From a virus, in the IMG/VR virus record IMGVR_UViG_3300025174_000005: 64,000 bases of DNA. One strand, 5' to 3'. Shown piece after piece: positions 1 through 64,000 of this stretch. A program made the translations under genes and the position numbers. The number at the start of each line of letters is the position of its first letter. The first letter of the stretch is position 1. The notes under the pieces are model-generated. The model saw only the letters and a program-made list of their open reading frames with translations, had not been told where the DNA came from and made no database searches.

Positions 1-436
1 CTGGTATATAATTGTTTATGAGAAATAGTTTTCTATCAAAAGGTCTTCCTGTTAAATTAAATATCCTGTTGGCTTCTTCTTGTATCCACTCACACTGCGT
101 ATAAGCTAAAGTACAATCTTTATGATCTTGAAAATGCTGTGTAAATACATCTATGTGATTAGGCAAGTAAACATCATCGTCATCTAAGTATGCAACATGT
201 GAAGTAGTAATTAATTTTAATCCTTCATTGCGAGCTCCAGCTAATGTAGTCTTGTCTATGTTAATCCATTGTATTCTATTGTCTTGTCTTAGTTTACGAA
301 GTAGTTTGTGGGGTCGCTGACCCCCGTTGTTAATTATTACCACCTTAAAATCCTGATTAGTTTGATTGACTATACTACATAAGGCTCGCTCAAGTAGTTG
401 TTCTCTATTGTATGTAACCATTAAGATAGTTATCAT
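1..436 (-). CDS. GT2-family glycosyltransferase, 5' part; runs off the left edge and is absent from the ORF track
   Basis: Manual translation from ATG 436 (overlapping the TGA of the upstream gene): MITILMVTYNREQLLERALCSIVNQTNQDFKVVIINNGG...LAGARNEGLKLITTSHVAYLDDDDVYLPNH. Classic GT-A N-terminus with DXD motif; frame open to position 1. Confidence 0.85.
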   Translation of the reverse strand, partial: MITILMVTYNREQLLERALCSIVNQTNQDFKVVIINNGGQRPHKLLRKLRQDNRIQWINIDKTTLAGARNEGLKLITTSHVAYLDDDDVYLPNHIDVFTQHFQDHKDCTLAYTQCEWIQEEANRIFNLTGRPFDRKLFLINNYIP

Positions 437-1323
437 ATGCTCATGGCTCTCTCATATAAATCGGCTACGATATCCCATGTCATCATAGTTGCACCTATCT
501 GATTCTTTAATGCGTGCTCTTTACGACTTAATTCTCCATGAGAAAGAAAGTCTTTAGCTAATTGATGCGGATCGTTTGATGTATAGATATACATTGGGTG
601 CATCTCTAAGTAGTCTCTACGTAATTCGTGGTGATATAGTCCCACTATGGGACGTGCTGCTAAAGCTGCATCTAGGATAGTCAGATATCCTCCTACGATT
701 ACTATAGAGTTAGATTGAATATATGGTGTTGGATCTGTAAAACCATGATATACCATATTAATGCCTTGTATCATTTTACCATAGTAGGGTCCATCTCCGC
801 AAATATCTACATGAAGCGCTTGCACCACTTCTATAAATTCTAGCACCTTAGGGAATGCATTATCATCACTCAATCTTCCTACATAGGTATATGTACCACT
901 ATATGGTTTATATAATCCAGGCTTACCCTCTACAGCCCCATAGGTCACCAATCCCCATGGTGTTTTATAGTGTTGAGGTATGAAGGAACCTATATTAATA
1001 ATTCCACTACATTTCTCTGCAAGTTGCTGACGCCCTACTACTGTATCTCTATTTAAAGGATATGTACCCTCCCAACCATGGTAAACCATGGTCTTATGTA
1101 TGTGAGGTGGGGTTTCTAAATATGAATAAAAGTCATGGAAAACTACATGGGTATATTGCTTCCAGTTAATATACTGAGATTTATTATGATAGTGCCAGTC
1201 TACTTTGTGTCCACGGGTCTTTAACTTATCTGTAATCTTAGTGATATGATGTTGTACTCCGCCTATGGGCACCGTATCATACGGTAGATTATAGTGATGT
1301 GATATAAAAGCTATATTGGCCAT
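433..1323 (-). CDS. GT-B fold glycosyltransferase (GT4-like)
   Basis: N-terminal 'IGGVQHHI..I...L..RGHKV' and C-terminal 'YVGRLS...CGDGP...LTILDAALAARPIV...TWDIVADLYE' match the GT4 pattern. Confidence 0.75.
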   Translation of the reverse strand: MANIAFISHHYNLPYDTVPIGGVQHHITKITDKLKTRGHKVDWHYHNKSQYINWKQYTHVVFHDFYSYLETPPHIHKTMVYHGWEGTYPLNRDTVVGRQQLAEKCSGIINIGSFIPQHYKTPWGLVTYGAVEGKPGLYKPYSGTYTYVGRLSDDNAFPKVLEFIEVVQALHVDICGDGPYYGKMIQGINMVYHGFTDPTPYIQSNSIVIVGGYLTILDAALAARPIVGLYHHELRRDYLEMHPMYIYTSNDPHQLAKDFLSHGELSRKEHALKNQIGATMMTWDIVADLYERAMSI

Positions 1324-1324
1324 A

Positions 1325-2392
1325 TTATATCTTGCCTTGAAGAGCTTGTCTAAGTGAGACGGAATGCAATTTACTATCTTCCCTTACTCTATCATATCCC
1401 TTACATGCATGTGATGAAGGAATTGACATAACTCTCTCTATTTTTTCTGATAGGAATTCTTGATCTAAAGGCATTCGTGTATGATCGCTTGATGTTCCGT
1501 CTCCAAACGGTATACTATAGAAATCTATTAGGGCCATCTCAGCCAGCTCATCCATCTTTGTGTGGTAGGCTATGGGTACGCATGGTCTACCAACAAGTAT
1601 GGCTGATATCATAGCATGTAATCGCATAGGTACTATGCAGGTATGTTCTTCGAATATATTAAACATCCTTTGATAATCATGTTCTTTAACCGTTAACCAA
1701 TTAACTCTATGTGCGTATACAGAATTAAACTGTATGGCTTGTATGCATTTCTGATCGCGTGAGTCATGAAAAGACATAACACTGACTTTTGTTTTCTTCT
1801 TAGCAAAATAGTCAACTGTTGCGGCTAATGTATGTATAAAATCTTCATGCCTAGTATTGTCATATCCAAAGAAGTCGGCCATAATAAACAGTATACCCTC
1901 TGGTTGGATGGTAGTATGAAGATTCATTTGTCTTTGAAGGACTATGTCAGGAGCTATAATTATATCTCTGGTTACTCCTATTTGTCTAAGGCGTCTATAT
2001 GACATCTGATCTCGCACCGTTACTAAGGTAGCATTTTGTATAACATCATAGATAATATCAGCACTGAGAGCTGTAGTTATTGGATTAACACCTATACCAT
2101 AAAAGATAGCGGGCTTACCCTGATCTTCCATATATCTAAATGTTTCAAAAAAATTCTTAAGGATATTGCGCTGCGCGTCACCCACTACGCCACCAAAAAT
2201 AACTGAGCCGTCTAATTCGTCTCGTGAGGTAACTCGTTTAAGACCATATCTATTTACGATAGCATCACTGCAAGGAGAACATGCTGCAAATTCACACATA
2301 GGATTTATCTCTTTAAAATCTGCAATAACCTGATCGAGTAATAGATTGTCTCCTAGATTACCATTTCCGCTATATGAAATAATACCGATCAT
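1325..2392 (-). CDS. Polysaccharide pyruvyl transferase (CsaB/WcaK-like)
   Basis: Motifs GNGNLGDNLLL, GIGVNPI, VTVRDQMS, APDIV, MRLHAMISA, PIAYHTKM are typical of the PS_pyruv_trans family. Confidence 0.85.
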   Translation of the reverse strand: MIGIISYSGNGNLGDNLLLDQVIADFKEINPMCEFAACSPCSDAIVNRYGLKRVTSRDELDGSVIFGGVVGDAQRNILKNFFETFRYMEDQGKPAIFYGIGVNPITTALSADIIYDVIQNATLVTVRDQMSYRRLRQIGVTRDIIIAPDIVLQRQMNLHTTIQPEGILFIMADFFGYDNTRHEDFIHTLAATVDYFAKKKTKVSVMSFHDSRDQKCIQAIQFNSVYAHRVNWLTVKEHDYQRMFNIFEEHTCIVPMRLHAMISAILVGRPCVPIAYHTKMDELAEMALIDFYSIPFGDGTSSDHTRMPLDQEFLSEKIERVMSIPSSHACKGYDRVREDSKLHSVSLRQALQGKI

Positions 2393-2404
2393 ATTTACCC
2401 TCCT

Positions 2405-3346
2405 TTATTTCCTTATGTTATATAAAATGCCTTCTATATCACTTAGAATAATCTGTATGCGTTTATCATATGTGTGGTAATTAATTGTTCTTCTATATCC
2501 AGCGTTAGCTATTGACTGTGCTTCATCTGGATGCTGCATATAGTAATTTAAACGATCTATAAGGTCAGCTGCTGTTTGAAAAGTAGCTATCTCCCTACCT
2601 AGATCAAAGAACCTAGAGAGTTCTTGACAGAACTGTGTTAGTACAAAACCACCTGCAGCTGTGAGTTCAAATAATCTACACTTCATAGCCGCAATACCAT
2701 GTGGTTGATCAGTAAAAGATAAATTAATCTTAGTACGATTAATAACCTGGTTTACATCTATCGGATCTAATCTATGTTTATCTGTCCATGTAGGAGACTT
2801 GGTTCCGTAACCACCCATTATTTGAAAATTGTATTTAGATAGGTGGTTACTTAATTTAGCTGAACGCAACATACTTTCTCGTTGCGTATATGGTGTACCA
2901 ATAAATGATATATCAATTGTTTTGGGTGTATTGGGTAGTGGCTTATAGACTTCAGGATCTACTCCAAACATAAGGTATTTAGATTGAATATTCATTTGAT
3001 TATATGTAAAGGTAGAGGCTAGGTGCGTTGTATATACTAGGTGATAATTGGAAGCTATCTGTTGAGAACGTTGTTGCTGGATAAAGTAAGGATCATCTAT
3101 TTGCCAATTAATACGTACTATATTTGTATAAGCTTTTAGTATTTTGTTGTCTAAAAATTGACCATTGGGTACAACTATAAAGTCTGGCTTATATGTGTTG
3201 ATTGTTTCTATTAAGTGTTGTTGTAATCTATGATCTTTGGCTGTTAAAAGAAAAGGTATAGCTCCTACCTGTTTGCTAAACGCTTTCCATATACTATGGA
3301 ATAGGTTGCCTTCTAAAAGAGATTCGACTACTACAATACCACGCAA
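2405..3346 (-). CDS. CgeB/YkvP-like glycosyltransferase (spore-maturation type GT-B)
   Basis: DISFIG, 'INRTKINL', 'RLFELTAAGGFVLT', 'FDLGREIATF', 'IANAGYRR...HTYDKR' match the Glyco_trans_1_2/CgeB C-terminal domain. Confidence 0.85.
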   Translation of the reverse strand: MRGIVVVESLLEGNLFHSIWKAFSKQVGAIPFLLTAKDHRLQQHLIETINTYKPDFIVVPNGQFLDNKILKAYTNIVRINWQIDDPYFIQQQRSQQIASNYHLVYTTHLASTFTYNQMNIQSKYLMFGVDPEVYKPLPNTPKTIDISFIGTPYTQRESMLRSAKLSNHLSKYNFQIMGGYGTKSPTWTDKHRLDPIDVNQVINRTKINLSFTDQPHGIAAMKCRLFELTAAGGFVLTQFCQELSRFFDLGREIATFQTAADLIDRLNYYMQHPDEAQSIANAGYRRTINYHTYDKRIQIILSDIEGILYNIRK

Positions 3347-3368
3347 GATAAGTACCTACCAAGAGGGT

Positions 3369-3608
3369 TTAGTCTTTCCAACACCAGCGAGAGGAATGTT
3401 TTGGATTGCCGTTCTCATCAGTTAATAGCTTGAGGATGACATCTAACTTAGCTTCTATACGCTTCACTTGTTCTTCTGTTGCAAGTATTTGTACGTCATT
3501 ATAATAGCTATCTGTCAATTTAATATTACTCATTACTATAGGTTTAGGTAACTCTTCGGAGCAATCTCCAATATGTGTGTAATTAGTATTGTCTTGCTTA
3601 TCTATCAT
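3369..3608 (-). CDS. Small hypothetical protein
   Basis: 79 aa; GAGGAG ribosome-binding site upstream; fills the gap between GT genes on the coding strand; short amphipathic helix. Confidence 0.55.
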   Translation of the reverse strand: MIDKQDNTNYTHIGDCSEELPKPIVMSNIKLTDSYYNDVQILATEEQVKRIEAKLDVILKLLTDENGNPKHSSRWCWKD

Positions 3609-3623
3609 ATTAGTAGTCTCCTC

Positions 3624-4436
3624 TTAACTCATATATGGTTTAGATTCGTTAGGTAGCTTGGGATATGAGGGAGCGTACCCTCCGTTCTCTGCTAAGAACT
3701 TACTCCAGTACTTCACGAATGGTCCCTTACCCTGTACTAGAGCACCATTAAAATGTTCTCTGTCCGTATGATCCATGTAGTGAATTATAACACTTTCTGG
3801 GCAATATCTAACATCATACCCTAGCATATTAACCATTAATCCATAATGTGTATCCTGAAAATAGCTTGGAGGATTATCATACTCTTCACATATCCCGCCT
3901 ATCTTATCAAATAAATCTCTTCGGTATATTCCAAATCCAGCGTAAGCATAGTTACCTGCTTGCTTCCAAGCAGGATTACTTAGATTGGATTGACATAAAG
4001 GTACTCTTGTGTCACCATTAGCGACTAGGTTCGCACCATGGCTCATAATAGAATACCTGTCACCACGCAGTACTAGGTGAGCTAGGTGTCCTATCTTGTC
4101 ATCTTCCTGCATTGCTTTAATACCATTACTTATCCAGCCTGGCGTAGCCATACAATCATTATTCATAAGAGCAAGGTGCTTACCTCGCGATAATCCTATT
4201 GCGCGATTATTACTTGTAGCATAGCAGTGTAGTTTGTCTTCAAAGATAAGCGTAGCGTTGTTGGAATAATGTTGTAATAAAAACTGTCGGCTACTATCCG
4301 TAGAACAAGCATCTACTATGATAAGTTCGTAGTCTACATCATTGGTATGTTGCAATATGCTATCTATACACTTCTTAAGTAATTGTACCCTATTGTGATT
4401 CATTACTATTATGCTTACTTGCGGGCTATATTGCAT
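3624..4436 (-). CDS. GT2-family glycosyltransferase
   Basis: VSIIVMNHNR...ELIIVDACSTD...NNRAIGLSRGKHLALMNND; 'YFQDTHYGL..NMLGY.VRY.PESVIIH'. Confidence 0.9.
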   Translation of the reverse strand: MQYSPQVSIIVMNHNRVQLLKKCIDSILQHTNDVDYELIIVDACSTDSSRQFLLQHYSNNATLIFEDKLHCYATSNNRAIGLSRGKHLALMNNDCMATPGWISNGIKAMQEDDKIGHLAHLVLRGDRYSIMSHGANLVANGDTRVPLCQSNLSNPAWKQAGNYAYAGFGIYRRDLFDKIGGICEEYDNPPSYFQDTHYGLMVNMLGYDVRYCPESVIIHYMDHTDREHFNGALVQGKGPFVKYWSKFLAENGGYAPSYPKLPNESKPYMS

Positions 4437-5290
4437 AAACCGTATACCTCGTCAACTATTTTTATTATATCTTTCCATAAAAAATCTTGAACATGTTCAA
4501 AACCAGCATATCCATAGTACTTAGGTTTACTAAGACACTTATCTATTTGAGTTATAGCATCTTTAATATTATCGTAAAGCATACCATCTATACCTTCACG
4601 TATTAGCTCTGCTGGCGCCCCACTCATACGTCTAGCTACAACTGGTTTATGCATAGCCCATGCCTCTAATATACTAATGCTAAATGTTTCAAGCTCAGAG
4701 GTAAGTAGATAAACACTACATCTACGAAGTAAATCTTGAGCTAATGGAAAGGGTATGTTTTCACCCACGCAAGCTACATTACCATGTTTGGCTTGCTTTT
4801 CACAAACCTGTGGTAGGGTAGCCACAAACTTAAGATTTGGCACTTCGTTGGCTATATGTATTAGCTCCTCTGGACGCTTAATTGGGTCTAGTCTACCCAA
4901 CCAAAGTACAAAAGGTTCATACACTGGTTGTATGTTGTAATTAATGTCAGTGCCATTTGGTATAACAAAATCTATACGGAAGCCCTTCTGTTGAAGGGCT
5001 GACGCAAAACAATTAGATACTGTAAGATTAATAGGTGAATTTCGCAGGTTTTGTTCTACTATTTGGTTCTCACGTACAAAGTAATAGGGTGTGTCTTTAG
5101 TTATAATATTTAACCCATGACACGTATAAATATCTCTACGTAGTGATGACCACCCAGCGTGTACGTGTACTATGTCTGCGCCAGCAGGCGCATCCACTAC
5201 TGTGTGTTTAGTATATCTTCTAATTGCATCTAGGTGGCGCAATACACCACCACTAGCTATGGTTCTAGGAGGTAACAGACAAAGTTTCAT
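4415..5290 (-). CDS. GT4-family glycosyltransferase
   Basis: SGGV, DIVHVH, VIPNGTD, WLGRLDPIKRPE, ETFSISILEAWA, DGMLY. Confidence 0.85.
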   Translation of the reverse strand: MKLCLLPPRTIASGGVLRHLDAIRRYTKHTVVDAPAGADIVHVHAGWSSLRRDIYTCHGLNIITKDTPYYFVRENQIVEQNLRNSPINLTVSNCFASALQQKGFRIDFVIPNGTDINYNIQPVYEPFVLWLGRLDPIKRPEELIHIANEVPNLKFVATLPQVCEKQAKHGNVACVGENIPFPLAQDLLRRCSVYLLTSELETFSISILEAWAMHKPVVARRMSGAPAELIREGIDGMLYDNIKDAITQIDKCLSKPKYYGYAGFEHVQDFLWKDIIKIVDEVYGLCNIARK

Positions 5291-6383
5291 ATATATGTTT
5301 CTCCAATAATGGTATTAATATGTCTGCTGCATTACTCATGGTATGTTTATTTAGTATATCCTGCCGAGCATTACTTACGTATGCTCGTGCTTCTTCTACG
5401 TTATTTATCATATACTCTATGCCCTTGACCCACTCTATATGCTTATTTTTTTTAACTAGCCATCCTGTTTTTTGGTGTTGTATGTTATCAGCGTACGATC
5501 CAATAGGTGAAGCTATCGTAGACATACCTGCCATAGTATGCTCGATCCACTTAATAGGACTTTTACTTAGATTAATTAGATCGTCTGTAACAGGTATGAT
5601 TCCTATATCTATTTGCTCGTCTGCTTGGAGCTGATAGTATTCTGGCACAAGTGCGCTACCTTTTACATAAAATACTCTGTCGCTGGGTGGGTTCTTCATT
5701 AGTCTTCTATAATCTGCACCTATAAATGTGAAGGTGGTATTTGGATATTGATGAAGTATTTGTTCTACAGCAGGTAGAGCTATCTTAAGATCTTCTTCGT
5801 GGTTATATCCACCCGACCAACCCAATTTAATAATGTCTCTTGGTGTCTTAGTGGGTATGTGTGGGAGATTATCTACATCTATAAAATTGGGCACCACATA
5901 TACCATACCATCATCTCGATGCTTAGCCATCTCACTGGCTAGATATGGCGTACTGGCCGTAGCAAACGTAGACTTATTAATTAACTGATGGATATTGTCT
6001 AGAACATTATATTCTATGTAAGGGCGTTTAAAGTGTGCTTGCATCGCAGGTGTTAATTGCACTTTAACTATACCAGGACGATACTCTATATAAGCTTGAT
6101 TCCAAGAAGGCATATGAAATACATCGTCATCTAAGTCAAAGATGGTAATCTTACCTAATGTGTTAGCTTGCTTAAATACCTTGAGCATGATGGGTAAATG
6201 ACTACGATAGGTATGTGTGATATTGTATTGCTGCATATCACTACTTATATGTACGCGATTAAGCTTAGCACTGGTCCAATCAGGTTGATATTTGCGTATA
6301 ATAGAAAAGGGTTGCTGACATCTATAGAAGTCGCAACCACCTTGGGCACCACTGTAAAATACCATAGAGGGTTTAGTTATCAT
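5265..6383 (-). CDS. GT-B fold glycosyltransferase
   Basis: GGCDFYR, FDLDDD, VVPNFID, LGWSGG..HEEDL, DIGIIP, KSPIKWIEHTMAG: a GT-B pattern common in phage glycosyltransferases. Confidence 0.8.
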   Translation of the reverse strand: MITKPSMVFYSGAQGGCDFYRCQQPFSIIRKYQPDWTSAKLNRVHISSDMQQYNITHTYRSHLPIMLKVFKQANTLGKITIFDLDDDVFHMPSWNQAYIEYRPGIVKVQLTPAMQAHFKRPYIEYNVLDNIHQLINKSTFATASTPYLASEMAKHRDDGMVYVVPNFIDVDNLPHIPTKTPRDIIKLGWSGGYNHEEDLKIALPAVEQILHQYPNTTFTFIGADYRRLMKNPPSDRVFYVKGSALVPEYYQLQADEQIDIGIIPVTDDLINLSKSPIKWIEHTMAGMSTIASPIGSYADNIQHQKTGWLVKKNKHIEWVKGIEYMINNVEEARAYVSNARQDILNKHTMSNAADILIPLLEKHIYETLSVTS

Positions 6384-6392
6384 CTCCTTATT

Positions 6393-6421
6393 AGTATAAC
6401 AAGAGAGATGTGGTTAGTCAA
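6393..6421 (-). promoter_or_regulatory. sigma70/sigmaA-type promoter in front of the glycosyltransferase cluster
   Basis: TTGACT (6421-6416), 17-nt spacer, TATACT (6398-6393), with extended -10 TG. Confidence 0.7.
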
Positions 6422-6423
6422 CC

Positions 6424-6915
6424 CTATTTCCAATAAACCTTAATACCCTTGGTTGTAAGTATTGTTTTAACCTGGGCTGAAGGGAAGAAGGAACCTGGGC
6501 AAGCTGTAGCCATTTGAGACTCTGCTATACTTAACTTAAGTACTTTGTTGGCTATATCTTTAACATCTCTGTGGCGACATATGGTTATGCCTGAGTATCT
6601 CTGTGTCCAACCTTCTATGACTTTATATAGTGAGTTAAGTTGAGCGTCTGTAGGCGTAAGCATATTAACCTTCTTGCCTAAGGAATCGTCATGGAAGTAG
6701 CCTAAAAGAGCTACAGACACAGAAATACCATTAAGTCCATAGTTTGCTGCGTTCTTAACTGATTCTGGCCTACCTAGTTCTACGATACCATTGCGATGTA
6801 TTATCCAATGATATGGTATGTCGCTAAATCCGTTGTTGAGTTCTATGGATTTTAATTGTTCGCGTGTCATCTCAGACGATGCGGTGTGATGGATACATCC
6901 ATACAATACACTCAT
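6424..6915 (-). CDS. Endolysin, N-acetylmuramoyl-L-alanine amidase (Amidase_2, T7-lysozyme/PGRP-like)
   Basis: IHHTAS, DIPYHWII..NG....GRP, RHRDV, TACPG (Zn ligands His/His/Cys); no cell-wall-binding domain. Confidence 0.9.
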   Translation of the reverse strand: MSVLYGCIHHTASSEMTREQLKSIELNNGFSDIPYHWIIHRNGIVELGRPESVKNAANYGLNGISVSVALLGYFHDDSLGKKVNMLTPTDAQLNSLYKVIEGWTQRYSGITICRHRDVKDIANKVLKLSIAESQMATACPGSFFPSAQVKTILTTKGIKVYWK

Positions 6916-7250
6916 TAACGCCCCTTCATAAGTAGGTTAATAAGAAAGTAACCACCTGTTGAAAGGAAGTTTAAGAACAGAGCTATAACAAGGGCCCACA
7001 TCCTACCATCTAATTTCTCTACTTGTTTCTCACCAGCTTCTATACGATGGCTTATGTTGGTATCCAATGTACGTATCTCTGGACGTGATACTAGCTTCTC
7101 TGTAATGGTTGCTAGTGCTTCTGCGAGACGATCAACCTTTAGGTTGATGTCGTGAATCTCAGCATGCATATCCTTTTTGAGATCTCTAACATCTTCTTCT
7201 AGGGCTTCAACCTTAGCTGCAAATTCTTCAAAATTGTCTGTAGGTGCCAT
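6915..7250 (-). CDS. Holin-like membrane protein (coiled coil plus C-terminal TM helix)
   Basis: Directly upstream of the endolysin; single C-terminal hydrophobic helix MWALVIALFLNFLSTGGYFLI. Start moved to ATG 7250 (TAATG overlap with the upstream stop). Confidence 0.55.
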   Translation of the reverse strand: MAPTDNFEEFAAKVEALEEDVRDLKKDMHAEIHDINLKVDRLAEALATITEKLVSRPEIRTLDTNISHRIEAGEKQVEKLDGRMWALVIALFLNFLSTGGYFLINLLMKGR

Positions 7251-8053
7251 TATACTTCTACCTTCCAATCAAATGGTAATGAGGCAATAGATCCTTTGAT
7301 ATAAAAGTAAGCTGGATCTGATGGTGCTGATAGATATACTGTGCCACCATCTTTAGATGTTAGTGTAATAAATGTAGGTACAGTACCCAGTCCATGGTAT
7401 ACTGATATTTGTACCCCTGGTACAATATGGGTAGTGTCTGAACCAACTATAGTAGCGAGTAACTTTCTAGGAGTACCCATAACTTCTTCATACCACTGTC
7501 CTGTAGCTGATGTCCCCACATCAAGTAACTCAATATAAGCAGATGTATTAACATCAAGTAGGTCAGTAGCTATTTCTGTTTGGGTAAGAGTTGCTCCATG
7601 TGGATTAAATGAGGCCATTAGGTGGGCATCTAGTCCAAACACACTACTTGATGGTATACCAAATAAACCCGTCCCCATACCTATAAATCCCAGTCCTGCT
7701 TCTATAAAACCAGCTACGCTTATATTACCGTCTTGAGCAGAAGGTGATGTGTCTTGTAAGAGAACTAAATCATTTATAAGTGGGTGAACAGATGCATCAT
7801 TAATATGATCTGGAAGCCTATTCCACATACCCGTATGATTATATACAGGATCTGGTATTAATATAGCTGAACTATCAAAGGTTTGAAGAGGATAGAAGAT
7901 AATATTCCCCACCATTACTCCACCATTTAGGTTAAGTACTTCATCTAAGATATCATCACCAAACCGTTGAATGTTAGATTCAACTATTGTTCTCCAAAAA
8001 GAAGGAACCAACCTAGTTATTGGTAGTACATTAAAGCTTCTTAATTCTGCCAT
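7250..8053 (-). CDS. Tail fibre-associated protein
   Basis: End of the tail module; C-terminal 'HGLGTVPTFI' beta-rich domain is typical of fibre proteins. Confidence 0.45.
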   Translation of the reverse strand: MAELRSFNVLPITRLVPSFWRTIVESNIQRFGDDILDEVLNLNGGVMVGNIIFYPLQTFDSSAILIPDPVYNHTGMWNRLPDHINDASVHPLINDLVLLQDTSPSAQDGNISVAGFIEAGLGFIGMGTGLFGIPSSSVFGLDAHLMASFNPHGATLTQTEIATDLLDVNTSAYIELLDVGTSATGQWYEEVMGTPRKLLATIVGSDTTHIVPGVQISVYHGLGTVPTFITLTSKDGGTVYLSAPSDPAYFYIKGSIASLPFDWKVEV

Positions 8054-8062
8054 GGTCTTCCT

Positions 8063-8094
8063 TTACGCCCACGTAGTTTTATGCCCACGTAGTA
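8063..8094. repeat. 16-bp-period tandem duplication of the last codons of the 384-aa gene
   Basis: ttacgcccacgtagt (8063-8077) vs ttatgcccacgtagt (8079-8093), 14/15 identical. Confidence 0.8.
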
Positions 8095-9233
8095 TAGTCT
8101 ATGGTACATGATGGTAATACTGGGTGACTCACACCCTCTAATATGGTTTCGATATATATACTATTAACACCTAAGGGTATAGATGACATTAATCCTGTTT
8201 GATGAATGTCATTATCTGCACCTACATAGTAGATATTGTATGTAATACCCTCTACCTCTTCAGGATAAATAGCTTCTATAGATTTGTAATTATTGGTTGA
8301 TAAGGTAAAATTAGTTAGTATCTTAGAAGTATCTGAAAACCTACTGTTTAACACATTAATATTTCTGGCACCTAAGGAAAACACCTTATGACTTCCTAGA
8401 AGTTCGAAGTGCCGCTGACGAAATATAACACGCACTTGGATAGCTGGCGTGCTATCAAATACAAAACGCTGCCTTGGAGCATTCAGTAGAGGTTCTGATA
8501 ATAGTTCTGTCTCTATGCCAGTAACACTAATAACCTTGACGCTTAATATATCTAAAGAGAATTCTGGATATGGATCTACGATAATTGTATTGGTATCTAA
8601 GGTATTAATTATTCTCTGAGGAAGAAGGATAGTTACTTCAGCTAGTTCAGAAACAACATTTGACGTAGGAGAGTATAGTACCTGACGTTCCCAGTATGTA
8701 CTGTCATTGCCATCTATAGCAAGCTTAGGATCTTCCTGAGGTTGTATTAAGCCAGCCGTATCACTAATAGATATGATTCCATCTGGGAACACCGTAGTAT
8801 CAGCTAAGGTATCGTAAAGATATAGTTTGCTAGATGAGCTAAGAACATGTGGTATTAACTGTCCATATATGGTATTGTGTTGAGCTTGGTCTTGTGGAAT
8901 TAGCATATCATATGATGGAAATCCACCATAGGAAGTGATTGTGTTGTCATAGTATGTTGTAATCTGTGACTTGATACCATCGGGGTTAGTTAGAGAAGTA
9001 AAGAAAGTATTAAGATTAATTACTTTGCTTTCTAATTCCACTATCTTCTGCTTAAGAGCAGTATTCTCGTTGGTAAGTATGCGATTAACTTTTAATGTCT
9101 CATCATTCTGGGCCATAATCTCTCTGAATAACTCAAACATATCGTCGTGTGCATTCTTAAAAAACGTATTAAATATGTGGCTATTAGACGGTCCACGAAA
9201 TTTCAGAGTTGTTTGTTTACTTTTAAGTGACAT
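8079..9233 (-). CDS. Baseplate/tail structural protein (paralog family member)
   Basis: N-terminal FRGPSNS..FN...DMFEL plus coiled coil, then a beta-sandwich domain (PKLAIDGNDSTYWE) shared with neighbouring genes. Confidence 0.6.
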   Translation of the reverse strand: MSLKSKQTTLKFRGPSNSHIFNTFFKNAHDDMFELFREIMAQNDETLKVNRILTNENTALKQKIVELESKVINLNTFFTSLTNPDGIKSQITTYYDNTITSYGGFPSYDMLIPQDQAQHNTIYGQLIPHVLSSSSKLYLYDTLADTTVFPDGIISISDTAGLIQPQEDPKLAIDGNDSTYWERQVLYSPTSNVVSELAEVTILLPQRIINTLDTNTIIVDPYPEFSLDILSVKVISVTGIETELLSEPLLNAPRQRFVFDSTPAIQVRVIFRQRHFELLGSHKVFSLGARNINVLNSRFSDTSKILTNFTLSTNNYKSIEAIYPEEVEGITYNIYYVGADNDIHQTGLMSSIPLGVNSIYIETILEGVSHPVLPSCTIDYTTWA

Positions 9234-9554
9234 CTAAGCTCTCGCCCTTATCATAAGTTTTAACATACTATCTATTCTATCTAATCTACGAAAATTTTCA
9301 TCGTCTCTAGTAACTACAGTGGGTTGTAACCCTACATTAGCCAGCTGCTCAAGGTCACATATCGTACCTAACATTTCCTGATTTAGATCAAAGGAACTTA
9401 TCGCTCCTCTAAAGGAAAGGTTACGATAAAAGTTCTGGGGCCTAGGCAATACAACCGATGGAAATATCTGAGCAGTAAGCAATGCCCCATCATTATCAAT
9501 AGTCAGTTCCCATAGGAACCCAGCTGGACTTTCTAAAATGATAGTTTCAGACAT
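9234..9554 (-). CDS. Small structural protein: SP-G-W-DNDG module plus a paralogous N-terminal helix
   Basis: ILESPAGFLWELTIDNDGAL followed by FRGAISSFDLN...DLEQL, resembling the N-terminus of the 384-aa neighbour. Confidence 0.5.
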   Translation of the reverse strand: MSETIILESPAGFLWELTIDNDGALLTAQIFPSVVLPRPQNFYRNLSFRGAISSFDLNQEMLGTICDLEQLANVGLQPTVVTRDDENFRRLDRIDSMLKLMIRARA

Positions 9555-9557
9555 AGA

Positions 9558-11639
9558 TTATATTATTTCCTTTTCGTAACCCATAAGTAGTTGGTAACCA
9601 TATATTCTTGGGGTTATGTGTGGATTCTTAGGATCTCCTTGTAGGGTAGCTCTGATGTATATAGTATCGGGTGTCCCGCTGGGACGCTCGGCGTAACGCA
9701 CCAAGAGGGGTACTGTTGGGTAATGATTAATTACTAGGTTATTTCCATCGAGAGCAAACCTACCATTATCACTACGTGCTGTTTGGAAGAATAGCTCAGA
9801 AAGAGTTACTTTTGTTAATGATTCATCTTCTGCCTGCCATGTAATACGCCCATCAGATGTATATGGATCTAAGGTAGATGTCTCTATAAGCTTAGTAGTA
9901 CCTTGAGGTATATAAAATCCATTAGTAAGTATAGTAATTGTATTACGCCCAAGATTGAGCTTTAGAGATATAGACGCTGTACTATTACTATTTTGGGTAT
10001 TAATAGATATCTTTTTATCGTTGACATATATACTTGTCCTAAACATATCTTTAAATATAGGGAATGAAACTGGGAATACTAAGCGCTGAAGAGCTAATAG
10101 ATCTGCAAGTACTATATCTTTCTTAACATTTATGATAGCTGTAAATTTATGTAGTATGCGTTCCGTGGGGAATAATAATGCATCCTGCTCAACGATCTTC
10201 TCGTAGTAAGGAAAGTCTATGGCATTACGATGTTGATATCTAATAAGAACATCGCCTTTGGTATTGAGCCTATTCTTTAATCCACCTCGTAGATCTATAA
10301 AGTCAGTAAGGGTAGGGGGTTGGTCGGGTATGGATAATCGTTCAGAGAAAGCATATTGATATGATTCCACCTTCCAATAATCTATACCTCTAGTGACTCC
10401 TATGTAGTCTATATTCTTAAAATTAGTAGTTATATCTCCCGTACTTAGATCTACAGCAGTAGTAAGGATGCGATTCTTCGCATCAAAGAAACCCCATGAG
10501 GTAGGCGTAATATTTTGTGTAAGCTCTGGTTTTAAGAATGCTACGTGATTCTTACCTTGGATATCCAATCCCATCCAGTCTTTATTATTAAATGAATATG
10601 ACCAATGTGTTGTTGTCGCTCCAGGTTTTTCTTCTTGTGCTTGTAATCTAAACGTACCTAGGGGTATTACCTTATCACCTTCGATAAAGTTGTGTGTTGT
10701 GGTTGAAATGTGTGCTTCTGGGAGGTATTTAAGATAGAGTAAACTGATGTTTTGAAGACCAAAGTGAAACTTCTTAGAAGAGCCTATGGTGATATCAGGT
10801 TTCTTCTTTATCATCTGGATAGTAATAGACGATACAAGTATGGGTCCTATATCCCATGATATAGTTCTACTAATATCAACTTGCCTCTTAGCTAGGATAT
10901 TATCCTGATTAACTACTACGCCTATGATTGTTGTGTCGACTGAATGGGGACGTAGCTCTATCCTAGTAACTGTTTGAGGAGTGGGTAATTCAACTAGTAC
11001 CTCTGCTATAAGTACATCCTGATCCGTAGTAACTATACTGTGCCATGTGGTATTCTCACTATCATCAAGTAAATTTTCAAGAGGTGACTTGGTCTCTGCC
11101 TCAGAACTATTACTATAAGTTACGGTAATATTAGAGCCTCGTAAGTCTACCTTATTACTAAGAGAGTCATGGTAGTTAAGCTGTATACATCCTTCAGGTA
11201 AGTTAACAAAAGCATCTGTATTATTGGTATCTACAAATTCATCACTTCGTATTAAGCGCTGTATGACATGAGGAGGTGGCTGTATTATCTTAACCATAGA
11301 TTCTTTAATACCTAGAAGACGTAATCGTATGCGTTCTCTCCAAGTAGTTTTAATATCAAAGTCTTTGAGCATGTCATTAACTTGATTCTTTCCCTCTTCA
11401 TAGAGAGTACTAATATCCTCAACTACCGTAGATAAGAAGTAATTGAGCGTAATAGGATTACTAACTGACCTGCGTTTTATTTTAAAGAACTTAGTTAATG
11501 GACTACCTAAAATAGTATTGCCAATTGACTTAATGAGTCCGCCAAAGAAAGCTTGTACCGAAGGGAAATGTCCTCCTTGTAAAAGTTTGGTTAATACTTT
11601 ATTAGATAGTCTTTCTAGTTGTATGCGTCTTATACTCAT
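9558..11639 (-). CDS. Baseplate/tail structural protein (paralog family member)
   Basis: Same domain order as the 878-aa gene (coiled coil; ENLLDDSENTTWH; FHFGLQNI; terminal TPRIYGYQL). Confidence 0.6.
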   Translation of the reverse strand: MSIRRIQLERLSNKVLTKLLQGGHFPSVQAFFGGLIKSIGNTILGSPLTKFFKIKRRSVSNPITLNYFLSTVVEDISTLYEEGKNQVNDMLKDFDIKTTWRERIRLRLLGIKESMVKIIQPPPHVIQRLIRSDEFVDTNNTDAFVNLPEGCIQLNYHDSLSNKVDLRGSNITVTYSNSSEAETKSPLENLLDDSENTTWHSIVTTDQDVLIAEVLVELPTPQTVTRIELRPHSVDTTIIGVVVNQDNILAKRQVDISRTISWDIGPILVSSITIQMIKKKPDITIGSSKKFHFGLQNISLLYLKYLPEAHISTTTHNFIEGDKVIPLGTFRLQAQEEKPGATTTHWSYSFNNKDWMGLDIQGKNHVAFLKPELTQNITPTSWGFFDAKNRILTTAVDLSTGDITTNFKNIDYIGVTRGIDYWKVESYQYAFSERLSIPDQPPTLTDFIDLRGGLKNRLNTKGDVLIRYQHRNAIDFPYYEKIVEQDALLFPTERILHKFTAIINVKKDIVLADLLALQRLVFPVSFPIFKDMFRTSIYVNDKKISINTQNSNSTASISLKLNLGRNTITILTNGFYIPQGTTKLIETSTLDPYTSDGRITWQAEDESLTKVTLSELFFQTARSDNGRFALDGNNLVINHYPTVPLLVRYAERPSGTPDTIYIRATLQGDPKNPHITPRIYGYQLLMGYEKEII

Positions 11640-11640
11640 G

Positions 11641-12741
11641 TTAAAGTTCTGTATCTCCTTCTAGTAGAAGCCTATATCCATTAAGAATAGGTGTTAGGTT
11701 CTCTTGGTCGCTAGGTCGCGTAATCACTGCCATAAATTTAATTTCAAAAGCCTTATTATCTTGGGTCATGATACTGCCTAATTTAGTAGGATCTGCGCCT
11801 TCTGGAAGTTCTTGATTGATAATATATTTTCTGGGTACACTAGCAAATACATGACTCTTAGGTGCTATCCTATACCAACTCTGTCCTCCATCCATACTTA
11901 TGGAGTACTGTATCCACTCTGTTGTTCTATCAAAAGAGGGAGCTAATTTCTCGGAAGGTATATTTTCTGATACAACTAATCGAACTGTTCTAATATTAAA
12001 TGGTGTTATAAAGTTGGATGACACCATTTGAGATTGAGCCGCATATCTTTCAGATAGTATTGATATATCTCTGAGAGCTATAGCATATCTCCAGCCTTCA
12101 AATGATTCTAAGAAGGGACCAAGGACTTCTGTGGTGGTTTGTACGGTCTTTTTTGTCTTACCAAAAAGCCCCCCTATTGCTCCAAGAACACCACTGATGA
12201 TTGGTAGGGCTGTGCCCACTGCACCCAAAGCACCTCCCAATCCTCCTAATCCACCAATTCCAGGTATACCTATTGTCCCTGAACCTAAGATGCCAGATAA
12301 GCCTCCTCCACCTAATCCAGGAACAACTCCGCCTATAACGCTACCTAGAGCACCACCCGCAGATGGACCTATAAAGGATGATAGTCCTCCAGCTCCCAGT
12401 ATATTAGAACCCATGCCTCCGCCAAATATACTACCTAGATTACCTAGGCCACCTATATTGCCAAGCAATTGCTGAGGATTAACTAACTGAGTAAGAGATC
12501 CTAGAGGATTAGACGCCATACTACCAAGTCCAGGTAATCCCGTAAGACCAGAAGCTATGTTGGTTAACGAAGGAGATAGCGATGAAAGAATGGGATTATT
12601 TATGGACGCTAGAGCTGGTGTTGCTGCACCTATGCTCTGTCCATATAATATCTCCAGTGAGGGATCTGGGCCTGGAATGCGCCGTTCGGTAACACTCACT
12701 GATTGCTTAACTTTTGGCTTACCACCAAAGATGCCGCCCAT
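11641..12741 (-). CDS. C-terminal half of a split baseplate paralog with a Gly-rich insert
   Basis: About 190-aa Gly/Leu/Ser-rich segment, then WRYAIALRDI...IQYSISMDGGQSWYRIAP...TPILNGYRL, matching the C-half of the 878-aa paralog. Confidence 0.6.
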   Translation of the reverse strand: MGGIFGGKPKVKQSVSVTERRIPGPDPSLEILYGQSIGAATPALASINNPILSSLSPSLTNIASGLTGLPGLGSMASNPLGSLTQLVNPQQLLGNIGGLGNLGSIFGGGMGSNILGAGGLSSFIGPSAGGALGSVIGGVVPGLGGGGLSGILGSGTIGIPGIGGLGGLGGALGAVGTALPIISGVLGAIGGLFGKTKKTVQTTTEVLGPFLESFEGWRYAIALRDISILSERYAAQSQMVSSNFITPFNIRTVRLVVSENIPSEKLAPSFDRTTEWIQYSISMDGGQSWYRIAPKSHVFASVPRKYIINQELPEGADPTKLGSIMTQDNKAFEIKFMAVITRPSDQENLTPILNGYRLLLEGDTEL

Positions 12742-12743
12742 GT

Positions 12744-14258
12744 TTAAAATAATCCTGTCTTAACTTTAGTTGTAACTGTTGTATCTCTTTGTATCCAATA
12801 TATGTGTCCTATGCGCGTAGGATAGGACTGTGGTTGCTCTAAAAGTATTCGTATATATCTCACTGGTCTAGGTTCAAATATAATCGTATCTTGCTCTGTA
12901 GTTTCAGGTGTAATATTCTCATTTAGATCTATAAGCGTAGGATTAAATGAGGACTCTCTCGTTACTGTCCTCCACTCCCATGTAGTTCCAGCAAACTTAG
13001 CTGTCTCTGGATCGGGAGCTACCTGTATAGATATAATACGAGGAGCTCTGCCGTTAATTATCTTAGGTAATATAGATATGCGATTAAGTATACGTTCTTG
13101 TTGAAGAACTACTTTAATACCTAGTCTTAATGGCTTTCCTGTCTGGGGCGCACCAGGAACACATTGATTCTTAGGTGCGTTGGCTAATGGCATAGAAGGT
13201 ATTATATTTGATGATACATCTGATATGTTGGTATCTTGTATGAGTCTTCTGTCTTGAATACTCTGTGTGAATATGTTTTCAGGAGCAGACTTATGTATGT
13301 CTGGGGGATTAACTTGTTGAGGATCAAATACAATGGAACCAAGATGACTATCTGTGAAATCATCCCAATGAATATACTTCGTGCTACCTTCGTCACCTAA
13401 TGTAAATGAGAATCCGTAGCACATAGCGGGATCTGCCTTAAGAGATGGCTTAACATTCACCACCTCATACTCATACCATGTAGTAGGGTCTTTATCAATA
13501 ATATTTAGTATATTATTGTGAAGATCTTCTTCTCCAACAAAACTTATGTTGCTTGAGAAAGAACCACTATCCTTACTTACTGTTGTATTAACTTCATGTG
13601 TATTACCAGGGAAGCCATTGCTTCTAAATGTTATACTGCCCTTAGGAGGACCAGCTTCTAACATGGGTTTCACAGAAGGATTAAGTGCAAGATCTACAAC
13701 TGAGTTATCAACTGCCAATACAACCTCATCTGTGTAGTCACTAAAACCTTGTTTGGCAAGCATAGCTCCACCATTTTCGATTACACCTGTGGACTCTGCC
13801 TTATCTACCCTACTATCATCGTTGAAGTCATCACCAACAAAGAACTTAATCATACTACCTGCACTCGATTTAGGTGTAGAATATATAGTTACATCATTTT
13901 CTATCTTTGTATGAAGAGCTATGAGGTAATCATTCTCTACATTATGTAGTGCAAATAATTCATCTAATGTATGAGTAATAGTAAAATGCTCTTTAAAGAG
14001 AAGATTAATATCTAATCGCATTTGTTCTTGTAGGGTATTTATATCTTCTGCAATAGGCATACCTACAAAGAAATGATCTTCGATCCTTGGTTGTCCTATG
14101 TTTGTGTAGTAACTATCTATAGACTGTATTAATACTTGAAGTATGGATAGTTGTGTTTGTAGATCTTTACCAAAAGCTAATTTAAGGGCTTCTATGATAT
14201 CGTTGCCCTGCTCATTAGCTATAATTGATTGTATTTGATATAGAGATGGATTAGCCAT
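12744..14258 (-). CDS. N-terminal half of a split baseplate paralog
   Basis: DINLLF coiled coil, GDDFNDDSRVD, NIIDKDPTTWYE, RYIRILLEQP match the N-half of the 878-aa and 693-aa paralogs. Confidence 0.6.
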   Translation of the reverse strand: MANPSLYQIQSIIANEQGNDIIEALKLAFGKDLQTQLSILQVLIQSIDSYYTNIGQPRIEDHFFVGMPIAEDINTLQEQMRLDINLLFKEHFTITHTLDELFALHNVENDYLIALHTKIENDVTIYSTPKSSAGSMIKFFVGDDFNDDSRVDKAESTGVIENGGAMLAKQGFSDYTDEVVLAVDNSVVDLALNPSVKPMLEAGPPKGSITFRSNGFPGNTHEVNTTVSKDSGSFSSNISFVGEEDLHNNILNIIDKDPTTWYEYEVVNVKPSLKADPAMCYGFSFTLGDEGSTKYIHWDDFTDSHLGSIVFDPQQVNPPDIHKSAPENIFTQSIQDRRLIQDTNISDVSSNIIPSMPLANAPKNQCVPGAPQTGKPLRLGIKVVLQQERILNRISILPKIINGRAPRIISIQVAPDPETAKFAGTTWEWRTVTRESSFNPTLIDLNENITPETTEQDTIIFEPRPVRYIRILLEQPQSYPTRIGHIYWIQRDTTVTTKVKTGLF

Positions 14259-14268
14259 TTGTATTTCC

Positions 14269-16905
14269 TTAAGCTGACACTATGTTTATAGTAATTGGTG
14301 TTGTAAATTTAGCCTCCGCTGAGGCTGGAGGCACACCTGTCCAATTCTCGTTCTCAGTCCAATCTACGGGATATTTAGATATAATTAACATATTAACAAT
14401 TGAAGGTAGAGTAGATGTAGTAATCATCAAACCTAAGGACATAGACTGTCCTACGTTTAATGTCCTACTCATGCTACCGCTAATATTTGGAACTACTCCA
14501 CTAACAATTACTGGATCTATACCATCTATAAACTGATTAAGACCTAAGTCGTCTACTAATATTATAGAACTTACATTAGTTAGCCCTGTAATTTTAAATG
14601 TATACGTATCTGGAGCGTTACCCGCATTTATAATACGTAAGAACTTAGTTATAGAAGGAGTTGTGGTTTCATATACAAGAGATGTACTAGGTATAACCTG
14701 AGCACCTCCCCATATATTTCCAAGAGATCCTTCTTGTTCTTCGCTTGAGATATTCCCTTCTCTTGCAACAAGCATATATGCAAATACCTTAGGCGTAATA
14801 GAAGTGTCGTTTACGTGTCTACGCATCCTAACGCGTATTCGTAGATTATCTATTGCTCTATCATAGTTAACTCTTATCTTAGCTGTTGGATCTAGCGAAG
14901 CATTAAGTACTAGTCTATTGGCTAGGTGTATATATCCTAGCTCTCCAACTTCTCTATCATATTCTGGTAGTGTAACATCTGATACTGCTATATAATCTGT
15001 TTCGTTATATACAAACGGTATCTCTACATCTGATTTCTTAGTAGTATCTTGTGTAATCTTTTGTATTGTTGTATCTATGCCATCGATGATTACTGGTAAA
15101 TTAGCGTTATCTACCATAACTTGTACGGGTACATAATCACCGCTATCTACCTTACCATTAGGGTTGTATCCAGAAGATATTAATCCATGATTAACATATG
15201 GTTCTCTCTTAAGCTGTAAGATTTGATTACGATCTGTTCCGCCTGTAATTACCTCAGTTGTATGTTTTATCTTATCTATCTCTGTACCAAATACTAGGTC
15301 AGCAAATCTAGATACATCATCTGGTATATATTGAATAACATATTCTTGGTCTGCTACTATGTTGGCTGATGTAATAGTAGTTCGATCATATGCATCTATA
15401 TTTATAGTATTACCAGAGGTGTCCCACACTTGCATAACCGTCTTAATAAATAAGCGAGGCAGTAATTTACCAGGAGCAATACCTGTTTGCTGTTCGTAGA
15501 TAAATGCCTTATTAATGGGAGCAATTGGATAGAACGGATTACCATCATCAAAGGTAATATCGTACTCTATAGTTGCCTTGGGAAAACCATTGTTGTCTAG
15601 AGGTATATCTTCCTTAGTAAATAAAGCACCCTGTATTACATTACGTATCGTTTCATAGGGTCTAGAGACTATAACGCTATCACTAGCATATACTCTATGC
15701 CATACTCTTAGATCGTGTATGCCATATACGTAAACATATTGTATATATGGCACTACTTGACTAGTGGTTGGCTTAATAGCCTCTAAGGCCAAGTCAAATG
15801 TGTCTTCTATTGTTTTACCAAGTTGTAATTTAGGCGTACCAACGATAGGGTGTTCACCTATTATCTGTCTCCATAGTGTTGTCTGACGCTTTTGATCGTC
15901 AGTAATCAAGAAGACATCTTTTCTAAAGTGAGGTTGATGTAGGATTATATTGAGATATTGTACTCCATCTACTGATGGAAAATTAAAAGTAGTAGTTTGA
16001 TTAATATATTCTTGACCTATATAAACATATTTAATTAGTTGTCCTGCTGCATCTAATGCAGCTATCCCCATAATACGCACAGGATACTCTGTAAATGGAG
16101 CTATTTGAATAGTATTAAGTATCTGCATGTTTTTAAACTCTATTTGTAGTACGGCTACCGCACCACGGTCAATAGTTACATCATTATTATTAAATTGTGG
16201 GTAATTATATTTCTCTGTTAGATTAACATACAAGCTTATAGGTTCTTCAGTTACGGCAACTTCTCCCCAGAAATTATCTGTTGAATTATCTATGGCATTC
16301 TTAGGTTCACGTAACGATTGAAATACTTTAGATACATAGCCGTACTGATCTATAACCTTGACATTAGCTATGTTGATTTCATCTACTGGAGCATGTATTC
16401 TATCAAATTCATTAACTACTTGTAGGGTTACTATTTGTTCATCAACATTAACAGTCCCCTTACGATCAGTTGTATTATACCAAATATCACTATCTTCTAC
16501 TTTGGTATTGTCTGCAAATGTTTCATGAAATGCTAATGAGTATCCTTCTCTAGCTGCCCATTGTCTGAAATATCCTTCTTCGACTAGGTTCTCTAAGCGA
16601 GTAAGATCACGCTCCAGATTAAGGAGCGTATCACTACCTAAACGCTCAAGAGTAGTAATTTTGCCTCGTAAAAAGTTAGATGACGCAAATAGAGATTTAA
16701 TATCCACAGCAGTTGTTGACATTAAACCATTCATTGCTTCTGAAGATAGGCGTGTTATCTCGGTAGAAGATATTTTCGTTATGGTGATCGTGGGATTCTC
16801 TGATTGAAGAGGGATTGAAATAGCTGTATCTAACGAGAATGCTAAATCTATCTCGTTAGCTTGGAATTTAGGTATGATAGTTTTGTATTGATCTAATATG
16901 GACAT
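14269..16905 (-). CDS. Large baseplate/tail structural protein (paralog family member)
   Basis: 878 aa; HETFADNTKVE, PKNAIDNSTDNFWGE, YVYGIHDL, TPKVFAYML; extra C-terminal Ig-like domain (NAGNAPDTYTF). Confidence 0.6.
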   Translation of the reverse strand: MSILDQYKTIIPKFQANEIDLAFSLDTAISIPLQSENPTITITKISSTEITRLSSEAMNGLMSTTAVDIKSLFASSNFLRGKITTLERLGSDTLLNLERDLTRLENLVEEGYFRQWAAREGYSLAFHETFADNTKVEDSDIWYNTTDRKGTVNVDEQIVTLQVVNEFDRIHAPVDEINIANVKVIDQYGYVSKVFQSLREPKNAIDNSTDNFWGEVAVTEEPISLYVNLTEKYNYPQFNNNDVTIDRGAVAVLQIEFKNMQILNTIQIAPFTEYPVRIMGIAALDAAGQLIKYVYIGQEYINQTTTFNFPSVDGVQYLNIILHQPHFRKDVFLITDDQKRQTTLWRQIIGEHPIVGTPKLQLGKTIEDTFDLALEAIKPTTSQVVPYIQYVYVYGIHDLRVWHRVYASDSVIVSRPYETIRNVIQGALFTKEDIPLDNNGFPKATIEYDITFDDGNPFYPIAPINKAFIYEQQTGIAPGKLLPRLFIKTVMQVWDTSGNTINIDAYDRTTITSANIVADQEYVIQYIPDDVSRFADLVFGTEIDKIKHTTEVITGGTDRNQILQLKREPYVNHGLISSGYNPNGKVDSGDYVPVQVMVDNANLPVIIDGIDTTIQKITQDTTKKSDVEIPFVYNETDYIAVSDVTLPEYDREVGELGYIHLANRLVLNASLDPTAKIRVNYDRAIDNLRIRVRMRRHVNDTSITPKVFAYMLVAREGNISSEEQEGSLGNIWGGAQVIPSTSLVYETTTPSITKFLRIINAGNAPDTYTFKITGLTNVSSIILVDDLGLNQFIDGIDPVIVSGVVPNISGSMSRTLNVGQSMSLGLMITTSTLPSIVNMLIISKYPVDWTENENWTGVPPASAEAKFTTPITINIVSA

Positions 16906-16915
16906 ATCTTTATCT

Positions 16916-16944
16916 AGTATAGCATATTAAAATGCCGATTTCAA
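16916..16944 (-). promoter_or_regulatory. sigma70/sigmaA-type promoter, nearly leaderless
   Basis: TTGAAA, 17-nt spacer, TATACT with extended TG; ATG 16905 lies 10 nt after the -10 box and has no SD. Confidence 0.6.
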
Positions 16945-18606
16945 TTCGGGTTCTAGGAGAGTACCTGACGTTTTAGTTAGTAAGGGATATGTTCCAGCTG
17001 CTTTCCACTTATTGGCAATAGACAATATATAGTCTCTTGAGAAATTCTGTGTATTAACATCTACAACAAAAGAACCGTGCATAGGAAATGGATCCCCATC
17101 AAAGAAGTGTATATCCCAATACATGCGTGCATCTTTAGGCAGCTGTACTCGTTCATTTATTCCACCACCACGAGACCTAGTATCTATCACAATAGGGTCT
17201 TGTATTTGGTATTGCAATCTAACTTGGGCAATCTCAACATCCTTATTGTAATCAGCCCATAGTACATTAGTTATATTACCTACTTGGTGCCACATCATCT
17301 TACGTGTTGCGTCATAATACAGATGGATAGTGTTGTTAATTAACTTCCATGTAGGTTCTTGGATACCACCTGCTTGGGAGGTGGATGGTTGTTCTAATTG
17401 TTTTAACCATAAGTCTGTAAATGTATGTTGTGAATTAAGATTAACATCTAGGTGTATAAATTGTCCTGACATGTCTATGTACCCACGATAATCTAAATAG
17501 TCTTCCAGGTATGAATACGTAACCTTAATATGATCTTCTGGACTTAGAAATATTCTAGATAATTCTATAACACCATTAGCTCCGTCTATATCTTTAATCT
17601 TAATCTCGGGAACGACAACACCATTACGAGTTACTGTAATAGGGAAGTCTGGATCAATCAATATGTTAAGGTGTGCTACTTGTATTTTATGTTCTGTAAT
17701 AACAGAAGATTCTTCTTCTATGGATTTCATAATGGGCACGTAAGCATTAAAGTTTTGTTTGTAATAATCTGTATTCCAAAAGCTACCATCACTTAGTTGT
17801 CCCCTACGTATGCGTACATACCATGTATTAAATGGATCTCTGGTAATAGGAGATAGGGTAAATATCTGAGGGCCATTAATAACCTTAGCTGCGTATGTTT
17901 TAGTCGTATCAAATACTTGTACAGCAAATCCATGTCCGACACGTATTAATTGTACTGCATTCTCATCAGCATACTTAGCTATAAAGAAAGATGGCCTAAC
18001 ATTAAGTAATTCTTCATATCCAAACTTAGGCTTGTTCTTAATACTATCCCATGGATTATAACGCACCTTAAATCTGGTACCTTCACTACCTGTAAAGTTT
18101 GTATAAACAACTGGTTGCATTAAATTAGGTGCCTCAGGGATAGATACTAATGGTTCTAAGGTGAATTTGTATAAGTATCCAGGTGGTAATGGATCCCCAC
18201 CCTCCATCACAACAGATGCGGGATGTTGCTTAAAAAAATCTTCTTCACTATTAACCTGAACTAGTTGTCTGGTTTTATATTTATAATAAAGAGGTAATCC
18301 ACTTTGATGAAATATATTTGTAACTAGTATGTTTTCTGATTTGAATATTACTTCTCCACCTAATGGTGTAGATAATATGCCATCTATCACTTCAAGATTG
18401 ATGTTTTCATATCCATAGTTATTTTTCTCATCAGCACGTAATAGATCAAGTACTTCTACTGAGGATGGAAGAATAGGAGGAATAGATATGTAAGCTAAAT
18501 TAACTGCATTGATAGGAGAAATATTACCAAACTTAGCACGCACACCTAGTGTGCGTGCGCCATAAACATCTAGGCCGTATCTTGCGATATCATAGGAGTT
18601 TCCCAT
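16927..18606 (-). CDS. Baseplate wedge/tail structural protein
   Basis: 559 aa, beta-rich, within the baseplate module; C-terminal DTRSRGGG...KWKAAGTYP. Confidence 0.5.
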   Translation of the reverse strand: MGNSYDIARYGLDVYGARTLGVRAKFGNISPINAVNLAYISIPPILPSSVEVLDLLRADEKNNYGYENINLEVIDGILSTPLGGEVIFKSENILVTNIFHQSGLPLYYKYKTRQLVQVNSEEDFFKQHPASVVMEGGDPLPPGYLYKFTLEPLVSIPEAPNLMQPVVYTNFTGSEGTRFKVRYNPWDSIKNKPKFGYEELLNVRPSFFIAKYADENAVQLIRVGHGFAVQVFDTTKTYAAKVINGPQIFTLSPITRDPFNTWYVRIRRGQLSDGSFWNTDYYKQNFNAYVPIMKSIEEESSVITEHKIQVAHLNILIDPDFPITVTRNGVVVPEIKIKDIDGANGVIELSRIFLSPEDHIKVTYSYLEDYLDYRGYIDMSGQFIHLDVNLNSQHTFTDLWLKQLEQPSTSQAGGIQEPTWKLINNTIHLYYDATRKMMWHQVGNITNVLWADYNKDVEIAQVRLQYQIQDPIVIDTRSRGGGINERVQLPKDARMYWDIHFFDGDPFPMHGSFVVDVNTQNFSRDYILSIANKWKAAGTYPLLTKTSGTLLEPELKSAF

Positions 18607-18615
18607 ATTTTAATA

Positions 18616-19494
18616 TTAACCTAATGCGAGGTAATAGTAGGTATTGCTAAAGTTATTGAGAATCTGAGGGTATTGAAAGGTTGTAAAATCAGAAAGCGTA
18701 AACCCATTGGTAGTTAGAGTTAGATCACTGGACGTGCTATGTGTAGTGCCTTCAATAGCAAACCCTGATGGTGAATCTGTTATAAATACCATATCATGAC
18801 TTCTAGATCCTGCATTATTAAAAATTGCAACTAATTTAGGTGTAAATGATAAACTAATAGTTCTAGGGTATACGTTATTTCCTGCATATGAACCAGATGT
18901 AAATTTAAGAGCATCAGGCGCAGGTATTAAACCTACAACATCTGCCATGATTTCAGACAAATGCTTGCCATCTAATTTATCTACGTCAGCACCAGAGTTG
19001 TTGGTGGTGTGTCCACTTATTAAACTCATCACAACATTACCACTCGCAAGTACTACATCACCATTGGCTCGTAATCCATTGCCGCCTGTAGATATTGCTG
19101 TAACACCAGGATTTACAGTAGCTGTAGAGTTGATAGTAACTATACCAGTACCAGCAGTTGGGTTAATTGTAATATTGGTACCAGCTACGATTTGTGTTAC
19201 GCCTGTGCCACCTGGCCCAGGACCACCAACTGGGATTCTACTAAGTAGATCATTGTAAAGTCTACATAATTCTTCTTCTAACTTATCTATTCGCTTCTTT
19301 ACTGTGCGTGGACTAATTTGTTCTACACATACCGCAGTAGGGTTCTGATCCATAGGACGAACGCCTAATGTCTTTTGTATCTTAAGAAGAGCATCCTCTA
19401 GGTGATTAACATGATCTGCCATCACCTTGTCGATATCATCTTGACGCGCTATAAAGCCAGGATCTATATTATCAGGATAATTAGAAGTTGACAT
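18616..19494 (-). CDS. Tail fibre-like protein
   Basis: N-terminal 'YPDNID...DKVMADHVNHLEDAL..IQKTLG' fibre head, 'VTQIVAGTNITI' and 'DVDKLDGKH' fibre repeats. Confidence 0.65.
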   Translation of the reverse strand: MSTSNYPDNIDPGFIARQDDIDKVMADHVNHLEDALLKIQKTLGVRPMDQNPTAVCVEQISPRTVKKRIDKLEEELCRLYNDLLSRIPVGGPGPGGTGVTQIVAGTNITINPTAGTGIVTINSTATVNPGVTAISTGGNGLRANGDVVLASGNVVMSLISGHTTNNSGADVDKLDGKHLSEIMADVVGLIPAPDALKFTSGSYAGNNVYPRTISLSFTPKLVAIFNNAGSRSHDMVFITDSPSGFAIEGTTHSTSSDLTLTTNGFTLSDFTTFQYPQILNNFSNTYYYLALG

Positions 19495-19495
19495 A

Positions 19496-19726
19496 TTAAG
19501 CTCCTATACGATATGTTCCATTAGAAATAATTAATGTTTTATCTCTGTAAGCATTCATAACCCTAAACATATCACTATCTGTAACAGGTATGATATTGTT
19601 GTCTGGTATATTAAATTGTTCTATATATAGTTCTACTTCTATACGAGTCATAGGATCTGGCATGCGCCTAGGTGATAGTCCCCATACTGTATTACCACTA
19701 CATATAATATAAATTGGAATACTCAT
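19496..19726 (-). CDS. Small hypothetical protein (possible fibre assembly chaperone)
   Basis: 76 aa between two fibre-like genes; tightly packed. Confidence 0.45.
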   Translation of the reverse strand: MSIPIYIICSGNTVWGLSPRRMPDPMTRIEVELYIEQFNIPDNNIIPVTDSDMFRVMNAYRDKTLIISNGTYRIGA

Positions 19727-19737
19727 GTAATATCTCC

Positions 19738-20274
19738 TTAACCAAATGCTACTACTACCGCATCAACACCATCATTTGCACAAGTACCAGCTTGTTCATA
19801 CTTTACCGTAACATCACTACCAGACCAACTTATAGTTTGTACCGACCTTGTAGCACAAGGATCGGCACCACGTAAGGCTATATAAGCATGTGTAATTGTA
19901 AAACCAAAACTATATGTTACCTGCAATTCATGTACTCCCCCAACTAATGGAGCACCATTCATAGGTGGTGATTGCACATCCATGTGGGATACTTGTTTGA
20001 TGAGCTCTGCTTTAAGTTCAGCCCATGTTTTACAAACATCAGATTCATCTTTTAGTTTGTTGGAGCACTCAGCTAAATCAGCATTAAAAGCATACTTTGC
20101 TACAACCCTATCATTGCGCCTCTCACCTGTATCGTTCATATCAATAGGTGCTAAAGCATTGGCACGTGTATCATCTACAGCACCGCGTATATCATTCATA
20201 TGACGACCACGTATGATGGTCTCATCATTAACGACTGGATTGGGTGATGGGTGATTCCATGGAGGTAACGGCAT
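19738..20274 (-). CDS. Short tail fibre-like protein
   Basis: 'IIRGRHMNDIRGAVD' N-terminal fibre motif; strong AAGGAG SD. Confidence 0.5.
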   Translation of the reverse strand: MPLPPWNHPSPNPVVNDETIIRGRHMNDIRGAVDDTRANALAPIDMNDTGERRNDRVVAKYAFNADLAECSNKLKDESDVCKTWAELKAELIKQVSHMDVQSPPMNGAPLVGGVHELQVTYSFGFTITHAYIALRGADPCATRSVQTISWSGSDVTVKYEQAGTCANDGVDAVVVAFG

Positions 20275-20353
20275 AACTATGTCTCCTTAATTCTATGTAT
20301 AATAATAGCTAGCTATAGTCCGAATTACTTAGCTTGGATTATAGAACTCACTC

Positions 20354-20560
20354 TCAAGACTTAAATATGCATTCATCTATTTCTCTACGTGCTGTTGATT
20401 TATCTCTACGAGTAATATTATATCTTCTAAGTAAACGCAGTATAGTAGACTTATCAACTAAATATTTCAATGCTAACTTTGTTGATGCCATGCCAGAATT
20501 ATATTCTATTATTATTGATTTAATTTGTTCTGCTGTTAGCTTACATGAGTGTTTATTCAT
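20354..20560 (-). pseudogene. HTH-only stub resembling the N-terminus of a free-standing homing endonuclease
   Basis: KLT.EQI..II.EY.SG.....LA.KY.VDKSTI.RLLRR.NITRR......R.IDE..F, then a stop where the nuclease domain would normally begin. Confidence 0.5.
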
Positions 20561-23500
20561 ATTTCAGGTACCGACCTCCTGCTGTATCTATAGCGCTGTC
20601 TGGGGCGTATACAGGCAATGACAGAAATGTCATAGAGGGTTCATATATCTCTATAGCTAAACCACAATTAAAGGTATAACCTACGGTGAAGTCTGGGTTA
20701 TATGTTGTTACATTAACTTCTATTGGCATAATACCATAGGTGTTCTCGTATATATCCATATACCAATAAGCCCTACCATATTCATCTGTGGCCGTATCAT
20801 TAACTTCATCTATTGTAATAAGTTGTCTATCTGGATCAATAGGATTACCAACCTCTGGACTATCCACGGCAGGTACATATTGCCTAACAAACACCCAATC
20901 ACTAATGTTCAATTTATAATTAAACTTAATAGATGATGTGTTTGCTTCAATATAATCCTTATTTAATCTTTGAAGCTGTCCGTTAACATATACCATAAGC
21001 AACCCCTTACCAGGAACAAATGGAGTTACATTAACTATTTGTTGATTTGCCGCATAGATATAAGTACTGTCATATATCGTATCAGAAACTATATGTGTTT
21101 CTATTGTATCATCTTCATTAAGTTCGTAATTAAACATAACAGTTGTGTTATCAACTTCTACATAGTCGGCATTTAAACGCTGCAGTTGTCCGTTAACATA
21201 CACCATTAATTTCCATGTATCTAATTCAAATGTATTAGATAGGAATATTTCTGTCTGTCCACCCACTACTGTGTGTTTCTCACGCTTAACATCATCAAGG
21301 CGTATTCTTGTATAGATCCAATCTCCTGCATTTAATAGATTAGTAAATTCTATAGTGTTAATATCTAATTCAGTATAATCTCTATTAATGATTTGTAGTT
21401 GGCCATTAACCCATACAAATAATGTATCAGTACCCAATTCATATGGGTGAAAGAGTTTAAGTTTCTTATTGGTTGGATCACTAAGTAAATTATCTGATAC
21501 TACTTTAATTGGGCTGGGTGATGTAACTGGGGTAGGTAGTCCAACTATAGTTTCTAATACTCTACTTCTCGTGCGTCTAAAGTTAACTACCGCATTAGGT
21601 ATTGGTGTCCCATTAACATCAAGTAGTTCTACTGTAACTATCGCAACTTGCCTTACGTTTGTTCTAAATGAATTAGGACTAACCCTACAGGTTAATTTAG
21701 TTGGTATAGCATCTTCGTCTGTAAGATAAACAAATCCATTAGTGTGTGGATTAAACAGAGGGTTTAGTGCTAGATTAGTATTGTGTAATCCATCCGATGT
21801 TTCATGAGTAACTTCAATCCTTGAATAGGACTGACTTAAATTAACTAAGCCTGATTCATAATTTACAATATAACTATCCCTTAATCGATAGTTAGCCGTA
21901 AAACAAGCTGATGTCGGTATACATTCATAGCTATCTAAGGTAATTATATTATCTATTGCCGATGTATTTACACCATCCAGTGTAAGAGCTTCTATATCGG
22001 TGAACGATAAATACAATTGATTATCTCTGCCATTGCCACATATCTCTTCTGTAAACCATAGTGTTGGATTATAGTTCTCATCACAAAAATTAACTTGACG
22101 TAGAGGTGTTTTAATGGTATTGCCGCTTGTGTCTATATCTACTAATGATACCAATACTGGAAAGTTATCCTGTAAGTCCTTGGTAGAGATAGTAAAACTA
22201 TCTATGTTTTCAAACGTGAGGGTATTGGGTTCTGCAAACATATAAGACTTCTGATCATTGATGTAGTACCACCCACGATTAAGCATTACCCACCATTTAG
22301 CTAGGTAGTCTGTGTAATCTACGTGATAAGCAATATCTTTAACTATGTCTGTGGGGAATTCGTCTAGATGTCTTTTTTTGAGTAGTTGATCGACACTAAC
22401 TAATAAATCATCAAAGTCACCTACACCACTATGAAAATCCCTCTTACGACCTATATCTAAATACTTAAAGATATTAATAGGACCTACTGGTGGAGACGGA
22501 GGTATTACAACACTTGTATCAGCGAGTTCTAAACCTAGTGCGCCGTCATTATCCACTACCACTTCCCAAAAAGAACCATCGGGACTAATAAGAAAGTCGC
22601 CTATGGATTCTGGCAATACAACTATATCCTCAACGGTTGCTGTAAACAACAATGGTATAAGTAGATTATCTATTGGAAAGCTGGATAAATCAGGATCTAT
22701 TGCATTTGGAGTAAAACCTATTGTTTGTACTCGCTCTTTAAGTGAACCCCAGTAGCTCTTATCCCATATAACCTGTCCCCATATTAATGGGGAAGCCTGT
22801 GTTAGTTCATGAGCAAAGCCCCTAAGCTCACGAGTAGTAGTCCCATCTGCATTTAATAGTGTTGACTTATAGTAATCTTGATCTGAGAAATCATGTACTG
22901 TTATATCTTCACAACTAATATAGCGTATTTCTCTATCTCGTAGTTGTAGGTTATCTGTAAGGGTAATACTGGTTGGGCATGTTGGTGTAATAGAACATTC
23001 ATTAGCTGAAGTAGAGGTTGTAGTAACTTCTATTGGATCCCATAGATGTACTGTTACGGCTACATTAGTAGCGTCTACTCGTCCCAGATTAAGAAGGCTT
23101 ATGGTTGTTTTTGCTATATGATCTAGACGTAATTCATTTGGATTAAACGCGAGTTTATGTTCGAGATCTAATTGAGGATACGTAGTATTTACATAAATAT
23201 CTGCACGAGTAGATATTATAGGCTTAGTTAATAAAGCAATATTACAATGCCGCTCATCTAAATCTACCATTAATCTATCATTGGCAGATATATATGTGCA
23301 AGATATTATTTGATCTTCATCTAAATCGTTATTTAATTCAAATGTGTTATATCCTAATTCAACAGTATTTACCTCAATACCATCTACAAAGACACGAAGT
23401 GTTCCCTGTATGTAATTGTTATTAGTTCTAAATATGTTTTGTGTTGGTAGTATTCTAATAGGCACATCAACTGGCGTAATATAAGCTATGTTTATCATCT

Positions 23501-24674
23501 TATTCATAGAGATAGGTATATAGCTAGTATGAAGTGGTGTTTCTCCGCTATACTCTATATTAAAATTTAACTCCACTGGAGTGTGTGAGGCTGGCACTAA
23601 TGGGACTATCCACGTTATGGAGTTGTCTGGATTTAATACTCCACCTGAAGATATATCTTGAACAGTAAGATATTTAAACACTTCTATTGGTGTAAAGTTA
23701 ATATAGATTGGATGCTCATATGGATGATTTATAGTAATTGAGTCTTGAGTGTTAGGCCACTCCGTATGATGTATTAGGAATAGAGAGTTAGCTAATGCAT
23801 GCCTTAAGCCAGCTTCCGTAGCATTACGATTAAATAAATAAGCATCGCTTAATCGCTTTTGATATTGTTCGTTAGTCTCTCCACTAACACGAGGTTCGCT
23901 TAATAGTAATCCTATTTCATCATATTCGTTGAAGATATGATGTCTTACTGGCTTATATGATATAGAATTTATCTTAATATCAGTGTATGACTTACGAAAT
24001 ACTAGTTGTAAACTACTGGCTCCAAATACCTCTTGCTTGAACGCGATATCGTATGTGGTGTAATGAACTTTAAATTCCTGGTCTAACGGAATAGAGCCGT
24101 CCGTAATAACTATTCTACCACGATACTTGCCGCCAGTTAATATATTACTAATTGTGTATTGCGACGAGGAGAGATATATGTCGTTAAATGATACCCACTC
24201 TACTAGAAGATTATCTGTTAGTATATCTATGCCTATTTGTCTGTCAAGAATTAAAGTAGCTGTGCCAGGAGATGTAAAAGTTTGTATGCTTGCTTTACCG
24301 TAGATAAAATCGTGGAACCGATCTACTACATCTATATCAATTGTATCTGTATTACCAGTTAATGTAGTAATACTGAGTGTGGCTGCAATAATTACACTAT
24401 ATATAATGTCTAAAGATGTATTTGTGTAATTGGGAAATCTAATATATGGATTACGTACGATCTCCTTAATATCTTGTCTTAACTCTTCTTGAGTGAGAGC
24501 TATAGCATTTACAAGTTTAATTGCATTGGACGTAATTGTTGAAGGAATAATTATATCAGTAAAGGGAAAGTTCTTACGCGCTGCCGTAAATGCAGGTAAG
24601 GCGCCAATAAGTGCCTGGAGTTCCTTAGATACAGGATATTCTGTAGATGATAATGTGCGAATGTTATGAGGCAT
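20553..24674 (-). CDS. Large baseplate wedge/tail protein (1373 aa) with C-terminal repeats
   Basis: 'DEIGLLL..PR..GETNEQYQKRL' wedge motif; Ig-like (Big_1-type) segment; three VNGQLQ repeats. Confidence 0.65.
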   Translation of the reverse strand: MPHNIRTLSSTEYPVSKELQALIGALPAFTAARKNFPFTDIIIPSTITSNAIKLVNAIALTQEELRQDIKEIVRNPYIRFPNYTNTSLDIIYSVIIAATLSITTLTGNTDTIDIDVVDRFHDFIYGKASIQTFTSPGTATLILDRQIGIDILTDNLLVEWVSFNDIYLSSSQYTISNILTGGKYRGRIVITDGSIPLDQEFKVHYTTYDIAFKQEVFGASSLQLVFRKSYTDIKINSISYKPVRHHIFNEYDEIGLLLSEPRVSGETNEQYQKRLSDAYLFNRNATEAGLRHALANSLFLIHHTEWPNTQDSITINHPYEHPIYINFTPIEVFKYLTVQDISSGGVLNPDNSITWIVPLVPASHTPVELNFNIEYSGETPLHTSYIPISMNKMINIAYITPVDVPIRILPTQNIFRTNNNYIQGTLRVFVDGIEVNTVELGYNTFELNNDLDEDQIISCTYISANDRLMVDLDERHCNIALLTKPIISTRADIYVNTTYPQLDLEHKLAFNPNELRLDHIAKTTISLLNLGRVDATNVAVTVHLWDPIEVTTTSTSANECSITPTCPTSITLTDNLQLRDREIRYISCEDITVHDFSDQDYYKSTLLNADGTTTRELRGFAHELTQASPLIWGQVIWDKSYWGSLKERVQTIGFTPNAIDPDLSSFPIDNLLIPLLFTATVEDIVVLPESIGDFLISPDGSFWEVVVDNDGALGLELADTSVVIPPSPPVGPINIFKYLDIGRKRDFHSGVGDFDDLLVSVDQLLKKRHLDEFPTDIVKDIAYHVDYTDYLAKWWVMLNRGWYYINDQKSYMFAEPNTLTFENIDSFTISTKDLQDNFPVLVSLVDIDTSGNTIKTPLRQVNFCDENYNPTLWFTEEICGNGRDNQLYLSFTDIEALTLDGVNTSAIDNIITLDSYECIPTSACFTANYRLRDSYIVNYESGLVNLSQSYSRIEVTHETSDGLHNTNLALNPLFNPHTNGFVYLTDEDAIPTKLTCRVSPNSFRTNVRQVAIVTVELLDVNGTPIPNAVVNFRRTRSRVLETIVGLPTPVTSPSPIKVVSDNLLSDPTNKKLKLFHPYELGTDTLFVWVNGQLQIINRDYTELDINTIEFTNLLNAGDWIYTRIRLDDVKREKHTVVGGQTEIFLSNTFELDTWKLMVYVNGQLQRLNADYVEVDNTTVMFNYELNEDDTIETHIVSDTIYDSTYIYAANQQIVNVTPFVPGKGLLMVYVNGQLQRLNKDYIEANTSSIKFNYKLNISDWVFVRQYVPAVDSPEVGNPIDPDRQLITIDEVNDTATDEYGRAYWYMDIYENTYGIMPIEVNVTTYNPDFTVGYTFNCGLAIEIYEPSMTFLSLPVYAPDSAIDTAGGRYLKYE
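20880..21470 (-). repeat. Three ~60-aa beta-domain repeats (L.V(Y/W)VNGQLQ..N.DY.E)
   Basis: Visible at both protein and DNA level (ccgttaacatataccat / ccgttaacatacaccat / ccattaacccatac). Boundaries approximate. Confidence 0.8.
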
Positions 24675-24682
24675 ACGTTCCC

Positions 24683-25495
24683 TTAAGTTACGTTAATAGT
24701 CCCAGGTATTAAAAGTTCATCCTCATTAGGGATGTAATCTCTAAATAAAACCAGGTCTTCGTTAATACGCATCTCTGTTATATTAATATCTAGAATATCA
24801 GAAGAAGTATTGAGTGAAATACTAATAAGCTGATCAAAAATAATTGTATCGCCAAGAGATAGTGTATCTATGTAATTAATAATATTTAATTTAACAGCTT
24901 CTCTTAATGCTGGTCTACTTGCAAGATTAGTGTCTTTTCTAAACAATACTTGTAGGTTAATGTCTACTGCCATCTCTATGGGCTTAGTAGCTATGCCATA
25001 TACACCAAGAGCCTTATGTTCATCTATAACCTGTTGAGTATTGGCTAGTTCCATATCAGATAATGGACCTGTTTCTGGCAGCACAAATACCTGAAAGCTT
25101 CCAATACCAAATGTGAAATCTCTTACGATAGCATCTCTGATATTATCCAAAACAAGTATTTGTAATCTTATGGCTGTAGCATTAGTATCAGCGAGTTCAA
25201 GTACTTGGTTGGTAATTCTAAATCTGAAGTTATCATCACGCTCGTTAGGCATACGCTTGATAGCAAATAAGTCACCTAGACCATCTAAGAATACACCCTC
25301 AGCTCTAGATATTAGACTTTGTGCTAAGCCTATATCAAAATCTGTATATAGTTGTCCAAGAGTAGTATTAATACTGCGAAGTATCTCTCTAACAAATGTA
25401 CCTCGTGTATTTATTTTCTGTAGATCAGTGTTTGCGATTATGCGAGCTATTGCATTAGCATCTAATTCTTCTACGCTTCTTCTGATTATAGCCAT
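24683..25495 (-). CDS. Baseplate J-like wedge protein (compact)
   Basis: 'RAEGVFLDGLG....KR..NERDDNFRFRI' and the J-like C-terminus 'INYIDTLSLGDTIIFDQLI'. Confidence 0.75.
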   Translation of the reverse strand: MAIIRRSVEELDANAIARIIANTDLQKINTRGTFVREILRSINTTLGQLYTDFDIGLAQSLISRAEGVFLDGLGDLFAIKRMPNERDDNFRFRITNQVLELADTNATAIRLQILVLDNIRDAIVRDFTFGIGSFQVFVLPETGPLSDMELANTQQVIDEHKALGVYGIATKPIEMAVDINLQVLFRKDTNLASRPALREAVKLNIINYIDTLSLGDTIIFDQLISISLNTSSDILDINITEMRINEDLVLFRDYIPNEDELLIPGTINVT

Positions 25496-25920
25496 TAGAC
25501 TACGTCCTCTCCCACTGGCTTAAAGCTTATACCTGTATTAAGATCAACAACAGCTACTACTGTTACTGTATTTTCAAATAGATCTGATACACTAGTTAGT
25601 AAATAAAATGCTAATGTATTGGGTGTTAGAGGTACTGGTTCGATACGTAAATCAGATGGATTAACTAGATTATCAAATGACATTGCTTGGGTAAGGAGTT
25701 CTACTCCTTCCATACCCGTCTCAGCACTATTGTGTTTGCCCATAAGACTTTCTAAATTAGAACCTAGCGTAGGATAAAATTTATAATCACCCTTATTAGC
25801 TAAAGCACGAAGGGTCATGTTTTGTTTGAGAGCTGCTTCAGGAGGGGCAAGAACAAAGTCACCATCCTGAACAACAAAGTCAAAGTCATCTGTTAGAAGT
25901 AGGTCTTGGACATTTATCAT
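25495..25920 (-). CDS. gp25/W-like baseplate wedge subunit
   Basis: 'DLLL..D.D.VVQDGDF.L......LKQ....R....GD...YP.LGS.L', located directly upstream of J. Confidence 0.75.
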   Translation of the reverse strand: MINVQDLLLTDDFDFVVQDGDFVLAPPEAALKQNMTLRALANKGDYKFYPTLGSNLESLMGKHNSAETGMEGVELLTQAMSFDNLVNPSDLRIEPVPLTPNTLAFYLLTSVSDLFENTVTVVAVVDLNTGISFKPVGEDVV

Positions 25921-25943
25921 CGGAGTTCTCCATAAATAATAGC

Positions 25944-26780
25944 TTATTTACCGAATATTTTCAACGGATTAAAGGGTATACTTGGAAGGGGAATTCCTCC
26001 ACCACCTATACCAGGGATGCCTATCTTACCTAAACTACCTAATGATTGTTGTAGAGTATTAGTAATATTAGATAGGGGGTTAGCCTTCATTAGACCACCA
26101 AAGCTACCCAGGATGTTAGTGGGTAAGACATTACTCAATGATTTCATTAAGCTACTAGAGAAGAGATTAGTTGTCCCTCCTCCTATAAAAGGAACAATAC
26201 TGTTTACATTAAATCCAGGGAAAGGTAACTTAATACCAAGTATTTTTTCAAATGCTCCTGAGCCATTAAACATGGACTGCATATTTTGTACAAACTGAGG
26301 AGCTGCGTCCAAGAACTTAAATGGTCCACCACTAGGACTCTCTGTTGCGATAGCTGGATTAACATATTTAAAGTTCCACAGGAAACCCTTGGGATCTGTA
26401 ATTAAATGGAACTTATGATGCAGATGTATACCTAAATCTGCCATCTCTAGTAGAGATGTGGGTCGTTTGCTGTCAACCTTAATACCAGTAACTGGATCCA
26501 CATATATATCAGCAATAGACTTTTTGTTTGCATGCTGATGGAGTCTAAAGACGGAGCCACTGTCTTCATCAAGTACACCAACATCATCTCTGTTAAATTG
26601 TTCAATCTCAGATGGATCAGTACTATTGACGTACCATAGCTTTTCAAGAGCAAGTTTCTTTTCGTAATCTAATCCTTCAGATTTAGATATCTGATCTAAA
26701 ACATTAGTAATGCGAGCTTTGTCTTGAGCTAACTGTTGTTGTTCTTCCTGTAGGCTTTGAGTAGCTTTAGAATCCGCCAT
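25944..26780 (-). CDS. Baseplate/spike-associated protein with a Gly-rich amphipathic C-terminus
   Basis: Lies between the spike-like gene and the gp25-like gene; tail reads LGSLGKIGIPGIGGGGIPLPSIPFNPLKIFGK. Confidence 0.45.
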   Translation of the reverse strand: MADSKATQSLQEEQQQLAQDKARITNVLDQISKSEGLDYEKKLALEKLWYVNSTDPSEIEQFNRDDVGVLDEDSGSVFRLHQHANKKSIADIYVDPVTGIKVDSKRPTSLLEMADLGIHLHHKFHLITDPKGFLWNFKYVNPAIATESPSGGPFKFLDAAPQFVQNMQSMFNGSGAFEKILGIKLPFPGFNVNSIVPFIGGGTTNLFSSSLMKSLSNVLPTNILGSFGGLMKANPLSNITNTLQQSLGSLGKIGIPGIGGGGIPLPSIPFNPLKIFGK

Positions 26781-27156
26781 TTAGATTACTGCCTCCAGCT
26801 ATGTCTATAAGTGGTTCAGTAACTGCGCCATGAGCTTTCTGCTGGGCGTTTACTGGATTCTCTGGTAACATCTTATGTGGTAGGTTAATAGATGTAATTC
26901 TAGCTGCTGTCGCATTACCACCCTCAAATGTAATTGTAACAGGTGTACCTATAGTTGGCAACTTATGCATCATACCGCGGTCAAAGACCGTATATGGTAA
27001 TGGTGATTCATGTTCTATGGCAGAACCTGGAATTCTGTATTTAACCATAAAGTAGCCGTTGGTATACTTTGATGTTATATAACCAACAGTAGTAGGTGGT
27101 TTATTAGTAATCTGTTCTGATATTAATGAGTTTAGGGCTTGCTGTATTTTATTCAT
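26767..27156 (-). CDS. Baseplate spike N-terminal (gpV/gp5 OB-fold-like) protein
   Basis: 'LPTIGTPVTITFEGGN' OB-fold motif, directly after the hub gene. Confidence 0.6.
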   Translation of the reverse strand: MNKIQQALNSLISEQITNKPPTTVGYITSKYTNGYFMVKYRIPGSAIEHESPLPYTVFDRGMMHKLPTIGTPVTITFEGGNATAARITSINLPHKMLPENPVNAQQKAHGAVTEPLIDIAGGSNLNGGF

Positions 27157-27173
27157 AAATTAATATTAAACAA

Positions 27174-30100
27174 CTAACATATTCCAAAAGTACTACACGG
27201 ATCTACGGTATCTCCACTAAGTCCACTTAATACTTTGTTTGGTCCTAATGCGGCTTCAAAATGAAGATGTGGTTGACCAGGTGCTCCTGATACCCCTGAG
27301 CGAGCTACTACTTGTCCTTTGATAATACGTACTTTTTCACCGCGTCTAATGCGAGCCATAGTGGTTGGATCAAATTCGTAGTTCTGTAAGTGAGCATATC
27401 CAGCAGCAGTGCCATCATCATGATTAATAGCTAACCAGTTTCCATATCCCCTACCACTAGAACCTATCTGAGTACCTAGGGCTTCTACATATCCATCTGA
27501 AATTGCACGTATAGCTGAGCCCTCAGGAACACCTATGTCTATGCCTTGATGAATATGATCTCCTCGGTTAACACCGAAGGAGCTAGTGGTGGGTCCATTG
27601 CCTGGACGCACATACTGACCAGACTTAACGGGTACGGGTTTAGACGTATCAGCGGGTTGTTTAGATGTAGATGGAGGCAATGATTTAGTACCTCCTCGCG
27701 CACCCTGAGGAGCCAACTCCTCATTATTGGTATTGGGTTGTTTACCCTTATACTCATCCTCAGCTTGCTTACCAGCTTCTCTTATTTGTTTTATTTGTTG
27801 AGTAAAGTCATCACTAGATGCATTAGGTATATCATCTCCACCAAGGGTAACTACGGTACCCTGTCTATGACCTGCTATACCTGCAGTATATTCTCTACCT
27901 CTAAAGTTAAGAGGTGCTATAATAAGTGAATATTTACTAGATTGCCAGTATTCTATTGATAAGAATATACGATCAACTACTAGCCATACTAGTATATCTA
28001 GTACTAGAGATACTGCGAATTGTACAGCTGCCACAGGAGCACCAACACCCGTAGCTGCTTCACCTACTGCCGTAGCCTTAAGAACCACACTGCCTGCTTT
28101 AATTAGCTGTATAATGTTTTTGCCCGCACTAGTTGTTGTCTTACCAGCTTTGATCATCTTACCAAGTGTATTTAGACGCTTGGCTCTAGCAATAATGTGT
28201 ATCATGCCTTTGATTTTATTTAGGGCATCGCCGCCAGATTTAGAAAATTTATTAATAAGATCTTTGCCTTTAGATAAGGTAGATGTAGTAGGATTTTCAA
28301 AACCGTCAACAATGGCTGTTGCTTGAGCTGAGTTAGCAGTTTGGAATAGTTGTTTTGTTTTATTTAATGTATTGCCTGCCTTCAATAAGGTATTTTTGAG
28401 TTTAGCAGCACTATGTGCTAACCATGTAGTAACCGCATTTCTTACAACAACAGTAGCACCTATGGCTGCTATGCCCACTAAATAGTTAGCCCATAACCTA
28501 TCACCTTTTACAGCACAGGCTATATCAGGCGTAATATCTGTAACAAATCCCGTATCAAATCCAAAGTGGTGAGTAACTGCTTTTATATCAGCAACACCAT
28601 TCATCTCTACATATGAATCGGCTAAGTAGAATTTATCACATGGGAACGCCCACGGTGTACCCATAACTAATAGGCTTCCTTGATACATCTCTCTTGCAGA
28701 ATCACGAAGTAATGATCTAGTTATCTTGATAGCTTGTCTATGTGCAGAACTGAGTGGCCAACCATTAATGGTATTGTTAATTAAATCTTTAATTCCACCC
28801 CATATACCAGCTGTAAGAAAGTTTAAAAACAAATTAGGTATACCAAATCCAGCATGATCCCAAGGGTCACTAAACTTAGTAGCTAAGAATCTAGTATCAA
28901 CTACTTGGTTCTTGCGATATTGAGGGAAGATGGCGCTATCTATTACTTGAGGTTCTATTTTAGGTTCACTGTCAGATACATACCATACAGCGTGCATATC
29001 TGTATAAACAAGATCATTATTAACTTGTATGTCATTAGCTATAATATTACCCGAGGTAAATATATGAGCTTGAGAAAAGGTTTTGATTTTATATGCTACA
29101 GGTAGCCCAAAACGAGGGTCATTGATGTAAGCAGGATTAGGGTCGGTATTAGATACAGTTGTGCTTCCTGGAGCAGTTTGAGCATTCTGAGCTAGTGTTT
29201 GGTTAAGCTCTCTACCGCGAGCTATAAGTGATTGCTCCATTAATACTTTTTCTAGTTGTGCACGGACTTCATCTGTATTGGGATGATCAATATTACCGTT
29301 AAATATGGGTTTATATTTTTGATTTGTTAATTGTTGTAATTCTACTTCCTTTAGGATAATATCATTAGCAAGTAATGTCATTGCAACATCTGAAATAAGT
29401 ATGTTTTGAGTGGATTGAATCATACGTAGTGAATTGAGGATGGTCCGAGTTAAATCTTTAATTCTTTGAATATCTTTAACACCTACTTGACTAGTAGATG
29501 TTTGGGTTACATTTATATTGTGTTCTTTATTATTTTGTATGTCCTTAGAGCTAACTCTATGATATGCATACCTAAAGTCATAGTATCCTTCTCCAAAGAA
29601 AAGGGTTGATCTATATTCAAATGGACGTACTTGTAAGTAAAAGTTGGGGCTTGTTTGCATACACAGGGTCATAACATCCCATGGGTTCTTATTGAATATA
29701 AACATATTAAGTTTATGGCCACCTGAACGAAGGAAGTCCTCCTGTGTAGGTGTATCTTCCTTCTTAGCTAATCTGGCTACATCAGCTGGTGAATATATAT
29801 TCTCGCCTATTTCACCATAAAAGGCTTTAGGATCTGTGGATGCTAAGTAGAAACCCCTTAGGGGTTCTATTAAATCCATAGTTGTCCTTCCGAAAAAAGT
29901 TAAATTATCAAAGTTAATAGCTACACTTGCTAATATTAGTTGATCTGGTAATGGTATTCCTTTAGCATTTATTCTTTCTAGTGTTTCTTGCATGGATTGC
30001 ACTAAAAATCGTTTATTGCTATTTACTTGAGCTTTCATGGCATTCATTATTGGTTCTGGATATACGGGCCTACCGAAATGTACAACTTTCCAGCCCTTCC

Positions 30101-33100
30101 CTATTAGGGACATTGATTGACCAGCTGTTGATTTGCTGAGTGCGTCTTTTAAGTGTACCCAGAAATCTCCCATAAGAGTTTCAGCCATGTCACTTTCATC
30201 TTCAGCACTAGCTGCTCCATAGGGCATCATCATATTAACCATGAGATCTCTATGTTCATATAGCTGTATGTCTTTAATTTTGGCATTAGGCTTAGCAACG
30301 GGGAATATATTCATTAATTCTCTACCATCACCTTCGGCTATAACCTCTACTACTTCTCCTACCTCTGTAGCTACTACCGTTCCATTAAACACAACGGGCA
30401 ACCGCAATCCATTGGAACCATATCCCAATCTAAAATGTATGCGTATACCTGGGCGTATTGCTGTTTGCTCCCACTGGCGCGTGCGCTGTTCATTTATGTA
30501 TTCTATTATCTCTCTATTAGGAATAAGATAAGCTAGATATGAAGCGCCCAACCATGCAAAGTAATCACCTATCATAGCAGGGAATCCACCTAATGCATTA
30601 TTGTTTGCTCCAGCATTAGTGGTTTGAAGAACATGTCTACCGTAATCAGCACCTAGATCTTGCCATCCACCCTGTACCATACTGTGGTATGCATTAGCAA
30701 ATGTGAATGTAGCTATATGCACTGGTTCTCGACGATCCATACGGACCGTAGCATCCATAAGAGAATTTAGGCTAGCAAAGATAGGTATGCATTTAAACCA
30801 CCATATCATTGGTCCTTCATCGAGTAACTGAAGAACATATGTAGGGAATGCTAATACCAATCTTCCTGTTTGATCATAGGTTAATAAATCATGGTAAGCA
30901 GCTCTATCTGACTTACCAGGTTTATATCTAGGAACAGGGGCTGTTGCAGCTATAACATCATTTACTGTATTGGATTCTGTATCTGTCTCTGCTAATATCT
31001 GTCTAACAGATCTGTTGGGTATTTCTATTTTCATCTGAGCGGAATTATTATCTCCATGTGTACCACTCTTTGTTTGCACACCACCAGTTAACTGAGCATT
31101 GGCCTTAAATTTACCTGATGCACCAAGAATATTATTAATATATGCTTGAACTGTAGGTTTTTTAAATGCTGCTCCTGATAGTACGTTACCTAGACCATCG
31201 TTATATGCAGCAAGAGCTTGCTGATAGTCTCCCTTAGTTGCTTTAAGTTGTAATCCTAAATACTTAGCCGATAGGCGTATATTGATTTCTGGATCGTAAA
31301 GCTTATTAAGTAATCGCTGGTTGTTGATTTTCCCCGTATTACTAAATGTATTAATTATATTGGGATCACAAGCAGCCTTCTCCTCAGCTCCAAGAAAACC
31401 ACCTAGAGCTCTAGATGCATCACATGCAGCGGCAGGTCCTAGCTGACCCATACCCACATATCCAGTTGGGCTCTTAGCATGAGCCTGAAAATTACTCTCT
31501 GTTCTAAATAATTCTGTTAGTACAACTGGATCTATATTATTTTCTTTAGCAGCAGAAACAATAGTATCTTTTATTTTTGACATTTGTAATTCATCTTGCA
31601 CCGAATTGTTAGCATAAGTATCTATAGCTCTTGATGGTATAGATATATTATTGGTTTTAGATTCTATAGCTACTAGTGTAATAGGAGTTGGTTTAGTTGA
31701 TGCTGGTAAACCTAAAGATGTTTCTATTTTACCTGTTATACTTTGAGGTACTGGTTGTGGCCCTAAAGCTGCTGAATTAAATCTTTCTATTTCATCTAGT
31801 TTAGCTTTAAGATCATCTGCCCTAGCATTAAATATATGCTGCTCAAATTTATCTATACGCTCTCGCTCTTCTTTAGTGGTTGCATTTGCTTTTGCTTCTT
31901 CTAGTATCTTACGAGCTTCAGCATCTGTCTCTTGAACTAGCCTAGCATTCTCACTAACTCCTATTGATGTTGTATCTATAATGGAGTTAACCATTTCATT
32001 CATAGGTAAACCATCATGATGCGGATGAGTAATTATACTCCCGTATTTCTGCCTACCTATAGCTTTTGCTGTCATCCTATCGTTTGTACCATCAGGATTA
32101 ACCGAGAAGTTAGAAGCATAGGTCATTTCTAAACCATCGATCTCAGCATCATTGAGAGCATCTAATATGTGTGCTTGAAGTAATCCTACCCATGTAGTTT
32201 TATCCTGAGATAGTGGCCATGCCATATAGAAATCAGGATCAACATACAAACCATTATTTTCTTTAATATGTCTAACTAAGATAGCTCGTTGTTCTGTAAA
32301 CTCAGGAACTAGTTTGATGATATCAAGTAATCCCTGACTAAATTCTTTAAAAGTAGGTAATTGAAGATCTGGATAGAGTTGCAAGGTTTGCATACTCTCT
32401 AAAGCCATCTCTATTAATTCTTTATCTATACTACGACCAGCACTTTCAACATTGGTATTGTTTTCTAAGTACTTCTTAAATTCATCTGATGCAAAGAAGT
32501 CGCTTTGAAATACGTGTTTAACATCTTTAAATGCTCTTTCGGCGCGATTGAAAGAAGCGAAACTCATAGTAATCTGACGCCAGCCAGGGAAACCCTGTAC
32601 GTCATCCATAAGGATGACTTGTGGTACTACATATCTGATACCTAATAACTTTAAGATAGGATGATCTATGGTCATAAAACCATCGTTTATTTCAAAGCGA
32701 TATTCTCTAGCATATTTCTGAGCATTCTTAAATAAGTTTACTAAGTCTGTTATGAGATTATTGTCATTATTAGCAATTAAGGTAACAACTATTCTATCTT
32801 CTTGTGAACCCATAAATTGGTGAGGGGCAATCTCTTGATCGTGCATACGCATAAGAGTAATCTGATTTTCCATTGTTACGCTCATCTGCGTGATAATAAT
32901 AGGTTCTTGTGTATTTAAGGTTAAGAGATGATCTGAGATACCATTTTCTATCCATTGAGTTCTTAATTTCTTTAGTGCATCTTCTAGATCTGCGACTTGT
33001 TCTCTAGCACGGGATAGTTCTTGTACACGAAGTAATGCACCTATGCGCTTACGTTGCTCTAATGCCTCTTCTGCAACTAGACTAAAGGATATCTCACTAT

Positions 33101-34286
33101 TCCACTGTGACTTAAGCAATTCTGCTCCACTAGCTATATCGTCCCAATAAGAAGTTAATTTGGCATTATTGGGATTTGTACCTAGTGGTGTATGTTTAAA
33201 TGCATTGCTTTCTGGATCTATGGTATGTTTAATTAGATTAGCTGTAATAGATTTGTGATAGTTTGTCCAGTGCCATCTAAATACAGGCCATATAAATGCA
33301 TCTGTAAAAAAATGTACGTGAGGCATATATACTTTATAGTTAAAAGCAAGCATAGATAAACGCACCTTTAATGCTTGAGGTAATCCAGGTACGGTGCCTA
33401 TTTGCATACTCATTAATGTAATGGCATCTATTTCATAATCTATGGTTAGCTTACTATTGAGCACTGGTAAGAAGGGTGTCTGTCTGAATTGAGCTACTAA
33501 TGAAGCTAAACAATTAGGATCTCCGAATACTACTTCTTCACCACTATCTCTTTTAATCTTTTTAACATTACTTGCATTACCAAATATCTCATTAAGGTTA
33601 GAAAAAGTTAATTCTATCTCTATGCGAATATCAGATCTACCAGCAAAGTGTTGTTGTGCACCAGGCGTACGAATCGTACTAAGAGCCGTTGTTTGAAATA
33701 CTTTATTGACAGATATATTCTCTGGTGGTATATGAAATATACTATCTCCTAATCTAAAATAAGTAGGATCACCCAGTAGGTCCTCTCTATCAGGAAAATC
33801 AAATGCCTCAGGAAAGTCATTGTTTTCAAAGAGAGCTTCGTAATTTCCACTAAAACCACCTATATTTAATCCTAATGTTTCCTTACCTTCTTGGCGAAAC
33901 TCTCGATTGGCTTCTGCAACTATTAATTTACCACCAAGTCTCTCTGCATTAGTTATTGCACTTTGAACAGTAGAAATACCATTATCAGGCATGGCTACTA
34001 ACTTACTCACAAAGCCCACAGCACCCATAGCTTCTTGTCTAAAGAGGGGTAATATAACTGGGGAGAAGAATTGATCGCGAGTAAGAGATAAGTTGCTTTC
34101 GCCATCAACTATATCAGATACATATTGTCGTGCTTTGCGAACCAGTTCTTGATTGGGATTTTGTTTTCTAAGTTCTGGAAGGATAGTAATAAGAGCATTA
34201 CCACTATCAATTATCTTAAGAAGATCCTTACGATCTTGACTGGTAAGTAATTTAGATGCTTCGTTAGGATTAGTATCTCTAGACAT
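27174..34286 (-). CDS. Giant baseplate hub/tail lysin: tube-like domains, lytic transglycosylase, hub, C-terminal M23 peptidase
   Basis: SLT: TESNF, GMGQL, NIRLSAKYL, ALAAYNDG (~31120-31570). Hub: RPGIRIHFRLGYG. M23: HQGIDI, YAHL, HLHFE (~27190-27620). Confidence 0.85.
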   Translation of the reverse strand: MSRDTNPNEASKLLTSQDRKDLLKIIDSGNALITILPELRKQNPNQELVRKARQYVSDIVDGESNLSLTRDQFFSPVILPLFRQEAMGAVGFVSKLVAMPDNGISTVQSAITNAERLGGKLIVAEANREFRQEGKETLGLNIGGFSGNYEALFENNDFPEAFDFPDREDLLGDPTYFRLGDSIFHIPPENISVNKVFQTTALSTIRTPGAQQHFAGRSDIRIEIELTFSNLNEIFGNASNVKKIKRDSGEEVVFGDPNCLASLVAQFRQTPFLPVLNSKLTIDYEIDAITLMSMQIGTVPGLPQALKVRLSMLAFNYKVYMPHVHFFTDAFIWPVFRWHWTNYHKSITANLIKHTIDPESNAFKHTPLGTNPNNAKLTSYWDDIASGAELLKSQWNSEISFSLVAEEALEQRKRIGALLRVQELSRAREQVADLEDALKKLRTQWIENGISDHLLTLNTQEPIIITQMSVTMENQITLMRMHDQEIAPHQFMGSQEDRIVVTLIANNDNNLITDLVNLFKNAQKYAREYRFEINDGFMTIDHPILKLLGIRYVVPQVILMDDVQGFPGWRQITMSFASFNRAERAFKDVKHVFQSDFFASDEFKKYLENNTNVESAGRSIDKELIEMALESMQTLQLYPDLQLPTFKEFSQGLLDIIKLVPEFTEQRAILVRHIKENNGLYVDPDFYMAWPLSQDKTTWVGLLQAHILDALNDAEIDGLEMTYASNFSVNPDGTNDRMTAKAIGRQKYGSIITHPHHDGLPMNEMVNSIIDTTSIGVSENARLVQETDAEARKILEEAKANATTKEERERIDKFEQHIFNARADDLKAKLDEIERFNSAALGPQPVPQSITGKIETSLGLPASTKPTPITLVAIESKTNNISIPSRAIDTYANNSVQDELQMSKIKDTIVSAAKENNIDPVVLTELFRTESNFQAHAKSPTGYVGMGQLGPAAACDASRALGGFLGAEEKAACDPNIINTFSNTGKINNQRLLNKLYDPEINIRLSAKYLGLQLKATKGDYQQALAAYNDGLGNVLSGAAFKKPTVQAYINNILGASGKFKANAQLTGGVQTKSGTHGDNNSAQMKIEIPNRSVRQILAETDTESNTVNDVIAATAPVPRYKPGKSDRAAYHDLLTYDQTGRLVLAFPTYVLQLLDEGPMIWWFKCIPIFASLNSLMDATVRMDRREPVHIATFTFANAYHSMVQGGWQDLGADYGRHVLQTTNAGANNNALGGFPAMIGDYFAWLGASYLAYLIPNREIIEYINEQRTRQWEQTAIRPGIRIHFRLGYGSNGLRLPVVFNGTVVATEVGEVVEVIAEGDGRELMNIFPVAKPNAKIKDIQLYEHRDLMVNMMMPYGAASAEDESDMAETLMGDFWVHLKDALSKSTAGQSMSLIGKGWKVVHFGRPVYPEPIMNAMKAQVNSNKRFLVQSMQETLERINAKGIPLPDQLILASVAINFDNLTFFGRTTMDLIEPLRGFYLASTDPKAFYGEIGENIYSPADVARLAKKEDTPTQEDFLRSGGHKLNMFIFNKNPWDVMTLCMQTSPNFYLQVRPFEYRSTLFFGEGYYDFRYAYHRVSSKDIQNNKEHNINVTQTSTSQVGVKDIQRIKDLTRTILNSLRMIQSTQNILISDVAMTLLANDIILKEVELQQLTNQKYKPIFNGNIDHPNTDEVRAQLEKVLMEQSLIARGRELNQTLAQNAQTAPGSTTVSNTDPNPAYINDPRFGLPVAYKIKTFSQAHIFTSGNIIANDIQVNNDLVYTDMHAVWYVSDSEPKIEPQVIDSAIFPQYRKNQVVDTRFLATKFSDPWDHAGFGIPNLFLNFLTAGIWGGIKDLINNTINGWPLSSAHRQAIKITRSLLRDSAREMYQGSLLVMGTPWAFPCDKFYLADSYVEMNGVADIKAVTHHFGFDTGFVTDITPDIACAVKGDRLWANYLVGIAAIGATVVVRNAVTTWLAHSAAKLKNTLLKAGNTLNKTKQLFQTANSAQATAIVDGFENPTTSTLSKGKDLINKFSKSGGDALNKIKGMIHIIARAKRLNTLGKMIKAGKTTTSAGKNIIQLIKAGSVVLKATAVGEAATGVGAPVAAVQFAVSLVLDILVWLVVDRIFLSIEYWQSSKYSLIIAPLNFRGREYTAGIAGHRQGTVVTLGGDDIPNASSDDFTQQIKQIREAGKQAEDEYKGKQPNTNNEELAPQGARGGTKSLPPSTSKQPADTSKPVPVKSGQYVRPGNGPTTSSFGVNRGDHIHQGIDIGVPEGSAIRAISDGYVEALGTQIGSSGRGYGNWLAINHDDGTAAGYAHLQNYEFDPTTMARIRRGEKVRIIKGQVVARSGVSGAPGQPHLHFEAALGPNKVLSGLSGDTVDPCSTFGIC

Positions 34287-34288
34287 AT

Positions 34289-37200
34289 TTACCTTTTATG
34301 AAGTAGATGTAGTAATTCATCTTCAACTGTTTCTTTGATTTTCTTGCGGTGATCTTGTGATGTGATATGAATATTGGTTGGCATTTGAACTTGAGATAGT
34401 GATTGACCAACCAATTGATGTAGTTGATCGGGGTCTATATCTCCTCTGTCGCGGGCCCTAATGCGCACTTTATACGCATTACCTCCCTTACCTGGTACTG
34501 TCTCATCCATAATACGTGTTGTGCCACCTACTGATGGACTAGCTGGAGGTGTGTAAGAACCATCGGGCATAGGTGTCATGTCTGGACCAGGTGCTATCAT
34601 ATCTGGTTTGAGTTCACGTTGACCTAGTTGTAGTGAAGAAGAAAGTAATCCCGCACCTACGACAGCTGTAGCTAAACCACCTAATCCCCATCGCGCGGAA
34701 CGAGGTAAGCGCATAAAAGCATTCTCTATCATATCAATAGCTTTTCCTGGCTTAGGACGAATTGTTTCAGCAGCCTCAGCTACTCCAGAGGCTGCATGAG
34801 CCCCTACACTACCAGCAACTTCTTCTGTGATATCAGCTGCAGCAGTGAAGCTACCCATAAGATCTTGTAGCTTAGCTCCAGAACGTATCTGGCGTAATCT
34901 TTCTGACATAGGTAGATGAGCGTATTGTTCTGTTAGATTACCTATTAGAGAACTTGTTTGTTGATAGTGGCTTTCTATTACACCTTGTTCTGCGCCATGC
35001 TGAATACCTCTATCTAATCTACGTCTCCATAAATCTGCTTCACTAATAATAGTTTTTGCTTTAACTTCTTCTATAGCTGATTCAGGAGCTATACCTTCTA
35101 CAAATGCCTGGGCTTGAGCAGAACGCAGTTTCTCATTTAGCTCTTCTGCTGTACCTACCATTTTAAACTTAGCTCCGTGGGTTTCCATAGACTGTAGGAT
35201 TAACTCATGCATACCTCCAGTTTCCCCAAGGGGTTTTACTTTAGCATAGTATCCTACTCCACGACTAAGAGCATATAGCTTCTCTTGATTCTGGCGCATA
35301 AGTTCTGCAGACTTCTCAGGTATGGCTGCCCATGGACCTGCTTCAAGTGAAGCACCTGCCGATAAGATCTTTCTACGACCTGGCTCACTCGTAAGAACGT
35401 CCATAATATTCTGGGCTCTAGACGGTGAAGGTATTGCAGTAGCTTGAGGACCTGTTGGTATTGCTGTTATTGGTGTTGTTGTTATTGGTGTTGTTGGTAT
35501 TATTGGTGCTGTTGATGGTGCTGTTGGTAATGCTGTTCGTAGTGCTGTTGATAATGCTGTTGGTAATGCTGTTGATGGTGCTGTTCGTCGTGCTGATGGT
35601 GCTACTGTTGGTGTTGGTATTATTGGTGTTGTGGATTTTATTGTAGATTTTAGATGTGTTGTTGTAATAAACTTTTCTCTAGCTCTTTGCTGTATACTAG
35701 TCATCTGCTTCGCAGCTATATTGTATTGCTCTATACCCACCTGTTCAAATGCTGCAGACTGAGCACTCATTATATCATGTAGTACGGCTACGTCTCTGGC
35801 TGCATACTGGTATCGTTGTTTTGATAGCCTACCACCCCACTTAGATTTTTGTGCTTCTTTAGGCAAGGAAATGTTTAAATATTTAGACGCAAGATATCCT
35901 AGGTTAGATTTACCATACTTAGTTTGACTAAGAACCTGCTCTGCCACCATAGGATCGTATATCTGCCCACCGATTTTATATCCTTCGCCTAATAAAGCTT
36001 TGATATCAAATGGAGCATTTTGTATTATTTTAGGTCTAGAACTAGCGAGGAACTCAGTTAAAATAGATCTACCCTTTTTAGGTAGTTTAAGGAGATCTAC
36101 AATACCAACAGGTCCGCCCTCAGCTGAAAGCTGAAGCAATCTAACTCTCTCTATTGCTTCAGAAAATGCTGTTGTTTCTGTATCTAATGCAATATGACCA
36201 GATGATGGTAGACTCTTAAGGAATTCTTGTAACCCCTTAGCTGTAGTAATACGCTTGTATTGAACTGACTTAGGCTGTAATACTTGTTGAGGCATTGGCC
36301 CAACAAAAGGTTTAGCATAGGATTCAAGAGGGTTTGTAGGTTGACTGGGTAAATTTACAATGTCTTTGGGTGATTTACCACTAGCTAATATTCTCTCATG
36401 CCCTACAAATTGCTTAGCTATATCTTCACGCTGTTCAAAAAGAGCTTGCATTTTAGGTGTGCCATATAGCTCACCAGCTTCGCGATGTTGTTGTATTAGT
36501 TGCTCTATGTTGGCTAACTCTTTAGATGCTTGCGATGCTTTAGCACCAAACTCAGATACTGTTTCTATTTCTGACATACCAGATCTTATATAATCCTGCC
36601 ATGCTGCCATTTGTTGAGCAAAATCTAATGTAGTAGATTTTGCTAGCTTGAGATATGCTTTAGATCTATATCCTGGTGCTTGCGTAGCAGCACGAGTTGC
36701 AATTTTCTGTATTACTTTACGAAATTCATCAAACTCCGCAACCTCAGCAGTATGACCCTTAACTAGTTTTAATATGTCTTCAGAGTGTCTAAATTTCTGA
36801 TAGGAATATATTGCTTGTGGGTGTGTCTGACGCATGTAGGACTCGAATGCTGTTCCAAATACATCAGCTTCTGATAGTTGTGTGGGTAGGGCTGTTTCTG
36901 CAAGAGGAGATATGGACTTAGGACTAAACTGAAAAACTGTTCCCATACCAGATTGTATTTCCCTTTCTCGTTGAGAAAGGGGTCGTAAGACATCCATTGC
37001 CTCCATCTTTTCACGAGACATCACATTAGCAGAAGCCAATTCTTGTGTTAAATCTCTTTTTGCACCAGCTTCTATTATATTACTTGTTTGAGCCAATAAG
37101 TTACGATCTACCTTAGGAGAAGATGTAAACTGAGCTAACCACGAACCCATCATCTTAAGAGGACGCTCGTGTATCTCCCAGGCCATACGCGCCTTACTAG

Positions 37201-38017
37201 AACCAGTCACTACTGTACGGTACCCCTTAAGAGTTTCCTGTACTTCTTCTCCAAAAGAGGGTAAGATTTTCTCAAAGATATGTTGTTCCATAGTATATAT
37301 ATCTTTGATAGTATTAGGTAAGGATATATTAGCACCAAAAGAAGCCTTAAGTAATTGCTTAGTTTTTATGACTACATCTTTGGTAGATGTCTTTTCTATT
37401 TGTTGATATGCTTGCAAGAATTCCTGAACAGATAATTCTCGGTGAAAAAGATTTGCCTGAAGTTGTTTAATTTGATCTAGTGTATATCCTCCACTAGGCA
37501 TTGCACCTGTTACGTCTTGCCATAGCTTCCATTTTTCAGTTCTAGTCATGTTTTCTAGCTGTGTTTGCCAAGAACCAGAAGGAGGTATAATAGTTGGTAG
37601 TGATGTCTTTACAGGAAGACCAGTTAATCCTTCGTGATAAGCAGAAGCGGTAAATCTAATAGTTGGTAATTGTGGACCACCTGTACCACCTATATGACCC
37701 AAACTAATCATTTTACTGATCTTAGATCTAATGCTTACATTATGTGGTGTATGGAGATACTGTCCAAAATAGGATGGTGTGCTTAATGAGGTAGATAGTG
37801 CTCGTTGGATTTCTTTGTGTGTTGTGTAGGTCTGATTAGTAAGAGGAGCAATAAGAATATTCTCTCCTGTAAATGGATCTAGTATAAGATTACTAGATCT
37901 AGTGGTTTGGTTGTGAAGATGCTCGCTCCACGCAGGATTACTAACTGACCTAGCTATGTGAAGAGATTCTCTTGCGCTCTCTTCTCCGTGATTAATTGGA
38001 AAGGGTCCAAATGCCAT
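34289..38017 (-). CDS. Tape-measure/ejection-like protein with an embedded DEDDy 3'-5' exonuclease domain
   Basis: Helical body; ExoI IALDTET, ExoII QNAPFD, ExoIII YAARD at ~35750-36230; Thr/Pro linker; C-terminal hydrophobic helix. Confidence 0.75.
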   Translation of the reverse strand: MAFGPFPINHGEESARESLHIARSVSNPAWSEHLHNQTTRSSNLILDPFTGENILIAPLTNQTYTTHKEIQRALSTSLSTPSYFGQYLHTPHNVSIRSKISKMISLGHIGGTGGPQLPTIRFTASAYHEGLTGLPVKTSLPTIIPPSGSWQTQLENMTRTEKWKLWQDVTGAMPSGGYTLDQIKQLQANLFHRELSVQEFLQAYQQIEKTSTKDVVIKTKQLLKASFGANISLPNTIKDIYTMEQHIFEKILPSFGEEVQETLKGYRTVVTGSSKARMAWEIHERPLKMMGSWLAQFTSSPKVDRNLLAQTSNIIEAGAKRDLTQELASANVMSREKMEAMDVLRPLSQREREIQSGMGTVFQFSPKSISPLAETALPTQLSEADVFGTAFESYMRQTHPQAIYSYQKFRHSEDILKLVKGHTAEVAEFDEFRKVIQKIATRAATQAPGYRSKAYLKLAKSTTLDFAQQMAAWQDYIRSGMSEIETVSEFGAKASQASKELANIEQLIQQHREAGELYGTPKMQALFEQREDIAKQFVGHERILASGKSPKDIVNLPSQPTNPLESYAKPFVGPMPQQVLQPKSVQYKRITTAKGLQEFLKSLPSSGHIALDTETTAFSEAIERVRLLQLSAEGGPVGIVDLLKLPKKGRSILTEFLASSRPKIIQNAPFDIKALLGEGYKIGGQIYDPMVAEQVLSQTKYGKSNLGYLASKYLNISLPKEAQKSKWGGRLSKQRYQYAARDVAVLHDIMSAQSAAFEQVGIEQYNIAAKQMTSIQQRAREKFITTTHLKSTIKSTTPIIPTPTVAPSARRTAPSTALPTALSTALRTALPTAPSTAPIIPTTPITTTPITAIPTGPQATAIPSPSRAQNIMDVLTSEPGRRKILSAGASLEAGPWAAIPEKSAELMRQNQEKLYALSRGVGYYAKVKPLGETGGMHELILQSMETHGAKFKMVGTAEELNEKLRSAQAQAFVEGIAPESAIEEVKAKTIISEADLWRRRLDRGIQHGAEQGVIESHYQQTSSLIGNLTEQYAHLPMSERLRQIRSGAKLQDLMGSFTAAADITEEVAGSVGAHAASGVAEAAETIRPKPGKAIDMIENAFMRLPRSARWGLGGLATAVVGAGLLSSSLQLGQRELKPDMIAPGPDMTPMPDGSYTPPASPSVGGTTRIMDETVPGKGGNAYKVRIRARDRGDIDPDQLHQLVGQSLSQVQMPTNIHITSQDHRKKIKETVEDELLHLLHKR
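35507..35590 (-). repeat. Seven 12-bp tandem repeats encoding T-A-x-x tetrapeptides within a Thr/Pro-rich linker
   Basis: Plus-strand units tgctgtt(gatgg/ggtaa/cgtag/gataa/ggtaa/gatgg/cgtcg). Confidence 0.9.
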
Positions 38018-38033
38018 TTTATTTAACTAACTC

Positions 38034-41000
38034 CTACCTAAGTAACATATGTCCATCTTTGCGGATGAACTCACGTATTTGATCTTCTCGTTCGTGCTTA
38101 ACTCTCATATCTATTTGTATATCTGGATTTTCACTGGGTGTATCTTCTACGGTAATAAATAGATTTTCTAAACCCTGCCCTCCAAGTATGTGATGTAAGT
38201 AATCTTTTAAATGTCCGCCGTCTCTAGGAACAAAGGGTTGTATATCAAGTACGCCTTGTCGCTCTGCTGCTTCTACACGAGGACCATAATATCCCATCTC
38301 TGCCATATCTAATCCTTCATTCTTCATAACCTTTATCTTATAGTCTTCTAGATTAGCATCAGGACTCCAACCATGCCAGTCTGGGGGAGGTAGAAAATGA
38401 TTTTTGAAGTACTCTTCTAAATCTGGGCGATCCTCTATGGGCATCCTCCACTTAGCCTCAAGTACTCGTCGCATATTGTGAGGTACTAAGTTGAGTATTT
38501 CTGACCGTTCCTTGGGAGGAGCTTTCATGAATTCAACCATGAACTCTCGTTCACGAGAAGGAATAGCTCTAAATATATCCAGCATTGCGCCATGAGGATC
38601 TACACCATATAGAGTTGTCTTAGCTAGATCTCTATACTGTATCGCTCTAGCTATCTCTTCTGTTAGAGGTATAACTTGTGTTTCTTTACTAAGATCGCCT
38701 AAGCGTTTAGTGTATTTACGTGATATGTGTTCTCTCAAGTGCTTATCTTTACTGGCTATACGCTTGCGGATTTTCCGCAACTGTTTAATATGATGTTTAT
38801 CTTCTTTAGTTTTTTCTGACTTAGCTGTTAGTTGTTGAAGTTCTCGTTCTGTTTTAAGAAGCTCTAATAGATGAGAACCATGGAGTCCACGCCTAAGAAA
38901 ATGTCGTTTATGAGAGGTTAGTCTACGTTGCTCATTCTTACGAGCTTCACCCTGTCCTTCTAATAAGTTAAGTAATCTATCTACATCTATTCCTGTGGTA
39001 TCTTTAATATTACTTATGGCAGCTCCATATAATCTCTGATATTTCATATATCTAAGTATATCAAAGTATTCTTCCGTATCTCTTCTATGTTGTAGTTTAC
39101 CAGGTATGGCGTGAGTAGCCTTAAGATATAAGCTATACGATAACCCAGCTATACCTCCGATAGCACCTAATACACCCTTAGACCTACCCATGCGTACATA
39201 CCACCGCTCTAATGTAGAGAGCGTTCTTTGCTCCAAGTACTTGGCAGCAACGGGACCTGTACGTCCTAAGAATAAACCCAAAGTAGCTCCGCCTATTAAT
39301 CCATGTATAGGACTTTCTGCTGCCCAGCCTTGTATTGCTTGACCTATAATACCTAATGGATTTGTCCAGTTATAGAAGTTAGCACCATATACCATTCGTC
39401 TTCTATAGTATTCTAGCGCTGAATCTGTCTGTAGAAATTTTTGCTTAATTGTACCCACAATTGGTATGGGTATGGTCATATGCGAAAACCACTCAAGTGA
39501 TTTACCTAGACCTATTTCCATTCCACTAAATCTGGCTTGTATGCCTGTTGGTGAGTAGTCGGTTACCTTCTCCTTAGCTACTCCTGCATCCAATAGGGCT
39601 TGCTGTAATTTTCTACCTTGCTCGTCAAATACAACAGCATGCATAGTTTGTAGTGTATCGTCTGCTACTTGAATAAGCGGATCTTTATTAAGTATTACTT
39701 TTATCTTACCGCCTATTGGAGCAAACTGTTGAGTAATCTCTAACGCCTGTAATCCTTCCTTGTCCTTACCTATAGCCGCACGTATTCCCGCTAATCTAAT
39801 GGGATTAGCTAATTCTTCTGTAAGTATTGTTTGTGAATCTATAATCGATTTAACAGTTAATGTATGTTCTTCAACATCACCAGCATACCTAAATCTATAT
39901 GGTGCAAAATTATAACGCTTCTTACGTTTTGCAACTTCTTTACGTATAGCAGCTATCCTAGTTCTTGCATTCTCTATGTTTATTCTATCTTGTCCTTGTA
40001 ATCCTGTTGGTTCTAATACATGCGTAGCATAATCTAAATATGACTTAAATGTTTTAGAATATGGAGCAACATCAGCTAATATCTCTAACCTATCCATAAG
40101 AGGATATTGTTCCATTGATATATCTTGAGGCAATCCATGGATAGAAGCATATCCTGGTCCAGGTAACCTAGCCTCACCCCTTGGCAGGGCTGAATAAGGA
40201 TCCGCTCGATGGAAGTTGATAAAGTAATCTGGCTCAATACTACCAGTTCCAGGTAGCCAGCTTGGTTGTGTATTTAGTAGTGGATTAATTTCCTTGGCAC
40301 GTTCTTCATATCCTCGCCTACTAAGTGCTCGTCTAAATATTTCAGAAAGCTCTCCCATTACAGGTAAATCAGGAGAGAAACCACCTATGTTTAGATCTCG
40401 ATAAAGATAACGCTCTAATGAAGTGTATTCTGGTTGAGCCAATCTATATTGCTCTAATGTCTTATTGCCAACTAAGGTCTTACCTATGTATCCACGAAGA
40501 CCAAATATATCCGCTATAGACTCCTGTTCTCTAGCAAACTGTACACCTATCCCTGCGGGATGAATTAGTTGATCTATAATATCTGGTGTTAATTGATTAA
40601 TATCTGTGACTTCAGATAGGGGTCTTAGGTTCTCAAGTACTCCCTCATCTAATACCCTACCTGAACGTGTGCCTTCATTAGCTTGCGCTAGAGCATCTAA
40701 AACACGTTCTCTGGATACATATCTAGGAGTAGTTCCTTGTTGTTCGGGTATGGGTGCCACTGCTCTTGCACCAGCTTGACGTATATTTAGATTGATGTCA
40801 GCTAATTGATCTGTGACGTGTCCGCTTGTTGTAGGTATGGGTTTTGTTGGACCTGCTCCCGTAGGTGTTGGTTGTAATTGTGTAACTTGTACCTGACCAC
40901 CAGGGGTTACATACCCATATAAGTCCTCATCCCTAACCTTACGAGTAGTTTCGTTTTGTTCCGCAAGGGTATTAAAATACTCCTTAAGTTCATTAACATG

Positions 41001-42611
41001 CATAGGACGTACGGGTTTAATAAGTTGTCCTATGGTAGCATTAACTATTGGTCCATAGAAAGCTGTTGATTCTACTAATGGAGCAGTAAGAGGTGTGGGT
41101 CTAGATTCATAAAACTTCTTTTCCCAGTGATAAGGATCTAGATAATGAGGTAGTGGTATTCCTAAATTTTCTAATGTTGGTAGACTGGCATATTTATAAT
41201 ATTCACTAGGAGGGAAGAAAGCCTCTCTTGGATGTTCATGAGCTCTACGTACCCATGGAGATTGATATGATTCTATTCTCCCACCTCTGAAGAGCTCAGG
41301 CGACATAGCTGCCCACCATCTACCCTTACGTACAGGTTCCCTACCTTTCTCGTAATACTCTTCTAGTTCATCCCTGCTTAAGCCTACGGGTTGATCTACA
41401 AATGGATGTGCTACAAGAGATGTTAATTCTGGAGCAATAGAATGTAAGCGTTTAACAAAGGGGGTTATTCCTGTAATGTCCTTGAGCCATGCTAATCCTA
41501 AATTAGCATGCTTATATCCTTCTGCTAATACATCATATGGAGACGTACCAAATACATCTCTAGATTTAGTGTTTAAATAGTTTAGATAAAATGCTCCTAG
41601 AGCTAGAGGAGCAACGCGGCCAAATACTACATTAAGTACAAAGTCAGCAGGCGAAGACATTGCTCCTTCGCCTAAAGCTAGGTACTTACCAAACGGAAGG
41701 GCTTGGCGTACTTGTTCATTTAGCTTTATGGCCGTACGCATAAAGCCTAAGGATATATCACTAACTTCCCCTGGGTATGCTCTAGCTTTCCATAGCTCTT
41801 TACCTAATCCTCTTACATCTTCCCAGATGGACTGTTGACCAGTGAAGCGTTCACGTATAGTTGACCATTGATTAATCTTAGAACGTTCAAAATAATCCGT
41901 CCCATGTATTAGATTCTTCCAGAATCCATGTTGTTTAACTTGTTGTTGGAAAGTAAAATCAGATAATTCAGGTACAGCCTGACTAAATAGAACACTAAAT
42001 TCTTTAGAATAGGTGCCAGTAAATTGTTCCTCAGTAGATGTTGCACCTACGAAACCACCACGAGTTAGTTTAAAGCCCTTACCAAGAACCTCTTTGCTAC
42101 GAGTACCATATATAGCACCCCTAATATAGATAAGTTCTTCGTCTACATTTTTACTTAAGAAGCGGAGAGAAGGATGTCTTACTGCCTTACTAAGATTAAC
42201 TACAAAGGGAGTTTGTGCTTCCTGTACTGCATGACGCAAGCCAACCATACCAGATAGGATATGTCCTGGCCATGTTTCCTCTAGAACAGTTGTAGCTTTT
42301 TGAATAAATGGATGTTTGAGTGCTTGATATCTTAGAGATTCAAGAAGACTCAGTGGACGCTCAGATGCTTCTTGTATACCGCGTCTGATAGCCTCGGTAG
42401 CAGCCCTAGTTGAAGGACCATATCGTAGTTTGCCACCTTGCTCCAAGATCTCAGTAGTAAATTGCTTAGTTACTGCAGCTGATCTTCCCCGCAACAATAA
42501 AGCAGCTCCTCCTGCTAGGAGGAGCCCACCCATACTCCATTTAAGAAGAGCGCTTCTGCGCTCTTCTGCATCTGGGTCTCGATAGACCCCATATTCTTTA
42601 AACATGGTCAT
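38034..42611 (-). CDS. Tape-measure/ejection-like protein with a degenerate thermonuclease (SNase OB-fold)-like domain
   Basis: Follows the chaperones; several hydrophobic Gly-rich helices; VKSIIDSQTI...IRLAGIRA...LQQALLDAGVA at ~39560-39870. Confidence 0.65.
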   Translation of the reverse strand: MTMFKEYGVYRDPDAEERRSALLKWSMGGLLLAGGAALLLRGRSAAVTKQFTTEILEQGGKLRYGPSTRAATEAIRRGIQEASERPLSLLESLRYQALKHPFIQKATTVLEETWPGHILSGMVGLRHAVQEAQTPFVVNLSKAVRHPSLRFLSKNVDEELIYIRGAIYGTRSKEVLGKGFKLTRGGFVGATSTEEQFTGTYSKEFSVLFSQAVPELSDFTFQQQVKQHGFWKNLIHGTDYFERSKINQWSTIRERFTGQQSIWEDVRGLGKELWKARAYPGEVSDISLGFMRTAIKLNEQVRQALPFGKYLALGEGAMSSPADFVLNVVFGRVAPLALGAFYLNYLNTKSRDVFGTSPYDVLAEGYKHANLGLAWLKDITGITPFVKRLHSIAPELTSLVAHPFVDQPVGLSRDELEEYYEKGREPVRKGRWWAAMSPELFRGGRIESYQSPWVRRAHEHPREAFFPPSEYYKYASLPTLENLGIPLPHYLDPYHWEKKFYESRPTPLTAPLVESTAFYGPIVNATIGQLIKPVRPMHVNELKEYFNTLAEQNETTRKVRDEDLYGYVTPGGQVQVTQLQPTPTGAGPTKPIPTTSGHVTDQLADINLNIRQAGARAVAPIPEQQGTTPRYVSRERVLDALAQANEGTRSGRVLDEGVLENLRPLSEVTDINQLTPDIIDQLIHPAGIGVQFAREQESIADIFGLRGYIGKTLVGNKTLEQYRLAQPEYTSLERYLYRDLNIGGFSPDLPVMGELSEIFRRALSRRGYEERAKEINPLLNTQPSWLPGTGSIEPDYFINFHRADPYSALPRGEARLPGPGYASIHGLPQDISMEQYPLMDRLEILADVAPYSKTFKSYLDYATHVLEPTGLQGQDRINIENARTRIAAIRKEVAKRKKRYNFAPYRFRYAGDVEEHTLTVKSIIDSQTILTEELANPIRLAGIRAAIGKDKEGLQALEITQQFAPIGGKIKVILNKDPLIQVADDTLQTMHAVVFDEQGRKLQQALLDAGVAKEKVTDYSPTGIQARFSGMEIGLGKSLEWFSHMTIPIPIVGTIKQKFLQTDSALEYYRRRMVYGANFYNWTNPLGIIGQAIQGWAAESPIHGLIGGATLGLFLGRTGPVAAKYLEQRTLSTLERWYVRMGRSKGVLGAIGGIAGLSYSLYLKATHAIPGKLQHRRDTEEYFDILRYMKYQRLYGAAISNIKDTTGIDVDRLLNLLEGQGEARKNEQRRLTSHKRHFLRRGLHGSHLLELLKTERELQQLTAKSEKTKEDKHHIKQLRKIRKRIASKDKHLREHISRKYTKRLGDLSKETQVIPLTEEIARAIQYRDLAKTTLYGVDPHGAMLDIFRAIPSREREFMVEFMKAPPKERSEILNLVPHNMRRVLEAKWRMPIEDRPDLEEYFKNHFLPPPDWHGWSPDANLEDYKIKVMKNEGLDMAEMGYYGPRVEAAERQGVLDIQPFVPRDGGHLKDYLHHILGGQGLENLFITVEDTPSENPDIQIDMRVKHEREDQIREFIRKDGHMLLR

Positions 42612-43213
42612 GGCCCTATGTTGTTAGCTCCAAACATCTTTTGGATGATTGCTTCGCGTTCCTGATCTCTACTGCGAGGTGATGGATTATTGACTTCAGA
42701 TCTGATTCGTCTACGATATATATCTTCAGCTGTTGGAGGGGGTTTGAGTTGTACTGGATTGAGCACTAGGTTCTCATGCATCCACTCTGCACGGCTATAA
42801 TGATATAATAGCTCTTGCATAGACATCTTTTTTATTTCCCACAATGGCATTACAAAGTATCTAGCAACTATAGCTTCTATCTTATCTTGAAATGAACCGT
42901 TAGCTTCTAGCTCATCTCTATAGGCACAAAGCAAACTAGTTGCTTTAGGTCCCCATCCTGATGCTGTAAGTATTGCTTCTGATAACCCTGAAGCAACTCC
43001 CATAGGAAGCTCTAGTAAATCTATATCTTTTGGGTATAAAATACATAACTTACATAGTAACTCTTCTCGTTCACACTCATTAGTAAATCCCATAAGAGCT
43101 TGTTGCTCAAATAGCTTAAGAGATCTAAAAATAAAATTCCATTGTAGAATTTTAACTTGGTAGATCCCTCTATATTCAAGTTTCCAATTAAGGATCTGTT
43201 CGGGAGTAATCAT
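42608..43213 (-). CDS. Tail assembly chaperone paralog 2 (extended, GT-like)
   Basis: N-half resembles the 133-aa neighbour (WK..Y..IY...FIFRSL...E...C.L.P); C-terminal extension; located just before the tape-measure-like genes. Confidence 0.65.
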   Translation of the reverse strand: MITPEQILNWKLEYRGIYQVKILQWNFIFRSLKLFEQQALMGFTNECEREELLCKLCILYPKDIDLLELPMGVASGLSEAILTASGWGPKATSLLCAYRDELEANGSFQDKIEAIVARYFVMPLWEIKKMSMQELLYHYSRAEWMHENLVLNPVQLKPPPTAEDIYRRRIRSEVNNPSPRSRDQEREAIIQKMFGANNIGP

Positions 43214-43235
43214 TACATATTATTTTAATTAAGTA

Positions 43236-43637
43236 TTAAAGTGGGATTGGGGGTGGCGCATTAAAACCTGAGACCTCTAGTAATTGTTTAACTATCGTAC
43301 CAGGTATACCTGCTTTTTTACCAATTAGATCTGTTTGAGTAATAGCTGGCCATAAAATCACTTTTGAAGTCAATATCTCTTCAAATAATAATTCATCTGT
43401 CCCAGAATTCTCACTAAACAATCTCTTATATTCAGCTCGGTTAATACCACGCCAGATTATAACCTCATCCATAAAATCCGTAGCATAGATATTAGTATGT
43501 ACTTGTTTCCAATAATCTCTCTGAGCAATAGTTGGACCTCCTGGAAACAAAACCTCCTGTCCAGCTTCATTGTAATACTTCTTAGGTTCTGGAACAACTT
43601 GAGGAACCTGCTCTATTACAGTAGTATCTTCTGACAT
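43236..43637 (-). CDS. Tail assembly chaperone paralog 1
   Basis: 'WKQVH.NIY...IIWRGINRAEYK...KAGIPGTI..Q.LEVSGF'; strong AAAGGAG SD and its own promoter. Confidence 0.7.
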   Translation of the reverse strand: MSEDTTVIEQVPQVVPEPKKYYNEAGQEVLFPGGPTIAQRDYWKQVHTNIYATDFMDEVIIWRGINRAEYKRLFSENSGTDELLFEEILTSKVILWPAITQTDLIGKKAGIPGTIVKQLLEVSGFNAPPPIPL

Positions 43638-43687
43638 ATGATTCTCCTTTTAAAACAAATAAGATTCTAATAGGCTTTGCCTATCTT

Positions 43688-43717
43688 ATTATAGCATTAC
43701 TAAAGAATATTATGCAA
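43688..43717 (-). promoter_or_regulatory. sigma70/sigmaA-type promoter
   Basis: TTGCAT, 18-nt spacer, TATAAT with extended TG; short ATAGGC-AAA-GCCTAT hairpin at the 5' end of the predicted transcript. Confidence 0.65.
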
Positions 43718-43725
43718 ATATATAG

Positions 43726-44520
43726 TTATGGTTCGGGGAAGGAAATATTATTCTGTCGCTTACGCTCATCAGGTATACGAGCTCGCAGATTAATATCTTT
43801 AGCAAGAAAAGTAAATTGTTCCATAATAGGTTGTCCTGTTATGTCAGTAACTTGCTGTACTGACATAGGATAGATATAGTCTATTGATCTAACATCGGCA
43901 AATCTGTTATTGATATCATTATGTAGATTACTAGTATCTTCCCTATATCCATATGTAATAAAAATATGTAGTGGTGGAAATTGTATGGATTTGGGATCGT
44001 CTTCTTGAATATCTTGGAAGTAGGGTGTTTGTCTTGCAAATTGTTGTAAGTTAGTAGTTGAACCTTGAGATACCGACCAATATCTTCCGCGTTGTCTATC
44101 TAAGAAGTCTTGGAAGTCTACATCTACTGGTCCATCAAAAGCACTACTAGCACTAGTGTTTAAATCATATATGTTGGTGGATTCATTTGCTATGCTGGTT
44201 AAATCATTACCTAGATCATTAATATAACTAGATGGTTCTGGGAAGCTCTTACCGTAGTTATAAAGATATTCATGTAAGTATAGTGCTCCTCTTAAATTGA
44301 TGTGAAACGTACCACGCACCAATCTAGTACCGCGTATGATTCTATTCGCTATATAATCCGCATGTCCATAGATTGGTTGTAGCTGTTCTTCTAGTGAAAA
44401 TTGTAAGTTAACCACATCACTTACCCATTGATCGTTAAGGAAGATAGCTACATCCGCACCTGAGAAATACTGAGCGGGATATGCTCTACTTATGGGTATG
44501 GGATTATATTCGATAGCCAT
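43726..44520 (-). CDS. Tail tube paralog 3 (tube initiator-like)
   Basis: YFSGADV, 'QFSLEEQLQPIYG...I.RGTRLVRGTF.IN', 'EQFTFLAKD'. Confidence 0.7.
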   Translation of the reverse strand: MAIEYNPIPISRAYPAQYFSGADVAIFLNDQWVSDVVNLQFSLEEQLQPIYGHADYIANRIIRGTRLVRGTFHINLRGALYLHEYLYNYGKSFPEPSSYINDLGNDLTSIANESTNIYDLNTSASSAFDGPVDVDFQDFLDRQRGRYWSVSQGSTTNLQQFARQTPYFQDIQEDDPKSIQFPPLHIFITYGYREDTSNLHNDINNRFADVRSIDYIYPMSVQQVTDITGQPIMEQFTFLAKDINLRARIPDERKRQNNISFPEP

Positions 44521-45203
44521 TAGGCTATACCACCCGTGCTAGGTATATCGACTGTTTTATCTGTAAATATAGTATTGCCTGGATTAATATATATGGGTAT
44601 AAGTGGTTTATATGCAAGTGCCTGGTAGGTCATAGTTTGCTCTGTCATTAAATCATCTATGGATATTGTCATGCCATCATCTACTATTGTAATACCCTTA
44701 ATCGTAGCCGTACACATCTGCCCGTATTCATTAGCTACTGTCATGGTAATATCAAATGGGGGTAGTGAATCTGCCATAAGATAATTAGGTGGTGTAATTA
44801 CACTTTTAGGATAATAAACCGACTTTGTATTCCACATATTAAGTAATTCTTGACGAATATCATGCAGAGCATATTTATCAAATACGGCAAAAATTAACGT
44901 GCCTGCGTAGGTGCGATGCCCACTAGTAAATCCCTTTGGACTTCTAAAGCCTAATGCGCGAACAGGTATCTTATCTGTATGTGTAGAAATAGATAGTGTT
45001 TGTAGATTACCTATGATATAGGTCTTTCCACTAGCCTTACCAGCAGGAATACCTTTAATTTCTAATTCCTGACTACGTAGAGGAATAGTAATAGATGCCA
45101 CCATATCAACACCAGCAAAAGACGAGTAATTGCCAATAGCCTTATACATAGCATCTTTACTGTTATAGAATCTGGTTTGTTGGCTAAGAGAACCACTTGC
45201 CAT
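44520..45203 (-). CDS. Tail tube paralog 2
   Basis: YSSFAGVD, 'LQTLSIS...K.PV...G...PKGFT.G.R..AGTLIF.VFD', LPPFDIT, NEYG, ISIDDL. Confidence 0.75.
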   Translation of the reverse strand: MASGSLSQQTRFYNSKDAMYKAIGNYSSFAGVDMVASITIPLRSQELEIKGIPAGKASGKTYIIGNLQTLSISTHTDKIPVRALGFRSPKGFTSGHRTYAGTLIFAVFDKYALHDIRQELLNMWNTKSVYYPKSVITPPNYLMADSLPPFDITMTVANEYGQMCTATIKGITIVDDGMTISIDDLMTEQTMTYQALAYKPLIPIYINPGNTIFTDKTVDIPSTGGIA

Positions 45204-45228
45204 ATAAGCTCCTTAGGGGAATAGTTAC

Positions 45229-45289
45229 TTAGCTAGGCTTAGCTAATAAGTTCTTAGGTGTGCACTATACTACTTATCTAAGTAGTATA
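45229..45289. other. Two additional intergenic hairpins
   Basis: TATACTACTTA-TC-TAAGTAGTATA (45266-45289) and TTAGCTA-GGCT-TAGCTAA (45229-45246). Confidence 0.7.
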
Positions 45290-45292
45290 ATA

Positions 45293-45321
45293 GAAGGAGC
45301 GGGATAATATCCCGCTCCTTC
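45293..45321 (-). terminator. Intrinsic terminator-like hairpin after the major tube gene
   Basis: Perfect 13-bp stem GAAGGAGCGGGAT / ATCCCGCTCCTTC with a 3-nt loop; weak U-tract. Confidence 0.75.
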
Positions 45322-45341
45322 CCTGTAATTTATATTACCTA

Positions 45342-46130
45342 TTATCCGAGGCTATTATTACTGAACTGAGATGACTGAGGTGAAGTTAAGGGAAGTCTTG
45401 AATGGGTTAGGTTATTGAGCATATCAATACCGCTAGGTTGTTTAGCACCATGGACTTCGATAAGATTACCAACCCTACCCTTACCAGCTGTTTTAAACCC
45501 AGGTCTCATTCGATCAATACCACGAGCAACATATGTGTATGCTTGATTGATTTGAAGATCGTCGATAGATATACCTGTGCCATTATTTAAGATTTCCATC
45601 TTATATATTGTCATATAAGAAGCCGCACCATATTCATTAGCAAAAGTAATGGTAATATCAAGCGGAGGTAATTGGTCGGCGTAGTTATACTCTAGTTGAA
45701 CAAATGGATTTCCAACAAAATCCTTCTGAGCATTAGCTGCTTGCTGGTTAACACGAGTATAATCATCTATACTATATATTCTATTAAACTCAGGAACATT
45801 GTTGCGTAGTGAGGTATATGCAGCTATATTACCAGCTGCTGTAAATCCAGGTACAAGATCTTTATCTATAGCACCAAGTACCTCACTCATTAATGCATCC
45901 CTATCAAATGTAACAAATACTAATGTTCCAGCTATTCCACGCTTACCTCTTGTGAAGGAAACTGGATCTGGTGAACCCATAACGAATACTGGTCCCTTTT
46001 CACGGTTAGTAGAAACCGTTACGCTTTGTAAATTAGCTATAACCACACCATTAAACGAAGCTACTGCATCAGCACCCGAATATGATGTATAGGTACCAGT
46101 AGCCGCATCTTGTAACGCAATGTTTGCCAT
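45342..46130 (-). CDS. Major tail tube protein
   Basis: Directly after the sheath; YSGADAVA...LQSVTVS..REK.PV..MGSPDP.SFTRGKRGIAGTLVF; followed by a terminator. Confidence 0.8.
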   Translation of the reverse strand: MANIALQDAATGTYTSYSGADAVASFNGVVIANLQSVTVSTNREKGPVFVMGSPDPVSFTRGKRGIAGTLVFVTFDRDALMSEVLGAIDKDLVPGFTAAGNIAAYTSLRNNVPEFNRIYSIDDYTRVNQQAANAQKDFVGNPFVQLEYNYADQLPPLDITITFANEYGAASYMTIYKMEILNNGTGISIDDLQINQAYTYVARGIDRMRPGFKTAGKGRVGNLIEVHGAKQPSGIDMLNNLTHSRLPLTSPQSSQFSNNSLG

Positions 46131-46145
46131 TGACTACTCCTCCTC

Positions 46146-47789
46146 TTACGATTGTCTAACGATTACTGGTCTTAAGGATACTCTTGCGCGTATTTTCTTA
46201 AGTTCAAGCGCTGGTACTAAGATAAGGTCGATAAAACATTGTCCTAGAATCTTATCATTAATGGATTGTATGATTTCAAACTCGAAATCCTCTAATACAC
46301 CAGCGTCTTTCAGGGAGTTTAAAACCCCTTCTATATTTGTTGCCATTGCATTCTTTTGTATATTATTAAATACTTCGCCAATAAATGGTTCGCATACACG
46401 CCTTACCATACCAACTGTAACTTGTGTAATACGTAGAGTAGAAGCATTATGGTAGTCGGAAGTAAAACCTACACCTGTAGGATCCCACAGTCCATATGTT
46501 ACGCCATCTACAACAGAAGGATTACCTGACGTACTCTGGAATGTAACTATACGAGCTGTTGCTATCTTATTGGCATTATGTGCTCCATAGTGAAAGTGTA
46601 ATCCACGAGAGTTCCGAATAGGTTTTCGTGTGGAACCACTACTTAGCAACATACTAGCAAGTAATCCTGCATATGCAGCTTCTGATGTAGATAGTGTTTC
46701 TCCAAAATTACGCAGTCTGTATGATTGTCTTCCTTCAAGTAAGCTTATGTAGAACCCCATATGAAATGTATTGCCTGATTCTGGATCTAGAAGTTCAGAT
46801 GGAGTTGGAGTAGCTGTTGTAGTATAATCATCCGTAGCATCCATATTAAAATCTAATGTTGATAGTAAATCTGCTCTATCTGTGATACGTTGAAGAGTAG
46901 GGTTCTCTAGCGGGTCCATAGATAGTGCACCCATTAATTCATTGTTTCGTCCACTAGCTCTGAAGCAGAAGAGAGCAAGATTCCTTGCGTTTCTAAGATC
47001 GTCACCATTAGCACTTGGACCTACATATGCACCAAGAGGCACTACGTAATCAACATCTGCAAAGTCTTCTAAGTTCTTATAGGCTTGAACTAAAGCATCT
47101 CTGTAATCTACATCTGTAACATCTAATTGGTTAGAACCACCTGATAGTACTGTTGATGCCATAATATCTAATGGGGCAGAAATAATGGTTTCGCCAGGGT
47201 TAGTAGCGATTAAACGTGCTTTGGCTAAAAATGCTTTTCTGTCTACAGCGTCTGTAAGATCTGACCAGTAAACATAATCAGATAAAGTAAACGTTTGTGT
47301 ATTGGCAGCATCTAACACGAAGGTTAATACGCCACCAACTACTAATTTCTTAAACGGTGTAATCTTTAATTGTGTAGCAGTTACCTCTACTTCTATTGTA
47401 TTGTATCTTTCACCAGGATATACTGATTGAGCAAGTAATGGTGTTGGATTACCAATAGTAGATGAAGCAAGTGTAAGTTCAGCGAATGTTCCTGTAGCAC
47501 GCATAAGCCAAATATCCGTACAACCAGCCATATAGGTTTCATTCATATGGAGTGTAAGGGCTTTTGATTTTTCGCGCTTGGTCATTGTAGTTCTTGGTAA
47601 ACCAAAAACCTGGTCTCCAAACTCTAAGCTAGTTAATCTAACTGGAGTAAGTAACGGTCCATCCTCTGATGTTCCAATTAATACAACAGCCTGTGTTAGT
47701 GTTGAAGGCGGTGGAATTAATTTAAGACCACCGTCATTTACTTCGGCAACAAACCCTGGTAGGTTTGGAAAGATATCTGGGTTAGCCAT
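46146..47789 (-). CDS. Tail sheath protein
   Basis: 'VVLIGTSEDGP...PV...FG' N-terminus; C-terminal 'TLRITQ.TV..VRRVCEPFIG....L.DFEF...IDL.LVPALELKKI'. Confidence 0.85.
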   Translation of the reverse strand: MANPDIFPNLPGFVAEVNDGGLKLIPPPSTLTQAVVLIGTSEDGPLLTPVRLTSLEFGDQVFGLPRTTMTKREKSKALTLHMNETYMAGCTDIWLMRATGTFAELTLASSTIGNPTPLLAQSVYPGERYNTIEVEVTATQLKITPFKKLVVGGVLTFVLDAANTQTFTLSDYVYWSDLTDAVDRKAFLAKARLIATNPGETIISAPLDIMASTVLSGGSNQLDVTDVDYRDALVQAYKNLEDFADVDYVVPLGAYVGPSANGDDLRNARNLALFCFRASGRNNELMGALSMDPLENPTLQRITDRADLLSTLDFNMDATDDYTTTATPTPSELLDPESGNTFHMGFYISLLEGRQSYRLRNFGETLSTSEAAYAGLLASMLLSSGSTRKPIRNSRGLHFHYGAHNANKIATARIVTFQSTSGNPSVVDGVTYGLWDPTGVGFTSDYHNASTLRITQVTVGMVRRVCEPFIGEVFNNIQKNAMATNIEGVLNSLKDAGVLEDFEFEIIQSINDKILGQCFIDLILVPALELKKIRARVSLRPVIVRQS

Positions 47790-47825
47790 TTACCGACTTC
47801 CTCCTTCTTATTATTTCTTATTAAC

Positions 47826-48548
47826 TTATGGTGCAGGCACAATTGGCGATCTATCTATACCACCTATATCGGTTAAGATAGTCTCGTTCTCTGTTCCTCC
47901 CAATTTATCCGATATACCTGTTTTTATAATTACTTCACGCAATCTGGCTACAGATTGCGGAACTAGTTCATCAAACACTATCATATATTGTACTGGACGC
48001 ACATGTATTTCTGATGCTCCTTCACTGCGCCTAACTGTTTCATCAGACTCTTGTGAAAGAAATATCATTTGCTGCACGCCGTGAGCCATAATCATACCTT
48101 GATATATAATCATAAACTCTTTAAATCGCTTAACCAATAGGTTTGATTCCCTATTCGTGTCAGCATGCACCCTAAACTCTATAATAGCTTGCTTCCATTG
48201 ACCCCATACCTGAATCCAATCATCTTTGGAGTTGGGATCAGGAACAATTTCACGTATGCGTGGCTTCAAATCCTTACGTCCTGAGCCATCATGTGGTACT
48301 TCCTTAATTAGTTTCATTGTAATAATAGGTAGTGGTATATCTTTTGCGTTATTATCTTTTGGATCGCTTTCTGTAAAAGTCACTGGCTTCTGTAGGTCTT
48401 CAAAATCTATGGCAATTATCTTAGCAAGTAGATCTAGTAGACCTGTGAAATCAGCAGCAGTACGATCTTGCGACCTCTGTAGGGGAGGACGTGTTTCTAT
48501 GTGTAGTGATGATGTCTTATAAAAGTGTTGCTCTGATGCGTGTGACAT
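47826..48548 (-). CDS. Tail terminator/tail completion-like protein
   Basis: Located upstream of the sheath; 'LKPRIRE...GQ.....IEFRVHA..N.E...L...F.EFM..Y'. Confidence 0.55.
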   Translation of the reverse strand: MSHASEQHFYKTSSLHIETRPPLQRSQDRTAADFTGLLDLLAKIIAIDFEDLQKPVTFTESDPKDNNAKDIPLPIITMKLIKEVPHDGSGRKDLKPRIREIVPDPNSKDDWIQVWGQWKQAIIEFRVHADTNRESNLLVKRFKEFMIIYQGMIMAHGVQQMIFLSQESDETVRRSEGASEIHVRPVQYMIVFDELVPQSVARLREVIIKTGISDKLGGTENETILTDIGGIDRSPIVPAP

Positions 48549-48560
48549 TTATAACTCCCT

Positions 48561-49823
48561 TTAAGCTACTCTCAATAATAGTTTAAGAGCTACCTGTATG
48601 GCTGTAACTTCAAATATAGGTACTATATCTAACATAATGGTTGCTTCTCCTCGTAACCTATCTATATCAATTCTAAAAGAATAGTCAATAATATATTTTA
48701 GTGATTTAATACGCTCTAAAGTATTGCGTACTTTCTCATTTAATTTAATTGTATTCAATAATTCACCTATCATTGGTTCTACAGCATACTTCATTGTGTT
48801 TATAACATACTGTGTAATACGTAGATTAACAAAACTCCTATAATCATATTCTGTACCAGTAACTCCTAAGTAAACTAGAGATTCCTTAGATGCACTCCAC
48901 TTCGTTGCTGTGTATCCATAGTTGGCCAAGGTGGATAGATTAATAGCACTTAGTAGTTCTTTAGGCTTAGATAGTAACTTCTTATTTGTGGGGCTAACTG
49001 AAGGCGTTAAAGAGGCTACTAGACCAGCATAGCTGTGTGCCATGTGATTTATGTATTGCCCAGCGGTACTCTGATTAATTACTAGATTGCCTACTGTCAT
49101 AATTACATATTTAGCTGGATCAAATATGTCATCGCCTATATATATAAGGTTAGTTACTAATTGATCTGATACATTAGCAACACTAAGATTTCTGAAAGTA
49201 AGATCCACTGGATTATTCTGTCTGGTTACTTTAGGCACTACAACAGAAGAGCGGTGGTCTCCTAGAAACGCTATATAGTCTGCTGTACCAGGATCTACTA
49301 CGGGGAATGTAACTAGTGGTCCATCATCATCTACAGTTAATCCAAAAAAGAAGCCCCCAGGACTTATTAGGAAATCACCAGATATACCTGTGTTATCTGG
49401 GGCCTGCATAATAGTATATGTGATGTACCCTAGGTTTTCTTTTACATAACTATGGTTAGCAAATAACCTAATAATATTATCATCGGTATTACAATGTACG
49501 GGACACAATATATCCACAGGAAAGTCTAATAATGAATTGAGTAGTGTTGGTAAGTTGGCTGAATGAAATGTGCCTTCATCTATACCCATAGCGTATATGC
49601 GTCCTGGACCATAGTCTATTGCTTCACAAATAGCCTTAGATAGCTCACTATCACCAAATAGGCGTACCGCTTGTTCTAAGCTGTCTATGATATATATAGA
49701 ACCAATTACTGAAGGATCGGATATTGCACTAGTAGATAGTTCCCCCAAGAACATAACTGTTTGACCAATACTAACGTCTCTAACTAAAACCTGATCTGCT
49801 ATCCACTCTACTCTTACTGGCAT
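48561..49823 (-). CDS. Second, shorter sheath paralog carrying an inserted SP-G-DDDG module
   Basis: Sheath-like N-terminus (AVRLFG.SEL..A..EA...G...IY) and C-terminus (NLRITQYVI...EPMIG...IVPIFEV..I). Confidence 0.7.
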   Translation of the reverse strand: MPVRVEWIADQVLVRDVSIGQTVMFLGELSTSAISDPSVIGSIYIIDSLEQAVRLFGDSELSKAICEAIDYGPGRIYAMGIDEGTFHSANLPTLLNSLLDFPVDILCPVHCNTDDNIIRLFANHSYVKENLGYITYTIMQAPDNTGISGDFLISPGGFFFGLTVDDDGPLVTFPVVDPGTADYIAFLGDHRSSVVVPKVTRQNNPVDLTFRNLSVANVSDQLVTNLIYIGDDIFDPAKYVIMTVGNLVINQSTAGQYINHMAHSYAGLVASLTPSVSPTNKKLLSKPKELLSAINLSTLANYGYTATKWSASKESLVYLGVTGTEYDYRSFVNLRITQYVINTMKYAVEPMIGELLNTIKLNEKVRNTLERIKSLKYIIDYSFRIDIDRLRGEATIMLDIVPIFEVTAIQVALKLLLRVA

Positions 49824-49825
49824 AA

Positions 49826-50464
49826 CTATTTACCTTTGTTTTTAAACTCGATTGTATAATTAACTAAGTTTCTATTCTTACGTACGTTAATCTTACGTAC
49901 TGATCTATTAAGGTATTCTTCTTTGCATGCACAGGTATAATACTCTATACGCCCATTATCAGCTCGATTAGCATGAGAATAGTGTATTGAGTAAACCTCC
50001 ACTATACTTTTGGGTATGCCATTATGTGGACTAGGGACCCAGGTTACTTCGTATATAATGTCTTGTATACTTGGATTAACCCAGTGTTTGAAGTAGAATA
50101 CTTTATCGTGTTTAGCTATTCTACCTGGATTCTCTATGGTATCTGGGGACATAGAATCATCCCATCTACGTGTTAAAACCTTTTCTATTATAGGAACGTA
50201 ACCTTCTCCATCACATATGGCACAGTCTCTAACTGCACTTTCTTGTGTGTGGAAATCAAAACAATCACAGTGGAGCTTCTTATTATTTCTACGTATTAAA
50301 ACGTAATGTCCCCACTTATCTAATATTTCATTAATCTTCTGGCGTAAATCTAAACCCAAACCTCCACGAGATGTTTCAAATGCTTGTATGAGTGATGTTT
50401 GGTTGACCATATCACCTAAGGTATGGGTTTGTCTGCCTAAGTAGGTTGTTTGCTTAAATGTCAT
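49826..50464 (-). CDS. Neck/head-closure protein with a Zn-finger
   Basis: HCDC...CAICDGEG; located between the adaptor-like gene and the tail genes. Confidence 0.6.
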   Translation of the reverse strand: MTFKQTTYLGRQTHTLGDMVNQTSLIQAFETSRGGLGLDLRQKINEILDKWGHYVLIRRNNKKLHCDCFDFHTQESAVRDCAICDGEGYVPIIEKVLTRRWDDSMSPDTIENPGRIAKHDKVFYFKHWVNPSIQDIIYEVTWVPSPHNGIPKSIVEVYSIHYSHANRADNGRIEYYTCACKEEYLNRSVRKINVRKNRNLVNYTIEFKNKGK

Positions 50465-50482
50465 TTATAAAGTGAAGCTCCT

Positions 50483-52234
50483 TTAGTATCTAGAACGACC
50501 AGGTGATCCAAATTTAGAACGCGAAGCAAATGGAAATAACCCACCCCTAAAACCAACTACGGGTTGAGCGTAGCCACGTCTAGTGTGACCCATAATTCTG
50601 TCCCAAAGTTGCGCTAATTGTTTATCGAGGTGTTTAATAATATCTAGGAAATCCCTACCACTAAATCTTCCTTCGGTAATAGTTAAATCCCCTAGGTGTT
50701 TTTCTTCTCCTGATGTGCGCAATAAGTATAAATACACACCATTAATTGCATCTCTAGCAGACTTAAGGCGTACATATTCTTTGATATAGTATGGAGGATT
50801 TAAGTAATCAAAAGGAGCTGGGTATGTAAATGCATATTGCGTAGGTTGGGCAAATGTCTGATATATCATGGTGTTATAGAATGGTACTGGGAAAATAAAG
50901 AATGATAATGTCTGTTGTCTATATGTTAAATAGTCTATAGCATTGAATTGTGCCCAGAATCCATTTTGTCTAATTAACATAAGCAAGTCTTCATCTGTAG
51001 CATGACTAAGTATAAGAGGAGCTACTGAACGCACCAGTCTAGGTGTGGAGTAGTATGGAAACAACACAGTTGTAAAGTGCCACTCAAAATCTTCATCAGG
51101 GAACTTTAATGTAACCGTAATCTTATTATTAATCTTTAAGGCTGTAGTAGGAAATGTTTTTTTAATAGTAGTTTCATCTTTAACGGCATCATAAGTAACT
51201 GTAACAACAGCGTCTGGATCGACTAATATACCTGTTTTTTCTATAGGAGATACATCATCTACATGAGTACGAGGTACTTCAAATATATCAGGTGGAAATA
51301 TAAAGTCTCTAAGGCCACCATAATATGGTGTACCTTCAGGTTCATCTGTAAAAGGAATACCATCTACTATAAAATTAGAATCATCAAATGACATACTGGT
51401 ATAGTTGCCTTTTATTTTAATCCATACCTCTCCTATGTCTGGAGCTATATCATATACATCTGGTTTTGGATAAGTATCTATAACTTGTATAGGTGCAAAT
51501 CCACCATATATTGCAGCAGAAGTGCTAACACTATCTTCTAGTGCTATACTACTTAAATCTATCTCACCTATATAGAATGTGTGGACATCGCTGTAGTGTC
51601 CTTTTTGAGTTGATGGACGTACGCCCCTAACTCGCCAGAAGTATTGCTTATCCACATCAAAAGGTCTATCAGGCATTACCGTAGTTAGAGTATTGTCGAT
51701 TGTATCTGAAGGTAATGGCCAGTAAATTACATCAAATGAATTAGTTTGAGATACTTCTATATCATAGTGATCTGCCCCTGGTATTGCATCCCATGAGAAA
51801 GTAGGTTGTACTTGTATGGCGCTTTGATTACTGGGTGAACGAAGAATTGTTTGAGGCAACATGCCTGAGGTATCTGTGGTAAATGTTGAAAAGAAATTGC
51901 CCATCATACCATTACCAAGTATGTCTTTAATACCATCTATAGGAGATGTTGTAGGCTTGTTATGTCCAACTACAGTAATACGATATGTAATACCTGGGTC
52001 AAAGTTGATTGTTGGTGTAAAGGTAAGGGTCTTGTTTAGAGCAGAGTAAGCTAAGCTACCAGGAACACGAATATCTGTACCTTCTTTTTCTACTATAAAA
52101 GTAGAAGCACCAAAGGTTAGTTGGTCCATTGCTCTAAAGAACTTAACTTCTATTTTACTGTCTAGAGCAACACCTACACTAAAAGACTTTGGTATTATCT
52201 TTTGTATTAGATTGCTTTCACTAAAATCAGCCAC
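50483..52234 (-). CDS. Head-tail adaptor-like protein fused to Ig-like (Big_5) and FN3-like domains
   Basis: N-terminal 'V.LDSKIEV.F...MD..T...LTFTPT..F.PG.TY.ITV'; FN3 'FSWDAIPGA.HY.IEVS...YFWRVRG'; helical C-terminus with 'KHLGDLTI'. Confidence 0.6.
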   Translation of the reverse strand: MADFSESNLIQKIIPKSFSVGVALDSKIEVKFFRAMDQLTFGASTFIVEKEGTDIRVPGSLAYSALNKTLTFTPTINFDPGITYRITVVGHNKPTTSPIDGIKDILGNGMMGNFFSTFTTDTSGMLPQTILRSPSNQSAIQVQPTFSWDAIPGADHYDIEVSQTNSFDVIYWPLPSDTIDNTLTTVMPDRPFDVDKQYFWRVRGVRPSTQKGHYSDVHTFYIGEIDLSSIALEDSVSTSAAIYGGFAPIQVIDTYPKPDVYDIAPDIGEVWIKIKGNYTSMSFDDSNFIVDGIPFTDEPEGTPYYGGLRDFIFPPDIFEVPRTHVDDVSPIEKTGILVDPDAVVTVTYDAVKDETTIKKTFPTTALKINNKITVTLKFPDEDFEWHFTTVLFPYYSTPRLVRSVAPLILSHATDEDLLMLIRQNGFWAQFNAIDYLTYRQQTLSFFIFPVPFYNTMIYQTFAQPTQYAFTYPAPFDYLNPPYYIKEYVRLKSARDAINGVYLYLLRTSGEEKHLGDLTITEGRFSGRDFLDIIKHLDKQLAQLWDRIMGHTRRGYAQPVVGFRGGLFPFASRSKFGSPGRSRY

Positions 52235-52309
52235 TCAAACTCCTACTTAAGAAATTTATAGCTCGTTAAGAACATATAGTAGATAGTTGTTTTTTTGTGT
52301 CTTTTATAG

Positions 52310-52669
52310 TTAATCTAACTCTACATCTAAGACATGGTTTTCCACTATATCTCTTGCTACATCCACAGATTTCATTTTCTTTGTTACGCGAAAATATAGA
52401 TAGAAGAAAATCAACGAGAAACAATACAAGCAACCAATTGAAAACCAAAACGCGGGCATGGGCGATAGATGAAGCAATCTCAGGCCTATCATAAAGCATC
52501 CCATTTGAATCCAGTCGTATCCTAAAGGAAGAAAGAAGAATCCTGCTGTCCAATAAAACATTTTCTGATTCTCCAGGTTTACGAACCAAGAGGAAATTAT
52601 CTGTAATTTTTCTTTTATCCTTTTTGTTGTTGACCTTAACACTAGATACACCCCTACTGTTGCCATCAC
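52310..52669 (-). CDS. Putative small membrane protein (frame choice uncertain)
   Basis: Two or three hydrophobic segments; overlaps an alternative 146-aa same-strand ORF (52266-52706); weak SD. Confidence 0.35.
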   Translation of the reverse strand: MMATVGVYLVLRSTTKRIKEKLQIISSWFVNLENQKMFYWTAGFFFLPLGYDWIQMGCFMIGLRLLHLSPMPAFWFSIGCLYCFSLIFFYLYFRVTKKMKSVDVARDIVENHVLDVELD

Positions 52670-52857
52670 TTGGCAAAGATAAACCCTCTTCCATTCTTCC
52701 CTTCACGTCTCCTTTATAGGACTAGCGTCCTGTTGTGCCATATGGACTCCACCAGTTATCACAGCGACCCTGTGGACGAATAAACCCATCTACTACATGG
52801 CAACGATTAACCCCATCAAAGAACCTAAAAAGCTTTATCTAGCTTAGCTATATCAAC

Positions 52858-53691
52858 TTACTTAATAGCTAAAAGCGGCTCTAGCACAGCTTTGGCATTC
52901 TGATAACCAGCTTCTATAAATTCAGGTATACGCTTAACATCAAAGATAGTGCCACCCCTCATCTTAGGGGTAAGAAGTGTGAGCTTATCTTCTAGAAGAT
53001 ACTGTGCTTCAGATATGGATTTGTCAATGTGACTATCCCATAGAGATTCGTAAGCAGAAAATATAGCATCTATCTTACCACGAACAATATCTTCATCTAC
53101 ACCAGAAGCAACATTCGATACCAATATTCTATCTACTTGATCGTTGTAGCAATAGTGTATGGGTAAGCAATCAGCTATACCACCATCATAGAAGTGATCA
53201 CCACCATATCCTGACATAGGAATGGGCCGTGTCCTGAATATAGCAGGTATGGCTGAACTAGCAGCTATAAGATCTGCTAGATTAATATATGCATGGGAAG
53301 TATTTCTGGTTGTAAATAGTATTGGATCTCCCGTACGAACATGAGTGGTAACTATGGATAAATCTATTTGTTTTATATTGACCATATATTGGTCTTTTAG
53401 AAATCGATTAAGTTTATTGCGTAACTTCTTACCAGGAAACAATCCAGTGCCATTAAATAGTGACCATAGATCATATTCTATAAAGAAACCTGGATTCTTA
53501 ATATCTAGAAATATCTTTTTAATTTCGGCGGGTGATAATCCTGATGCATATAACCCACCAATTACTGCACCACCAGAGGAACCTACTATGTGTTTTATAT
53601 TTATATTATTATGTTCTAAGAGATAAGTAAGTAGACCGATATGTGCTGCGGCTCTAATTCCTCCTGACGAGAGAACCAGAGTGATATCCAA
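52858..53691 (-). CDS. Patatin-like phospholipase
   Basis: Oxyanion loop SSGGIR, nucleophile GSSGG (GxSxG), ASSAIP and catalytic DGG are all present. Confidence 0.92.
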   Translation of the reverse strand: MDITLVLSSGGIRAAAHIGLLTYLLEHNNINIKHIVGSSGGAVIGGLYASGLSPAEIKKIFLDIKNPGFFIEYDLWSLFNGTGLFPGKKLRNKLNRFLKDQYMVNIKQIDLSIVTTHVRTGDPILFTTRNTSHAYINLADLIAASSAIPAIFRTRPIPMSGYGGDHFYDGGIADCLPIHYCYNDQVDRILVSNVASGVDEDIVRGKIDAIFSAYESLWDSHIDKSISEAQYLLEDKLTLLTPKMRGGTIFDVKRIPEFIEAGYQNAKAVLEPLLAIK

Positions 53692-53922
53692 TTAATTTAT
53701 ACTCCCTTCTATCGGTGTATTAAGCTTAATACCTATTGAATAATCTAAGGCAATCCCTACCCCATATTTAGCTAGTAAGTCAAATACTTCTTGACGTACA
53801 GAAGCAAGGTATTCTTCTTTGTCTTTCTTGGTCATTTGAGCTATATCAGGAAGGATTCCTTCCATAGCTGCTGCAAGGAACTTATTAGGCTTCTTTTTTC
53901 TAGGCATTTGTATTTCTCCCAT
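53692..53922 (-). CDS. Small hypothetical protein
   Basis: 76 aa (possible start MPRKKK at 53907 with a GGAG SD); abuts the patatin gene. Confidence 0.5.
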   Translation of the reverse strand: MGEIQMPRKKKPNKFLAAAMEGILPDIAQMTKKDKEEYLASVRQEVFDLLAKYGVGIALDYSIGIKLNTPIEGSIN

Positions 53923-53928
53923 AGTTAT

Positions 53929-53994
53929 TTATTCATTTAAAAATCTATTATTATTTTTTGTGTTTTTTCCACAGCCACATAAGCATAATGACAC
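53929..53994 (-). pseudogene. 21-codon stub with a CxCGCG motif (N-terminus of phage HNH/GIY-YIG-type endonucleases)
   Basis: Manual translation from GTG: MSLCLCGCGKNTKNNNRFLNE*. Confidence 0.4.
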
Positions 53995-53999
53995 TTTAA

Positions 54000-55025
54000 T
54001 TATAAATCCTCCGACAACATATATAAGGTTGCAGTAGCAAAATTATTTTTATTATAGGTAGGCCATGTAAAAGGTTGATTATCCATCAATCTAACAACTA
54101 ATTTCATATTCAGTGAAGACTTTAGAATGGTAGTGGAGATATAGTTCCAAGGAAACACAGTGACATCACTTACTAGCTCTCCAAACTTAGGAGAAATAGA
54201 GGGGGCATTAGCCCAATTATGAATATCCTGCGCGGATTTATACCTCTGTCCTCCAACTTTATATGGCCCAACATAAACTTCAAATAAAATAATATCATTA
54301 AATACTTGCATGTCATTGCTAAATTGTCCCTCAACTTTATCAATAACAAGCATCTTACCAGGAGAAGGAGAGATTTCCCATTCACTCGTGGTAGCATACC
54401 AATAATTAGCAGTAATATTTGCACTAGTTGGCGTATCAAATAATACAGATCCGTTCTCATAATTAATAGTTAGATTAGAATTAGTTTGCTTATCTTGACT
54501 GTTGTATTGCATCTGGGGCACACCATCTATATATATTTGAGGTCTTTTACCTAAATTACTATCGCTAGTTACCCTATAGGTATCTATCCAATATGGGTAA
54601 GCACTTGTAAATGTTAGATTGTCACCTGAATTAATGAGGGTTTCTCCAGTAATCTGTAAGCTCTTAAGGTGCCATGTGCATTTATCTCCTAGATTGTGTG
54701 AAACAGCATATACTTTAGTTGAATCTGTTTTTTCAGTTACGCTTCGTATTAATCCCAACCCTGTGAAAGGTTTAAATTTTATAAACTGATCAACAATTCC
54801 ATCTTGCAAATCATTATATGATATTGCTGTTGGTTTAATATTAGTCTCAAAATCAACAATGTCAGTATTGGAATCTTGAATTAACTTAGTATAGTAGTAA
54901 ACATCTTTGGGATTATCAACAAGAAATATAGTATAGATTAATCCGTCTTCTATATAACAATAACTTAAATTGCGCTGTGTCTTTATTGTTTTTAATTTAC
55001 TATACGATACTACAAATGATTTCAT
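54000..55025 (-). CDS. Virion accessory protein, shared-N-terminus family member 1
   Basis: N-terminal ~80 aa homologous to the next two upstream genes; beta-rich C-terminus. Confidence 0.5.
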   Translation of the reverse strand: MKSFVVSYSKLKTIKTQRNLSYCYIEDGLIYTIFLVDNPKDVYYYTKLIQDSNTDIVDFETNIKPTAISYNDLQDGIVDQFIKFKPFTGLGLIRSVTEKTDSTKVYAVSHNLGDKCTWHLKSLQITGETLINSGDNLTFTSAYPYWIDTYRVTSDSNLGKRPQIYIDGVPQMQYNSQDKQTNSNLTINYENGSVLFDTPTSANITANYWYATTSEWEISPSPGKMLVIDKVEGQFSNDMQVFNDIILFEVYVGPYKVGGQRYKSAQDIHNWANAPSISPKFGELVSDVTVFPWNYISTTILKSSLNMKLVVRLMDNQPFTWPTYNKNNFATATLYMLSEDL

Positions 55026-56425
55026 AATAACTCCTCACCAAACATAACCGTAACTGTTCCATTGGAGTTAGAATTATTTCCTTTTTTACCAACTACCAAT
55101 AGATTTTCACCTGGATTTATATATAGGGCTAATTCAAAATTAAATACAAAAAATTCTTCATCAGAGTTGACTGATTCAATTAGTTTGGTGCCATAACTAG
55201 AAGTAGTAGGAGTACGATAAACCAACATACTAGAAGAGATAGCAAGATCTTTCAAGTTATTAATTGCAACATATGTTCCATTGGATGTAATAGTTCCGTT
55301 CTTATATATGAAAATAATATTTTCTTCATCTGTTGAAGTAATATGTATAGATTTAACCCTCATTATCTTATCTGTACTTGGATTTTTCAATAGAAATATT
55401 GGAGCTGTTTGGCTTGGAATTACAACAGAAGTAGTTGTAATAAAAGCTTTTGATTGCGAAGACATAACTTGCCAGACATCTCCACTAGAAACTACCGTAA
55501 TATCTCCAAGCCTATCTACTATATCCTTTAGTCTTCCTAATACAGTATAATCTGTTGGATTTAATTGAACCTCACCAATTCTATTATCAAAATCCACTTC
55601 TGATAGACGTGTTGATAAATCAACATCCAATTTATCTGTATTCAAAGCTATTTCGTCGAGATTATTGTTGGCTGCCAACAATGTTGTTTCTGTAGAAGCA
55701 CCTGTAGGCAAAGACACCGTACCTGTAATGTCTGTAATATTCCAAGTACCTGCTTGATTAATACTACCTATTGTGTTATTTCCTATAGGCAATGGAAAAT
55801 TGAGAAACACACCGCTGGTTTCATTGGTTACTGATGTGACAATATTAGTAGAGCCAGACCCCACACCTAATAATCTTATCCTAACTTGGGTAAATCCCGC
55901 TACAGTACATCTAAATACAGAACCAGATGTTGGATTGATAAATGTGGTTGAAGACTGACCTGTACCAGCCACATATCCGAATATAGGAGTCCACACCCCA
56001 CTATTATCAACAGTAGCTTCAAATATTATTGTCCCCGTGAATGCGGTATGTATTAATTGAAAAACCACATTTCTTCTTTTACTTGTTCGAATCGAAACCA
56101 TATCATTAATATTAGTCAGCATGCCTGTGTGAGAGTAAGACTGATAATCATAAATCGCATTTGCAATACAGTCATCAATACTTTCACATAACATAGCCGT
56201 AGGTAGTATATTATTAATAAAATCATTATAACTATCTAATTGTAACTGATCTATGACAATCCCATTGTTGGGTTTAGTAAGATTTATTTTATATATATTA
56301 TTAGATAGTACATCTACAACCATTAAACTATAGGTATCAACTAAATCTATATATCCTATCTTCAGATCTAAAAGTAGGGATAGGTATTTTAGTTGCGTAT
56401 ATTTTACAAATAACTCTTGCATCAT
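55022..56425 (-). CDS. Virion accessory/fibre-like protein, shared-N-terminus family member 2
   Basis: Start moved to ATG 56425 (TAATG overlap); fibre-type motifs LPIGNNTIG, LPTGASTETTL, DVDLSTR. Confidence 0.55.
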   Translation of the reverse strand: MMQELFVKYTQLKYLSLLLDLKIGYIDLVDTYSLMVVDVLSNNIYKINLTKPNNGIVIDQLQLDSYNDFINNILPTAMLCESIDDCIANAIYDYQSYSHTGMLTNINDMVSIRTSKRRNVVFQLIHTAFTGTIIFEATVDNSGVWTPIFGYVAGTGQSSTTFINPTSGSVFRCTVAGFTQVRIRLLGVGSGSTNIVTSVTNETSGVFLNFPLPIGNNTIGSINQAGTWNITDITGTVSLPTGASTETTLLAANNNLDEIALNTDKLDVDLSTRLSEVDFDNRIGEVQLNPTDYTVLGRLKDIVDRLGDITVVSSGDVWQVMSSQSKAFITTTSVVIPSQTAPIFLLKNPSTDKIMRVKSIHITSTDEENIIFIYKNGTITSNGTYVAINNLKDLAISSSMLVYRTPTTSSYGTKLIESVNSDEEFFVFNFELALYINPGENLLVVGKKGNNSNSNGTVTVMFGEELL

Positions 56426-57051
56426 TATTTGATTACTCCCCTGATCCACGCACTTAATGTATTACTATTTTGTAATGAAGTTAGTATTACTCTAATAGGT
56501 ATTACACCGTCTCCTAACATTTCATGATCTATATGTGCTTCGGTAAAACCAGCATCACTATGTGATATTTTAACAATCAATATATTATCACCAACGGGAT
56601 CATGTATTAATTTAATATTACCCCTATACTCTGTATTCAGTTGTAGACTGTGTAAATTCCATTTAACACCATTATCAGGTATGAAATCTATTTGATGAGT
56701 TTTACCGCTTTCTAAACTAATTTCTCCTGTAGTTAATTCTATTTTTTCAAATAATTCGGAAATAGGAACAACTGTTGGAAAATCTCTATAAAAAGGTCTA
56801 TTAAGTACTAATTGAGCAGTAATAAAATCCTCTAATATATTAGAGGATGTTGCAGATGGCCTTAGATTGGTATCAAAATCTATATTATCAACACCCTGAT
56901 CTTTAAGAGCCCTAGTTAAATAAACAATATCTTTATTACGATCTACTACACAAATATCGTAATAATTACTATACTCGACATAACCTACTTGTAAATTAAG
57001 AGAGTTATTAATTTCCTTAAATAAACTATAGGTTATATGATTTATCTGCAT
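56425..57051 (-). CDS. Virion accessory protein, shared-N-terminus family member 3
   Basis: N-terminal domain shared with the 341-aa and 467-aa neighbours. Confidence 0.5.
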   Translation of the reverse strand: MQINHITYSLFKEINNSLNLQVGYVEYSNYYDICVVDRNKDIVYLTRALKDQGVDNIDFDTNLRPSATSSNILEDFITAQLVLNRPFYRDFPTVVPISELFEKIELTTGEISLESGKTHQIDFIPDNGVKWNLHSLQLNTEYRGNIKLIHDPVGDNILIVKISHSDAGFTEAHIDHEMLGDGVIPIRVILTSLQNSNTLSAWIRGVIK

Positions 57052-57060
57052 TTTATTCTA

Positions 57061-58242
57061 TTACTCCAAATCATAAGCTACAAGAATAAACAGTTTCTTA
57101 TTAGCGCCCATACCGTAAGCACTAAGTGAAAGCACTTCGTTTGGAGCACCCTCAATATGCATAACGCCAGACTGATTAAAATTATTACCACCACTATATA
57201 TTCTATATACTTTTATAGCAGAAGTTAAGAAGTCTACTTCTACCGTTCCATTAGACTCTATATTTATTACTATGTTCTTAATACTAATTTTTTTACCTGA
57301 AGTGGGAGTTATAATTGTTTGAGATGGAACAATTCCACCTGCTCCTGAAGTGAACTCACTAGAAAAAGTAAGCATCCCCTCTGTCAGAAGAGAGTTAGTG
57401 GTGTTAAGATCGGCATCATTGGATGCTCCTAGTCGTAATATCATACCACTACGAGCATATAGGTGAACATCGATAGTACTTGAATTAAGATTCGTATTTT
57501 CAAACCTAACTAAAAACGTTAATGTTGAGGTTAATGTAGTAGTAGTAGGAGTAACTTTATGTATTAACTTTTTATCTTGAAGAAATATTATAGCACCTTG
57601 TGTATAGTATATCTCATATAAGTGATAATTAATATCTAATACAAAAGAATTACCTCCATTAAAACTACTAACAACCGTATCCGAACTACCTTTTCTTATG
57701 CCAATATTAACCGTTGTTCCATTTATCTCATAGTAGGCTGCATCGGCTAAATCGCTTGAGAATACTCCCCACCTACGCCTATTATTGGTTGTTCCTATAT
57801 CTGGTAGTCTTACCCCTGCTATATAAATATTAGCTGAACCAGAGGAAAAAATACCTATATCTTGCGAATAAATAGAGACAGAACCATTGGCAGTAGTTCC
57901 TGTATGACAAACAAGCTCACCACCTGATACTGTTTGAGAACCTCCATTAACCAGTGAAGATAACCATATTCCAACATCAAGAGGAGTGACTGAAAAATTA
58001 CCACCCGCTAGTTTTATTGTGCTAGCTGTTTTAATCTCACCAAATGTACTAACTATATTATCATAGCTAAATACATAATCAGTAATGCCAACCTTGGGAT
58101 TATTACCTAAGGTAACATTTAAGTTGTTGTCCGTTACACCTACTGTATTGGTACCATCTGTAACCACAACAGGCCAGGCATTAGCCAGGGAAGTTGGACT
58201 TCCCTGGTCTGCAGCACCATCATTAAATGAATTTATTCCCAT
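57061..58242 (-). CDS. Head-fibre-like protein with a lectin-like beta-sandwich
   Basis: 'ANAWPVVVTDGTNTVGV' fibre motif; concanavalin-like central domain (YHLYEIYY). Confidence 0.5.
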   Translation of the reverse strand: MGINSFNDGAADQGSPTSLANAWPVVVTDGTNTVGVTDNNLNVTLGNNPKVGITDYVFSYDNIVSTFGEIKTASTIKLAGGNFSVTPLDVGIWLSSLVNGGSQTVSGGELVCHTGTTANGSVSIYSQDIGIFSSGSANIYIAGVRLPDIGTTNNRRRWGVFSSDLADAAYYEINGTTVNIGIRKGSSDTVVSSFNGGNSFVLDINYHLYEIYYTQGAIIFLQDKKLIHKVTPTTTTLTSTLTFLVRFENTNLNSSTIDVHLYARSGMILRLGASNDADLNTTNSLLTEGMLTFSSEFTSGAGGIVPSQTIITPTSGKKISIKNIVINIESNGTVEVDFLTSAIKVYRIYSGGNNFNQSGVMHIEGAPNEVLSLSAYGMGANKKLFILVAYDLE

Positions 58243-58262
58243 ACTATCCTATAATATTAAGT

Positions 58263-58670
58263 TTATGATATTTCCATAACTCTGACTTCATTACCAGCAC
58301 TTCCTGCGATAGCATATAATACAACACTACCTATATCTATAGAGAAAGAATCTCCCTTAAGTACTTTAATACCATCGGCAGTGGTAACCGCACTACCACC
58401 AAGATATATGGTAGTATTACTGTTATTTTGTAAGAATATAGTTTTTCTATCAGTTAAAGTAGATGCAGGCAGTGCAACCGCTGATGTTCCAACCGTAACT
58501 GCAGTAGTCTGCATACTACCACTATATCCACCAAATGTAACTGTGTTATTGGCTGGATCTATTTTAATAGTATTAGCACTAGTATCTAGTCCAACCTCAC
58601 CTATAATCTGACTACCAGCAGGTAACTCTGCTATTACCTCAACATCATGATTGGTAATAAATCCTGACAT
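58263..58670 (-). CDS. Small virion accessory protein
   Basis: C-terminal ~80 aa paralogous to that of 58707-59591 (DRKTI..QN.S...IY.GGS.VTT..G). Confidence 0.55.
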   Translation of the reverse strand: MSGFITNHDVEVIAELPAGSQIIGEVGLDTSANTIKIDPANNTVTFGGYSGSMQTTAVTVGTSAVALPASTLTDRKTIFLQNNSNTTIYLGGSAVTTADGIKVLKGDSFSIDIGSVVLYAIAGSAGNEVRVMEIS

Positions 58671-58706
58671 ATCACATCATCTCCCTTATAACTACATTAA
58701 TTACAA

Positions 58707-59591
58707 CTAAGAAACTTCCATTATAACAGCTGGAATGCTAGCAGAAGTAGATATACCATACAGACTAGCAGATCCGATATCCATTGACCAGCTATCCCTA
58801 GGACCTATCCTAAATCCGTTGGTTGTAGTAACACCACTTCCACCTACATAAATAGCCGTAGATGTAGATTTGTTCTGTACCATTATTGTTTTCCTATCAA
58901 TCAATACGGATGAGGGAAGAAGAGACGCAATCATACCTATGGTTATATCTGTTGTTAGGATAGTGCCGCTTAAACCTGGTGACGCTTGCTCTATATTAAC
59001 TATAAGAGGATTACTGTCTATGCCTAGTTCATTACCATCATTATCTCTGAGATTAGTGTGTATGGCACGCTTGGGCGTTATACGGGCTGCTGCTGCTTGA
59101 TCTTCAGTAGGATCACTAGCAATTGTATCGTTGAGTATGCCACCAATAGGTATGAATTCATCTACGCCTTCTGCAAATGATGTTTCGTCTATTTGACCTG
59201 TTAGTGTTCCGCCTACGATATCAACCTTTAGAGCTTTATCTGTACCTATGGTTGATATACCTACCGTATCAACTCCGTTTGTTATCTTAACTTCTGCGGT
59301 ACCATTTGTAAGAGTTAGATCTATGGTGTCTAACTTATCTTCCACCTCATCAGCATTGTTTCTGATTGTGGTTAATAAGGCAATGATATCATCTAACTTA
59401 AGTTCTAACTCGTCTGTATTAATATTTAATTCGTCTAAATCAATATTAATAGGTAAATCTTCTAAGAGATCTATGATGGTTTGAAGCTTGGTTTTAATAT
59501 CATCATCAAATACTAGTTCTTCGCGTTCGTCATTTAAAAAAGCTTGGCCAACAAGATGTTGGCCTCCCAATATTATTTCTTCATCTGCCAT
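58707..59591 (-). CDS. Coiled-coil fibre-like accessory protein
   Basis: Acidic heptads, then fibre motifs (LRDNDGNELG), then the shared C-terminal domain. Confidence 0.55.
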   Translation of the reverse strand: MADEEIILGGQHLVGQAFLNDEREELVFDDDIKTKLQTIIDLLEDLPINIDLDELNINTDELELKLDDIIALLTTIRNNADEVEDKLDTIDLTLTNGTAEVKITNGVDTVGISTIGTDKALKVDIVGGTLTGQIDETSFAEGVDEFIPIGGILNDTIASDPTEDQAAAARITPKRAIHTNLRDNDGNELGIDSNPLIVNIEQASPGLSGTILTTDITIGMIASLLPSSVLIDRKTIMVQNKSTSTAIYVGGSGVTTTNGFRIGPRDSWSMDIGSASLYGISTSASIPAVIMEVS

Positions 59592-59616
59592 AGTAATAAT
59601 CCTATGTTGTATATTA

Positions 59617-60249
59617 TTATTTTAAACGGTAGGCTTCCTTCATAGTAGTATTTATAGATACTACGGTATCCTTCAGTGCTTTAAGTTCTGTTATCATACT
59701 TGTAGCAGCTTTATCTTCCGACTGAGCAATAACATTAGCCACTGAATTAATTGAGGTTACTGTATTAGAGGCTAGTTGATTAGTAGCACCTATTAATTGT
59801 TTTTGTAACTCCATCATAGAATCTATCTTAGATACCATCGTTGTTAATGGTACTATTATATCCTTGTTGTCCTTACCAACGATGGAAGTACTAAGGCTTT
59901 GAAGCGCCGTAAGACAACCCATCATAGCATTTAATTTATGAACCATCTCTTGTTCTTGAGCAAACATAGATCCTGCAATGTCTACAAGGGAATTATGAAT
60001 TTCATCTAATTTGGATACCATAGTTATATTCATAGATTGCAATGTATTCTTAACTATATCTATCATAGTACTCTTCATACTATCTATAGAATAACTTGTT
60101 TGTTTGGTGAGAGCGTCTACAGCCTCTATAGTTTTACCGAGGAGCGCTTCCATCCTATCTAATCTAACGTACGTACCTAAGTCCTGATAAGTAGTGATGG
60201 TATTATCGGCTCCGCCTTGTTGACCACCAACTGTTATTTCTTTAGCCAT
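59617..60249 (-). CDS. Coiled-coil protein (whisker/fibritin-like?)
   Basis: Almost entirely heptad-patterned helix. Confidence 0.4.
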   Translation of the reverse strand: MAKEITVGGQQGGADNTITTYQDLGTYVRLDRMEALLGKTIEAVDALTKQTSYSIDSMKSTMIDIVKNTLQSMNITMVSKLDEIHNSLVDIAGSMFAQEQEMVHKLNAMMGCLTALQSLSTSIVGKDNKDIIVPLTTMVSKIDSMMELQKQLIGATNQLASNTVTSINSVANVIAQSEDKAATSMITELKALKDTVVSINTTMKEAYRLK

Positions 60250-60265
60250 TTATTTCACGCTCCTA

Positions 60266-60790
60266 TTATATCCTTACGTGTAATGTAACTAATGCGTGTT
60301 TTGTTGTTACATCAGCATTAGCGCATGTAATTCGTATATAAAGAGATGGCATATCAAAACCTATGATAGCCCTGTTATTGTTAACACTTACTGTGTCATA
60401 TACATACCATTCCTCGCCATCTGGCGAGAGTTCTAACTGAATAGAAAAGTTACCTGTTGTTACTACATAACCTACTACCTTGTTTACATCTCCTACACTT
60501 ACCACAGCACTTTGAACTGATGAAGAACCATTTACATCTGTATCTATAATACGCTCTGTACGTACTCTAGTTTCTCCACCAAACTCTAATGTCATCTCAC
60601 CTGTAACCTTGACAATAATACCATCTAAGATAGCTTTAGCAATATTGGTAAGATCCTTACCGCGTAGATCTCCAGATATGGGGTTTAAATGACTTAGATT
60701 AGTCCCTGTAATAGGGTCCCAATAATGGGCATATCGAATATGCTTAGGTGCATCTTCATTTAATGCTACTGTTAAGGGAATATGAGGCAT
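60266..60790 (-). CDS. Capsid-associated protein, paralog B
   Basis: N-terminal VAL...YWDPITGTNLS..NPISGDL...DLTNI..AI..G shared with 60808-61131. Confidence 0.5.
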   Translation of the reverse strand: MPHIPLTVALNEDAPKHIRYAHYWDPITGTNLSHLNPISGDLRGKDLTNIAKAILDGIIVKVTGEMTLEFGGETRVRTERIIDTDVNGSSSVQSAVVSVGDVNKVVGYVVTTGNFSIQLELSPDGEEWYVYDTVSVNNNRAIIGFDMPSLYIRITCANADVTTKHALVTLHVRI

Positions 60791-60807
60791 ATTGCTTGCC
60801 CTCCTAG

Positions 60808-61131
60808 TTAAGCTGTTGTTGCTTCAGCCTTAGCTGAAAGCCTACTGATCGTATCATTCCACTTCTTCATAATTTTATCCATATCATGTTTCTGTTTAGC
60901 TTCATCACTCCACCTGCAGCGTGTTGGAATTACATTGGGTGGTTTAATACCATCTATTTTACCTTCAATAACTACTAATACTCCTGTATTTATAGCTACC
61001 TTAATACCGCTTAAATCCATTTGATCGTTAAGATCGGATGATACAGGTGAACCAAGAGATAGGTTTGTTTGCGTTAATGTATCAAAATAAGAAGCTGCTG
61101 ACGGATTATATGGATGTAGTGCTACCTTCAT
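60808..61131 (-). CDS. Capsid-associated protein, paralog A
   Basis: First gene after the MCP terminator; start moved to ATG 61131 (GGAGG SD); VAL...YFDTLTQTNLS...PVSSDL...DLSGI..AI..G. Confidence 0.55.
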   Translation of the reverse strand: MKVALHPYNPSAASYFDTLTQTNLSLGSPVSSDLNDQMDLSGIKVAINTGVLVVIEGKIDGIKPPNVIPTRCRWSDEAKQKHDMDKIMKKWNDTISRLSAKAEATTA

Positions 61132-61225
61132 AAAAATTATATCCTCCAAGAAGTTGTAATTTACTTAGGTAGCAGCCAGCTAACATATATCTTGTTTCCT
61201 ACTAAGAAATAATAGCGATATAAAC

Positions 61226-61260
61226 AAGAAGAACAGGGCTGGAGCAGCCCTGTTCTTCTT
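61226..61260 (-). terminator. Intrinsic terminator after the major capsid gene
   Basis: Perfect 16-bp stem AAGAAGAACAGGGCTG / CAGCCCTGTTCTTCTT with a 3-nt loop; T-rich on both sides. Confidence 0.85.
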
Positions 61261-61289
61261 TTGCTTCTTAATTATACTTGTTAAACTAA

Positions 61290-62420
61290 TTATATCGTTT
61301 TGACGAGAAGAGCAGGATTGTAAGAAGGTTGTAGGGATATATTCTTAGCAACAGATATTGCACGACCTTCATTGAATATACCAGGAGCTCTCCGTTCACG
61401 AATACGCATAGACTGAACATCCTTGCGAGGATCTTTGAATTCTTCAATTTCCATATCGGATTTAACTACCCAACATCCAACTGCATTGCGATCAATTAAA
61501 TACATATCGAATGTTTTATTGATTAGGTCGATAGGCGCAAAAGGTGTAGGGATGACTTCTAGAGGTAATGGTAAGTTTCTAGAGATAACTTCTGCACCAT
61601 CATTAGCTCTTGCAAAAGCAGTAGGTAACTGGTTAGCACCTACTGATGGTAGTTTCAGATCTCTGATGGGCTTAGCAAGATTCTGTGTAACATGAACAAT
61701 TTGCTGTCCAAGAGAGCCAAGTATTTCGTTTTTGGCAAATACAGACCATGCTAATGGATGAATAAGTAGTGTGGTGGGTATAAAACCATTTGCATGCATT
61801 GCATAGTACATATCAATAAAATCAAATGGGCTCAAGGTATTATTGGGTGAACCTGTTGGACCTACACCTGTAGTATGAGCATCCGTTCCAGGTAAGCTGT
61901 TGTCAAATACAACATGACCGAATTTATTAAATTCGTGGAATAACCACTCTTCTTTAAACCGAGCCATAGCTTGACCTGCAGCTTTCATATGAAGACCCAC
62001 AACATCCCACTGAGCATCTTCAATTAACTCGTCAGAGAGTTCAATCATAAGACCAAACTTACGCACTCTCACATCGAGACTTTGACGATGACGTTGAATA
62101 TCAAGATAGTCTTGCCTATATTCTCCAAGTTCATCTACAAAATGTGCCCGTAATACACCAATAGAGGGGAACTCTATAGATACACCTTTCTCTAATGTAA
62201 TCTCAGGAAGCATAGACCCGAGTACGTAAAGGGGTTCCATTGCTTCACGGATAGCACCAATAACTATATTGGGAACTATTACTGCAGCATCAGTTGAAGT
62301 TAAAACTTCGTTTATTGTATATCTGCTTGATGGATTAAGAGTATTACGAGACCGCATTTCGAGGTGAGCTTTTACGATCTCATACTTTTCCTCTAGTTTT
62401 AGACTATCAATCCTAGACAT
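61290..62420 (-). CDS. Major capsid protein (HK97 fold)
   Basis: 'V.VRKFGLMIELSDELIEDAQWDVV..HM.AAGQAMARFKE', 'LLIHPLAW', 'EEFKDP.KD...MRIRER'; flanked by hairpins; strong SD. Confidence 0.9.
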   Translation of the reverse strand: MSRIDSLKLEEKYEIVKAHLEMRSRNTLNPSSRYTINEVLTSTDAAVIVPNIVIGAIREAMEPLYVLGSMLPEITLEKGVSIEFPSIGVLRAHFVDELGEYRQDYLDIQRHRQSLDVRVRKFGLMIELSDELIEDAQWDVVGLHMKAAGQAMARFKEEWLFHEFNKFGHVVFDNSLPGTDAHTTGVGPTGSPNNTLSPFDFIDMYYAMHANGFIPTTLLIHPLAWSVFAKNEILGSLGQQIVHVTQNLAKPIRDLKLPSVGANQLPTAFARANDGAEVISRNLPLPLEVIPTPFAPIDLINKTFDMYLIDRNAVGCWVVKSDMEIEEFKDPRKDVQSMRIRERRAPGIFNEGRAISVAKNISLQPSYNPALLVKTI

Positions 62421-62467
62421 CTATTATTCTTCCTCCTTCGAGATGACGCTCTCGTATTAACTTAGAA

Positions 62468-62496
62468 GAAGAGGCGAGCGATTAACTCGCCTCTTC
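62468..62496 (-). terminator. Hairpin between the decoration gene and the MCP gene
   Basis: 11-bp stem GAAGAGGCGAG / CTCGCCTCTTC with a 7-nt loop. Confidence 0.65.
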
Positions 62497-62502
62497 CTTA
62501 TC

Positions 62503-63738
62503 TTACAGAGCATTTACTATTATTCTTATTGCACCAATAGATCCTTTAAAGTCTATATTTGTAGGTATACCTGCGACTACTTGTTTGAGAGAGGTATATT
62601 TTACGTGGTAGGTTTTAATGGAACTAGCACCAGCAATTAATATTTTACCTTTATATCTTTGAACTGTATAGCGATCATTTTCTCTTAACTGTACACCGTC
62701 TTCGTATACTTGTATTTCAGACATCTTTAATATTGGATTAAGAATGTCCAGGTGACGAGCAAGACGATCATGAGTAAGTTTAACCGTACCAAGACCACCA
62801 TCTACATATAGATTATCTGCTGATGCTAAACCATCTCCAGGATATACACCAACTGATGTAGTAAGATCGACTTCATATACTTCTTTCTGAGACATTACAC
62901 CGTCGGTTAATCCAGGGATACCATTTGCAGCACGAAGCTGTTCTGGGAATCCATAGAGAGGATCGAAGGGGAACGGCAACGGATAAGTATTATATGAAGG
63001 ATCTGTGTGCCCTTGCAATCCTGTTAATCCAGGTGAAGGCGGTAGTGGTTGGTTTATGTCGTAGACATTGTAAGCCCAGTTTGATGGATCGAATGCATTC
63101 TTTTCGTTGATGGTCTGTACGCTTTCCCACATAACCCATTGCAACCAACCTTCCAATGGTTTTTGTGTATCTAAACCCGTAACTTGACCCATTCTTTGTT
63201 CTATTGCATCTACGCCAGATACCCATTTTACGAAGTGACCGACTGTATCTGACTTTACCCAATCACCTTGTACTAAGTTGGGATCTGCACTAGACTCACG
63301 AGTTGCGCATGCCCATGCCATTTCTGATGCTAAAGCAACATCTGGTATGTAAGGTATTTCAATGTGAGCTCTCCTTAGTATTGAAGGGAAGTTCCCACGG
63401 AACCGTCCAGGAACCACTTGAAAGTAGTTGGTTTGAGCAATACCTAATGGTTTATTGGCTCCATTAGCTAATGTAACAACCGTTCTTGGATATCCTGTGT
63501 CAGGATCGGGAGCAACAGGACCAGGATCTCTTACTGCAACTATGCGACCCTTTGTAATTACGATACGCTCAGGTCTGAAGAAAGTACCTGCGAACGGAAA
63601 TTCTAATATTACTGGTAATGTTGGATCTGTTACGAATCCACTTCCTAAAGAAACACCTTCACCAATAACTAATTTGTTCTGTGTGCGGGGATTTAGAAAA
63701 GTTTCCCCTACTGGAAAATTACCACCAATTAAACCCAT
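62503..63738 (-). CDS. Head decoration/cement protein
   Basis: Immediately upstream of the MCP; 'ITKGRIVA', 'QGDWVKSD..G.FVKW..G.D..EQRMGQV' resembles head-decoration proteins. Confidence 0.65.
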   Translation of the reverse strand: MGLIGGNFPVGETFLNPRTQNKLVIGEGVSLGSGFVTDPTLPVILEFPFAGTFFRPERIVITKGRIVAVRDPGPVAPDPDTGYPRTVVTLANGANKPLGIAQTNYFQVVPGRFRGNFPSILRRAHIEIPYIPDVALASEMAWACATRESSADPNLVQGDWVKSDTVGHFVKWVSGVDAIEQRMGQVTGLDTQKPLEGWLQWVMWESVQTINEKNAFDPSNWAYNVYDINQPLPPSPGLTGLQGHTDPSYNTYPLPFPFDPLYGFPEQLRAANGIPGLTDGVMSQKEVYEVDLTTSVGVYPGDGLASADNLYVDGGLGTVKLTHDRLARHLDILNPILKMSEIQVYEDGVQLRENDRYTVQRYKGKILIAGASSIKTYHVKYTSLKQVVAGIPTNIDFKGSIGAIRIIVNAL

Positions 63739-63786
63739 TTATTATTCCTCCTAAAATTTTGTTCTAGGCACATTCGTTGCTGCATA

Positions 63787-64000
63787 CTAGCTACGTTTGG
63801 AGCGGTTTTCAAATTGTCCTAAGAACCACTTTACTTGTTCTAGATCTTCCTTACAACCCTGTTTGGCTCGATCTAGTACATCTCCACTAAGTTCTGGTAA
63901 CTTAGCTTCTGAAGCAGCCATTGCATTAGCTGTCAATTCGTTATCCGTATCTGCGCTTAATGTTGGATCCTTAACCTCTGGTAGCACAACTTTCTTATTA
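63787..64000 (-). CDS. C-terminal part of an ORF starting beyond the window (scaffold/prohead protease-like position)
   Basis: Frame is open to the right edge (NKKVVLPEVKDP...); acidic helical tail; located upstream of the decoration and MCP genes. Confidence 0.5.
   Translation of the reverse strand, partial: NKKVVLPEVKDPTLSADTDNELTANAMAASEAKLPELSGDVLDRAKQGCKEDLEQVKWFLGQFENRSKRS

Follow-up and report, generated by a model that had tools for sequence, protein, structure and literature searches.

Enzymes carried in the virion decide the first minutes of a phage infection. To our knowledge, the cargo known from tail and tape-measure proteins consists of enzymes that hydrolyse the cell wall, plus the RNA polymerase (RNAP) of a single Thermus phage. 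In the myovirus Mu, the gene for the DNA circularisation protein N (gp43) lies between those for the tape measure and the hub; N travels in the virion, enters the cell with the DNA, and keeps hold of the DNA ends. It is an end-binding protein and is not known to be an exonuclease. In the Thermus phage P23-45, the virion RNAP gp96 is fused to the tape measure and has been proposed to act at the entry pore during DNA entry (Chaban et al. 2024, PMC10770324), a precedent for an enzyme that is fused to a tape measure and works at entry; that paper does not mention an exonuclease. Proteins that are injected, carry several enzymes, and target host defences ('polyvalent' proteins) have also been documented (PMC5512222, PMC7824862), and a survey of such proteins includes no DEDD exonuclease in its set of domains (Iyer et al. 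2017, PMC5512222). For the Bacillus jumbo myophage 0305phi8-36, a two-gene tail chaperonin was described, and gp146 was labelled a 'hypothetical tape measure', mainly on the basis of tail length (PMC2147016). Our literature search found no paper describing a tail-borne exonuclease.

Here, we analyzed a 64,000-nucleotide stretch of DNA (the window; IMG/VR record IMGVR_UViG_3300025174_000005), the source of which is a large uncultured contractile-tailed phage. All features described below lie on the minus strand. A single open reading frame at 34289-38017, stop codon included, encodes a giant tail-module protein of 1242 amino acids, P0001. The tail module is syntenic with those of 0305phi8-36, WH1, KLEB27-3, MTATph1, and 79 IMG/VR loci. 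Upstream, the gene for a 1525-aa homolog of 0305phi8-36 gp145 (38034-42611) defines the slot; its product is 31-32% identical over ~70% to gp145, WH1 gp096, and MTATph1 CDS0026 (tblastn), and 79 related IMG/VR loci with this type of neighbour were found. Downstream lies the gene for a 2370-aa hub/lysin protein (27174-34286) with SLT (Pfam, 3e-15) and Peptidase_M23 (8e-16) domains, which matches phrog_20474 (4e-143) and, by tblastn, gp147 and its relatives. Two small genes of a single PHROG family (phrog_29362; 42608-43637; 201 and 133 aa) are syntenic with ORF143/144 of 0305phi8-36 and occupy the position of the tail chaperonin gp143/gp144. A prior sequence-only reading of the locus had placed P0001 between the tail chaperones and the hub; the hub gene indeed adjoins, but the chaperone genes are separated from P0001 by the 1525-aa gene. 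The P0001 gene has the gp145 homolog on one side and the SLT/peptidase hub gene on the other, and is part of a densely packed late tail operon.

According to their GenBank notes, gp145 and gp146 of 0305phi8-36 are virion proteins by mass spectrometry, and the slot proteins of WH1 and KLEB27-3 are annotated 'structural protein'. A C-terminal profile was made from the slot proteins of related phages (60 of 64, the window protein not among them); it matched residues 1073-1227 of P0001 (34337-34801) with 38.4 bits and a single-target E of 8.5e-14. Pairwise matches of this C-terminal region were weaker (gp146, E 0.02; KLEB27-3 gp034, E 0.009; L025, the sister locus discussed below, E 0.007), and no sequence similarity to the slot proteins of cultured relatives was detectable outside the C-terminus. 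Judged by gene order and the shared C-terminal sequence, P0001 is this phage's form of the gp146-slot giant virion protein of 0305phi8-36-like jumbo myophages and is presumably a virion component; the shared C-terminal module probably anchors it in the tail or hub. As to the earlier description of P0001 as a tape-measure or virion protein, membership in a family whose prototype is a virion protein holds, but the 'tape measure' label is unproven for the family, because it was assigned mainly from tail length and the slot proteins of relatives are packed with globular enzyme domains. The chain of P0001 is itself broken by a globular enzyme domain and a disordered linker.

The N-terminal region of P0001 (residues 1-575; 36293-38017) is an orphan: it had no match in Pfam or PHROG searches and no homolog by word-indexed search, and the ESM Atlas gave no lead. 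In a phmmer search against 1.84 billion representatives, the 150 matches listed of 1313 all cover the exonuclease domain only, save the window's own 752-aa split form. The exonuclease domain (residues 588-750; 35768-36256) is followed by a Thr/Pro-rich low-complexity linker (residues ~790-875; 35393-35650; T 22%, P 15%) encoded by a 12-bp minisatellite, for which Tandem Repeats Finder reports an array of period 12 at 35452-35632 and whose pattern has 7 matches against 0.03 expected. Residues 876-1072 (34802-35392), which lead to the C-terminal module, had no Pfam match; the last ~60 are predicted to be helical. AF2 modelling, and with it the check on the earlier description of P0001 as helical, covered residues 560-800 and 1010-1242, and in the latter model helices are predicted at residues 1010-1130. 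The C-terminal module comprises a helix, a hydrophobic helix rich in Gly/Ala, a disordered Pro-rich segment, and a small beta-beta-alpha-alpha domain at the end; the model is of modest confidence (pLDDT 64 overall, 75-85 in the end domain), and no structural match to it was found. Both the Thr/Pro linker after the exonuclease and the C-terminal hydrophobic helix noted previously are present, the latter (residues 1107-1130; 34628-34699) being borderline as a membrane helix, with a top 19-residue Kyte-Doolittle window of 1.46.

The sequence-only reading had recognized within P0001 a complete DEDDy domain with three motifs, and profile searches agree: PF01612 (DNA_pol_A_exo1) matches residues 588-750 over profile positions 2-165 of 173 (E 9.2e-22; 78.1 bits, cut-off 23.6), and the domain scores 82 bits in a genome-wide Pfam scan. 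The motifs lie where that reading had put them, the ExoI motif ALDTET at residues 610-615 (D612/E614; 36173-36190), the ExoII motif QNAPFD at 666-671 (N667/D671; 36005-36022), and the ExoIII motif YAARD at 738-742 (Y738/D742; 35792-35806). The full DEDDy catalytic set (D612, E614, D671, Y738, and D742) is present in columns conserved against 25 homologs, and the domain keeps the conserved DTM-type motif and every catalytic residue at ~30-40% identity to active homologs. The proposed comparison with the DNA_pol_A_exo1 fold also came out in favor of this assignment: the AF2 model (pLDDT 88, pTM 0.83) has an RNase H-like alpha/beta fold that Foldseek aligns with exonucleases, namely apicoplast PolA exo, NrnC, Rrp6, and RNase D (probability 1.0, E 5e-13 to 1e-9, query TM 0.6-0.73). 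In the PDB, sequence matches were found to apPOL (1.6e-14) and NrnC/diDNase (1e-12 to 1e-9), with RNase D matching weakly (E 0.009); among the phmmer matches listed, the nearest are PolA and primase-helicase-PolA exonuclease domains, 38-45% identical. PF01612 was the sole match in a Pfam scan of the whole protein, which found no polymerase domain attached to the exonuclease, no HRDC, and no peptidase domain. We rejected an RNase D, Rrp6, or WRN-type assignment, for which HRDC domain(s) would be expected after the DEDDy domain and for which the RNase D match is weak. Nor is P0001 a polyvalent injected protein, which would have several effector domains and usually a zincin-like peptidase; by Pfam and PHROG, it has a single recognizable domain and no peptidase. 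The domain is apparently an intact DEDDy 3'-5' exonuclease of the PolA/NrnC/RNase D type, and is presumably active.

Exact intact P0001 is present on at least 24 contigs of public assemblies (18 counted), and split gene forms on one. Over 22 kb, the window is identical to JGI contig Ga0209642_10000008 except for two base pairs (TG) at 36544-36545, which are absent from this sister contig, where the gene is split into ORFs of 491 and 752 aa. The P0001 protein is identical on all intact-ORF contigs and offers no variation for a selection test.

The exonuclease of P0001 is not one of a kind, because most relatives have an intact DEDDh exonuclease in the same protein. Among 68 related loci that are not identical, an iterated profile found the ExoI region of a DEDDh domain of the DnaQ/ExoI type in 45; the other 23, including most of a short-protein clade, had no exonuclease at the thresholds used. 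Pfam RNase_T matches the slot ORF in 6/50 related records and in MTATph1. The DEDDh domain, frequent but not universal, sits N-terminally in the slot protein. In an alignment of 30 sequences at only 12-63% identity, its D, E, N, D, and D positions never vary and the H is at least 90% conserved; the profile from this alignment matches E. coli ExoI (3e-7), PolC exo, DnaQ, TREX2, and RNase T. Neither a DEDDh domain nor a remnant of one was found in P0001 with three family profiles, the sole match falling within its DEDDy domain, at the generic ExoI motif. Conversely, the suggested check for orthologs lacking the DEDDy domain found PF01612 in 0 of 50 related phage records and not in the nearest relative, so the 'recently inserted module' of the sequence-only reading is supported as a lineage-specific acquisition. 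In a tree of the neighbouring gene, the window is sister to L025, which is without an exonuclease, and both nest inside a DEDDh-bearing clade. DEDDh is missing in the window phage and its nearest relative; the PolA-type domain therefore appears to have been acquired where the lineage was without the usual one. The better reading is that an exonuclease in the gp146 slot is the rule among relatives and that one exonuclease type stands in for another.

Many of the relatives' slot proteins also have an RNAP beta-prime-like core. The two-barrel RNAP core with its DxDGD metal-binding loop occurs in relatives; the loop was found neither in P0001 nor in any frame of the 161-kb record, and the family RNAP-region profile did not match P0001. 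A tape-measure-fused virion RNAP of the P23-45 gp96 type was rejected for P0001, as no two-barrel RNAP core was found.

On balance, we favor the explanation that P0001 is built into the tail and exits with the DNA, and that its exonuclease, an activity selected for in this slot, acts on nucleic-acid 3' ends; these phages would then probably deliver a ready-made nuclease with their DNA. A 3'-5' exonuclease would be a selected function of the slot protein, and the domain providing it in this phage would have come from a family A polymerase gene. We hypothesize that P0001 becomes part of the tail during assembly and, like tape-measure and pilot proteins, departs with the DNA upon infection, and that the exonuclease, tethered via the flexible Thr/Pro linker, encounters the 3' ends of nucleic acids right at the start of infection. 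The weakest step is the preferred substrate, which might be the 3' ends of the incoming phage genome. There, the enzyme could resect terminal repeats for annealing or circularisation, or process and protect the ends; in relatives, it could expose the template for the RNAP module of the same protein. Several points speak against this explanation. Gene position and the 'hypothetical tape measure' label are the grounds for presuming a location in the tail lumen and ejection, and the folded ~20-kDa domain would have to pass the tail tube unfolded or partly unfolded. An exonuclease is not universal in the slot, 23 of 68 loci having none at the thresholds used, and the model of the C-terminal module is of modest confidence. 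Moreover, this sole detectable DEDD domain, beside a DnaE-type replicase without epsilon, leaves room for a replication role.

A rather unlikely use of the same delivery logic is counter-defence or host takeover, in which the exonuclease would destroy host nucleic acids, candidate targets being retron msDNA, cDNA of reverse-transcriptase defence systems, the 3' ends of crRNA or tRNA, short signalling oligonucleotides or their degradation products, and host DNA ends. The domain is as near in sequence and fold to the NrnC and diDNase dinucleotide/short-oligo nucleases as to polymerase exonuclease domains, repeated exchange of domains at a single position is characteristic of conflict genes, and injected polyvalent anti-defence proteins provide a precedent (PMC5512222, PMC7824862). 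However, the DEDDh catalytic core is invariant across very divergent phages that differ in host, which fits a housekeeping step of infection better than an arms race. The closest sequence relatives among the matches listed are polymerase proofreading domains, the polyvalent-protein survey is without a DEDD exonuclease (PMC5512222), and no defence-related neighbour or target is visible.

It is improbable that the enzyme instead works inside the cell before assembly, as a trans proofreader for a DnaE-type polymerase or in recombination, its location in a virion protein being incidental. The 161-kb record does encode a Pol III alpha (DnaE) homolog (E 2e-78), with no PolA and no RNase_T-type epsilon; P0001 has its sole PF01612 or PF00929 match, and the domain derives from polymerase proofreading domains. 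DnaE polymerases can, however, proofread through their PHP domain, and the record is only ~73% complete, so that a separate proofreader may be missing from it. Intact and split gene forms both fuse the exonuclease to the virion-family C-terminal module, the gene belongs to the late tail operon, and the relatives' exonuclease stays in the same structural protein. We likewise give little credence to a non-catalytic 3'-end binding or plug domain, holding, for example, the leading DNA end in the tail, or to a recent functionless passenger: the DEDDy version occurs in one lineage only, with no variation among contigs bearing on selection, and the gp145-family neighbour appears, by eye, to hold a catalytically altered SNase-like segment, but the catalytic residues are retained in P0001 along with the DTM-type motif and are invariant in the relatives' DEDDh domains, neither of which is expected of a mere binding domain.

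More tentatively than the delivery of P0001 itself, a tail-delivered 3'-5' exonuclease could be a required early-infection factor of the whole 0305phi8-36-like lineage, processing the 3' ends of the entering genome by resection or by exposing the template for a co-delivered RNAP. If so, the window phage, with DEDDy where its lineage is without the usual DEDDh, would demonstrate that it is the activity that counts, whichever domain supplies it. A slot exonuclease that keeps its active site across very divergent phages, and is supplied here by an unrelated type, points to a so far unrecognised step of processing DNA or RNA ends as the genome enters, in a whole lineage of jumbo phages. It also cautions against annotating giant slot genes simply as 'tape measure' or 'structural protein'.

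We compared P0001 with known systems. Its gene shares the slot of 0305phi8-36 gp146, WH1 gp095, KLEB27-3 gp034, and MTATph1 CDS0027+0031, preceded by the genes for sheath, tube, chaperonin, and gp145-like protein and followed by the SLT/peptidase hub gene, and these counterparts likewise combine the C-terminal module with an embedded DEDD-superfamily 3'-5' exonuclease. In contrast to P0001, with its DEDDy domain in mid-protein behind an orphan N-terminus, they are 2400-2540 aa long and carry a DEDDh (DnaQ/ExoI-like) domain, and those of WH1 and KLEB27-3 have an RNAP beta-prime-like core where P0001 has no RNAP motif. The domain itself has its best matches, by sequence as well as by fold, among the proofreading 3'-5' exonucleases of family A DNA polymerases (PF01612; apicoplast 5dku and 7sxl; phage primase-helicase-PolA fusions), with the same DEDDy set, but is flanked by the orphan region, the Thr/Pro linker, and a virion-family module, and not by a polymerase, primase, or helicase. 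NrnC/diDNase (7mpl, 9f7d; PMC8492067, PMC11706625) and RNase D (1yt3) share its fold and catalytic motifs; unlike the embedded P0001 domain, they are free-standing enzymes of ~200 aa, and RNase D has HRDC. The gene for Mu N lies between the tape-measure gene and the hub gene of a myovirus, and N acts on genome ends; no sequence link to it was seen in P0001 (Pfam scan, PF01612 only). Finally, P23-45 gp96 resembles P0001 in that an enzyme acting on nucleic acids is joined to a giant protein of the tail slot with membrane-type segments, but in P23-45 the cargo is a two-barrel RNAP and the carrier a siphovirus tape measure, whereas the cargo of P0001 is an exonuclease, in a myovirus.

The 1242-aa protein encoded at window 34289–38017 (minus strand), hereafter P0001, is the product of one ORF in a series of late genes that continues without a break on that strand. 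A Pfam scan placed DNA_pol_A_exo1 (PF01612), the PolA/RNase D-type (DEDDy) 3'-5' exonuclease domain, at residues 588–750 (E 9.2e-22; 78 bits, cut-off 23.6) and returned no other domain, and with PHROGs P0001 matched only the exonuclease portion of a polymerase family. None of the catalytic residues is missing (ExoI D612 and E614; ExoII N667/D671; ExoIII Y738/D742), and these residues fall in conserved columns of 25 aligned homologs. With this alignment as input, AlphaFold2 modeled residues 560–800 at pLDDT 88 and pTM 0.83. Foldseek matched the model with probability 1.0 to the exonuclease of the apicoplast family A polymerase, NrnC, Rrp6 and RNase D, and a PDB sequence search with the domain ranked these structures in the same order. 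The complete three-motif DEDDy domain described in the sequence-only reading is thus borne out on the minus strand by the Pfam match and the catalytic residues, as is the expected DnaQ/RNase H fold by the model. The catalytic residues together with the predicted fold show the domain to be intact.

The remainder of P0001 is less readily assigned. The N-terminus gave no lead in the ESM Atlas. The Thr/Pro linker and the C-terminal hydrophobic helix proposed from the sequence were both located: the linker follows the exonuclease domain at residues ~790–875 and is encoded by a 12-bp minisatellite (window 35452–35632), and the helix, rich in Gly and Ala, spans residues 1107–1130. The same GCTGTT-based 12-bp repeat (as read on the minus strand) recurs at two further sites on the genomic plus strand, ~35864–35876 and ~60471 of the full record, both outside the window. 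About 200 residues without family assignment separate the linker from a C-terminal module that contains the hydrophobic helix. The AlphaFold2 model of this module, of moderate confidence (pLDDT 64), comprises helices, the hydrophobic helix, a disordered Pro-rich stretch and a small β-β-α-α end domain; it had no match in the PDB.

One 180-kb JGI contig (Ga0209642_10000008; L002:10001-10008) matches the window base for base across 22 kb apart from two missing bases, TG at ~36544–36545, whose absence splits the gene into ORFs of 491 and 752 aa, with a TTG start overlapping a TAA stop. Exact-protein look-ups found the intact 1242-aa protein in 33 index blocks (18 contigs counted, at least 24 read), mostly on contigs of 50–200 kb from JGI, ENA and MetaClust, and each of the split products on one contig. 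Metagenome and viral contigs scanned for sequence patterns of the 2-bp indel gave no match. With the intact protein on at least 24 contigs and the split form on one, we regard the intact form as the norm. In intact and split forms alike, the exonuclease remains joined to the C-terminal module.

The window comes from an IMG/VR virus record of 161.4 kb whose completeness is estimated at 73%. PHROG and Pfam matches identified a contractile-tail module with two sheath genes, two tube paralogs, two small paralogous chaperone-like genes, three giant genes (1525, 1242 and 2370 aa), and gpW- and gpJ-like baseplate genes. In tblastn searches, the giants flanking P0001 matched those of the Bacillus jumbo myophage 0305phi8-36, Bacillus phages WH1, Edson and KLEB27-3, and Moorella phage MTATph1, with ~30% identity across long stretches. 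The annotated maps of the cultured relatives have the same gene order: chaperonins, gp145, gp146 and the hub/lysin gp147. The GenBank note for 0305phi8-36 states that gp145 and gp146 were detected in virions by mass spectrometry and names gp146 a "hypothetical tape measure protein". According to Hardies et al., tail length was the main basis for the tape-measure role, and gp146 aligns to its nearest relative over the last ~60 residues only (PMC2147016).

Pairwise similarity of P0001 to proteins in the gp146 slot was marginal and confined to the C-terminus (gp146, E 0.02; KLEB27-3 gp034, E 0.009; nearest metagenomic relative, E 0.007). We therefore gathered 79 IMG/VR loci by alignment of the conserved neighbor gp145 and built a profile from the last 220 residues of the slot ORFs, with P0001 excluded. 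A giant ORF of 750–3300 aa lies downstream of the gp145 homolog in all 79 loci, and the profile, which recruits 60 of 64 sequences, matched P0001 at residues 1073–1227 (38.4 bits; E 8.5e-14 against this single target). Position and C-terminal module together show, at the sequence level, that P0001 belongs to a tail-slot family whose prototype occurs in virions. The virion part of the earlier assignment to a tape-measure/ejection-like protein is accordingly retained as gp146-family membership; the tape-measure label itself is uncertain. Full-length orthologs were found neither by tblastn against 50,697 phage records, where only the exonuclease domain matched, to polymerases, nor by word-indexed searches with the whole protein, the exonuclease region and the N-terminus, which returned P0001 itself and one marginal PolA. 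A phmmer search with residues 1–1200 against 1.84 billion representatives gave, among the matches listed (150 of 1313), exonuclease-domain matches only, plus P0001's own split form, and phmmer of P0001 against 130 slot proteins of relatives gave none.

Several neighboring genes could be related to 0305phi8-36. Two small adjacent genes of PHROG family 29362 (window 42608–43637) lie at the position of its two-gene, frameshift-free tail chaperonin. An adjacent paralog pair at window 44520–46130 matches phrog_9206, "major head protein", a misleading label because the counterparts are gp140/gp141, the tail tube and its paralog. The gp145-family protein (window 38034–42611) has many invariant Gly, Pro, Trp, Tyr and Asp columns, unlike a typical tape measure, and at about 39560–39870 resembles by eye an OB fold of the SNase type whose catalytic positions are altered; Pfam gave no match to it, and neither did a profile of the gp145 family searched against the PDB.

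The slot proteins of most related phages carry an exonuclease of a different type, DEDDh (DnaQ/ExoI-type). That of MTATph1 matches Pfam RNase_T; gp146 contains LDIETTG, and its alignment to MTATph1 reveals an H-x4-D motif. Pfam gave no match to the gp146 region around LDIETTG; its assignment as an exonuclease is based on the family profile (E 7e-16) and the alignment to MTATph1. An iterated profile seeded with the MTATph1 domain detected the ExoI region in 54 slot proteins, mostly at residues 80–300, corresponding to 45 of the 68 non-identical IMG/VR loci (among L009–L087). DEDDh-bearing slot genes of cultured phages include gp146 of 0305phi8-36 (L003:14624-22237), gp095 of WH1 (L005:10593-18140) and gp034 of KLEB27-3 (L006:11004-18308). 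Independently of the iterated profile, the slot ORFs of 6 of the 50 records, and that of locus L082, have a Pfam RNase_T match. Across 30 members with 12–63% identity, the ExoI D and E, the ExoII N and D, and one further D are invariant, and the His of ExoIII is conserved in 90% or more; the profile of this alignment matches E. coli exonuclease I (3e-7), the PolC exonuclease, DnaQ, TREX2 and RNase T. This conservation shows that an exonuclease active site is maintained lineage-wide in the slot protein, and we infer that the exonuclease is a selected function of that protein. The embedded exonuclease noted earlier is confirmed as an observation, but an exonuclease in this slot is not unique to the window phage.

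In the records of cultured 0305phi8-36-like phages, where the protein is annotated as "hypothetical tape measure" or "structural protein", the DEDDh domain is absent from the annotation. The MTATph1 slot gene (L004:12513-19869, CDS0027–0031) is broken up by an IS21-type element encoding a transposase and an IstB ATPase, with the exonuclease in CDS0027 and the family C-terminal module in CDS0031.

As the sequence-only reading had asked, we searched relatives for the DEDDy domain: none of the 50 related records searched contains PF01612, and 17 of these records have a completeness of at least 90%. In a quick neighbor-gene tree (FastTree, fast alignment, midpoint-rooted), for which reason we rely only on the well-supported pairing, the window phage groups with L025, its nearest metagenomic relative (support 0.99), and this pair sits within the large clade whose members nearly all carry an N-terminal DEDDh domain. 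L025 encodes a 1927-aa slot protein that includes the C-terminal module, but neither Pfam nor the family profiles detected an exonuclease in it, and the family profiles found no DEDDh remnant in P0001 or L025. These comparisons show a lineage-specific change of exonuclease type at the sequence level, most simply explained by loss of the DEDDh domain in the window/L025 lineage and a subsequent gain of the DEDDy domain by the window phage. Among the matches listed from the 1.84 billion representatives, the closest DEDDy domains (38–45% identity) belong to small fragments, ~600-aa phage-type PolA, and primase/helicase-exo-PolA fusions, clearly pointing to a family A polymerase exonuclease as the source. 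All 16 long or oddly arranged matches scanned as candidates for DEDDy domains in other virion-type proteins proved to be polymerase, primase or helicase fusions.

A second activity is suggested by an R-x-P-T-x-H ... A-D-x-D-G-D segment in WH1 gp095 (residues ~1941–2013), KLEB27-3 gp034 (residues ~1877–1944) and at least 11 metagenomic slot proteins (L009, L011, L012, L014, L018, L020, L021, L022, L030, L031 and L033). In the PDB, the profile of this region matched only largest subunits of RNA polymerases (phiKZ gp55, 6e-6; archaeal Rpo1N; Rpb1), at the β'-like catalytic double-psi barrel. Across much of the lineage, an exonuclease and an RNAP-like core are therefore combined in the slot protein, and the proteins bearing the segment are likely tail-slot virion RNAPs of myophages. 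Neither the motif nor a match to the family RNAP profile was found in P0001 or the whole 161-kb record, and P0001 thus represents an exonuclease-only version.

We hypothesize that P0001 is assembled into the tail and exits along with the DNA, and that the exonuclease would act on 3' ends during entry. The phage's own genome ends are the favored substrate because the active site is conserved across phages presumed to infect very different hosts, the DEDDh version resembles the ssDNA exonuclease I, the DEDDy version derives from a DNA proofreading domain, and direct terminal repeats are assigned to 6 of the 50 related records. The main rival, in which the delivered exonuclease serves counter-defense or host takeover, shares the delivery step with the favored explanation. 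A role in replication deserves mention since the 161-kb record encodes a DnaE-type Pol III α homolog (1055-aa frame at ~17652–21458 of the record, outside the window) and no PolA, ε subunit or other DEDD domain, which leaves the tail-slot protein with the only DEDD domain found; however, the exonuclease is constantly fused to a structural module within a late tail operon, which speaks against this role. The interpretation of the sequence-only reading is partly supported: it gains from the inferred selection for an exonuclease in the slot, whereas the exonuclease is not unique to the window phage and the tape-measure label is uncertain.

We found no description of a tail-borne exonuclease in the searchable literature, and neither the polyvalent-protein survey (PMC5512222) nor the jumbo-phage survey (PMC7824862), which reports a separate YonO-like RNAP in 0305phi8-36, mentions such an enzyme. 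Only one parallel has been studied experimentally: gp96 of P23-45, in which the virion RNAP forms the N-terminus of the tape measure; an exonuclease is not mentioned in that work (PMC10770324). Enzyme cargo on tail-slot or ejection proteins is thus already known, and what is new here is an exonuclease as that cargo.
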